NCBI GenBank assembly: GCA_002269645.1
Contig: NIVC01000805.1
Location: 1-64,000 of the forward strand
Direction of reading: 5' to 3'
DNA from: Macrostomum lignano
Taxonomy: Eukaryota
DNA length: 64,000 nt
The notes beneath the pieces are model-generated. The model was given only the letters and a program-made list of their open reading frames with translations. It had not been told where the DNA came from and made no database searches. Within the stretch, counting starts at the first letter, position 1; each line of letters opens with the position of its first letter. Positions 1-64,000 of the stretch are shown here, piece after piece. The position numbers and the translations under genes were made by a program.

Positions 1-1769
1 TCTTGTGGGAAACATCTATACTTGACTTTAATTATGATTTCGCGCGAGCGCTTGTTGTATACTCGTTGTTGATTCCATCGTAAGAGTGACAATTGACTCG
101 AAAAATCGAAAGGCATACCTATTGCCAGAATTCCACTTAAATTATAATTACGCGGCTTATTTTCATCCATGCAATCCAGCCAAGTGATTTTCTGCTCCGA
201 AGTAAAATTATTAAAACTCTACTTCTGTTCCACTTAGCCTCGTAAATTGAAGCATCAATCGGCAACTCGCATATGCTTGTTTAAATTATTTTTAGAATCA
301 ATCAAACAAATTTATTCCCAAAATGGAAAATAGACGTACAGAATTTTTTCAATGTATATCAATTTTTCTGAAACTAAAAATATCAGAGAAAAGCGCTAAG
401 GAATTGCTAAAAATTTAAGTACTACAAAACTTAATAATAAAAATCTATGAAGGGAATAATCATCGTTGCGAGTTAATTTTAAACCTTGTGCAAAAACAAA
501 CCAACGTGAGAGAGCCATAAATTTATCCAACAGTTTAGCCGTTTAGCCACGCCCAAAGCTCACTAGACCCTCGCTGGCTAAGGATGTTCTTAGCCAGAAC
601 AAAATTGGCTTGAAATTTGAGGCTTCTAGAGGTAAATTAAATCGGAATTAGTGCTTTCCTGATAGTTGACTCAATAAAATCGCCCATCAATAACACTTTC
701 CGTTGTAAATGTTACTGAAATCCATTAAATAATCGAATTATGATCGATGAACAGTCCAAATTAACTATCCATTTAGTTAGTTTTCTAGCAGATGCATTGG
801 TATTGATAATGACAGATAGTAAACGTAGACAAATTGCTAGCTTAATATGTTATATATCTATAGTTAATCACTCGCTGATATTGAGTTGCTTAGTAGAGCC
901 CGAACTGGGAGAGTCGAAGAAAAGAGAGAGAGAGAGAGAGGGAGGGAGCAAATGTTGAGGAAATTGCAGAGAGGCAGAGAGAAAGCTTCGTCTGGGACCG
1001 CAAGTCTAGCGTGAGCGCCCTGCGTCACGGAGGGGTGGCAGGGAGTAAAAGAAGACGGAAGGGATAAAAAAAATAGCTGGCCTAAATCAGGCCGTGCTCA
1101 CGTTGAGTGCGGGTGGCTTTTCAGTGTCGCCTTTTGCTAACCTCCTTCCCGCAGCCCCTAATGCGCGCCCCCGTTTTCCAGTACCGTTCACTAAACTACA
1201 AGAAGCACTTCTGTGGCTTTTCTCGTGGTGAGATTCGGCGAATTCAGAGGTTACTGAACTGATCTCTTACCCCCTCCTCCCCTACACGCACACCCCCAAG
1301 TGGTCTGTTTTCTCCACCCCTAGCCCTCCTTCATACTCTTAGTTCTCGTGTTTCATTGACCTCCCAATTCACGGGCGCGAGAGAGAAAAGCTATGTTAGA
1401 CAGTTTTTTGATTGCCAAACGCTGAGAGCAGTAGCCGCAGCCGCGCACTCAAATAAGTGCCCCCCCCTGCCCTCCTGTGTGCGTGTTCTCAGGCTACTCA
1501 AGTTTTAAGGCTCAAGGACTGCCAGCCAGCCGTTTCCTTAATCATTCACTTGGTCGTTTTTTATTTTAACGGAAATGTCATTTAACGCCAAGAGAAGACC
1601 GTATTAGTAAAGAAGTTAGCATATATAGGTTTCACTATGCGCAGCCAAGTCCCTTGGCACACGTTTATTATTCCTTTCTAACGACCAGCCGGTCTTACCA
1701 ATAGAAAACCACAGCCTTAAGTCCCCAACCCTGTCAAATCAGAAAGTACAATGTAACCAAAAAAACATT

Positions 1770-1961
1770 TATCAACCCTAATGTCGGTACCGGTCCATCA
1801 GAGGACTACATAAAAAGAGGATTAGACTAGCGCGCTGGATTATCCTCTGATTGAGTGAACAAGCTTCACGGATGCTGAGAGAGCTCACAACTACAACGCT
1901 GGCAGGTGCAGCTAGCGCAGTTAGATGCAGATTGCATCGCAAGATAAGCTTGTTGATAAAG
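1770..1961 (-). CDS. Candidate second exon of unc-80
   Basis: Acceptor ttctattcag with compatible phase 2 gives an open frame (S)FINKLILRCN...ILFLCSPLMDR in a locally GC-richer patch. No recognisable UNC80 motif; boundaries approximate. Confidence 0.25.
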
Positions 1962-2479
1962 CTGAATAGAACTTAGTTCCGTTAAGTTGATTATATCGCT
2001 ACTAAAATCCACTTAATCCAGGGGGTAAGGAATCAGCAAATATGGATGCAATCTATTTGATTAACTGCTTCTTAGTCTTGTAAGAAAGTAAGAAATCAAA
2101 AAGGATTTCGTAGGTAGTCCTATATTATATATACTACCAGATAGAAACGTTCTTTAGACGGAGTCTCATATCGCGAATCTCTGAGATAATGAAATATGAT
2201 TTTTTTCTGAAACTGTTTACTTTCGATCAAACCTATAATAATTTCGCATAGATTTTCTCAAAGAATGACTAACAATCTGGATATTTTGAAGCTTGTATAC
2301 TAAATCAAACAGCAATGTACTGTGTTGTACTTAATCCATGAAAAGCATTCGGAACTATTCGGAATACAGGAAATAAGCAACTCCCACAGTTTTAGTTCTA
2401 GCCCACCGGACTAGCGACCTTATTAGCATAGCATAAGTAAAAAATAGCTTAAAAAAGCATTAATAATCAGTGTACCAAC

Positions 2480-3768
2480 CTAAGTGCCCAGTAGACTCCT
2501 TGCTCCTTCCACTTCAGACAGAACAGACAGCGGAGCACAGCAACGTCAAACAGGGTTGCCGACAGCAGGTCCGGGTTCACTGGGCCCATTGGCATTGAGG
2601 ACACAACTGATGCTAATCGTTGCGCAATCCACTCTTTGTCTATGGGCGATTTGAGCTTCTTTTTTAATCTAGGATCCGAAAACGTCCACGAATAGCGTTG
2701 CGAACTGTTGCATTTGCAGCCCACAAATTCTCCGGACCGATTGTACACCACGGACTGACAGAGTTCGCAGACTATTTCAACATCGGCGCCAGTTTCAGCA
2801 GACATTGCCGACAGCGGGCAGATTTCCGACATGTTCGCCGTTGGGGCCGGCTGTTCACCTCCTACTAGCGTCGAAGGCAAATCGTAGTCGCTAGTGTCGG
2901 CTTCCAGATCCACTGCCGGCACCTCCAGCTGTTCCATGCTGGTGCCTTTGCCAATGTAGATGTGCGCAACGTTGGCTCCTAATCTACGATTGCCTTTTAG
3001 TAGAGATCGCCTCGGCTTAGCCAGACTGCTAAAGCAAGACGCCTCCGGTGAGCGATAGTCCCACATCGCTTGCCAGACGCGAAGGCCGCTCTCCAATTTG
3101 AGCGTTAAAAATTGATCCTCTCTTAGCTCCATAACTAGGGGAGCAAACAGATACACGAATAGTTGCACGGTGCACACACTGTGAATGTACCGGTACTGAC
3201 TAGTTGGCTTGCTGGCTGACGATCCGCCAACTGCTAGGCCGTCGGGGCTGCCGCTGCTACCCGGCATGTCTATGGCAACGGCGCCGCTGTGACCGCTGGC
3301 GCCTGGTAGGCCGCCGCCTGCTCCAACTACGCCTCCGCCATTGGTGTCCTCGTTGTCCTCGCATTCACTAGCTGCGTCTAATAAAATCCAATGCAGCGTG
3401 TATAGCAGTTTGGTCTCGTTGGCGTCAAATTTGCCTTGCTTATGCATTTGATCGTCTGTGAAGAATTTCTCCGACAATATAGTGGCCGCGCAGTGCATCA
3501 CGTGGGGCAGAGCGGCTTGAATCAAGCGCCAACGGCTAATGCTTTGCAGAGCTTCGCACAGCGCCGGCGATTGACTCCTAGTCTGAGCTTGAACTAGCAC
3601 CACTTCGAACTGCTGAGCCGTTGAAGCTCGCTGCAACTGGGTCTGGCTGGCGTTTTTGCTAGACCGAATGAACGGCGTAGTGATTTGCCACAGCCAGCTC
3701 TGCACAGGCAGCGGCAGCCGTAGGTTACCATTCGGACTCGAATCGTTAACGCTTCGTCGCTTCACCAT
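2480..3768 (-). CDS. unc-80: UNC80 (NALCN channel auxiliary subunit), first coding exon; gene continues leftward
   Basis: MVKRRS...LPLPVQSWLWQ...SPALCEALQSISRWRLIQAALPHVMHCAA...ETKLLYTLHWILLDA and FDVAVLRCL match the UNC80 N-terminus. ATG at 3768 (the listed ORF is extended upstream). Donor AG|GTTGGT at 2480/2479. Confidence 0.93.
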
Positions 3769-6700
3769 CGCGTCTTTAAGCCAGATGCTTGGCTGGCTTA
3801 CTAGACTAAACAATTATGGGAGATGTAAGTTGCGATTTTCTGATGCAGCGGCTGCAAGCGCGGCCTTTGCTTGGGGGGCTGCTACTTGTTGACGCTCACA
3901 GAACCAGTTCGCTTGGGCAGAAATCGATAATAAATGTTTTAGAGAACAGGGCACAATATGTATTTGATTTATTCTACTTGAGTGACGATTCTTTAAACAT
4001 AATGAAACAATCACAACTTTGTTTGACTTGATATGTTAAAAAGTATACAGAGGAGGGAATATTTAATACTAAAGTCCAATACATAAAGTGTTGCAATGAA
4101 AGAAAAAGGTTTCTCTGACTTTATGCATCAATTAAATCAAATATTTGTTGTGGATTCGATTTCATTGAGCAAAATTTACTGCAAACAATGACTATTGTAA
4201 CAGTAATAGCAATCTTATTACGAGCTAAGTCATTCTAGAACTTTGAATTATCATGTCTGGAATTTATAGACAGAAGAGCCTATAAAATATGCTATTAAAA
4301 ATTGATAAAGGATAATTAAAGAAAAACTACCTACAGCTAGTTATAATTTTTGTCAGTAACTTTCATATTTATCAGGAGTGAAAAAGTTTTAACATACAAA
4401 TATTTATAGATTAAATAATTTTGAAAAAGGAAAAAGACTATTATTAAAACTGTTCAATCTTGATTTATTAAAAAAAAGCTTTAGAGAATCAAAAATGGAT
4501 CAATAGACGATTTTTTCCATTGGAGTTGAAGGAACAAGAATATATTTTTTCAAACTTTCTAACTAACTAAAATTTTATTAATCTCCTATTACTAAATCAT
4601 ATAAATTTTTTTATAAAATCTTAAATCCTAAAATCATAAATATATTTTTTATTTAAAATATGTACCAATTTGTTATTTGCATTTAAAATTAGAATGCCAT
4701 GCATTTCATAAAACATTATTTGGCATAATCAGTTATTTGTCATTTTCATTGTTAATTCAAGCAATCAAACTGCCACATGCAAACTTGACTACAAGTCCCT
4801 AAATTATTCTCAGCAACCAACTGCAGCAAAAAGAGGGCTTAGAAGAATGTAAAAATCAAAACATAGCAACATATTAAACTATTAACAAACTCTATTAAAC
4901 ATTTCCAAATATATCCTTAAATATCAAGCTGCAACTATACTCGGCTTATAGATTAGTCTTTAACTAATACTGTATAATTAAAACAGTTTTATGTAGTATA
5001 ACTGTTATATATACATAATTTGCATATAAAAATACATATATCAAAACTTTAGATTTATTAGTAAAAAATCTGAGTTGGGTTGAGTAAAAAAACAAAGTTT
5101 AACTAATAACTATAATACATAAAGCAAAGTTTGATCCACAATCCTCAGAGGAAAAGTAGCTCGTAGTATTTATAAAAAATAGTGTTTTTTTATCCCCGTA
5201 CTTTAGATTTTTTTAGACAAGACTTAAGATTCCAATGTGAAACCTTTAAGAAGTACAAACCCTGTAATACTTCTTGCTGCAAAAACCACAAAGGAGTTCG
5301 ACTACAAAGTTTAACTACAAATTAAAAATAAATTTCCCTAAAAATATCGCCTACGCCTAATTTGGGCATACAAACTATCCTCTACATAACTATATTTTTT
5401 TCTCGACAATGCCTTTAACAAAGTTCATGTATACTGCAAACTCATTTTCCAACTGAAAATAAACACTCCACTACTTAATAATTCTCCAAAAGCTACATAA
5501 ATCAAGAAAACTACACGAAAGACATTACGAACCCAAAAAACCACTTATTATAAGATGGTAACGACTCTCTGCAACCTACGTTTCCTTTCGGAGAGTTAAT
5601 AAATTTCAATTGGCAATAAGTAGGACACGAAAATAAAATGGACAACGCGCGATAATTCAGATAAAAAACAAATAAGTTAAACCTTTTGCGTTTAAGAGGC
5701 ATAGTGAAACAAAATTTATTGTTTTCAGTATACTAAGCTACGCACGAAGTCTATTAAATCTCACTTAATCTAACCAATTAAGTAAGAAAAAACTATAAAG
5801 ATGCTTTCCGAACCTATTTCCTGAATCGTTTAAATCAAAGAATCAAGAATCCGTAATTTTTACACTGGCCGGCCAACCTGCCGTCGTCGCTGGCTGGCAC
5901 CGCATGCAAGCGTGAGATTTTATCTTTGAGGATTTTTGAGGCTGTCAACTTAATTATTTGTTTGTGAAAATATTTTTGTTCTAGTGGCAACAATAGTTAA
6001 TTTATGAAATTTTCTAATTATGGGTAGTTAATTTATACTTCTAATAATAATAATATACCTTCATAATCAACAATGACATTGGTTTCAGTGGTACTGTGGT
6101 AGGCCTAGTCTATCTAATTGTATTTGAATTGGAGTCGCATTTTCAATTGTTGCTAAACTTTCAATTTTCATTTATGGTCATACTCTCAAGAATGCTTTTT
6201 TGAGGGATTCTTGCATGTAAAATTTTCCAGGCAGTCATTGGTGTGTGTACATAGGCCCTAGGTAGTGTGCAAAATTTACAAAATGGAGGTTGGGAAGCTG
6301 CAACATGTTTAGGTCCTACACCTCTAGGTCCTATATGTACAGTGTACTGCAGCCAAGAGCTAGAATGCAAAACTGTCAACGCATAGGCCTATGCATTTAA
6401 CACTAGGGATTTTCTTGCTTTGCATACTAGGCCTAGGCCCCCCTACAATAATTCCAATAATAATAAAAATTTACTATTCATTTAAATATATGAAATTGGT
6501 TGATAGATAATCAATTATGTCTATTGTGTTTTTTCTAGTTTCTAGTTCCTTGACCTTTGTCTACTGGCAGTTCATTTGCTAAATAGACAAAAAGCCTATT
6601 AATTTTTTTTATTTATAATTTGTTTGTTTTTTGTTTACTAGGAAATAAAAATAAGAGAGTAAGGCAGTGGGGTAGGATAAGGAGTAGGCTGGGAAGCCAC

Positions 6701-7958
6701 TTAATAGTATCTTTGTTAATTTTGAAATGCTATAGCTAGTATAGATTTATCATAATTAATAAACTATTTTACAATATATATAATATCTATTATACAAATA
6801 ATAATATTTATAATCTTGATTTAAAACTAGTAGAAATGAAACTTAAAAATTTTCTAAAGATAAAATATATTAGGCTTAATAAATTCTTTTTTATTCAATA
6901 ATTCTAAGATGGAATTAGAATTTGTCATTTTAAATCTAAAGTTATATATATCATGTCTCTCCCTTTCTAAAACATTTATTCCTAATGATAATAACAAGTC
7001 TATAAAATGGTATAGATTGTTATAACTAAAGAGACCAACCCCCCTTTGTATTATTTAACATTATCAAAAAAATATTTTTAGGTAGCTCCTATCTTATTCC
7101 ATATTTCTACCTTCATTTCCTAGCAGACTAGGAAATGAGCAGACTTCCTAGCAGACTGCTCAATATAATAGACAATTTGTTGGTAGATAAAATGACTAGC
7201 ACCCTTGTCTGTAGCATCTGTTAGGCCTGATTTTTTATCTACTAAAGTAGGCCTAATTGTCATAAAATCATTTTTTACCAATTTGGTCATTTTGTCTACC
7301 ATAAAGAATTTTGCCTTATATTATAAAGTTACATTTAGTAATTAAAAGTCATAGCATTCAATGGAGAGCCAATAGAGCTATCCAAATGAGGAAAGCCAAT
7401 GTACATATACTAGAGTGCTATGATGTCATGCATATTGACAAATATATATTTTTTCATTTGCATGCTATCCATGCAAAGTTTTTTAGAATGCAACTACATT
7501 TTCTAGAGTATAGTTACTATATAGTCATTGTTTCTTCTTTTGCTATTCTTTCCATAGACAAAAAACTCTCCATGAAAATTAGCAGATAAAAAAATGGTTA
7601 ACAAATTACAAAATCATTGTTAAATAGCCTAATATAGTATTTTGACTATGTATTTAATATACTTGTATACAGGTTTGTATTTTTTAATATAATTTTGAAA
7701 ATATATAGATGTGTCTGTCAAACTTCCAACAAAATATATCAAGCTGTCACTTTCTAAGATATGAATTCCTATTTATGTCAAGGTGAAAGAATAACAAAGA
7801 GGTCTAATAGATTATTTTGGACAGAAGGTCCAATAGATATAATTTATATATTATACAGATACCAAAAATGCCATTTTTTCTTTCTCATTTCAGCTAGCCT
7901 TAGTCTGACATCAAATCAATAGATCAAAAATTCTATTTAGATTTCAATTATTGTCTTG

Positions 7959-9057
7959 ATGGCAAGTTTTTCCATACCACCAAGGCGTCAATTGAGACAA
8001 GTATTACATTGGCTAGCTTATGCTATAGGAATAAGCAGTCTCAGTCTTCTATTGTTATGGCTCTATGCTGGTCGCAATCCAGTGCATTATTTGTACAATA
8101 TAAACTTAGATAGTATAGCTCAACTACACGTGCTGCCATTGACTGTGGCTGGTACAGCCCTCTGCTTAGATGGCACTGCGCCAGCTGTCTATGTGTCCCA
8201 CACTGGGCCCAATTGGATTGTCTATCTTGGCCAGGATTCTCTCTATTGGTGCCTCGATGAAGAGGATTGCTTAGCGCGTAGTCACACGCCGCAGGGTAGT
8301 AGCAAGTGGCTACCAGATAAGCTTGAGCTGCATGGGATATTGTCGAATTCGGCTGAGGTAATTTGATTAATTTGCACTGCTTACAGCTTAACAGCCAGGA
8401 AAGCCTATATCCCGCCCTTGGATCCTTTTTAGAACTTCAGAGTAGCAATCCAGTCTGCTCAAGGTTTGTCTCTTCTCTGCTTCCTAGTTGAATCTCCTCT
8501 CGCTTCTGCTCACTTCTGCTCTTCTTTCCTCTCTTCTCTCCTCTTTTCTTCTCGCTTCTACTTTATTCCCTCGCCTCTCATTTTTCTCACATCTCTCTTC
8601 CCTCCCTTGGCCCGCAGTCATGTGAGACTCGTAAAAAAAGCTCACCGACCCCTGGTCTAATTAATCCTATTTCTCATATATAGGCAGACAGGCAGGTACT
8701 GGGTTTTTTAAGTGTCCAAATTTATTATGCCAAATTGAAAACCAGTATTGCCAGCCGGCATCAGTCAATAAGATCAAAATCAAATTAAACACCAGCATCT
8801 TCGCCCTATCATCTACACTGCTGAGCCTCTCTGACCTACAGAAGTTGCACAAAAGTCTGCAGACTCACTGTTTTTACAAATTACTTAAATTTGACAATGG
8901 GTAGAATTTATTAAAGCAAGATTTGTCACGACACATGCTGTGACACAAGCCTAGATAGGTAGATGGAATTATAGATAGATAGATAGATACATAGATAGAT
9001 AGATAGATACATGGATAGATAGATAGATAGATACATAGATAGATAGATAGATACATG

Positions 9058-9149
<92 letters not shown>

Positions 9150-9150
9150 C

Positions 9151-9185
<35 letters not shown>

Positions 9186-9186
9186 C

Positions 9187-9237
<51 letters not shown>

Positions 9238-9238
9238 C

Positions 9239-9321
<83 letters not shown>

Positions 9322-9327
9322 CATAGG

Positions 9328-9373
<46 letters not shown>

Positions 9374-11172
9374 TTGATTAATTGATAGCTACTTGTTGCA
9401 GCTTCAGCTTATATTTGTGCAAGAAATTGTCATCTCAAATCAATTAGTTATTGCTTTCCTTCCCTTTTTCCCTTATTAGGTGAATCCAGATTTTCACACC
9501 TGGTCCAAAGCTGTAATTCACGCCTGCGACGGTAGCGGCTTTCTAGGCTATAGAGCCGCGCCTTTCCACGTCAACAATCAGGCATTGTACAGTCGAGGCT
9601 ATCACGTGATCTGGCGCGTTCTTGACTGGCTGAGAAGGCGCTATGGCGACAGTATGCAGCCGCACGAGTCTCAGTTTCTATTTGTTGGCCAGGGCTCTAG
9701 CGGTATCGCTTTGATGTTGGCGGCTAGGGATATAATTGACCAGTTTCCTTATAATCGGGTCAAGTTTGCTGTTGAGGGATCTGTGCTCATCGACAAGGAG
9801 GCCGTTTTGATTGACAGGTGCTTTATTTGTATTTTTGTTGCAATAGATTTGTTGTCTTAGTGGACCGCTGTGGTTCTTCAATTCACTCTATTTTACCTAT
9901 AATCTTCTTCAGGTGCTTCAATGATCTTTTATCGCTTCTTCTTAGCGGCCCAGGCTCGATTTCCAGTGCAGTCATTATAGTTTGGGGTTAAATTGGAATC
10001 TCGGCTTGGCTCTGCTCGTGCAATTAATGCCCTTGAGGGCCAATTCCCAAGGCACAGTGAAGTGTACATGTCTAAGCGATAAATAAAGTATGAATGCGTA
10101 CGTATCCGCGCGCTTGTGTGCCTGCTCGTGGGAGTCTACGGAATGGGCAGCCATGCCTCTCGCCGGTTTTGTTGCAATGTCGCTTAAAGTACGGCTGTGT
10201 GCACACAACCCCGTCTTTCCTTAAGGATCTTCAGTGATCTATCAATCCTCTTTTCATCGTGTCATTCAGTGGCTCATCACTGACTTCCTTCACGTGCTTC
10301 AGTGATTTATCACTGATTTTCATTCAGGTCCTTCAGGGATTTATCACCGATTTTCATTCAGGTCCTTCAGTGATCTATCAACGATTTTTATTCAGGTCCT
10401 TCAGTGATCTATCACCGATTTTCATTCAGGTCCTTCAGTAATCTTTCACCGATTTTCATTCAGGTCCTTCAGTGATCTATCAACGATTTTTATTCAGGTC
10501 CTTCAGTGATCTATCACCGATTTTCATTCAGGTCCTTCAGTAATCTATTACCCTTTCCTCCAGGTCCTTCAGTGATCGACTGCCTTCTTGCTTTCAGCCA
10601 CTGCTAACCCTGTAAATACAGATTGTAACTGTCTGTCCGCACCAATTCACAGGCTGCAGGCAATGATTAGCACGCATCACGTGACTAGAAATCCGCGTCT
10701 AAAAGACTGCTTTGAAGAGTTTCCTGAAGGACAGCGTCAAAAAAATTCCTGGCGCTGCCTTCTACTGTCTAATCTGTTGAGCGATCGCATCGATGATGAA
10801 GGAACAAAGGAGCCGGCGTTTTTCTTCTCGGGTAGCAACTACGATAGGTGGCTGGCTATTAACGTGTACGCAGTCGCTTGTCCCCTTATTGACTGTCGCA
10901 GCGACGAGGAGAGCTATGCTAAATATGACCGATTGCGCAATGCCTTAATCGACGCTATCAATCCTATAGATAAGAAATCTAAGCGCGACTCAATCTGGAT
11001 GTGCTCCTGTTGGTCTCGGGGTCACCTGGTGCACGATCAATTATTAACTAGAATCAACGTGGAAGGCTGGTCATTGGCCGAGGCTCTGAAAAAATGGTAC
11101 TTCAATGATCAGCCAATGAAGCTGCATTTGGTTGATGGAGCATTTCCGTCTAATCCTACTTGTCCAGTTTGA
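7959..11172 (+). CDS. Pectin acetylesterase/Notum family (PAE) protein with N-terminal TM anchor, probably catalytically inactive, 418 aa
   Basis: Exons 7959-8357, 9480-9817, 10653-11172 (GT-AG, phases match, 1257 nt). Motifs LCLDGT, GILSNSAE|VNPDFHTW, CDGSGFLG, LYSRG, WRC, SNYD. Hydrophobic stretch WLAYAIGISSLSLLLLWLY. Confidence 0.88.
8396..8654. mobile_element. hAT-type MITE, degenerate copy (PAE intron 1)
   Basis: Right end CCGACCCCTG. Shares gatcctt..aacttca..tagcaatcc, a CT-rich core and tggcc.gcagtcatg with the element at 41242-41978. Left end degenerate. Confidence 0.55.
8951..9372 (+). repeat. (GATA)n microsatellite in PAE intron 1
   Basis: About 100 GATA units with occasional CATA variants. 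Confidence 0.99.
10224..10578 (+). repeat. 34-bp minisatellite in PAE intron 2
   Basis: Unit ttttcattcaggtccttcagtgatctatcaccga, about 9-10 copies. Confidence 0.95.
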
Positions 11173-11867
11173 TGGGTGGAATGCGTAATTTAATTACAAG
11201 ATTTGCAATGTATATAAAGTATATTGGTTCTAATCTACTAAGTTCGAGTTTCATAAGCTAGTGCTATAAATATACCTTTGCAATCTCCACTTTGGCAAAA
11301 GTGATGGGGGGCATCACAAACCCGAAAAATCACAACTCCGAAAAGCGTTCGATAATTGCAAAGATTTAAACACAAGACTCGGTCAATGTTACTGTTACTG
11401 TTGAAGGCACTGAAAGCCATCAGTGATCAGTTTATTTGTACGCTCGTAGGTGAGGCAGCTGGATCGATTGTGTTTGCCAAAATTTTAGTCACTTTTGCCA
11501 AAAGTGAAGATTGAAACGGTATAATATTGTATTTTCTTTTACCTATTAGCACACGATGAAAGCAGTCATTTGCGTCATTTCGATTCTCCGCTTTCATGTC
11601 GGGTGTATAAATAGCACGTATATATAGTGTTTTTGCAGTCTAGTTGGAACTTTTTAACGACTCAAATGTCAAACGACTGTCATGCGACGAAAAGGCGACT
11701 GTTGTGTCACGAGCGCATCACGTGAGTTGTAGAACCTCAAAGAGTCACGAAAAAGTCGTCAATATCTCTTTAACCTTCTATTAATTCAAGTAGACTTAAT
11801 AGAGTTGTTATAAATGCAAAATGCGACTGAAAAATGCTATACAGAAAATAGGACTTGAGCCATAGAC

Positions 11868-12078
11868 TAATAATAATAAGAAGGCTGCGCACGGCTGTTC
11901 AGTCGAAGGACTGGGGGGTCGCCACACACAGCCTCAATTACCCCAGCTAATGCTGGCACCCATTTTACAGGTGAGTGAACTGAAGCAATGCAGAGTTAAG
12001 TGTGTTGTCCAAGCAGACAATTGTTTCGAGTGGATCGAGAAAAGAACCCAAAGTCCGACGCTCTAACCACTAGGCTAC
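11868..12078 (-). mobile_element. tRNA-derived CORE-type SINE
   Basis: Minus strand begins GTAGCCTAGTGGTTAGAGCGTCGGAC (A-box-like). Contains a MIR/CORE-like block cccattttacaggtgagtgaactgaagcaatgcagagttaagtg and ends in a (TTA)n tail. Confidence 0.65.
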
Positions 12079-12647
12079 AACCCTCTTTAGAAATAAGTAG
12101 CATATGACGTTAGTAGTGAGTATGCAGAAGGCTACAAAATGTCTGTTCTAGCCCTATATTTTCATCTGCAAATTCAATTTACACAGCGTTTTCAAAATTC
12201 GCATAATGTTTTCCATGGTGCTGCAGTTGTTCTGCTTTAAACAAAGCAAAACTAGCAAATAGCATTTAGTAAAAGACTAATTACTTTTGGACCGAAGCCT
12301 GACATCTGATCTATTTTGAGCTCTCGCAGTAAAACTGTAATATCCGTTTTGACTTTTTTATCGTCTTAGTGCTACGATTAAAACGAATCAGTAAAGAGCA
12401 AGCATTGAGCACAGGTTTGAGTATATTAGAGAATGAAATTCAGTATGCCAGACTGGCTTATCTGCATTCCTGTTTCATATTGTACATAAACTGCTATTTT
12501 ATCTTCAATAAATCTTTTATGGTCAAATATATCTATATGCTTCTATTATAATTTTCATTTGGAACTTCGCTTATTTAAAAAAATCGTCTTTTTAGTTTTG
12601 ATGCAGTTAAAACTGCCACATGCAGTTCAGTCCCTGAGGTCCAATTG

Positions 12648-13631
12648 CCTCTGACTTTCTCCCATCTGACTCTACCATTGACTCTAGTTGTCTCTAACAT
12701 TGACTCTACCATTGACTTTGCTTGTCTCTAACATTGACTCTACCTGTCTCTCATCTGACTCTACCATTGACTCTACCTGTCTCCCATCTGACTCTACCAT
12801 TGACTCTAGTTGTCTCTAACATTGACTCTACCATTGACTTTGCTTGTCTCTAACATTGACTCTACCTGTCTCTCATCTGACTCTACCATTGACTCTACCT
12901 GTCTCCCATCTGACTCTACCATTGACTCTAGTTGTCTCTAACATTGACTCTACCATTGACTTTGCTTGTCTCTAACATTGACTCTACCTGTCTCTCATCT
13001 GACTCTACCATTGACTCTACCTGTCTCTCATCTGACTCTACCTAGACTCTAGTTGTCTCTAACATTGACTCTACCATTGACTTTGCTTGTCTCTAACATT
13101 GACTCTACCTGTCTCTCATCTGACTCTACCTAGACTCTAGTTGTCTCTAACATTGACTCTACCATTGACTTTGCTTGTCTCTAACATTGACTCTACCTGT
13201 CTCTCATCTGACTCTACCTAGACTCTAGTTGTCTCTAACATTGACTCTACCATTGACTTTGCTTGTCTCTAACATTGACTCTACCATTGACTTTGCTTGT
13301 CTCTAACATTGACTCTACCTGTCTCCCTTCTTACTCTACCATTGACTCTACCTGTCTCCCTTCTTACTCTACCATTGACTCTACCTGTCTCCCATCTGAC
13401 TCTACCATTGACTCTACCTGTCTCCCATCTGACTCTACCATTAACTCTACCTGTCTCCCATCTGTCTCTACCATTGACTCTACCTGTCTCCCATCTGTCT
13501 CTACCATTGACTCTACCTGTCTCCCATCTGTCTCTACCATTGACTCTACCTGTCTCCCATCTGTCTCTACCATTGACTCTACCTGTCTCCCATCTGTCTC
13601 TACCTGTCCACCTCCCCACCTAGACTCTACT
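12648..13631 (+). repeat. Composite minisatellite with 122-bp higher-order repeat resolving into a 33-bp unit
   Basis: The tgactctacc core recurs throughout. Identical register points at 12663, 12785 and 12907; later unit ctctaccattgactctacctgtctcccatctgt. Confidence 0.95.
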
Positions 13632-13891
13632 AGTCTGTCACGCTTATCTGACTTTCTTAGCATTATGTTTCTGTTTACCCACTATTCTAAAAATATTGGA
13701 TAATGACGCACCAGCCATTCGGACTGATAGCCAAATAAATTCAGATTATTTTTCACACGTTTTTTTCAGCCAACCCCAGCCCTCCTGCTAGACTGCACTC
13801 GCTAGTATGACTGCTTGTTGGTCATAAGGATTTAATTAATAAGGTTTTAATTTAACTAATTAGTAGACTAAACTGAGCATTGCTAAATGCC

Positions 13892-19850
<5,959 letters not shown>

Positions 19851-20094
19851 TATTATCTACAAAATATAGTTTGGTTCTTCGGTGCTTTTCTGATTTCCAA
19901 GTCTTGATAAATTCAAGAGCATAAACTAATAAGTAAAATGATTTTACTGCCTATGGCTTTCCTTGTGTTGTGCTAACGTTTGTGCGTGTTCAATGCTGGT
20001 AGTCAACCGCTTAGCGAGATATTAATTGTATATATTTGCCAAAAGTAACTCATTACCGGTACAAATACTACAAAAAACTATGGTCCTCTAGCAG

Positions 20095-20482
20095 CCTCTC
20101 AGATCCCCCAGATTAAGCTACCAGTCTCCCAGATCCCCCAGATTAAGCTACCAGTCTCCCAGATCCCCAGATTAAGCTCCCAGTCTCCCAGATCCCCCAG
20201 ATTAAGCTACCACCAGTCTCCCAGATCCCCCAGATTAAGCTACCAGTCTCCCAGATCCCCAGATTAAGCTACCAGTCTCCCAGATCCCCCAGATTAACCT
20301 CCCAGTCTCCCAGATCCCCCAGATTAACCTCCCAGTCTCCCAGATCCCCAGATTAAGCTACCAGTCTCCCAGATCCCCAGATTAAGCTACCAGTCTCCCA
20401 GATCCCCAGATTAAGCTCCCAGTCTCCCAGATCCCCAGATTAAGCTCCCAGTCTCCCAGATCCCCAGATTAAGCTACCAGCC
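20095..20482 (+). repeat. 29-30-bp minisatellite downstream of the BTBD10 stop
   Basis: Unit ccagatcccccagattaagctaccagtctc. Confidence 0.96.
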
Positions 20483-21235
20483 TCTCATACAGTAAATCAT
20501 GACCTCTAAGTATACCCTTTATTTAACTTGTCCTTGTTAAGTTTGTCTGATTGCATTCAATTACCACTTAAATTATTTAAGGTTTAGTTAGCTTACTTTA
20601 AGTAGGCAGTTTGGTATGTTATATATAATATTTTAATAAAAATTACCTTTTATGAGTCAGACAAAAGTTTATAATATCAAATATTTCAGTTATTTCAGCT
20701 GTAAAATGCGCCTGTTGTGTGACTTAATGATGACTTTCACTGATCTTTGCTTAGTTTTTTTTCCTTGCCATGTCAAGTCGCTTTCTGTGTATAACAATTA
20801 AATTGTCTGCTTCGTCTAAGATATTGGTATTGTGTATTTGTAATAAAAATTGTTTTGTCGTTACCTTGTGAAACAATTTTTGTATAATAATATTCCTCAA
20901 TTTGGACCATATATGTTTCTGAAGCTGCTTATTGATTATATTTAGTCATATTTAATGATTAAATCTTATTTTTACACATTAAAAAGCTCCTATTTAAGTT
21001 CGCTTATAAAGTTCCTGTGCTACAAGATAAATTATATATAATGTACCATTCTGCATAGTATATTTTTAGCAATATGCTTATTAATCAATTAAGAAATAAT
21101 ATAGCATTTTTCAAGCCAATTGAGCCTAGGAGCAAGAAATTTAATCCTTGGTGGGAAAATCAAGCTATTGAAGACTTGCTTTTCATTGTCTATGGCCCGA
21201 AAGGGGGTCCATGGAGGAACCAATTTGAGAATCTG

Positions 21236-21763
21236 GGGGGTCTTTCTCGAAAGCAACTTACGATCGACCATAGACATAAGTTGGGTAAGCTACACTTACG
21301 GGTTGCTCGAAGGGCTCGCAAGTTAGCTATGCGTAAGATTGATCGCAACTTTACGAGTTCGTAACTTTGCGCAAAAGACTGTTTCTCGAAACGTTCGTAT
21401 GTCTATGGTCTTTCGTAAGGTTGATCTTAACCCTACGACTGCTCGGTATCAGTCGTAAGACGCACTTAAGCACTAATCGCATAGTGCGTGAAGCTTTAGT
21501 CAAGCCAAGTCAAGTTAAACTTTATCGAAGGTGGGTCTTTCTCGAAAGCAACTTACGATAGACTAAGTAAAGATATTTGCAGATTTATGACCATAGACAT
21601 GCAACTTTTCGTTTCAGATACGACTTACGAACAGCGTAAGCCACGCAAAGTCTATAAGTGAGTTTTGAGAAAGCGTCTTACGAGCAAACTTACGCTACAC
21701 GTAAATTTCTTTCTTACGATCTGACTTACCATAGAACTTACGTGAATTTCGAGAAACACCCCC
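21236..21763. mobile_element. PIF/Harbinger-type MITE nested in the left TIR
   Basis: TIRs GGGGGT(C/G)TTTCTCGAAA; flanking CTG duplication at 21233-35 and 21764-66. The uninterrupted site gagaatctgggcgcgc is preserved in the right TIR. Confidence 0.8.
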
Positions 21764-21840
21764 CTGGGCGCGCTATTAATCCTTTCCACAGTTGTGCAAG
21801 CCTTAAGACCAAACAAAAGAACAGATTTCATTAGACAAAC

Positions 21841-22092
21841 ATGGATATGGCAGACGAAGAATTTAGTGAGCAGATCAGTGACGAAAGTTTTGCTACAGCC
21901 CAAGATGCAGTGGATGAGCAGAATCCTGCAGGGCGAGAACCCTATCGCAAGATAAGCAACGAAAAGTACAACCTGATTGTCGCTGCCATCGAGAGAGGTG
22001 ATAGTGCTGAGCACATTTCGCGATGGCTGCACGTAAAGAGAAAAGTTGTGTATTCTATCAGGCGTCGCTATGAAATCACGGGCCTGTTTTGA
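21841..22092 (+). pseudogene. Truncated transposase N-terminal HTH
   Basis: ISNEKYNLIVAAIERGDSAEHISRWLHVKRKVVYSIRRRYEITG fits the IS630/Tc1 paired-like HTH pattern. No DDE domain follows. Confidence 0.65.
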
Positions 22093-24133
22093 TTGGTTTC
22101 TCTGAAATCAAAGTGCTAATGTCAATCGTTTTCTGATATGTTATCTATTTGCAGACGTTATTTCAGTGAAGTTATTCGTGAAAGATGCACGAGCACGGTG
22201 AAAATGATTTATTGCGCGCCCAGATTCTCGAATTGTTTGCTCCACACACCCCCTTCGGGCCATAGACAATGAAAATCAAGTCTTCAATAGCTTGATTTTC
22301 CCACCAAGGATTAATTTGCTTGCTTCTAGGCTCAATTGGCTTGGAAAATGCTATATTTCATAGTATTGACTATATTTTGGGGGCTGAATAAAAGTATCAT
22401 ATCCTTCGTATAAGTAGTATGTGTAAGTTTTAATTCCGTTTTCAAGTAATCAGGAACAAAACGATATTTGTTAAACTATTTTTGGCAAGGCTAGAATTCG
22501 CCCGACAGATAATTTACTGCTTATTAGTTCATTGTGTCTGCTTAATTGTATTTGAAATTTGACCAATTTCAATATAAAACTCTGCTAACTATTCTTATCC
22601 AGTGACCATGTGCTCTCTTTCATTCTGAAATTATTTTTCCTCTCATCGCTTCTTAACCGTTTTTTTTGTTTTTTCCTGTGTCCATTCTTGTCTTTTATTT
22701 TATTTAATAATTATTTTATGAATCTGATAATGCAGGGCATCGTTGATTCTGGTAGATTACTCCTTTTTCGTATAAAAAAGGCTTTTTATTTCTTCAAAGT
22801 TTCGGCCAGTCATATGCTATGATATAGTTTGTTAAGCTTTTTACAGTCACTTTTTTGTGATTTTGCATGTCTGTCTAATATTTTCTATAAATTTGTTATT
22901 ATCGCCCGTCTGCTTTGAAATTCCGTGTTGCCGATTTTATTAATCCGTTAATTATTGTTCGACATAGAATTTTCTATATAAGTCTATTATAGCCAAGATC
23001 AGAGACAAAACCAAATTTCAACGTCTAGAAGGTGAAAAAAGTGATCGTAGCCGTCTAGCCGTCCAGTCTTGAGCACAGGCCATGACCAGACGACTTTTGT
23101 TCTCAACTATGTGAAAAATAACTTGTCTGGGAGTGTGCTTGGATGAAATCGGGTAGGCAATTCTGGTATTCACAACTCGTCTGTGTGCCGAATTCTGCAA
23201 CGCCATGGCTACTCAAAGATGTTAAGATGCAAAGTAGGTGTCTCGTGCGCTGATGACGGAGCACAAGATGATCGAGCGCTGTCGCCAATATCGCTGAATG
23301 ATGAAATATTGTGAAGCGCGCCAACAACCAACTTGTGACAGCGACTGGTTTCATCTATTCACCAAAACATTCTGAAATTTTATCTAACAACAAAATACTC
23401 TTCTATGCTATTTGCTATCTGGGTAAGCAAGAGTCGGGAAACTTTTGCAGCATCCCCGGTATTTTATCCTGTGACGGAACTAATCAGATTACGAGCCTTG
23501 TATCATTTTACGTCTCGAAGATAATTAACTATTTACTATTTTTTTCTTAATTTGTAGACAGGTACTTAAGAATCATATGTGAAATAGTTTGTTCGTTACT
23601 TCTGGTTTTCTTTTTCTGTGTCTACCTGCTTTTTTGTAAATGTTGCTTATTCGCTTATGAAAAGCAGACAATTTTTTTTTAATTATTAACTTGCAACTCG
23701 AAAGAATAAACACACAAATTGCTGCAGTTTTTGATGAAAGCTGTTCATTTCTAACTGCTATTCTCGTGTCTTTGTTACTGTTAGATGCATATTAAATATT
23801 CAAAAGTAAGGGTGACGTTTGTTCTTAATTAAAAGATAAGATGGAGAATTTAGAACTAATTGCTAGTACCTTTATGAAAACGTTTGTGCTCACATGGTAT
23901 GATCTAGCTCGTACTGTAGGAGAGAGCAGAGCAGCGGTAAAAAACGTCCCGAGTCTCGCGCCATCGAAAATTTGCCCAAGGCTTGTGCGATTCACACCCA
24001 TGAGGGCCAACCTGAAAGGCACAGAGTGTGTGCATGCCTTGAAGATTAGAAAGTCAGGGCCATTGTACACCCTGTATGAGCATGTGTGTGTGTGCGTGCC
24101 TGTGTACAGTGTTGGCGCGCTTGCATGTGCTCA

Positions 24134-24668
24134 GGGGGGGGGGGAGTTCACAAACTCGAAATTTCACAACGTCAAAAGCACTTTCTTTCACAAGATCGAA
24201 ATTTCACATCATCGAAAACTTTAGCAAGGGACTTCATAAGGTCGAAATTTCACATCATCGAAAACTTTAGCAAGGGACTTCATAAGGTGGAAATTTCACA
24301 TCATCGAAAACTTTAGCAAGGGACTTCATAAGGTCGAAATTTCACATCATCGAAAACTTTAGCAAGGGACTTCATAAGGTGGAAATTTCACATCATCGAA
24401 AACTTTAGCAAGGGACTTCATAAGGTGGAAATTTCACATCATCGAAAACTTTAGCAAGGGACTTCATAAGGTGGAAATTTCACATCATCGAAAACTTTAG
24501 CAAGGGACTTCATAAAGTCGAAATTTCACAACGTAGAAAACTAACTGCATAGTTCTTGTTATATTAAGTTTTCGACGTTGTGAAATTTCGACCTTATGAA
24601 GTTTCGAGCTTGTGAAATAATGTACTCTTTTCGACGTTGTGAAATTTCGACCTTGTGAAAGCACCCCC
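24134..24668. mobile_element. MITE with G-run termini and internal 46-bp tandem array
   Basis: Ends GGGGG..ttcacaa..tcgaaatttcacaacgtc are inverted. Flanks repeat TCA (or CTCAG). About 7 copies of aggtcgaaatttcacatcatcgaaaactttagcaagggacttcata at 24190-24545. Confidence 0.8.
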
Positions 24669-24830
24669 TCAGGGGTCAGTGGAATGGTCAACACTGGTTG
24701 TGGGATGATGTATGCATTGCACCATGCAGTTTGACCACAGCCCTCTACTGCTTATATGGGGGCAAAGTAGTTTTTCTGTAGCGCGTCTTTATTTCACGTC
24801 AAAGTAGCAAAGTTTGTGCTAGAAAATTGG

Positions 24831-26371
24831 TTAGGGCCTGACGATAAGAAAGTTTGCTAAGAGTGTATTCTTTATTCTACTGGTAGCTGTAGCATTAAGT
24901 AAGTCGCTAGTTCTTTCCGATGGTATATGTACAATTTGAACTGTATATATTTTCATGAACGAGTCAAGCTTCGTCATTTCGTCGTTCAAAATCGACAATA
25001 GCGCACGTCTCGCTGTGGGAAACGGTCCGTTATCTAGATTGAGTCTGTGCACTATTCATCTGCTGCAGGACTCTGAGAGGGCCAAACTGCAGAAAATTGG
25101 GATTGCTTGCAAATTGGAGCATCTTTCGGCTGCTAAGGACAGACAACCATTAATTCTAGAGAGTGAAGTCCTAGGTGTAGAGTTGTAGAAAGTCACTAAG
25201 AAGTTGTCGCGACTTTTTTAGTCGTTTCTTCTATTCACCTTTACTTGTCTCTATTTGCATTTCGACGGGAGGGTGATACACGACTTCATTCTGCGGTAAA
25301 AATGCATTCAGATACTCCTTCAAACAAAACAAAACCTGCGTCTCAAATGTTTTATAGCACTCTGTTGGGTAAGAGGTGCTTGACTGCATCAAAGGTACAG
25401 AATTGGTTTGCTTCTCGAGAGGCCCATCAGTTGGAAACACTTTCTTGAACTGCACTTTTCTGCAGGTCGATGTCGACCGATTGTCACTAGAAGTCGGAAT
25501 ATCCGGCTGCAGCTGAATATCCATCTGAATATTCAAATCAGAGTCATCAGAACTAGATGTAGCTGAATGCAAGAAACTATAGCCTCGGGGAAACAGCCTT
25601 AATACTCTCCGTCCCTGAGGATAGTAGAAATCGCCTTCTTTCGGCTGGGAGTCCAATTCTGCACACAAAAGTTCCAGCACATACTGAACCAGTACAGTCA
25701 ACAAATTTAGCTCCACAATTTGTTACATCTTCGAGCGCAGAACTTGGCAAACAAAAAAATCCTGCCAGAAGTACAGCCGCAGCATAGAGTTCAACCTGCG
25801 TCATGGTAAACGTGCACGTTTCCCAAAACATCTTTTGCCCATTCCATTTAGTGTATAAATGACGCAGATTGGAATAGATATAATTTCAAAAGATGATCCA
25901 GCAATAGATAAGGTTCTTTCAATATAGTCATCTGAACAGCCGAAACTCAGATCACAGCTGTTCAACAGAAATGCTTGTCTATTATGATCACCTGCTGCAT
26001 CCCTTTGCTTCATATTTCCAAAGTCTTGCACCGTTGTACGCCTGATGGGCTGACTATGCAAATCTGCGACTTAGTCGTTTTTTGATAACTTGAATGTTCA
26101 CGGCCTACCAACTGGTGATGACTGCAGTAGAAAACTTGCATAGGCAGCCTCTCCGCTAGCCTTGAGCTTGAGCAGCTGTGATTGGAACTCGACAGCCTCT
26201 TCTCTAGACTTGAGCAACTGTGCTTGGAGCTCGGCAGCAGCGTATGCCTGAGCCTGAGCCTTAGGTAGCGGTGGTTCACGTCCGCACCCAAGGTCTCTTT
26301 CTCTTCGAGCATGAAGGCGAGAAGGGGCACAGAGCGGATGCACGCAATAGATTGAGTCTTCGCAGTAAGAG
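24831..26371 (-). pseudogene. Unidentified decayed coding sequence
   Basis: Strong acceptor tttttacgttgcag at about 26371, a coiled-coil-like segment (AQAYAAAELQAQLLKSREEAVEFQSQLLKLK), then protein-like ORF pieces broken by stops and frameshifts. Confidence 0.35.
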
Positions 26372-26399
26372 ACCTGCAACGTAAAAATTGAACAGTGGA

Positions 26400-26790
26400 A
26401 AGGTACGGAATTGTCCCGCGTCAAAGCGGTGCATAAATCTGTATCGCAGACTTCTAGACTGCGCCCAGACTGACGGATTAGGGTTAGCAATACATTGCAA
26501 ATTATTGATTATTAGCAATACTGACGGCGATGATTTGACCAAAGCGATGAGGCTCGCTGAGTATGTTGAAGCTTGGCTACCAGAGGCTAGCGAACGGATA
26601 ACAGAATTCGAGCGCTCTCGATGCGAGCTTCGTATTAGACAGTCCGCCTGGCTAGCTGATTGTGACAGCGGTTGAGCTAGCGATAAAGGAAGCAGCAACG
26701 ATCTGACATTTCGTTCGGTTGGCGACGTGTCAGCCGGAGTGCAACACTAGCTGTACATTATTGACAGGCTTATGAACGATCTAATTGTTA
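26400..26790 (+). pseudogene. Pseudogene fragment of the TRIM/NHL-like family
   Basis: GDDL..AM..EASERITEFERSRCEL...TFRSVGDVSAGVQH*LYIIDRLMNDL aligns with RSIGDISLGVRHLEYLIDRHMNEV. In-frame stops at 26673 and 26748. Confidence 0.8.
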
Positions 26791-27522
26791 CGGTGTTGGC
26801 TTTTTAACGATAGTTAAGTTCGTAGTATGAACTTGCAGCCTAAGAGGTTGCTAGTGTTAGATTTTCTATGAATTAATTACTGTTGCATTTCTCCGGAGCT
26901 ACTTGGTTATCGCAAAATTTAGCAAATAAGTTTGTTTTTTTGACAAGCATTTTTAACTTTTCGCTAGAATTCTCTAGATTGTTACTTTGTCTTTCTTTAT
27001 AACAGGCAATTCTCAGTTGCTGGTATTAATTTATCTATCAATTATTTTCATCCTCATGCGCCAAGATCGTTGTTTAATTTTGCGTCTCGTTTAATTTTTT
27101 AAACGCTCGCTTTAGTTACTCCCCGACCGTTATACAATTTTGTATGATTATTCATAGCTGTTTATCAAATTTTTTGTTTACGAGATTTTCTTTGCAGCCT
27201 GAAATTATTGCTTTTGTTTGTTTGGTAATCGTTAATCCTTTATTCGTTATTTATTCGTTAATTCTTGTTTAATTTTGCTGCAGTCTAAATTTAATTGTGT
27301 TGCCAGGATCATGTGCTCCTGCTTGATGCGTTTAAATTTATTCATTACCTACAATTTTTTATATCAAATGTTTCTTTTTGGTTCCTTTATTTGTGGATAC
27401 TTAAGAATAAGAGCTGTTCAAATACAGCTGTAATTGATTAGTTCCATTAGCTGCTTTGATTCGAAGTATTAAACTTTAATTTTTTCACCGCTTTCAGCGC
27501 TGACACAGCCCCATTCTCAGAC

Positions 27523-29247
27523 ATGACATCGGAGCATCAAGAAGGCTGCAAATTGCGTTTTTGCGATCAATACTCTGCTGGCACTGGTCCATTATCAGGG
27601 CTGCCTCTGTGTCCAATTCATCTAGACAAAGACATAAAGTTAGTCGATAAAAAGAAGACTAAGCTGATGCAGAAGCTTGACGCTGTGGTAGCTATCGAAC
27701 AAAGGCTCCAGTTGAGGGCCGAGCAGAGTTCTTTAGCAGCCGAGCTGCAGGAGGTCAGCGACGCATTTGACTCGCTGCAAGCGCACTTGCAGCAGTGGCG
27801 AGAGCGGACGATGTCTCGAGTGCAGGCGGCGCACGATTCGGTTGCTGGCAGACTCAGAGACGCAGCTGAGGCGGAAGAATGTTCAAAAGAAGTATCATTA
27901 GCAAGTAACGCTGGAGACTGGAAGTCAGTTGCGAAACTGGTATCCTCGTTGAGAATTTGGGTCGACGAGGCGTGTGAACGCACAGAAAAGTTTGATCAGG
28001 TGCGTTCAGAGATTGTTCGTCTCTTTAACGGGACATCTTTGAACACTAATAGTAGTTCAGAAGAGCCGAGGCACCACAATGAGGAAAATCCTGGTTGTTC
28101 CTCTGTTTTACAAAGTGAAAAAGATACTGACGAGTCGAGTAAAGAGACGATTTGTGACCGACTCAACGTTCGATCGATTGGTGACATATCGCTCGGCGTG
28201 CGGCATTTGGAGTATTTGATAGACAGGCACATGAATGAAGTCAATCAGCTGTTCAGGATCCAACTAGTGGATGCTAATGAGCTTGAGAAGTCTCAGGTGT
28301 GCCGTTCTATTGCGACTATCGATGGCCTTCCTGGACAGCCAGGATATTTGGCAGTTTGCACGAACACTGCTGGATTTATGGTCGATACAAATGGCCGTAT
28401 AATTCGATCTAGCTCGCAGAACAGCGGCTGCTTGCCGTTGCCTGAACCTTGCCTATTCATATCATTCTATGTTCCTGACAATGATGACATTGATGAAGTT
28501 CCTATTGTAGACCACATTTTGGTTGCTAGCCTCGATGATGGTGGCGTGTATCAGATGTATCAGCTTAGGCTTCAATGCGATTTAGATTGGAATGATGGTA
28601 TCTGGAGTCTTCACTGCGACAGTCCTCGTCAGCTTTTATACGTGGCTTTAGAAACATCTGTACTTGTCGCTGATCTTAGCGGCAAGTTGTCGCAGAAAAT
28701 CACTGTTGATGATTTACCCATTCTTTGCGAAGAAGTGTGCTGTATCGATGGTGACGCTGACAAGTTATTCATTCTCACCGAGAAGGCTAGTGTTGCGACT
28801 GTGTGCAAGGAGTCCAGTTTGCCTATTTCCACCATTAGCATTTCCGCTCTGGTGTCAGGAAATCTGTCTTCGATGAGTCTTATTGGACGAAATATTGCTT
28901 TACTTGATTACGAATCGAGAAAGATGTATGTTACAAGCAGCATCAGCGGCCAGTTGCTAAGCTTCTATCCCACTTCGAGAACTCAACCAGAAGAGCTTTG
29001 GTATCCACATGAAGCGGCATGCGATGACAGGGGCCTAGTTTTCCAAAGCGACTCCCGAAATATTGTCCGTGTCCTAGATTTTTCGGGGACAATCGTTCAA
29101 AACTTGGGAAGAAAAAACGAGTCTGGATGTAATGCAGAGACATTTAATGGTCCCGACTGCCTATTGGTAGTGCAACTGGCTTCCGGCAGGCGACTGTTTG
29201 TTTCCGACGTTCAAAATCAGCGTATTCGAGTTTTCGAAATTCTCTAG
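27523..29247 (+). CDS. Zn-motif + coiled-coil + NHL/beta-propeller protein (RING-less TRIM-like), paralog 1, 574 aa
   Basis: Intronless ORF. C-x4-C-x15-C-x2-H, heptad region, C-terminal NHL-like FNGPDCL...LFVSDVQNQRIRVF. Confidence 0.85.
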   Translation: MTSEHQEGCKLRFCDQYSAGTGPLSGLPLCPIHLDKDIKLVDKKKTKLMQKLDAVVAIEQRLQLRAEQSSLAAELQEVSDAFDSLQAHLQQWRERTMSRVQAAHDSVAGRLRDAAEAEECSKEVSLASNAGDWKSVAKLVSSLRIWVDEACERTEKFDQVRSEIVRLFNGTSLNTNSSSEEPRHHNEENPGCSSVLQSEKDTDESSKETICDRLNVRSIGDISLGVRHLEYLIDRHMNEVNQLFRIQLVDANELEKSQVCRSIATIDGLPGQPGYLAVCTNTAGFMVDTNGRIIRSSSQNSGCLPLPEPCLFISFYVPDNDDIDEVPIVDHILVASLDDGGVYQMYQLRLQCDLDWNDGIWSLHCDSPRQLLYVALETSVLVADLSGKLSQKITVDDLPILCEEVCCIDGDADKLFILTEKASVATVCKESSLPISTISISALVSGNLSSMSLIGRNIALLDYESRKMYVTSSISGQLLSFYPTSRTQPEELWYPHEAACDDRGLVFQSDSRNIVRVLDFSGTIVQNLGRKNESGCNAETFNGPDCLLVVQLASGRRLFVSDVQNQRIRVFEIL

Positions 29248-30939
29248 TTGTTTTCTATGTGCAAGCATATTTTAACATTTTCTATATGCAAGCATATTTT
29301 AACATTATGACTTTGCGTTTGCCAATTCGATGACAATTGGTACTATAGCTTATGTTCGATTACATTTTAATATCGAACTATTTAATGCTAGTATTTCTCT
29401 TTGTTTTTCAATATTTCGGCACCCTTCTACGCTGCTTCTATATTGTTGGTGCTTATTTATCGCATTTAAAATCAGGCGTCGCAATAAAAAACTATTTTGG
29501 GTAGACTTTTTGACCAAATCTAGTCTTTCTGGACTTTGCGAAATTAATTTGGCTATATTATTCAACTATTTCCTAAGCGTTTTCATTAAATTTAATGGAA
29601 TTATTATTTATGAAGTGCCATAGTTTTGTCACCTTTGAAATTAAAATTTTCGATCATTCTTCAATTGGTGTATCTTTTTTTTAGTTTTGTTATATTTCAT
29701 ATTTAGGCTGAATAAGAGTACATTATACCCTTTGAAGTGTTTTAATGGCATAAGCACGCACTAACTAAGAGTGCAAAGATAATAACGATTTCGGAAACAA
29801 GGTCAAGGGTCTTAACCTACTAAGCCAGGAATTGGTAAAATTTAGATGTGGCGTGTTAGTTTCCCATTGTTTCCTTTTCCGCCGTAGTCTAACTAATTTA
29901 ATTTTGTTACCTTATTAATAAAAATTTACTTTTGCTTTGTATGCTTGTTTTTCCATGTTTAAAGTGGTTGACGATTCCCCCCGTCTCATTAATTACCAAA
30001 TACATTCAAATGCGCGACTATGATGGTTCTTTTTCACTTTTTGGAGCTAACTAAAGGAACGTAACCAGTGCAGCTTAAACTCATTTGTTCACTTTTTGCT
30101 TTTTAGAAAATTAGAGATTTTTACGAAAGCAGCTAAAATGATTCTGTCAGGCCTGTAAGTGTTTTTTTAGAAGCAACCGTGAGTATAGCTCGTGCTCGTA
30201 CAGCCACAGAAAAGTGCCTCAACTACAGGGTTAGAAACAGCTTGAATTTCGTACAGAATCACCAGGAACTGGCTATATATAGTTTTAGCTATAACTAAAC
30301 GCATTAAACGCATTTTTTTTCTAAGAGCGTAGATCTATATAAGCTCGTTTAAGTAATCTTTGATCCAGTGACATATTTCGTCCATGGTTTTTGTCTCTTT
30401 ACTTTTTTTTAAAAACCACCGAGTTTTATCGTTGGCTATGAGGTACTATAGACTGTATGCATATCGTACTGATGCAGATATATTTTTTAGTGGTAGGTAT
30501 CATTTATTTGCACTTGTACTAATGGAGGATTCACCCTAGACATCTGCATAACTAATATTAACTTTAACTTTCGCTGCGGTTAATCAACACGTCACTCAAG
30601 AAGTATTACTTTCTGTCTGTCTTTCTTTCCTATCTGAATTGAACATTTTAGTTAGGACATGAAATGCTCTAAAACGATTATTGATTTGTCAATCTATATG
30701 TTCTTCTCAATTTATAGTATGGGAAAGAAAATGCCGTTATATCGCTAATGCCACATCACACTCAATCAAAAAACTCAGCCAGATGGTAAACCATGCTATT
30801 CCTTCATTCATTTTTACATAGATAGTGACAGCTAAGTGTACCTGCACTTATTGAATAATTTCGTTGGATCTTATGCTACCATTGCCCTAATGTCCGGAAT
30901 TCTATCACTTTCTGAGCAAGTATAACCAACTCGTAAAAC

Positions 30940-32544
30940 ATGCCTTCGAATTCATTAATCCGCTGCAGCTCGCATCGCTGCAAAACCAATTCTGTTGAAA
31001 CTAGTCCATTAAGTGGACTACCTGTGTGCCAAATTCACCTGAACATGCACATCCAAACAGTCGACGAGAAGGTCACGCTGTTTCAAAAGCTTCAGTCAGT
31101 GATGGATCTGGATAACATGCATCTGCTGAGAGCCGAGCAGAGTTCGCTGGCTGCCGAACTACGGGAGGTCAACGACGCATTCGATAAATTGCAAGAGCAG
31201 GTGGAGCAGTGGCGGAAGCGAACGATAACTCGGCTGCAGGTGGCGCACGATTCTGTTGCGGAGAGAACAAGAGACGCAGCTGAGGCGGAAGAATTCTCCA
31301 AGGAATTGTCGAATGCCAGAGACTGGAAGAAAGTGATGGAGCTTACTTCTTCGTTGCTAACGCGCGTTGGTGAAGCGTTTGAACGTACCGAAAAGTTTAA
31401 TCAAGCTCGGACTGATCTTTTCAGCCGTCAAAGCAAACAACAAAGCGTCAGCGATACTGCCAGTATGTTCAGTTCCAGGTCAGTAGGGGACGTATCGTCT
31501 GGTGTGCGCAATCTGCAGTTTCTTCTTGGCAGGCACATGGCTGAGTTGATGCGACAGTGCTGGCTTGACGTTGATAATTTAGAGTCGGCTGATTCAGATC
31601 AATCGGGTCAGATTTGTCAATCTGGTACTACTATCTATGGACTTATTGGGCGGCCAAAGTGCCTAACAGTTTGTACTAATACTGCAGGATTCGTGGGCGA
31701 CTCGTCAAACTGCGTGGCTCGAGCTGGATCAGCTGATTCTGATTGCGTCCCGCTGCCGGAGCCCTGCATCTTTGTCGGTTGTCATGCTCACCGCAAGTTG
31801 TTGGACGGAAGTTTAGAAGTAGATCATATTATTGCCACGTCGCTTGATGGTTCTTTAAGACTGCAGTGTTACATTCAATGCGATTTTGACTGGGAGCTCG
31901 GTATTCATGACCTACACTGCGACAGCCAAAAACAGCTTTTGTACGTTGTCCAGTCTCAGCTAATTACGGTTGTTGATTTTAGTGGTGTAGTGCAACAAAT
32001 TATCGATGTAGAGATGTTTGGTAACATCGAGTTCTGCATCCTTGACGGCAACGCTGATGAGTTGATTACGAATTCTGACTCGTTAACATTTTTGACAATA
32101 TCGAAGAATGATGTAGTATCGAAGCGCCACATCGAATCTTCCTCGTTGCGTTGTACACATTTGGGATCATTTGCTGTCGATGGTAAAAAAATTCACGTCA
32201 TTTATTACGTCGATAATAGGATCTATGCTGTGTGCAGCATTAGCGGCCAGTTGCTAAACGCCTACCCCTCTGCTAAGTATGACGTACTGGAACACTGGAT
32301 GCCGTACAATATAGCTGTAGACAGCAGAGGCCTAAAATTTATTAGCTGCAAGAATCACGTTGTATGCGTCCTAGACTGTTTCGGGACCGTTTTGCAGACG
32401 CTAGGAACTGTAAACCAAGCTGGAGATTGCGAGGAAACCTTCAATATGCCCGACGCACTTCGCTTGATCGAAATGCCTGGTCGCAGATGGCTAGTTGTTT
32501 GTGACGAAAATAATCGACGCCTGCGAGTTTTTAGCGTTGCTTAG
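30940..32544 (+). CDS. TRIM/NHL-like paralog 2, 534 aa
   Basis: Same architecture; FNMPDAL...LVVCDENNRRLRVF. Confidence 0.85.
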   Translation: MPSNSLIRCSSHRCKTNSVETSPLSGLPVCQIHLNMHIQTVDEKVTLFQKLQSVMDLDNMHLLRAEQSSLAAELREVNDAFDKLQEQVEQWRKRTITRLQVAHDSVAERTRDAAEAEEFSKELSNARDWKKVMELTSSLLTRVGEAFERTEKFNQARTDLFSRQSKQQSVSDTASMFSSRSVGDVSSGVRNLQFLLGRHMAELMRQCWLDVDNLESADSDQSGQICQSGTTIYGLIGRPKCLTVCTNTAGFVGDSSNCVARAGSADSDCVPLPEPCIFVGCHAHRKLLDGSLEVDHIIATSLDGSLRLQCYIQCDFDWELGIHDLHCDSQKQLLYVVQSQLITVVDFSGVVQQIIDVEMFGNIEFCILDGNADELITNSDSLTFLTISKNDVVSKRHIESSSLRCTHLGSFAVDGKKIHVIYYVDNRIYAVCSISGQLLNAYPSAKYDVLEHWMPYNIAVDSRGLKFISCKNHVVCVLDCFGTVLQTLGTVNQAGDCEETFNMPDALRLIEMPGRRWLVVCDENNRRLRVFSVA

Positions 32545-34198
32545 ATACTTGAACTGTTTGCAGTTGAGACTTTCTTCGAATTTCATTTGCTAAGTACCGC
32601 ATCATTGTCGCTATCCCTTTCATGCAAACATTGCATTTGTTATAGTTTGCTTTTAAATTTGACTTTAACAAACTCAACGAGCTGTCATTTTCTACCAGGA
32701 TGCTTCTGGGTCTTTGAGGTAATCTCAGAACGCATTTTGGGTATTATTTTTGGGCATGCTATGCAAATACACTCAGCAACATTTTAAAGTTTTCACCAGT
32801 TTATTAGGACTGAGAACTGAGAGTGGAAGCCTTAATCCAACTCTAGCCATAACTCTCCACTATCTCCTCAGCAGCCTAAGCTGGGGCCTTGTGACGGGAA
32901 TCGCTTCGCCCAAAGTTAAGACGAGAAAAAGTTTACCACTGATTTCAGGATATAAACTTGACGTGTTGCTCAGTGTCGTTACTTCTATGTCTGGTTGAAA
33001 CTCTTTATTACCCGTTTTTAAGGAGTAAGCAGTCAAAAGGACTCTAACTTTGATATACTTTACTAGATTTTAGCGCTTATAGCTATCTAATTTTCTGTCA
33101 AATAGCTACTCGTGTGTAAAGTTTAAAATAATCTCCTTTAAGGTAGTTACCCTGTTTAAAAACCTTGATAAGCAATAAATGCTATGCAATTTTAACAAAG
33201 TTTAACGAAAGTTTATTCCCTCGTGTATATTATATTTTGCTTTGAATTTTAAAGCAAGTATTGTTTTTTACTTCCATGTAGTTTTTTCTAAAATTTATTC
33301 CTGCTAGCCAGTTTTACCAGCATTTTACTTTGTAACTATTTTTGTGTTACGTTTATTATTATTTCAATCCCTATTTGTTTAGGATTACTTCCTATGTCTT
33401 CAATGACTTTCTTTTGCCTTTTTATATCGAGTTACATTACATGATCACGACGAGAAAGAAAAAAATTAATATATTTTTTATGGTGTCTCTGGATATACGC
33501 TCGTATATAATAGTTTATGGTATAACTGTTTTTACTTTTGCTGTGTGCTAATATATATGTACAAGTAGAAATTCCAGCTGCAATTAAGTTGACCATAGTA
33601 ATTATCTGGTAAAATTTTACGCCTACCTGTTGACTATTGGCGGTTAAGTATTAAGCGTAGTATTTTGTACTTTTTTATCGCGTTCAAACAAAAAGTATCA
33701 CTAAAACAACTTTTTGTTTCAAGTATACTCGCAAAAGTTCTACCTTTTTGTGTAAACTGCAGTCTGTAACAGCTTTTTTTCCTTCGTAAATTAGCATTCA
33801 TTTCAGATAATATTTTTAGATTAGATTTGCTAGAAATCTGGGTTGGGTTACTGAATGAATAAGGAGATAAAATATATTGCATATTCAGTGGAGTTTTAAT
33901 ATTCTGCACGTTTGTTTAAACTTTTTAACGTGTGTCGTTGACGTTCAGCTTCTGAATAGAGTTCAATTACCTAGATTTTCTATCAATTTACTTCCATCTA
34001 TCTAAAACTTCGCATAAAAGTATTAGGTAGTAGTCTTATTTTGTATCTCTAATTATAATGGCCGAAAAAATCAAGTATATATAATTTTAGGCCACTGAAA
34101 TATATCTTCGTAGACTTTGTTATGCTATATTAGAATTACTAGAAAAACAACTCATTTTTTAATCTATTGATGTCCGATTAAAAATCAAAGTTTTAACC

Positions 34199-35848
34199 AT
34201 GTCAGAAGAAGTTCAGAAATCATGCGAGTCTCGTCTCTGTGGAAACCAGTCTTGTGGAACTAGTCCGTACAGCGGACTGCTTCTGTGCCAGACTTACCTG
34301 GACAAAGACATCAAGCTTGTTGGCAATATAAAGACCGAGCTGATGCAGAAGCTTCAATTTGTGATGACTTCCGAGCACAGGTCTCTGCTCAGAGCCGAGC
34401 AGAGTTCACTGGAAGCTGAGCTGCAGGAGGTCAGTGACGCATTTGACGCCCTGCAAGAGCAGGTGCAGCAGTGGCGAGAACGGACGATGTCTCGAGTGCA
34501 GGCGGCACACGACTCGGTTGCTAGCAGACTCAGAGATGCAGCCGAAGCGGAAGACTGTTCGAAGGAAGTGTCGGAGGCCAGTGATGCTGGAGACTGGAAA
34601 AAAGTGATGCAGCTGACGTATTCGTTTCGGATGTGGGCCGAAGAGGCGCAAGAGCGATCGGAAAGCTTTGATCAGAGGCGCTCAGAACTTTTCCTTCGTC
34701 AGAGCTCGGATTATCCCAATGCTTCATCTAACCTGATCAATAAATTCGGCATGCGCTCAGTTGGTGACGTGACGTCAGGTGTGCAGAATCTGCAGTTTGT
34801 CATTGACAGGCATATGTCTGAAGTCGTTAAACACTGTTGGCTTGATATTGAGAATTCAGGCACAACTGACAGACACAAACCGCCTCAGATATGTCGGTCA
34901 GTTGCATCAGTAGAAAATCTTCCTGGAAGGCCCAGCTGTCTTGCAGTTTGCACCAACACTGCCGGATTCGTTGGCGACTCGTCTGGCTGCGTTGCTAAAT
35001 CTGAGTCAGCTGATTCTGGATCTGAGCCACTGCCACAGCCCTGCGTCTTTGTTGGCTTTTATGCCCAAGTGCAAGATGAACAATCCGAGTCTGAAGTGGA
35101 AGTGGAACCTGTTGATTATATTCTTGCTATATCTCTTGATGGAGATCTGAGGTTGAAGTGTCGTTTCAACTTGACTGGCTTTGAATGGCAATCGGATATT
35201 TGGGACTTGCACTGTGACAGTGAGCGGCAACTTCTGTATGTTTCTCAGCCTAGCTGTGTAGCTGTCGTCAATCTTAGTGGTGCGGTGTATGAAGCTATCA
35301 TAGCTGATAGTTTCAATGATCTAGATATTCAATTTGGCTTCATTGACGGTAATCAAGACAAATTGTGCACCTTTCACGACCGAAACCTATTTTCGCTTTC
35401 TAAGAATGATTTGAGTTCTGATGGCATTGTAAGCACTTCCTGCTCTTTTGAACCTAAGTCACCCGACGCTAATGGATTTCTTGTACTAGCTGGAAAAAAT
35501 ATTCACATTTCTCGTGATAGCAATATCAGTATACTGTGCAGAATCAGCTGTCAATTGCTAAGCGTGTATTCCACAATTCGGACTGTTCCTGACCAATTTA
35601 ACCTAAATGGCCTGGCTGTTGACAGCAGGAGTGTGAGGTTCTTTAGTAGTACTGTTTACCATACGGTAACTGTTTTGGATTGTTTTGCTAATGTTCTGCA
35701 GACTCTTGGATCCGTTAGCAAGCCTGGAACTGACGAAGAGTCTTTCAATTCGCCTGGTGCGCTTTGCATTGCAGAGCTGGCAGACAGCAGGCGCCTGATT
35801 GTTTCTGATGAGAATAATCGACGGCTACGAGTGTACGAAGTCCTGTGA
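34199..35848 (+). CDS. TRIM/NHL-like paralog 3, 549 aa
   Basis: Same architecture, with the last Zn ligand His changed to Tyr; FNSPGAL...LIVSDENNRRLRVY. Confidence 0.85.
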   Translation: MSEEVQKSCESRLCGNQSCGTSPYSGLLLCQTYLDKDIKLVGNIKTELMQKLQFVMTSEHRSLLRAEQSSLEAELQEVSDAFDALQEQVQQWRERTMSRVQAAHDSVASRLRDAAEAEDCSKEVSEASDAGDWKKVMQLTYSFRMWAEEAQERSESFDQRRSELFLRQSSDYPNASSNLINKFGMRSVGDVTSGVQNLQFVIDRHMSEVVKHCWLDIENSGTTDRHKPPQICRSVASVENLPGRPSCLAVCTNTAGFVGDSSGCVAKSESADSGSEPLPQPCVFVGFYAQVQDEQSESEVEVEPVDYILAISLDGDLRLKCRFNLTGFEWQSDIWDLHCDSERQLLYVSQPSCVAVVNLSGAVYEAIIADSFNDLDIQFGFIDGNQDKLCTFHDRNLFSLSKNDLSSDGIVSTSCSFEPKSPDANGFLVLAGKNIHISRDSNISILCRISCQLLSVYSTIRTVPDQFNLNGLAVDSRSVRFFSSTVYHTVTVLDCFANVLQTLGSVSKPGTDEESFNSPGALCIAELADSRRLIVSDENNRRLRVYEVL

Positions 35849-36104
35849 AGAATTTCTGAATCTCTCGATGTTTCACGGTCTTTTGTTGCAATTTGTGTAT
35901 AATTTGACACTAGCTAAGAGCCTACTTGTGTTTGTGAAGCAATGATTGTTGGCCGCTGTGGGCGCCCATTAGCATTAAAGTGACAACCTAGCGGTATACT
36001 GTATACATAAAATCGGAAGTGTGGCAATTTAAAATAGCTAACTAACATTCCATAAAGTCTCGAGTAAGATTATAAGGAATGCAAATGCGCGACACTAGTC
36101 CATT

Positions 36105-36345
36105 AATATCCATGCTTTAAGGGCGTTAATGGGAAAATCAGAGGGCGCCTCTGATTTCGCATTAACGCCCGCAAAGCATGGGTATTACTATTATTGTACC
36201 ATAGACATTTGTGTCCTTGGCAAAGTGGGACAGAATAATCGGGCGTTAAATGTCATTAACTGCCCGCTAATTTGCATTAAAGTAAGTTTAAAGCATTAAA
36301 GTCCTGCAAGCGGGCTTAAATGTAGTCTATGGCAAGAATAAGTGC
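36105..36345. repeat. Palindromic element (83-bp hairpin followed by a second inverted pair)
   Basis: atgctttaagggcgttaatg..atcagagg/cctctgat..cattaacgccc..aaagcat. Also ttattgtaccatagacattt paired with aaatgtagtctatggcaagaataa. Confidence 0.6.
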
Positions 36346-37891
36346 CCAGCGGGCACAAAGGTCATTGTACAATACTACTGTCATATGCGTGGAATTTAGT
36401 AGCTTTTAACCATGAATGTTAAACAATTATCGTGAAAAGCATTTGCTTTGGCGTCTAATTTACATAACTTTTTAATTGAAGTTATAAAACTTATATTCTA
36501 CAAAAATTAACGTGTTTAAAAGCACAACTCTGAACATTCCACTTCACCGCGATGTCAATCTGTTTTTTCATTAAAATAACAAACTTTTAATTAATTGCTG
36601 TGCCCTTATACGGGTAGTTTTTCTACATGATGATAGTAACATTACTAGCTTATTCTAAACTTCCGTACGCGTATGAGGCTTAAGCTACAAGATTCAACTT
36701 AATTTTTGGAGTTGGGCACTGCATGTGTGTAACTATATAGCCAATTATTGTTTTATTTTTTTAGAAGCTAACCACATTATTCTTTCAAATTTTTGCTTCG
36801 TTCAAAATAATTATCTGCGTTCGCTATTTTAATTATTATTAAATAAAATATATTTAAATGACTAAATCCGTGTTAATTTCCTAGCTATCTATTTGCTGAC
36901 ACCAAATAACTATATCCAAGTTGACAACTGGACTTTATCGATCATAGTGTTAATTATCTGGCCTCTAAGGGTCAAATCCGTGTTAAAGTGTCGTTACGAG
37001 CTAAACTTTAGGTCCAACCCCGAGGCACACTGGCACAATGAAGTGTACATATCTAACAGTTGGAAATCCAGAGCCGCTGTGCATCCTGTGTGAGCATGTG
37101 TATGTCATGAGTGCGTGCCTTCGCAAAGTACTGGCGCGCTTTGTATGTGTTCACCCTGTAATTGGACACCCTGACTCTTACTCCGACGAGTAAGACTGAC
37201 TCTCGTATTGCTTTGGCAATTTTCGGCAAAAACCAAAACTATTTGCACAATTGGAATGATCTTTCTTAATTCTTTCTCAAGCTCTCATATTTTAGAGGAG
37301 TTTGTTGAGTATGGCTTTAAATACTCGTATCTGGGCGACTGGCTGTAGTTCAGAATTCTCAATTTTTGTACATAAGAAGAAAAAGCCCTTAGTAGCGTAT
37401 TTCCAAAGAGTATTCAAATCAGAGTCTTAGGGATTTTTTCTGATAAAAATTGCAAGATCGACTCTTCCAAAGCCCCCTTTTCAAACTAACTTAATTGGTC
37501 AATTGGTTTCTGACTTTGACCCTAGCTTTACAGTAAGTTTTGTACGATCTCTATTAAAGAGCCACTAATGGAAATTTCCAGACTACTTGAAGTAAACAGC
37601 CTGTTTGACCTTGCGTCCAAGTCTGGTTGACTATTTTTGCGCATAAAGTGGTTTGTAAAGATTTTTAAAGATATAAAGATTTCGTTGGTCTTTGGAGGCA
37701 GATCAAAGCTCGTAAAATGATGGCTTAGCAATTTGCAGGCTATAGGGTCATAGAACAAAACTTTCTCTTCATTTCAGTTTAGCCTAAAATTTATGTGAAC
37801 CTGTGTTCATAAACATTTTCATATGCTATTTAACAAGTTAGGTTTGAAAGCAAAATTTCAAAGCTGTGCATGTAGATGTAGCAAATTCAAA

Positions 37892-40800
37892 ATGAACGAC
37901 CGTTTGATTTTATTATTCGCTGTCTTAATCGCCGGATGTCTGGTCTGGCCTAGCGGCACTGCTCAGCTACATTTGACACCAACTCAGAGGCCGAATTTTA
38001 TAATCATCTTGACAGATGATCAAGACAGCTTGTTGGGTGAGTGAAGAAAGACGGAATTCATTATTTGAGAATTCAGTAGGTTCACCTAGCCCTGAGAATC
38101 TCCCCCGATAATCTTAACTACCCTTGAGAATCTCCCCCGATAATCTCGCCTACCCCTGAGAATCTCTCCCCCAATAATCTCACCTACCCATGAGAATCTC
38201 CCCCGATAATCTACCCCTGAGAATCTCCTCCGATAACCTCGCCTACCCCTGAGAATCTCTCCCCCAATAATCTCACCTACCCATGAGAATCTCCCCCGAT
38301 AATCTACCCCTGAGAATCTCCTCCGATAACCTCGCCTACCCCTGAGAATCTCTCCCCCGATAATCTCACCTACCCATGAGAATCTCCTCGCCTGATAATC
38401 TACCCCTGAGAATCTCCCCTGATAATCTCATCTACCCCTGAGAATCTCTCCCCTGATAATCTCATCTACCCCTGAGAATCTCTCCCCCGATTATCTCACC
38501 TACCCCTGAGAATCTCCCCCGATAATCTACCCCTGAGAATCTCCTCCGATAACCTCGCCTACCCCTGAGAATCTCCCCCGATAATCTCACCTACCCATGA
38601 GAATCTCCTCGCCCGATAATCTACCCCTGAGAATCTCTCCCCCGATAATCTCATCTACCCCTGAGAATCTCCCCCGATAATCTCATCTACCCCTGAGAAT
38701 CTCCCCCGATAATCTCATCTACCCCTGAGAATCTCCCCCGATAATCTCATCTACCCCTGAGAATCTCCCCCGATAATCTCACCTACACGGACTACTTAAT
38801 TGTAATCCGTGCTCACCTACCCCTGAGAATCTCTCCTCCAATAATCTCACCTGGGAATCTCCCCTGATAATCTCTCCCCCAATAATGTAACCTATCGCTG
38901 AGAATCCCTCTTGATTATCTCATCTACCCCCGAGAATCTTCCCCGTTTATCTCACCTACCCCTGAGAATCTCTCCCCCGATTATCACACCTACATTTGAA
39001 AGTCTCGGCCCCTGATCTCACTTGCCACTGAGAATTGCCGCAATCTTAAGAGCTTTGATAGTATCATTGGCAGTACAGAATGTATAAGGACATTTAGTGT
39101 CAGTTATAATATAGAAAACTTTCCAATGTCGCTAATATACTTTAAGGAGAATCAAATAATTGGGTCTTGACGAGTTTAGATTTGTTAAACTTTAACAGGC
39201 AGCCTCGAGGTGATGCCCCATCTGAAGCGACACCTCACCGACAGAGGTGTCAACATGCAGCGAGCATTCGTCACCACTCCAGTGTGCTGTCCATCCCGAT
39301 CCTCCATGCTCACTGGCCAGTACGTGCACAACCATCGCGTGTTCACCAACAATGAGAACTGCACCTCGGCGACTTGGCGTCGACAGCACGAACCCGTGAC
39401 CTTTGGCAAACAGTTAAATGACGCCGGTTATCGAACTGCGTATATTGGAAAATACCTGAACAAGTGCGTTCAATATTAACAGCTGAAGGTTTGTAGGCAC
39501 CCTGGCGCAACGCCTTTTGCCTATTCTGCTGAATCCTGAGCACATTTAAGTGTCCCCAATACTGTACGCGGGCACACACGCGGGCACACAATGAATGTGG
39601 CGCGAGAGTCAGCACCCAACAAGTTCGTTTTGATTTTTAGCCATTTGTGTACTGTCTGAATGTGTTTAATGAAACACGCAATTGCTTCTACTTTTAGTAG
39701 TTAAAAACATATTTGCTAGAATTTTAATATAATATTATTTAAAACATCCATCCTCCATTTTGGCGATTCTTAACTTAACCAGAGGTAAGAAACTTGGTCT
39801 GACTTTTTGCCTCGACAATCTTTGGTTTGAGAATTTCATTCTTGAAAATCTGATAATTTTCTTTTGTCGTTGAGTATCTGAATTATCTCAGAATTTCAAG
39901 ATGATACATTTCACCTCGGATAATCTCAAACATCTATCATGATAACTCTCATAGAGATTTCACTCCTAATTATCTCATTCGGGAATACTGCCGTGGTCTG
40001 CAGGAATTTCATCCTTGCCAATCTAAGAATCTCACCTCAGCGGCGATTTTAACCCTTAGAATCTCGTCTTGTGAATCTCAACCCTGAGAATCTCAACCCT
40101 GAGAATCTCAACCGTGAGAATTTCACTATGATAATCTTTAACCCTAACGAATCTCACAGCAGAGATTTGCATATTTTTCGCTTATTACATGTAGCTGTTT
40201 CAGCACCTGAGCATCGCCCAAATCCCGCGCAGATACGACGGCACCTACGTACCACCTGGCTGGGACCGCTGGCTCGGCCAGGTGAAAAACACCAAATTCT
40301 ACAACTACTCGGTTAACGAAGACGGCCAATTGAGTTGGCACGGCGCTAACTATTCGCGAGACTACTTCACCGACATCGTCACTAATCGATCGCTGGACAT
40401 CCTGCGCGAATGGACGTCCGGCGGTGACGAAGCCGGAGATCAACAAGCTCCGTTCCTCCTGGTGATGAGCTACCCAGCGCCTCACGGGCCAGAGGATGCG
40501 GCACCGCAGCATCAGTCTTTGTTCGCAAACGATCACCGGCACAAGACCGCCAGTTACAACCGAGCTCCCAGCCCGGACAAAGAGTGGCTGCTGAGGCGAG
40601 CGCAACCTCTGACACCGTTGCACCAACGTTTCACAGACACGCTTCAGCGAAAGCGTCTGCAAACTCTGCAGAGCGTCGACGAAGGCCTCCGACGCCTGTC
40701 GGATTGGCTCGACTCGGAAAGTTCGTCGGAAATTTCTAACAACACGTTCGTGTTTTACACCTCGGATCACGGCTACCACCTGGGCCAGTTCGGCCTGCTC

Positions 40801-43706
40801 AAGGGTAAATCGACTCCGTACGAATTCGACATTCGAGTGCCCTTGATAGTGCGAGGACCGGGCGTGCCCGCCGGGGCGGTTCTCCGACAGCCGGTGTTGA
40901 ACATCGACTTGGCGCCGACTCTGCTCGATCTGGCCGGAGTGGCGCCCGCCAGACCGATGGACGGCGCCTCTTATGCGCCTCTGTTGTTGCAGTCAAAGAA
41001 CAGTAGCGGCAGCAGCAACAGTTCAACGCCTTGGAGGCGGAGCTTCCTAGTGGAGCGCGGACGCATGACGTTTCGAAAGCTGAACCTCAGGAGGGAGCTC
41101 GAGGCAGTTAGGAATTTTGGGAAAGGTTTGTTCGGGTGGGATGGTTTTGGCTGTAGTGAGCTCGATTGTCCGTCTAAATCATGGTCGCCTAAAATACCAC
41201 GGAGATCCCGATGATACCGATGACTCCAGGTGATCCTAGATCAGGAATCAGCAAACTCTCGGGTCCTTTGAAACTTCACAATAGCAATCCGGCCCGGTCA
41301 AAGTTTGTGTCTCTTCTCAGCTCTCTTCTCTCTTACCTCCTTCCTACTCTCTTTTCTTTTCTCTATACTCTTCTATCCATTCTCTCCTCTCGTCTCTTCT
41401 CTTCTCCTTTATTCCCTCACACCTCCTTTCTCTAATCTCTCTTCTCTCTTCTCTATTCCCTCTCCTCTCTCCCCCTCCTCTGGCCTGCAGTCATGCGCTA
41501 GGTTCTTGACTTAGCTACAGGGGGCTCCGTGAGTCCGGAAACAGCGAGGAGGCGTTGCCGCCCATTTCGCTACCCCAGGCAACCACGGGCAGCTAGTGCT
41601 GCGGTGTCGCGCAGGGAGTCTCGTTGGTGCCGGTGTCCGCAGCGCCTTCTCCCTCCGGAGAGTCCAGGAGGTGGATGGTCACTCACCCGGTAGCCCTTAG
41701 GTAGCGGAGGAGCTGGCAGAGATTCTCGGGCCTGAAAAAGTCGGAGAGGTCCGGGTTTGGGCCGAGGTGGGTGAGCCTGTCCTGAGTAAAAGCGGGGCAT
41801 TCACGGATGAAGTGCTCCGCATTCTCGACACCGGAGAGGCAGAATGGGCATTCCTCACTGCGGATTTTTCCCTGGAGGTGACGATGCCTGGCAAAACAGC
41901 CACGACCCGAGAGGGCCGTGATCATGCGCTAAGTTCTCTATCTGGCCATTGAGGCAAAAAAAGGTTTGCCGACCCCTGCCCTAGATGGTCTAGGTAGGTG
42001 ACCGCATATCATCCATCCTAGGACCTCCATGATGCAGGAGACTCCAGACGATCGTCAGATGATTTAGGTAACCCAGATAACTCTCAAAGATCGCTGTGAC
42101 CTTAGCTGACCTCAACAGCCTCAAATAACGCTAATGATTCCCTGTTGTCCCAAAATATCTATGTTGCATGCAATTTATATTTGCCTAGCGATCTTCATGT
42201 ACTATAACTCTCTGCTCCCATCCATATAAACCGAACACAGACGAGCGTCTCTGCAATCAGCGCCACATTCGCGCCGCCCTGTCCTGCAGCCGCGGCGACA
42301 AATTCCATTGCGTCCCCAGCAACCGACTGGCAGGAAGGTACGAACGAGTGAAGTGCCCCGGCAAGGCGGCGTGTCGCTGCAGGCGGTCGGTGGTGCTGCC
42401 GATATCCCAGTACGTGTGGAAGCACTGCTGGCGGTTGCAGGGCCGAACTCGCAGACGGTTCCGTTCTACTCGAAGCATCGTCGAACCAGAAGAAGACGAA
42501 TATGACGCGGAAGACGTAGCATTCACTCGGGACATTGACGATGATGTAAGTAAGCTTGGTTCAGACCACTCGCTCTTCTTTTAAGGAGGCCGGTTGTGTT
42601 TAACCTACGACTCGGTGAGGATGCTGTGGCCTGCCGACTGGAGTCGCCGACGATGCATTAGGTTGCTTGGACAGACCAGGTCTCAAAGGTTTGGTACTGA
42701 AGACATCGGCCCCATACTCAAGCAACATAGACTTTTTAGACAGAGACATTTATGAATCCTTAATTAATGAATCTAAATGAATGTCACCCTATTGAAAAGC
42801 CGATCTTTCTCCGCTAGTGTCGACGTTGACTTCTCAGATGTTCTTTCAATCGGTCATGCTTATGTAATTCAAACCTAGAAAATCCTAGTAGGAGGTCGGA
42901 GCCCGAGCATCATCTTGCAATTTCATTTTTTCATTGTTTAAATTAAAACACTGATATTTCTACTATAAGTATTGATATGTAACTTCGGTAGAATTTTACT
43001 TGCACGAAAAAACAAACAATTTCTCCAGTCGTCCTACTTCAATGGCAACGACATTGACAGTGACTACGATGAAGGCGATGACTACGATGACATCGAGTGC
43101 GAGTACAGCAGCCTGAGCGACTTGCTTCGCGATCGTCGGATGATGCGGCTGACCCAGCGCAGGCTGGACGCTGTGCAGGCCAGGCTGAACCAAATTCGAA
43201 AGGCCATGCGACGGAATAAAAACACGCTGATGAGGCTTCTAGGAGGCTGCGCCTGCTCCAGAGACCGGTTCAGCGTCAGGGTCGACGAACTTCCCCCGGG
43301 GCGTCGAAGACTTGCCGACCTTCTACTGTCCACCAGTTTGCGGAAGCGTCGACTGAGGCGTCGGAAACGGAAGGGCGGCGAGTGCAACCTGCGGTTTATG
43401 AGCTGCTTCTTCCACGACAAGTCGCACTGGAAGACGCCGCCCTATTGGAACGACTCGTCGATTTGTTTCTGCGGCAACGCTAATAATTTCACTTACTGGT
43501 GCCTGCGAACTGTGGATTCAACTGAAGAGTCTCTCTACTGCGAGTTCATCACCGGGTTTATTTCTTATTACAACATTACCGCTGATCCTCATCAGCTGGT
43601 CAACCTGGCGGCGGAGTTGCCGTTCCAGAGGCGACTCGAACTGCAGGCCAAACTCAATCGGCTGAAGAGCTGCCGCGGCGCGACCTGCAGCACTGCTGGG
43701 GCTTGA
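37892..43706 (+). CDS. SULF1: Extracellular heparan sulfate 6-O-endosulfatase (SULF1/2 ortholog), 761 aa
   Basis: Exons 37892-38036, 39199-39463, 40233-41125, 42241-42545, 43029-43706 (phases match, 2286 nt). Signal peptide, [12 protein letters not shown], FGly motif [37 protein letters not shown], basic hydrophilic domain, C-terminal YWCLRT..FITGF. Confidence 0.96.
38090..39030 (+). repeat. 30-35-bp minisatellite, SULF intron 1
   Basis: Unit cccctgagaatctcccccgataatctcacctac. A related gagaatctc motif recurs in intron 2 at about 40060-40120. Confidence 0.96.
41242..41978. mobile_element. hAT (Charlie-like) MITE in SULF intron 3
   Basis: Ends CAGGAATCAGCAAAC / GTTTGCCGACCCCTG; 8-bp TSD tcctagat (41234-41) and ccctagat (41979-86). 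Confidence 0.8.
41507..41921 (-). mobile_element. 5'-truncated non-LTR retrotransposon (R1/LOA-like 3' end) nested in the MITE
   Basis: [38 protein letters not shown] (C-x2-C-x8-H-x4-C). 16-bp TSD tcatgcgcta(g/a)gttct at 41491-41506 and 41922-41937. Confidence 0.8.
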
Positions 43707-44295
43707 TGGTTTCTTAGAAACGCTTGATCTTACGCTCGTATTATCGATCGCGTGATTGCGAATAATTAAAACAAAATTCATTTTTTGATCAGAATGCAAA
43801 GCCTTTTATTATCGGACCTAAATCTATGTTGATTCTAAATGACGTACATCATTATGTTAATTTTAATTTTTACTGCCTATATGGAAGACGCAATATTTCG
43901 ATTTGCACTCATGTAGTTCAAAACCGCACTCATTTAACTAATGAAATGTCACTATGAATTGATTCCGATTTAAAATATGATTTAATTAAAAAATTGCGTA
44001 CTGCACACTTAACAACCTATTCTATATCGCGACCCATTCAGTATTTAATCGAATAAAACAAATCTGTGTTCATCGAATTTCCAATTTCACAGATGCGTCA
44101 TCAGGTTGAAAATAACCTGAAAACCCATAACTGCTTTTTAACGGTTTTATTTAGAGAAAAATATATTTAACTACAAATATGTTTTACTATTAATTTCAGT
44201 AGCATTATTTGAACAATATAATTTTTTTAAGTAGAACAAAACAACACATGTTTGCATGCAAATGCGACTTTCAATTGTTTATTCATAATTTTGGC

Positions 44296-44700
44296 CCTGT
44301 TACACCTTGGCGCTCTGTGACACCTTGGCGCCCTGTGACACCTTGGCGCCCTGTGACACCTCGGCGCCCTGTGACACCTTGGCGCCCTGGGACACCTTGC
44401 CGCCCTGTGACACCTTGGCGCCCTGTGACACCTTGGCGCCCTGTGACACCTTGGCGCCCTGTGACACCTTGGCGCTCTGTGACACCTTGGCGCTCTGTGA
44501 CACCTTGCCGCCCTGTGACACCTTGGCGCCCTGTGACACCTTGGCGCCCTGTGACACCTTGCCGCCCTGTGACACCTTGCCGCCCTGTGACACCTTGGCG
44601 CCCTGTGACACCTTGGTACTCTGTGACACCTTGGCGCTCTGTGACACCTTGGCGCTCTGTGACACCTTGGTGCCCTCTGATACCTACGAGTATTTTAGCA
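44296..44700 (+). repeat. 18-bp minisatellite
   Basis: Unit tgtgacaccttggcgccc. Confidence 0.97.
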
Positions 44701-45519
44701 CCATCTGACTCATATTTTAGCGCCGTTAGACACTATTAGCGCCACCTGATACCGGTTTTAGTGTCCTATAACACCTTGATTCCCTCTGACACCTCTCTCC
44801 GGAACCTTTCTTGGCGCTATGGTTTTTGTTCTGATATTGGTTTGACTTGCTCTATGATCCTTCTACGAAACAACATGATAGAATAGCAACCTATTTACAA
44901 GACTTTACTGATGTGCAACCAAGTAAACAGCAGATGCTTGGGGTAGTGCTACAGTCTGGTCTCTGGATCAAGAGTGACTGACTATGCTTTAATTACAAAT
45001 TAAATGCCTTTGCAGAGTTTCTGTCCTTGGATACACGCGCCTGAAGTTCGGTGAAAGCGCATCCATCAATTTAAATAGAATTGTTGGGAGAATCCACTTC
45101 AAGTCTTTTGATCGAATGAGAGCTTTTTAGGGGTGTGTATAATATATAAAGGAGGAATGAAAGTTGAAAGAGCTTCATATAGAAAAAGATTGACTCACTA
45201 CTTTAACTCATTTCTCTCACTAAACTATACTCAACAGGCACTTGGGCGCGTGTGATATGCGATTTGAATAGAAATAGAATAGAATAAGCGCATGATGGTT
45301 AAGTGAGTCTATGGGGATGAATGCTGGTCCTTCTTATAATATAGGCCCGGAGTCACTGTTGGTTGTTTGTCAAGTGTCCACTAGTAGAGCCAGCTGGTGT
45401 GGGAAGCGGCTACCCTCAACCCCGACTTTTCCCAAGACTGCTAATGTATATAGAGTCAGTGTCTGGATTGGAAACACGGACAGCGAGACAAATATTCTCA
45501 AAAATCCTCCCTTCTGCAC

Positions 45520-45730
45520 AAGGCTCACGGGGGACATTGCTGAGATGTCAAGGCTCACAGGGGACATTGCTGAGATGTCAAGGCTCACAGGGGACATTGC
45601 TGAGATGTCAAGGCTCACAGGGGACATTGCTGAGATGTCAAGGCTCACAGGGGACATTGCTGAGATGTCAAGGCTCACAGGGGACATTGCTGAGATGTCA
45701 AGGCTCACGGGGGACATTGCTGAAATGCCG
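45520..45730 (+). repeat. 30-bp minisatellite, about 7 near-perfect copies
   Basis: Unit aggctcacaggggacattgctgagatgtca. Confidence 0.97.
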
Positions 45731-46693
45731 TGGCTCATTCAAGAGGTTGCTCAGATGCTTTGAGTTGTAGGCATGATTTTTAGAAGTTACCCACTGACTG
45801 GCTTGGCATAGTAGACTTCTAAATATTTGCTATCCTCATCTTGTTTCCATTCCGAATCGCTGATACTGTAGTAGTCCATGAATGCTCCACCGGTAGCTAC
45901 CCAGCCAAGCCGTCACTTCGATTAGCAAATCAATTTATTCTAGCCTACACGTGCCAACACAAATGCCAATTGAATTTCAGTGCTGTATTTTATATATATT
46001 AATGCCTTATTTTCGTATATGGCAACAATAACCAAGTGGATCTCCGTGAGAGAAAGTGGCTGAAATCTTATTGAAACGCATATATTAACTGTGTATGTAT
46101 ATGCGATCGGATAGGAGGATGTCCACGCCACCTGGTTCTGAAGCTGCCTTACATAGAGAATTATAACAAAATATGATAATAAGCGACAGCCGCGTATGTG
46201 TAGAGAAGGATTGAAGCGATTGAGGTGTGAATGATGTAGCATTGGAGAGTCTGGCATGGGTGACCCTTGACTGACTATAGCCTGGCTTGTGGGTATCATC
46301 TGTCACCCCTAGCAGCGGGTGGTCTGGGCCCCTTGTGACTTGGGATTCGTTTTCAATTAACCTGAGCTTTTTTTGCTATTCTCATCTTTTTATCCTCTGA
46401 TTTTTATCCAATCTGAATTTATTGATTTAATTGGTATTGAATTTGGGTAATCTGCCGCTGTGCTGTAGTGCGCCGTATTTGAAAAAAGTGTCAAACTTGT
46501 TAGCGATACTTGAGAACGCCACTCAGCTCTATCCGACAACCGGTTGTGGGTAGCTTTTTCTGCTCGTCTCCATGGGTCAGCCAGATGATTCCAAATCGAC
46601 TGCTTTGTGAAGATTTCGTAATACATGGAAGCGGCTTTTTCTAAGTTAATAACAATTTAAGGTCTCTGAAAGTTAAACTTTCACTTTAAAATA

Positions 46694-46694
<1 letters not shown>

Positions 46695-46738
<44 letters not shown>

Positions 46739-46740
46739 CT

Positions 46741-46771
<31 letters not shown>

Positions 46772-46800
46772 GGTTAGTTAGTTAGTTAGTTAGTTAGTCT

Positions 46801-46839
<39 letters not shown>

Positions 46840-46865
46840 GTTAGTTAGTTAGTTAGTTAGTTAGT

Positions 46866-46902
<37 letters not shown>

Positions 46903-46904
46903 CT

Positions 46905-46962
<58 letters not shown>

Positions 46963-46971
46963 CTGTTAGTT
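46695..46971 (+). repeat. (GTTA)n microsatellite
   Basis: Direct reading. Confidence 0.99.
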
Positions 46972-48084
46972 ACAAGCCAAATCCAAGAATGCGAGACGGC
47001 AGGACTACAGACGGAAGAGTTTATGAGCCAGTCTGCAAGTTATCATGTTTCAGTGTCTAATAAGGCTTGGTTAGTCCAGAAATCAGTTTGAAAACTGAAC
47101 TTTTTCTGGTTGTAAATTACGTCTATATTTGTAAGCTGAATGTCAGGACAGCAAAAGACACCAAAAAAATCTTCTCTTCTTTACTTTGACTTACCAGTAC
47201 AACAATACACAAATACACACTATAACGCACTGTCATAAGCAGAGTTGTGTCTCCAACTCTCTCCCAGCCTCTTTGCTGCCAGACGAAATTCGATCTTCAA
47301 TTTCTGGTCGGATGTTTCATCTTTCGCACGTCTCGATTTTAGTAGAAATTTTCCGCCATTTTTGCTTCTATTTACGTTCATATACTGCCCAAGAAACAGC
47401 TTAACAAGATCCGGCCTATTGAGCGTAATCAGATTTCCTTAGACCCCACCGACTATTTATGACTGAGAAAGGGAGTGCGCGAGAAAGTGGACCAATTATT
47501 GCAATTTTCGGAACTCTGGTTGACTCACTGACCCCGTGAACATTTACTTATTTTGAAAAGAAATAGATAATAGATAATTCATTCTGAGATAAGAAAGTTA
47601 GCGAAAATCAACGTCGTAAAAATCAACTTGAATTGGTTTTTCTAAGAAAACGTATCGTCCTGTCGGCTAAGAACTGTAATTAGCGGTTTCACAGACACTT
47701 AATTGGATAATTGGTTAATAGCAACTGAAATGGTTATATTAAACCACTGGAACTCCGTACTCAAACTTACAAAATTGTTTATTTTAATCGAAATCAATAT
47801 TATTATTAAACCAGCTTTTTATACTCGTAGGTCTGTTTCTAGTTCAAGTTTACCGTGATCCTAGGATCCTTGGCTAACAGTTTCTAGCAATTTTATCGGG
47901 GTGTTTTTCGGCAGGCCCCGTTTCTTGGACAAGAATAACCTGTTGGATGACAGCCAACTAGCCAACTAATTAGCCACTCTGTAATTAATAATTATATTGT
48001 ACAACTGCAATGCTGCTATTTATTCTCACATGTCTGAGCAGACAATTTCCTCAGATGAGCAAGAAAATAGTAGCGCTAGACCTA

Positions 48085-48434
48085 TTTAACAATGGCGCTA
48101 GATCTATTTAGCAATGGCGCTAGATCTATCTAGCAATGGCGCTAGATCTATTTAACAATGGCGCTAGATCTATTTAACAATGGCGCTAGATCTATTAAAC
48201 AATGGCGCTAAATTTATTTAACAATGGCGCTAGATCTATTTAACAATGGCGCTAGATCTATTAAACAATGGCGCTAGATCTATTAAACAATGGCGCTAGA
48301 TTTATTTAACAATGGCGCTAGATCTATTAAACAATGGCGCTAGATCTATTAAACAATGGCGCTAGATCTATTAAACAATGGCGCTAGATCTATTTAACAA
48401 TGGCGCTAGATCTATTTAGCAATGGCGCTAGATC
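48085..48434 (+). repeat. 22-bp minisatellite
   Basis: Unit aatggcgctagatctatttaac. Confidence 0.97.
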
Positions 48435-49514
48435 CATTCTATTTTAGTATAATTTTAAATATAATTTTAGATACAAAATCAATTTGATAATGTTATGCTG
48501 CACCACAGGCTGTCACTATGGGATATTCGATACGGAATTTCTCACTGTTAATGCAAAACGCAATCCATCACTAATGGTTGTAGGAACCGAAGTGCCCCCT
48601 GCTGGCAATTTCAAACTGATCTTTATCAACTAAACAAAAAATTCGATACGCTACAAACAAACGAATAACAGACAGGAACGGATGCACTGGAAAATAGTGA
48701 AACAGATTTTGTTCGCGCCTCACGTCTTCTGATCAACAGCTCCGGTGGGGAATCGGAAATAATTAAGAGCAAAAATTCGGCGGTGAGGGGGGTGGGACAG
48801 ACATTCAAGCTCGGGTTGCTTGCCCCGGTTGTCAAGCTATGGATGGCTCAAGTCCTCCCTCTTAGAGACACACGTGACGCTTGGAGACTGGGTTGTTCTT
48901 GAGCACGCGCTGAATCGGCCTCTCGAGTCCAATGACCAACGCTGAGACTGAATTTTGACGCAAAAGTCGCGGCATTAACTTTGGAAATCAAACGAGTGTA
49001 AAAGAAATAAAAGAATTGAAACTCCCCGCTGACCACGGTTCAGCACGGAGCGCTCTGGTCTAGTGGAAAATCTCGCTTTTGACTCGGGGGTTTCCATCTC
49101 GAGTCGTTGGATTTCTTGCAGACATTTTGTGACTGAGGCTGTCTGCCTTCAGCCCATCGGTAGCCATGGAGCCTCGAGTGCATAAATCTCTTTCTTAGGA
49201 AAAAATCGACTCAATTGTTTTATTTGTTTGGCGCACGCGTCAGTCTCACCCGTTGCTGTCGGCCGGTGAAAGTCCATATTGGCCATTGTTGACATCAATA
49301 CATGGAATCCCCTCGAGGCAAAAACCATTTTGTCCTTCACACATCTTTAGACTGTCAGAATGAGATTTATGAAAACTAAAACAACCGGTGGGTCTCCTCT
49401 CTATAACGAAGCTTGAACTTGGCACCTGTCGCACTGTTCAACCAAACTTCCTGTAAAGACCATCCAGGCTGGCAGGATTAGAGGACTGCCTCTAATTCTG
49501 AATTGGTGAGAAAG

Positions 49515-49740
49515 CCCTTCTCAAATGAACTGGCGCCCTTCTCAAATGAACTGGTGCCCGTCTTAATTGAAATGGCGCCAGACTCAAATGAAATGGCGTC
49601 CGTCTTAAATGAACTAGCGCCCCTCTCAAATGAAATGGCGCCCTCTCAAATGAAATGGCGCCCCTCTCAAATGAAATGGCGCCCCTCTCAAATGAAATGG
49701 CGCCCTTCTCAAATGAAATGGCGCCAGACTCAAATGAGGC
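49515..49740 (+). repeat. 20-bp minisatellite
   Basis: Unit aaatgaaatggcgccctctc. Confidence 0.95.
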
Positions 49741-50444
49741 CCTCCAAGTTTAAAACCTTGGCAATGTCCTGATAAGCAGATGTGCCTTGAAAAAACTTCA
49801 AATATCCTTGTCATCCTTTTGCAAGCGTCCACCTCAGAAAAGAATCCCTTGACTACCTGTTAGTTAGCGTTGTTGCGTGTCACTTTAATTCAACATTATT
49901 TCAAGATATCGTATTTCGATTTTCTTGTCCACCAACTAAGATTTTTCTGAGATTTCTGAGAAGGATTGAGGAATGCGGGATTCAACTTTTTTTACCTGAC
50001 CATATGGTCAGGGGATATCGTTACAGTTGAGATGCTAATGAAGGATAAGTGAAAGTGTTTAGAAAATTGGATAGGGGTAGGTCTGTGAAATCGTTTCGAA
50101 AAAAAATATATGTCCAGCATCGTGCATACAGGAGTTTTTCTGGCCAATATGTGCCTGTGTATCTATCGATCAATCAATCCTGATACAGATTGCAGAACAT
50201 GGAGTGGATGCGTGTGTGCTCACCTGAATTTTATATGGCATTGATATGCCCTCCCTAATGGGGAATCTGTTGGCTGAGATAGGAATATTTCAGGGTCCCA
50301 TCGCCTCGCTCTTGGAGTTTGTGTTTGTAATGTACACAATGGCCTCTGAGCGTTTGACCGCATTTTAAACAGATCGGAATATTCTATTCAATATTGGGCA
50401 ATAATATATCCTCATGGAGGTCTGGGCGCGTTTTATCTGCCCAA

Positions 50445-50785
50445 AACTTTACAATCCACAAACTTCACAATCCACAAACTTCACAATCCACAAACTTCCC
50501 AATCCACAAACTTCACAATCCACAAACTTCCCAATCCACAAATTTCACAATCCACAAACTCCCCAATCCACAAATTTCACAATGCACAAACTTCACAATC
50601 CATAAACTTCACAGTTCCAAAACTTCACAATCCGCAAACTCCCCAATCCACAAACTTCACAATCCACAAACTTCACAATCCACAAACTTCACAATCCGCA
50701 AACTCCCCAATCCACAAACTTCACAATCCGCAAATTTCACAATCAACAAACTTCAAAATTCACAAACTTCACAATCCACAAACTT
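50445..50785 (+). repeat. 16-bp minisatellite
   Basis: Unit acaaacttcacaatcc. Confidence 0.95.
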
Positions 50786-51211
50786 TCCTATCCTCAAAAT
50801 TCTGAATCCTCCTAACTAATCTACTTCAATATACGAGCGTATGAAGCCAGGTGACTTAAAAAGCCATAATTTGGGGTCCTTGTTAAAGTCATGTGTGGCT
50901 ATCAGAATATTTAAGACTTGAACAAAGAATGGATCAAAGCTGCTTCATGTATTCAATCTGATCTGAGCAATTTGATAGAGGTCTTTCTGTGAGCAGAGTT
51001 TTCATTGCGTGTCCAAAAGTCACTAAAAATCTTGGCAGAAATTTTGTCAAGTCAAAATAAGTTTATCTCCCAATGCTCACGAATATTTAGAGTTCCACAT
51101 CTGTTACGCCTTTTTTCAAAATATCGAATCAGTCAGGATACTAGATTTTTCTGGTCTGTGTTTCTGTTATCTCTCTGCAACTGTACGCGAGTATCTCTAA
51201 CTACGAGTATG

Positions 51212-51605
51212 TCTCTTCTTCTCTCCTCTCCTCTCCTCTCCTCTCCTCTCCTCTCCTCTCCTCTCCTCTCCTCTCCTCTCCTCTCCTCTCCTCTCCTCTC
51301 CTCTCCTCTCCTCTCCTCTCCTCTCCTCTCCTCTCCTCTCCTCTCCTCTCCTCTCCTCTCTTCTTCTTTCCCCTCCTCTCCTCTCCTCTCCTCTCCTCTC
51401 CTCTCCTCTTCTCTTCTCTCCTCTCCTCTCCTCTCCTCTCCTCTCCTCTCCTCTCCTCTCCTCTTCTCTCCTCTCCTCTCCTCTCCTCTCCCCTCCTCTC
51501 CTCTCCTCTCCTCTCCTCTTCTCTCCTCTCCTCTCCTCTCCTCTCTTCTTCTTTCCCCTCCTCTCCTCTCCTCTCCCCTCTTGTCTCATATTCTGTCCTC
51601 TCTCC
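51212..51605 (+). repeat. (CTCCT)n microsatellite
   Basis: Direct reading. Confidence 0.99.
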
Positions 51606-54429
51606 TTTCTCTCTTTTTGCCACAAAGAGCTTTTAAAGCACTTTTCCCTTAAAGTTTATTTGGGAGTTGTGTGGGCAGGGAAAATAATTGGCGCACAACA
51701 CAGTTCCTCTGTGCAGTAAATAAAAATGCATAATTTTTATTTTTCAAGTAATTTACCCACGAATTAGTAAATGACTCTAATATGTGACGCTGTAATAAAA
51801 ATCACTACACTGATTCATACACTTGATTTAGCATCCGTAGTATAGATCTGTATGCATGCCGTATGCTTATAAAATTATTCAATACGCACTCAAAATATGA
51901 CAAAGGCAAACCTCAGCTTCCCTGACCCTTCTCCCGGTGACACAGGAAGTGACAGGAAATTGATACCGGCATGGTAGGCTGCTACTATGATATACAGCAG
52001 AGACAAGGCTGAATATTCATTCAACAATGTAATATTTCTCGCTAAACAATTTGACAAACAATTTGAGGCCAAACTCTGTTCCTCCAAAGTCTGAGTTGTT
52101 GCAGCTCTTATATATATACTCGTAGACAATCTTGAGTCTGCTCAGGAGTTTCCTCCTTACTCCTCGTGCTCTTCCTTGTTGACTCGAATCCCCCATCCCT
52201 GCATCCAGTTCTCTGTCTCGTCGTGTTCTCTGGCGCGCATGCCTTCAGAGCGGATCCGGCCGGTCAGGATGCTTTGGAAATCCTCACAAGCCCGTCTGTT
52301 CATCTGTTTATTCACCTCTGCAGCTGACTTGCCCGTTTGCTTTTCAGTAGACACATGCAGCGTTTGGGGGAAATGGGATGGGCCTCCTGTCTTATCTACA
52401 ATCAAGCCGAGTCGCGTATAATAATGTATTTATATTGTATACATTCTAGTGGCAAACTGGTGTCTTAAGTGTTGAATAATTGTGACAGATTGTTGGACTG
52501 CTAGAAATTCTGTATAACAGGCATTTGCAGTTCGTGTTCTTGCACAGAATTGAGTTGCTTGTTTGGGGTGCTCAGACAGGAGTCCTTTATATGTTTGTTA
52601 GGTCAATGTACTCAGTGGCATTAATGGGTCGGTTTGTAGACAACCGACGATCCAAGCTTCAGGTTCTTCGGGTCATTCACAGATTCTTTAAGTTCCTCGA
52701 TTAATTCAGGTTCATCAGTTCATTCAAGTACTTCAGTTTCTTCTGGTCATTCAGGAAGTTCAGAAATTTCTTAAAAGTCTTTCAGATTCTTTATTTTAGG
52801 TAATTCAGTGGACAAAGTTCAGTGGAACCATAAATTTTCCAAGTTCCTCTTTCTGGCCTATTTTAGATAGAAATATTGATACCACGCAGAATTAGTGCAG
52901 TAAATAACTTTTTGTAGTAATTTTTTTCACAAGCAACTACAAGGGAAGATTGGTGCTGGACAGAAGAAATTACGGAAGCAGGAAGAGGATGAGACGGGAC
53001 TGGACAGGACTTCAAACCCAAAGAGTCAGGGGCATCAGATTTGTGAATTAAAAGTTGTATCGCATGCCTCCCTATCTAGTCCTATCTGCTCCGCTTTTTA
53101 CTGACCGTTCTGAAGGTTTATTGCGTGAAGCAACTCAGGAAGTCGTTTCTGAAGCCTCCTGACCACCAGCAGCTTCTACAATACAATACAAGGCCGTCAA
53201 GCCCCTTTAACCCCTTCGGGGCAAAAATGCTTAAAAACATTTTTAAAACCCCTCCCTGCGTGCTTGTCTCCGTTAGCTCCGTTCTCTCCTCTTTTCTTTG
53301 AAAGTGTATGAAGAAGAGGAGCGAAGGGATTAAGTGTTGGGTTGGGGATGAGGCAGAGTCTCCTGAAAAGATAAGAGCTCGCAGCTTCCCCTGCTCTCTC
53401 TTCCCTTCCTCTCTTTTCTTTCGTTGGTTTTCTTACGAGCCGTCTGTCCCAGTTTCCTGCAAGATTATAATAAATTTACTGTCATGCTTTTGCCTGAGCT
53501 GTTAACTGTGAAGAAGGACCTGGGCCCTGCCCTCAACTATAATACAGTTTATGAATTGGGCGACTTAAAAGTTTAAGTAGGCTATTGTCAATCGAAGGGT
53601 GAAAGCGATTTTGAGCGAGAAATTGTCTGCCTGTCCTGTCTGCTTCTACTAAGGAGCAGAGATTTTTCAGCTTCAGAGATGGTCACGACGAGTGGGAGGG
53701 GGAATAGGGAGGCAGAAAGGATGGCGTGGCTACCCGGGACCGGATCCGCTCCGCCTCTCCTGATGACTTCCGCGAATTTCAATGGCCCGATGAGCTGCTT
53801 CTTCGTGCATCCTCGGGCGCTGAGGAGGAGGGATGATGGGGAGTGAAAGAGGCTGAGCCTTGCTAGACAATACTAACGCCAACTAAAGCACTATAGAAGC
53901 CCCTCTATGGCGGATGAAGCTGAGAAGCTGGTCTCTTCCTGAATCAGTGTGCAATAGATTAGGGCTGGTCTGTCTCTCACTCACCCTCATATACTGTCAT
54001 CTTCATCGGTTGAAGGTGGTCTTTTATATAAGAAAAAAGGTGAGTCTCAGCAGCTAAGTCCAGCCTAGAAGATGAGGCGGATCTCTCTAGCAGGATGGGA
54101 GATGGTGGCGCCCTCACATTTTTAGAAATTGATGAAGAAAAAAGTAGGTTCAAGGAGTTGAAATAGTGTGGAAGCTGGACTACGAGTAATCCTCTTGATG
54201 ACGGACTGACAGTTAGTCAATCTCGCTGAACCTGCCTATATCATCATTATAGTCATTTTTAGATCTCTATATCTGAAATATTTTCATAAAGAGCAAAAAA
54301 ATGAAAAAGCCCAAGTGTCCCAAATTGAATCACCGCGACTTTCATGCTTTCACTTTTTGTTTGATTATTTTGCTATCAATTTATACTTTAAGAAGGTCAG
54401 CTGAGTGCTGCAAACTGTGTGCATAGATA

Positions 54430-54830
54430 AGGTGATGGCGCCCCTTTCAAATGAAATGGCGCCCTTCTTAAATGAACTGGCGCCCTCTCAAATTCAGTTA
54501 TGAATGAACTGATGGAGTCCCTCCTCTTAAATCAGATGGCACCCAATCAAATGAAATGGCGCCCAATCTAATGAAATGGCACCCCTCTTAAAATGAAATG
54601 GCGCCCAATCTAATGAAATGGCACCCCTCTTAAAATGAAATGGCGCCCAATCAAATGATATGGCGCCCAATCAAATGAAATGGCGCCCAATCTAATGAAA
54701 TGGCACCCCTCTTAAAATGAAATGGCGCCCAATCAAATGAAATGGCGCCCAATTAAATGAAATGGTGGCCAATCAAATGATATGGCGCCCAATCGAATGA
54801 AATGGCGACCAATCAATGAAATGGCGCCGT
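54430..54830 (+). repeat. 20-bp minisatellite related to the 49515 array
   Basis: Unit aaatgaaatggcgcccaatc. Confidence 0.95.
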
Positions 54831-55099
54831 CGTGTAATGAAAAAAATGTCTGCTGTTGATGGCGCGCAAGAATCTGGATTAGCCCGGAATCAGATATCAA
54901 CTAGCTAATGCCCTCAGTGGAAGAGGGGCGCAGAGGGGTCGAGGCGGCATGTGTCTGTCTGTCTACATAATGCGGGCAAACCTGAGGGGTGAGGGGGCAA
55001 AGTGGTCCCCCCTGGTCATGGAGATTTTCCTCAATCGAGTCTGACAGGAGGATGACTGCTCAATTCCATATTCTCTTATATACATTGTAAGCCCCCCCC

Positions 55100-56420
55100 C
55101 CTACTCCTCCGTTGGGGCTGAGAGCAAAGTTTTGGAAGAAAACGAAACACGGAGAATTTCCAGTTCTCCCGCAATGTTTATCCCTCGCCGCCGCAGCACT
55201 CCCCCGCTCCCCTCTCCAGCTCAACCCCTGGGAAGATACACCTGGAGTCTATCACTTTCTGATGGCTGGCAAACACTCTTCTGCGACAGGGGACTCTAAG
55301 CCCCCTCACCCCCTGCCCTCGCATCTCCCATGCAGTCACTCCACTCCATCCCAATGCTTTGCTTTTTCCCCATCGAATGCCTGAAAACTTCTTTGGTCTT
55401 CTCCTCTTGCGACACTGTATTTCTCTTGAGAGCTTTGCAGGGACGAGAAGGCCTCTTCTTGCAGCTGCATAGCTTCATCTCTCCAGCCAGGGAGATCTGA
55501 AACGAAAATCTGGATTGACAACTCCTTTAGTTTTTGTATCGTATTAATTTTTAAAAAATCGGTTAGATGACAAGGGATGTTGGTTTTCTCAAGTTTCGAC
55601 TCCAATGGGATGGATCTCCACAGAGTTATAATTGGGTCAAGCAATTAAACAAAATCGTTTTTATATCGCTATCGCAAATTTTTTACGTCAATTTTATATT
55701 GTTTAATAATTTTTTTATTAATGCTTATAATAAGATGTTGCTCTAATGAATCAAGTGTTTTAAAGGTTCGAAAACTGATAAAACAGGAGTTATGAAACAT
55801 GTAAATTTACTAACAATAAATCATGATCATATCTGCTGTCGGGCAGGGTTCCTGTACTCCAAACTCTAGTTGTTGGTCTCCCTGTCTCTCTCAGCCCCGC
55901 CGATATTCCATCTTCCAAAACTTAATAGTTGGATCCCCCAGCATCCTTAGTCTTCATCGCTTCTCAGTGAGTCTTCAAACGCGCCAATCCCTAAAAAAGC
56001 AAGGTAAAGATTAGATTTTCCTCTCCCTGCCCTGTCCCTCTCCCTCGCTCTCTTCACCTCAGCGGCAGCAGCAGGTGAAGAGGAACCACACTGGGTTGGA
56101 AGGTCCAAAATTGGAAAATAATTCTTACTGAATAGTTAAAGACTTTTATATATTGTATATACATGCAGCCCTAACATGCGGAGCAGACCAACATTCTTCA
56201 CCACATCCAATCAATTGGCTGCCTGATTTTAGAGAGTTATAATTGCTATGAGCACACACACCGCACTGGGGGGAGAGAAGACTGACTGGACCTACTGAGC
56301 ATTGAGATTGAGACTTCGGATGGCCGTAATCCATATAGATTATACTATATAAGATGAGGTGCTGCTCAGAATGTTGTGTCAAGCCAGATCCTCCAGGAGT
56401 TTGCTGAATTGCCAACCTTC
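55100..56420 (-). mobile_element. Possible highly decayed LINE (ORF1 knuckle / APE endonuclease start)
   Basis: Fragments QCGVCAHS...GCGEEC..HVRAAC (knuckle-like), followed on the minus strand by FGRWNIGG (APE-like first strand). Many stops. Confidence 0.25.
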
Positions 56421-57972
56421 TTCACTTCTTTCCCCTATTTTTCGGGCAAGTTGAAGCCAAGTTAAATCCCCCAGTCCCCAGGCGCGTCGCGCTACGTATT
56501 GACAGAGGAGGAGTTGGCGCAAACAGCCAGGTGCAGATTAGACCACCGGGCGAGACAAACACACACACTTTCCCTCCTCGCGGCTCCTCCTGACCTCCAG
56601 CGGGCAGAACCAGCAGCTGCGCAGCAAATTGACTTCTTTGTCCGGAGTCCGTTGAAGCCTATAGGCGGATGCCAGAGGATAGAGACCAGCGTGGGAACTC
56701 CTAAACTCAGGTTTCTTCAATCAAGTCTCTATTATAAGTGAGGAAAATCTCCGTGTGTGTGTGTGCTCATAGGCTGCTGGGGGAGACTCTCCTTGGGCAA
56801 GGCAGGTGTTTCGCAGTCTCAGATGAGTATTAGGGAATCTTGGCACCTCTGTTTTTATTGTTATAGAGTTTATTTCCCCTACCTACCAGTCTCCCGTTAC
56901 CGTGAGAACTCGCGTCTGCTGCAGCAGCTTCATTACCTCGGCGCTGATTGCTTAAATAAAGAATTTGGAGATGCAGGAAATTCTATTAATTTGCCAGCGG
57001 CCTCTAGCGGTTCTGTTTTTACACCGTTGATTCGGAATAAAATTGAGCCTTGCGCATGCAGCCGTGGAAAATGAGGAAATCTATTCTCTCTAGCCTCTCC
57101 AGATTATTGTTTTTATTTCCCATCTAGAATTGCCTCATTCACTGAGAGCTCTTTTTTTATCTGAATGGCGTTCTATCGAAACTGGAGTGAATTTCGCTCT
57201 TGATAAACTTTTTTATTGCTGATTTTCTTCAATATCAGTCAAGTAATTGATCGATTTAAATTCAAAAAGACGCAAATAGTAAAACAAAATACAATTATAT
57301 GCGGCATGCAAGTATAACTTAGAGAATAAAATTTTCGTATATTAGATTTTTTAATAAATATTTGTAAATTAACGCGAATGTAACTTCGACAATTGGTTGT
57401 ACATGATAATTTATCATTCACTTTCTTGTTGGCAATTTAAATAACGCATATATACGAAATAAGATAGTCGCTAAGATTAACAATAAACAATTGCAAGCGA
57501 TGTTTACAAAACCAGTGACAAACTCTGCAATATGCAACATACGATGCAAGCTTCAAACATCAGAAACCGAACTTATGCTATTTAGAAAAGAAACAATTAA
57601 CAATATAAGCAGGAAAAAGCGAATTTAGAAGCATTTCTTCTTGAGTCAATAGACTACAAATTTAATTTCTATACAAAAGAGATTGTTGACCTCCAAATTA
57701 GTTGAACATTGAATGGCGGTGTGCAATGCAGCAACGAGGTACAGGTATGTGTGCGTATGTGAACTGTTTATCAAGGGCTAGATAGTATGTATCGCTGACA
57801 CCATTTACCACCAGAAAGCAATTTTAAGCAAACAAGCTAATATATAGCACGACTCTGCTATATTGTTTTACATGTTTTTACAATTAAATAATTATAGCAC
57901 TTGTGCACAAATTTTCGATTGTCTCGCTAAGCGATTAAGAGTCGCAGAGATGCAATGTTACTCAATACTAGC

Positions 57973-60900
57973 TCAGCTCACCAGCTCAGCCTGAGGCGCA
58001 ATCAACGGCTCGTCTTCTTCATCCTCGTCCTCGGCCAGCATCTCCTCGTCAACGTCCTCCTCTTCGGCGTCGTAGAAGTCCTCGTCCTCGTCCTCGTCGG
58101 TTCTGGGATCCTCCGACTCCGGGATGACATTGCCGAAGCGTTCGTGATTCCGGAGATGTCGCTCCAGGTTGGCCCGCTGACCGAATCGTCTGGAGCAGGT
58201 GGCGCACTCGAACGGTCGCTTCTTTTGGTGGATGTTCTTCAGGTGGCGCTGCATGTTGGAGCTGATGCTGAACGCGCGGTCGCAGATGGGGCACTGGTAC
58301 GGCTGCTCGCCTGTGTGCGTTCGAATGTGACGCGACAGATTTGCTGCCCTGGGAAACGATTTGCCGCAGAATTCGCAGGTGTGCCGGCCACGACGGAGCT
58401 GACCGCCGAGGACGCCGTTGGCACCGCCGCCGTCGCTATGGTGTCGCTGGTGCTGATGATGCGGCTGCGGATGCTGCGGGTGCAGCAGCTGCGACGGCGG
58501 AGGATTCCGTTGCGGCGACGGTTCCGATTTGCCTCCGTCGCTGGGCTCGATGAAGCGCCGATTGACCAGACTCCAGAACGCGGCCGGGTCCATCACTTTC
58601 GGCAGGGCCAAGATGCTGCTGTCGGCGGCTCCGCTGCAGCCGCCGCTGCTGCTGTTGCTGCTGTTGCTCGACTGCGGAGTTGGCGACAGCTTAGTTTGCT
58701 TTGCTGACGCGGCAGTGCGGGTTGTTGGCGAGGCCGACTTTAACTGACGCTTTCGCTTATGCCGTTGAACCGTAGGCTGCTGATCCAGTTCACCGTCGCT
58801 GCGGGCTTCCATCTCTTTTGGCTCGTCTTTCGCCGAAGCAACTTCCGATCCGCGAAGCTCCAGTTGGTTCTCTTCGTCGTAGTCGTCATTGTCGACGTCG
58901 TCAATAACCTGCTGTCGTTCAATGCGTTTCGGCACGCTGAGGTCCAGTGGCAGACCGTCTACACGTTTGCGATCCTCTGTGACGTCATCCCCATTTTCGG
59001 TCGGCGACTTGAAAGCCTCCTCCCCCACAACCAGATCCGATGGCTCATCGACCAGCGCGGAGGTGGATTGAGCCGCCGGCGACATTGATTGCTCCATCGA
59101 CGAGTGCTGATGCTCTTCTGGCAGCTCCCTGGAGAGCTGCTGTCGAACCTCCGGCGTTGTTGACGAATGAGACGATGGCGGTGGCGGTGGTAGCGGTGGT
59201 GGCGGCGGTGGGGTCAGTTTGGGCAGCTGGAACGGGCGCTGCCGTTGCTGGAGCTCCTGTTGCTGATGAGGCGAGCCACCAGCGGCTGCCGCGGCAGCAA
59301 TCGACTGCAGAAACTTGCGCTGCAGATCGCGATAGAACTCCGGCAGTCCTGCTGGCCCGCCCGAGCGGTGGTGGTGTTGAGAGTTCGACAGCGACGGAGG
59401 CGGCGGTGGAAATGGCATCGGCCACGGCGGCCTCTGGTGCAGCGGCAGCTCCGTCGGCCACTCGGGCAGCATCGGCCGGTGATGGCTGCCAGGGAAGAAC
59501 GGCGGTGGCGGCGGCGGTGGCAACATCGACGGCGGAGGTCCCGGCGGATGCAGCATCGGGTTGGTCAACGGCGGTGGCGGCAGCAGAGCGGAATTCGCCG
59601 ACCTGTGCATCTGGTGCAGCGGGTGGTGATGATGCTGCCGGTTCCCGTTGGCATGCTGCTGTCCCGACGCGGCCTTGCTGGGACTCGGTCGCCGATGCTC
59701 CGAGCGTCTCTCGTTGGAAGCGCCGCCGCCACTGCCGCCTGAGCTGTGGCAAGTCCTCCGGTGCTTGTCCAGCGAGTGCGCCGTGGAGAAGAGCTGGTCA
59801 CAGCCTGGACAGCTGACTTTCTGACGGCAGGACGGCTGCATCCGCTTGTGCCGGCACAGGTTGGAGAACTGGGTGTAGCTTTTCTTGCAAACGTCGCATT
59901 GGAACGGCTTGTGCGTGCCGTGGATGTGCATGTGCTGCTTGAGGCCGCTGCTAGTGCCGAAGCCTTTGTCGCAGATCGGGCAGGCGTGAGGACGCGACTC
60001 GCTTCGTCCGACGCTGCCGCCTCCGCTGCCGACGCCGCTGCCTACGAGACCTCCAGCTGGATGGAAACCGGCCGACTCCAGCATGTGTTGATGACTTTCG
60101 TTGACATCCTGGTCAAGATCGGGGTCTCCAAGCAGCTCGTCGGAGCAGTAGTTCAACCGGCAGCCAATCAGCAGGTCGTCCTCTTCGTCGTCTTCTGGAC
60201 CTTCGAACTCTTCGCCATCTGGGCCGACTTCTTCCGGTTCGGCGTCCAGGTCGGCTTCGGGGAAATCGGCGAGCTCTTCTCCGGACGGATCCGGCTGGGC
60301 CTGCTGGCGGAGCTGCTGCTGCTGCTGCTGCTCCTGATCGGCTGGCGTGCTGAAATTTTGAAAAGATTGAGTTTTTGTTTTAACGGCCATCAGATCGCCA
60401 TCAAACGAAGCTGAAAATTTCCATCAGGGAAGCTAAAATGTCCACCAGGGAAGCTACAATGTCCACCAGGGAAGCTACAATGTCCACCAGGGAAGCTACA
60501 ATGTCCACCAGGGAAGCTACAATGTCCATCATGGAAGCTAAATTGTCCATCATGGAAGCTACAACTGTCCATCATGGAAGCTACAATTGTCCATCATGGA
60601 AGCTACAACTGTCCATCATGGAAGCTAAATTGTCCATCATGGAAGCTACAACTGTCCATCATGGAAGCTACAATTGTCCATCATGGAAGCTACAATTGTC
60701 CATCATGGAAGCTACAATTGTCCATCATGGAAGCTACAACTGTCCATCATGGAAGCTACAACTGTCCATCATGGAAGCTACAACTGTCCATCATGGAAGC
60801 TACAATTGTCCATCATGGAAGCTACAATTGTCCATCATGGAAGCTACAACTGTCCATCATGGAAGCTACAACTGTCCATCATGGAAGCTACAATTGTCCA

Positions 60901-63607
60901 TCATGGAAGCTACAATTGTCCACCAGGGAACGGAAGCTACAATTGTCCACCAGGGAAGCTACAATTGTCCACCAGGGAAGCTACAATTGTCCACCAGGGA
61001 AGCTACAATTGTCCACCAGGGAAGCTACAATTGTCCACCAGGGAAGCTACAATTGTCCATCATGGAAGCTACAACTGTCCATCATGGAAGCTACAATTGT
61101 CCATCATGGAAGCTACAACTGTCCATCATGGAAGCTACAATTGTCCATCATGGAAGCTACACTGTCCATCATGGAAGCTACAATTGTCCATCATGGAAGC
61201 TACAATTGTCCATCATGGAAGCTACAATTGTCCACCAGGAACGGAAGCTACAATTGTCCACCAGGGAAGCTACAATTGTCCACCAGGAAGCTACAATTGT
61301 CCACCAGGGAAGCTACAATTGTCCACCAGGGAAGCTACAATTGTCCATCATGGAAGCTACAACTGTCCATCATGGAAGCTACAATTGTCCATCATGGAAG
61401 CTACAACTGTCCATCATGGAAGCTACAATTGTCCATCATGGAAGCTACAACTGTCCATCATGGAAGCTACAATTGTCCATCATGGAAGCTACAATTGTCC
61501 ATCATGGAAGCTACAATTGTCCACCAGGGAACGGAAGCTACAATTGTCCCCAGGGAAGCTACAATTGTCCACCAGGGAAGCTACAATTGTCCACCAGGGA
61601 AGCTACAATTGTCCACCAGGGAAGCTACAATTGTCCACCAGGGAAGCTACAATTGTCCACCAGGGAAGCTACAATTGTCCACCAGGGAAGCTACAATTGT
61701 CCACCAGGGAAGCTACAATTGTCCACCAGGGAAGCTACAATGTCCACCAGGGAAGCTACAATGTCCATTCATCAAATGATATGTAAACAAAAACTGGCAT
61801 TCGTCATGCTCTCTCACCTTCCAGAACTCTCTTCCACACTATCGTTAGCCATCCCTGATGTACTATTGAGTAAAGGCACTCTATGAGACGCTGCCGGCAC
61901 CTGCTGCTGCTGCTGCTGCTGCATCAGAGCCTTGGCGACGCTCTCCGAATTGCAGCGCATCAAAGTTTTCCTCTTCTCGGCAATATCGGCGTTTGGATTT
62001 CGACAAACCGACGTCTCGTGTCGACGCAACGAGCTGATGGTCTTGAACTGGTTGCCGCACTCGGTGCAAGTGAAATTGTTACCGACTCCTGAATCAATTC
62101 ATTAGGATAGAAGGCAGTTAGTATCAGATATCTTCATGCTAAATCTTCATAAAATGGATATAGAGCATTTATTTCACCATGTTATATACCACTAGAGCAG
62201 TACCTCGTGCTATTTAGAACTTCAGTTCGCCTAATGGCATCTATGCAGAGCATTGCGAAGCGGTTATGCAATTTTGAGTATAGGCACGTTGTTCTTCAAG
62301 AGTTTGACCCTAAATATTGCTGACCTGAACTGTACATTTGCTCGCTGTCTGTTAGAATAAACTGTTTGTCCAGAAGGAAATGGATGACAGTATGATGTAC
62401 ATCGAATAAGAGTAGGAAGAGATTAGCTATAGCGATTTCGTGACCTGACTAACAAGCCTTTATTAAATACATCATTTTGCTGTGATTTTTGGCATCAGTG
62501 AACAGCGTATCTCACCTTCGATTCCTGCACCTCCGGCCAGATTTCCGCCAACTGCACCGCCGCTTCCTCCGGCTTTGGTGGCGGCCGAAGCTGCGGCGGC
62601 GGCTGCGGCAGCTGCGTGGTGCAGCCCCGCCAGCATCTGCTGCAGCGACGCTGGCGACGACCCTGGCGGCGGCGGTGGTGGTGGCGGCGGCGGTGGTGGC
62701 GCCAGAAATCGAGCCGACGATGTCGGTGGTCTGGACGACGGAGGGGGTAGCGGCGGCGGCGGCGGCGGCCGCATCCCAGGCGGCAGCAGGTGGCTCAACG
62801 AGCTGAACAAGCCGGGAGGAAACGGAGCCACCGGCGAGCTTCCACTTGACATCGGCGGCAGCAGCGGTGGCAGTGAGGGCGGCTGATACTGCTGATGCAT
62901 CGTCAGCGCCGCTGAGCCGCCTCTTCCACCAGCTGACGCCGCGGCTGCGTAGAGCTGCTCGAGGATCATCAGGTGCTGCTGCGGTTCGCCTCGCTTTTGA
63001 AATGCCGCCGCTGCTGTGGTCTGCACGGAAAGCTGCATAAAATCAAATGCGAAACAGATTAGGGAATGACTAATCATATCTATAAGCCGTTTGGAATATT
63101 AACAGGTGTGTTTGAGCTACCCGATAGATTGGATTTGTGTCATCGGGCAGTCAGCTAGTCTGTCAGCCTCCCCCCCCATAGGCGCAATTTAATTAAGCTA
63201 CAAAAAATCAGAGCAGTTATAGGTCTTATAAGATATGTATTGGAACTGCTTGGGGAGGCTCCATCGGATTCTGCAGGCTCAAACACCATGGATAATGCAT
63301 GCTTCCACGATAACGCTGATTCGAAGGCCGAACACAAACACACCATGCAGCTCAGCCTTCGAGTATAAGCTCAGTAACCCCAAGTTGAGTAGCTAGTCTT
63401 GTCTAAATAGTTATAAGCGATAAGAGATTTAGTTGAAGGAAGAACACACATCCCAGGAAGCTGATTAACTACATAGCCAGCATCATTGTTAATTGATTAA
63501 TATTGAGACACATGAAACGGGTCGAGGGCTTATATAATAAGTATAATTTCTATCAAAAGCTGAAAGATTCATTGGCTCACCTCATCGGGAAACAGACTGC
63601 TGGCCAT
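57973..63607 (-). CDS. MECOM: MECOM(EVI1)/PRDM16/hamlet/egl-43 family zinc-finger transcription factor, about 1063 aa if it starts at 63607
   Basis: Exons 63607-63581, 63032-62516, 62088-61818, 60349-57973 (phases match, 3192 nt). EVI1-type fingers [48 protein letters not shown]; CtBP motif PLDLS. The true start may lie further upstream. Confidence 0.93.
60420..61765 (+). repeat. 21-22-bp minisatellite filling a MECOM intron
   Basis: Two variants, gggaagctacaattgtccacca and tggaagctacaa(c/t)tgtccatca, in alternating blocks. Confidence 0.98.
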
Positions 63608-64000
63608 TGAGAGTTTACTGCGGGGATCCGTTGTTGCAGTATCTGTCAGAGGTGTGAGATTGCAAAAGTTGCTATTGCGAGATGTGCACGAATTACTGGG
63701 AACAGTCTGCGTGCCAGTTTAGGCGGTAATAAATAATAATTCTCACAAACCGGGAAAATATTGGGAGAAATTTGAGCTTCAGAGACTGCATGCTGCAAGA
63801 CCATGCGCGCATGCTGCAGTTGGACATGCTGGAAAAGGGAGAAACGCAAACGGAAACTGCAGGGATGGAGTAAGAAAGCAGGAACTGAGAGAGCGGGCAA
63901 GGACTCCCATGCAGACACCGCTTTTGTGGACAATGCCACCCCAGTCACAGCACAGGCTGCGCGAGAATTGGTAATGGGATGCCGCGCGCAGAGGACCAAG

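Follow-up and report, generated by a model that had tools for sequence, protein, structure and literature searches.

The locus at positions 7959-11172 of this Macrostomum lignano contig raises the question of what an esterase-like protein amounts to once its catalytic residues have been replaced: a folded domain put to another use, a gene in decay, an enzyme with a shifted active site, or a variant of the Wnt deacylase Notum. We consider it probable that the gene encodes a non-catalytic, type II membrane-anchored pseudo-esterase with the pectin acetylesterase (PAE)/Notum fold, which selection has maintained for a function other than catalysis. It is not a Notum orthologue. The window referred to below is the whole stretch of 64,000 nucleotides that was analysed, and all coordinates are positions within it. 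An earlier note on this DNA had proposed an intact three-exon open reading frame here, and we recovered it at the same coordinates, with 418 codons and with junctions matched by public models:

7959-11172, plus strand: whole gene; three exons, GT-AG introns and a single open frame of 418 codons plus stop.
7959..8357, plus strand: exon 1, codons 1-133, encoding the short cytoplasmic tail (predicted), the membrane anchor and the start of the PAE domain; ATG at 7959, GT donor after 8357, junction common to public models.
8358..9479, plus strand: intron 1 (GT-AG), with a (TAGA)n microsatellite at 8952-9373.
9480..9817, plus strand: exon 2, codons 134-245 plus 2 nt, encoding the NPDF and CDG motifs, strand beta5 and the nucleophile elbow.
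9818..10652, plus strand: intron 2 (GT-AG), with a 34-bp x 10 tandem repeat at 10229-10577.
10653..11172, plus strand: exon 3, codons 246-418, with the stop at 11170-11172.

Only a single GT-AG combination preserves both the frame and the family alignment; the splice acceptors at 10598 and 10622 were ruled out, as they would require non-GT donors. The public M. lignano model PAA86706.1 (P0003, BOX15_Mlig020310g1) is 418 aa long, carries a single difference (P7T) and has the same junctions, which are also shared by a second public model from the species (P0001) that is 100% identical over 369 aa. GenBank gene models of the M. lignano assembly have their origin in an RNA-seq-guided transcriptome (PMC5730564), and on the basis of these models and their identical splice junctions the gene is transcribed and spliced. 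An exact-sequence look-up for transcripts or other assemblies returned no record of P0001 or of the exon-3 open reading frame. A search of the literature and of three sets of supplements turned up neither the gene identifier nor data on its expression, tissue distribution or binding. An Rfam scan of the window gave no matches.

Membership of the encoded protein in the PAE/Notum superfamily, which had also been proposed, lies far beyond chance. Pfam PAE (PF03283) matches it at 123.2 bits (E 1.8e-35, cut-off 26.6) across profile positions 9-352 of 355, and the family profile in turn matches human Notum at 6.8e-60. The AlphaFold model of the protein (pLDDT 90.4, pTM 0.86) has an alpha/beta-hydrolase fold superposable on Notum, and its best 50 Foldseek matches are all Notum, with E about 1e-20 and target-normalised TM of 0.74-0.82. 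The disulfide cysteines and other fold-determining residues are kept in the domain: C69, C98, C104, C149, C265, C281, C322, C365 and C416 are all present, and C329, replaced by Ser, is the sole conserved cysteine to have gone. Membrane tethering, a further element of the first reading, is likewise predicted here from a hydrophobic segment whose best Kyte-Doolittle 19-residue window scores 1.85 at residue 15 and which the model covers with a helix at residues 8-37; in the closest homologues a similar hydrophobic stretch lies 40-60 residues from the N-terminus.

8001..8069, plus strand: hydrophobic signal-anchor or transmembrane segment, residues 15-37, after Arg9, Arg10 and Arg13 (Kyte-Doolittle, model).
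8163..8174, plus strand: CLDG motif, C69-L-D-G72, retained (alignment).

Plant pectin acetylesterases (CAZy CE13) belong to the same Pfam family and have the ClDG and NxaYDxW motifs in common with the flatworm protein, whereas their GGgwC, GCSxG and HCQ motifs, which carry the oxyanion glycines, the Ser and the His, are all degenerate in it (motifs as defined in PMC5465549). In contrast to the plant enzymes, the flatworm protein is an animal one with a predicted type II anchor.

We read the active site from four independent alignments (phmmer against 150 homologues, MAFFT of 67 full-length homologues, the MAFFT alignment A1, and a query-free profile aligned to human Notum), with a structural check in which two AlphaFold models, of the flatworm protein and of an intact Lingula homologue as control, were compared by secondary structure. 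The four alignments agree on the placement of Gly205, Arg368, Asp310 and the oxyanion loop:

8229..8252, plus strand: degenerate oxyanion loop, G91-Q-D-S-L-Y-W-C98, with a 2-residue insertion, in place of GG(G/A)WC (alignments).
9687..9704, plus strand: nucleophile elbow, G203-Q-G205-S-S-G208; Gly205 (GGC, 9693-9695) stands in the catalytic Ser position.
10837..10851, plus strand: Asp motif, N308-Y-D310-R-W312, retained; D310 is GAT at 10843.
11002..11025, plus strand: His loop, C363-S-C-W-S-R368-G-H370; Arg368 (CGG, 11017-11019) stands in the catalytic His position.

The four catalytic features that the earlier note had read from the sequence, namely Ser to Gly, His to Arg, a retained triad Asp and a lost oxyanion motif, hold in all four alignments, and in the models where these bear on them. 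Gly205 occupies the position of Ser232 of human Notum. In the flatworm model, DSSP assigns a strand to residues 199-204 and a helix to residues 206-221, which leaves residue 205 alone at the strand-turn-helix elbow; the control is arranged alike, with a strand at 219-225, Ser226 and a helix at 227-241. Arg368, at the position of Notum His389, lies five residues past strand 359-363, just as His381 of the control lies five residues past strand 372-376, and His370 takes the place of the Gln of the HCQ motif. Asp310, which aligns with Notum Asp340, is found just ahead of helix 311-316, as Asp326 is in the control, while the conserved Gln three residues further on is Leu313. Within the oxyanion loop, Gln92, Asp93 and Ser94, together with the 2-residue insertion, fall on Notum Gly126, Gly127 and Trp128, and Asp93 stands where 98% of the column is Gly. 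Both Ser and His are kept in 64 of the 67 full-length homologues. The roles of these Notum residues, Ser232 and His389 included, are as given in PMC8172013.

The flatworm domain is without a Ser nucleophile (Gly205), a His base (Arg368) and a Gly-Gly oxyanion loop (Gln92-Asp93 plus the insertion), while the fold is retained, as in alpha/beta-hydrolase-fold pseudoenzymes. The product would cross the membrane once, in type II orientation, and carry on the luminal or extracellular side a well-folded alpha/beta-hydrolase domain of the PAE (CE13)/Notum superfamily. Ester hydrolysis by the classical serine-hydrolase mechanism would not be possible, and selection would have retained the protein for a non-catalytic role.

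It could instead be a gene that was disabled recently and is turning into a pseudogene, transcribed, open by chance and functionless, which we regard as unlikely. The protein has the longest branch in the tree and no N-glycosylation sequon. A HMMER scan of 1.84 billion representative proteins found no homologue, and with it no orthologue, above 31% identity; a word-indexed search returned the protein itself and one match at 26% identity, and the names of the 20 top matches include no flatworm protein. The M. lignano assemblies contain three copies of the gene with 99.5-100% identity, in exons and introns alike, and one of these copies (L002) has two frameshifting 1-bp deletions in its coding sequence. 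The deletions may reflect errors of assembly or point to decay; they fall at sites corresponding to positions 8239 and 10885 of the window, in a TCTCTC and a CCCC run, and indel errors are common at such short repeat runs in long-read assemblies, here presumably PacBio. The conservation pattern weighs against decay. Of the 58 family columns conserved at 80% or more, the flatworm protein retains 43, among columns invariant across the aligned family it retains all 10, and its losses take 6 of 9 active-site-motif columns versus 9 of 49 others (Fisher p = 0.006), leaving 40 of the 49 and the conserved cysteines in place. This concentration of losses in the active-site motifs, with most conserved columns kept, argues for a retained, catalytically dead fold and not for a decaying gene. 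Moreover, at least seven replacements and an insertion have accumulated in the catalytic motifs, which implies a long time since inactivation, yet the 418-codon frame stays open on that longest branch and the modelled fold is confident. An estimate of dN/dS from the in-genome copies L001 and L002 was dropped, as the three copies differ by one non-synonymous and two synonymous substitutions, too few for power, and exons and introns are equally near-identical.

Alternatively, the protein could still be an active esterase with a re-registered site, in which Ser206 or Ser207 serves as nucleophile, His370 as base and Asp310 as acid, and the remodelled loop forms the oxyanion hole. The candidate residues lie near the former active site: two serines directly follow Gly205, His370 is two residues past Arg368, and the Asp is kept. 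In addition, every homologue that lacks the Ser (those of the echinoderm clade, and P0104) has Ser or Thr at +1, versus 5 of 136 Ser-containing ones, and this residue could be a nucleophile that has moved by one position instead of a structural compensation. Several observations nevertheless make such an enzyme quite unlikely. The alignment is gapless, with matches flanking the elbow on both sides, and the model has residue 205 as the sole elbow residue, with helix C starting at 206, like the intact control. The small-x-Nu-x-small pattern would have to read Q-G-S-S-G for Ser206 or G-S-S-G-I for Ser207, which, from what is known of alpha/beta-hydrolase structure, would put a bulky residue where a small one is required, and the oxyanion Gly is Asp93. 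Finally, the echinoderm proteins with a +1 hydroxyl have no His but Glu or Asn, and their +1 Ser/Thr would therefore more simply be a helix N-cap replacement.

These echinoderm proteins (Anneissia XP_033102667, Diadema XP_072169053 and Holothuria KAJ8049785) belong to the same family, possess an N-terminal anchor and, like the flatworm protein, have lost the His. At the Ser position they carry Ala or Gly, followed at +1 by Ser or Thr, which resembles the flatworm elbow. Unlike the flatworm protein, they lack the Asp as well, having Asn or Glu instead, and their His position holds Glu, Asn or, in P0036, a gap, where the flatworm has Arg.

The earlier note had framed the protein as a dead Notum homologue, tethered to the membrane and binding palmitoleoylated Wnt as a decoy or carrier, and this part is not supported. 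To our knowledge, no animal protein of this esterase family other than Notum has been characterised; Notum is a drug target and, in flatworms, a key factor in regeneration polarity. The flatworm protein shares with Notum (palmitoleoyl-protein carboxylesterase; PDB 4UZ1, 4UZQ and 4UZK) the superfamily, the fold (target-normalised TM about 0.8) and the triad Asp, and its predicted anchor would suit a tethered decoy, although Notum itself is secreted. Judged by sequence, however, it is not a Notum orthologue, as the two share only about 19-20% identity: phmmer gives no match with human Notum, which ranks 67th of 68 in identity (19.6%) in the 68-sequence alignment, and Drosophila Notum scores 26 bits versus 142 bits for the Lingula PAE-like protein. 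Among the matches named, the nearest relatives are uncharacterised PAE-like proteins with a type II anchor from marine invertebrates (brachiopods, corals, amphioxus, molluscs and echinoderms), the best of which reach 29-31% identity and up to 142 bits (Lingula); examples are Lingula anatina 'pectin acetylesterase 5' XP_013416559, Branchiostoma XP_066301633, Haliotis XP_071112886 and Montipora XP_068714660. They have in common with the flatworm protein the domain span, the cysteine pattern and the N-terminal hydrophobic anchor, but keep GxSAGG, the catalytic His and the GG(G/A)WC loop, all three of which it has lost. Ser232, His389, Gly126, Gly127 and Trp128 of Notum correspond to Gly, Arg, Gln, Asp and Ser, and the residues aligned with those of the pocket mouth and oxyanion hole, such as Trp128, are replaced, within an alignment that is too weak in the pocket-forming segments for residue mapping there. 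We hold a Wnt decoy or carrier to be very unlikely. An assembly or annotation artefact, with catalytic residues miscalled or in a missed alternative exon, is scarcely credible even in a highly redundant genome assembly with indel errors, given that three independent copies agree on exon 2 at 100% identity, that exon 3 differs from L001 and L002 at one synonymous site (both) and by a 1-bp deletion in L002 alone, leaving the catalytic codons untouched, that one GT-AG combination alone keeps the frame with the family alignment, and that the introns are full of simple repeats.

Returning to a selectively retained pseudo-esterase, its most likely role would be the binding of a ligand or partner by the substrate-cleft remnant at the membrane surface, by analogy with neuroligins and GID1. 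Dead alpha/beta-hydrolase-fold proteins include neuroligins, gliotactin, the thyroglobulin ChEL domain and the plant GID1 receptor, in which the hydrolase fold is kept, the catalytic residues are replaced and the protein, often membrane-tethered, is used for binding. These belong to other alpha/beta-hydrolase families (cholinesterase-like and carboxylesterase-like) and have only the fold in common with the flatworm protein. A literature search returned no paper joining pectin acetylesterase with pseudoenzymes. Beside Notum, animals also have PAE-like proteins with a membrane anchor, which form a set of their own and have gone unstudied; some of them, in the flatworm and the echinoderm clade, appear to have lost catalysis independently. 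This gives a wider view of the family and points to proteins that may capture ligands at membranes without enzymatic activity. In practical terms, the gene should not be annotated or read as Notum in Macrostomum studies of Wnt signalling and regeneration.

More generally, we speculate, at long odds, that the PAE/Notum fold has more than once been made into membrane-anchored non-catalytic binders, the cases being the flatworm, an old clade of echinoderms and at least one other lineage. These might form an undescribed class of pseudo-esterases that capture rather than cleave acylated ligands, such as O-acetylated glycans or lipid-modified secreted proteins (e.g. Wnts), with the recurrent Gly/Ala-Ser/Thr elbow as their signature. 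A common origin of the flatworm protein with the triad-less echinoderm proteins was rejected on a neighbour-joining tree, a crude one with a long flatworm branch, in which the latter form a separate clade beside amphioxus proteins, and the loss would therefore be independent. That clade, drawn from a crinoid, an urchin and a sea cucumber, persists across classes without Ser and His, and provides a precedent within the family.

The gene lies at 7959-11172 on the plus strand, in DNA of eukaryotic character with introns and microsatellites, and its three exons form a single frame, 418 codons long and closed by a stop:

7959-8357, plus strand: exon 1, GT-AG junction
9480-9817, plus strand: exon 2, GT-AG junctions
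10653-11172, plus strand: exon 3, GT-AG junction

An exact look-up places the gene in the free-living flatworm Macrostomum lignano. The public model PAA86706.1 (BOX15_Mlig020310g1, 418 aa) is spliced at identical junctions and differs in one amino acid (P7T), and a UniParc entry of 369 aa is 100% identical to the flatworm protein. GenBank annotation of the M. lignano assembly derives from an RNA-seq-guided transcriptome, with TransDecoder coding calls on assembled transcripts (PMC5730564). Since a transcriptome-derived model carries these junctions, transcription and splicing of the locus are indirectly supported; a search of literature and supplements returned no expression level or tissue for it. 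Intron 1 contains a (TAGA) microsatellite of ~105 units (8952-9373) and intron 2 a 34-bp unit repeated ~10 times (10229-10577), whose copy number apparently differs among genomic copies, given many offset matches in copy-versus-copy BLAST.

Membership of the PAE superfamily is supported by Pfam PAE PF03283 (123 bits, E 1.8e-35, nearly the whole profile covered) and by a profile of the flatworm protein and 47 homologues, which matches human Notum at 6.8e-60, Notum being the only family member with a solved structure. An AlphaFold model built on that alignment is confident (pLDDT 90.4, pTM 0.86), and when it is compared with the PDB by Foldseek, Notum accounts for all of the top 50 matches (target-normalised TM ~0.8, identity 18-20%). 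Using the residue roles established for human Notum (PMC8172013) and the plant PAE motifs ClDG, GGgwC, GCSxG, NxayDxwQ, and HCQ (PMC5465549), the catalytic positions are as follows:

8232 on: Gln92, Asp93, and Ser94, with a 2-residue insertion; Notum Gly126, Gly127, and Trp128, oxyanion loop
9693: Gly205 (GGC); human Notum Ser232, nucleophile
Following residue: Ser206; human Notum Ala233, oxyanion amide
10843: Asp310 (GAT); human Notum Asp340, acid
11017: Arg368 (CGG); human Notum His389, base

An earlier note had described an intact gene in which the nucleophile is replaced by Gly and the His by Arg, the Asp is kept, and the oxyanion motif is lost. Its residue alignment and coordinates proved precise in all four alignments: phmmer to 150 homologues, MAFFT of 67 full-length homologues, a second full-length MAFFT run, and a homologue-only profile aligning the flatworm protein to human Notum. 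The elbow, Asp, and His places recur in the AlphaFold models. In the flatworm model, strand 199-204 leads through residue 205 into helix 206-221, which makes Gly205 the lone residue of a strand-turn-helix nucleophile elbow; Asp310 sits directly before helix 311-316, and strand 359-363 ends five residues ahead of Arg368. The catalytically intact Lingula homologue, modelled likewise, has the same arrangement (strand 219-225, Ser226, helix 227-241; Asp326 before helix 327-332; His381 five residues past strand 372-376), and in these modelled secondary-structure terms the three canonical triad positions are held by Gly, Asp, and Arg. The best-supported reading, to which we give somewhat better than even weight, is that the flatworm protein is a pseudoenzyme.

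Such loss is rare in the family. Both Ser and His are present in 64 of 67 full-length homologues, and the three exceptions are all echinoderm (crinoid, sea urchin, and sea cucumber). In a crude neighbour-joining tree these form a separate clade adjoining amphioxus proteins, apart from the flatworm protein, so that the losses in the two groups appear independent. The echinoderm members are membrane-anchored PAE-like proteins of Anneissia japonica (P0015, XP_033102667), Diadema setosum (P0036, XP_072169053), and Holothuria leucospilota (P0052, KAJ8049785), with Ser replaced by Ala or Gly, His by Glu or Asn (a gap in P0036), and Asp by Asn or Glu. They look like a lineage that lost the triad separately from the flatworm gene, and an old one, because a crinoid, a sea urchin, and a sea cucumber all belong to it. 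Pseudoenzymes are common in general; for a PAE protein without the triad, our literature search found no description.

A partial match, P0104, also lacks the nucleophile Ser, and every homologue without it carries a Ser or Thr at +1 (GTASGG, GTGSGG, GTGTGA, and GCASGA), compared with only 5 of 136 Ser-containing homologues (two further rows of the comparison are alignment artefacts). The flatworm elbow reads GQGSSG, likewise with Ser at +1 (9693-9701). The echinoderm proteins carry the +1 hydroxyl and no His, and we therefore read it as a replacement N-cap for helix C; less probably, the register may have moved within the elbow to give a shifted nucleophile in the flatworm protein, where His370 is near.

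Decay of the gene is less favoured by the indirect evidence, which points to retention of the putative pseudoenzyme. Among 1.84 billion representative proteins, a full HMMER scan returned no match above 31% identity, and two other copies in the redundant M. lignano assembly (L001 and L002) show 99.5-100% identity in introns as well as exons; with one non-synonymous and two synonymous substitutions, the copies are too near-identical for a selection test. The flatworm protein keeps 43 of the 58 alignment columns conserved at >=80% across 47 homologues, among them all of the family's invariant aligned columns and almost all of its conserved cysteines. Losses are concentrated in the catalytic motifs (6 of 9 columns versus 9 of 49 elsewhere; Fisher p = 0.006), where at least seven replacements and one insertion have accumulated; drift that long would not be expected to leave 418 open codons and a confident fold. 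Several of the other mismatches (Tyr148, Ser153, and Phe236) fall in the conserved segments YCDGxS and GxFLD, which we suspect line the cleft. In favour of decay, L002 (NIVC01000245.1) has two 1-bp coding deletions, equivalent to 8239 and 10885, but these sit in TCTCTC and CCCC runs of a long-read (presumably PacBio) assembly and may be sequencing errors. L002, whose public model (P0004) is a 152-aa fragment, is either an assembly error or a frameshifted duplicate.

Notum orthology was rejected: human Notum gives no phmmer match to the flatworm protein and ranks 67th of 68 aligned sequences (19.6% identity), and Drosophila Notum scores 26 bits versus 142 for the Lingula protein. The flatworm protein scores best against uncharacterised "pectin acetylesterase-like" proteins from Lingula, Montipora, Branchiostoma, Haliotis, and echinoderms, and is by sequence a superfamily member rather than a Notum orthologue. 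The proposal of a Notum-derived Wnt decoy is accordingly unsupported, as the nearest relatives are non-Notum PAE-like proteins and nothing here points to such a role; a recent survey of Wnt components in flatworms handles notum paralogues on their own and makes no mention of this gene. Residues 15-37, the only strongly hydrophobic stretch, follow Arg9, Arg10, and Arg13 within modelled helix 8-37, and a similarly hydrophobic segment lies 40-60 residues from the N-terminus in the nearest homologues, which is too deep for a cleaved signal peptide. These proteins thus appear to be type II membrane proteins whose esterase domain lies on the non-cytosolic side; Notum is secreted, whereas the flatworm protein is putatively membrane-anchored.

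Other features of the window are:

2467-3813, minus strand: large exon coding for the N-terminal domain of UNC80, a NALCN channel complex subunit (Pfam PF15778, E 2.5e-61)
27523-29247, 30940-32544, 34199-35848, plus strand: three tandem paralogous ORFs, apparently intronless, 534-574 aa
40282-41214, probably also 42972-43706, plus strand: sulfatase gene exons (Pfam Sulfatase, E 5.4e-25)
57973-60390, minus strand: C2H2 zinc-finger protein, 805-aa ORF with long tracts rich in Gln, Pro, and Ala
12644-13608, 17744-18268, 44209-44739, 51005-51652, 60438-61886: long tandem-repeat arrays, open in more than one frame

The tandem ORFs (27523-35848) have no Pfam match and no visible RING finger; their N-terminal half is coiled-coil-like, their C-terminal region weakly resembles the NHL repeats of Thin/TRIM71 (E 3.9e-6), and the first and third, the single pair compared, are 43% identical. 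The ORF at 42972-43706 has many basic residues and no Pfam match. GC content is high around the zinc-finger ORF (63% at 58-60 kb), and the repeat arrays, which coincide with strong excursions in GC skew, give rise to spurious ORFs as long as 482 aa.
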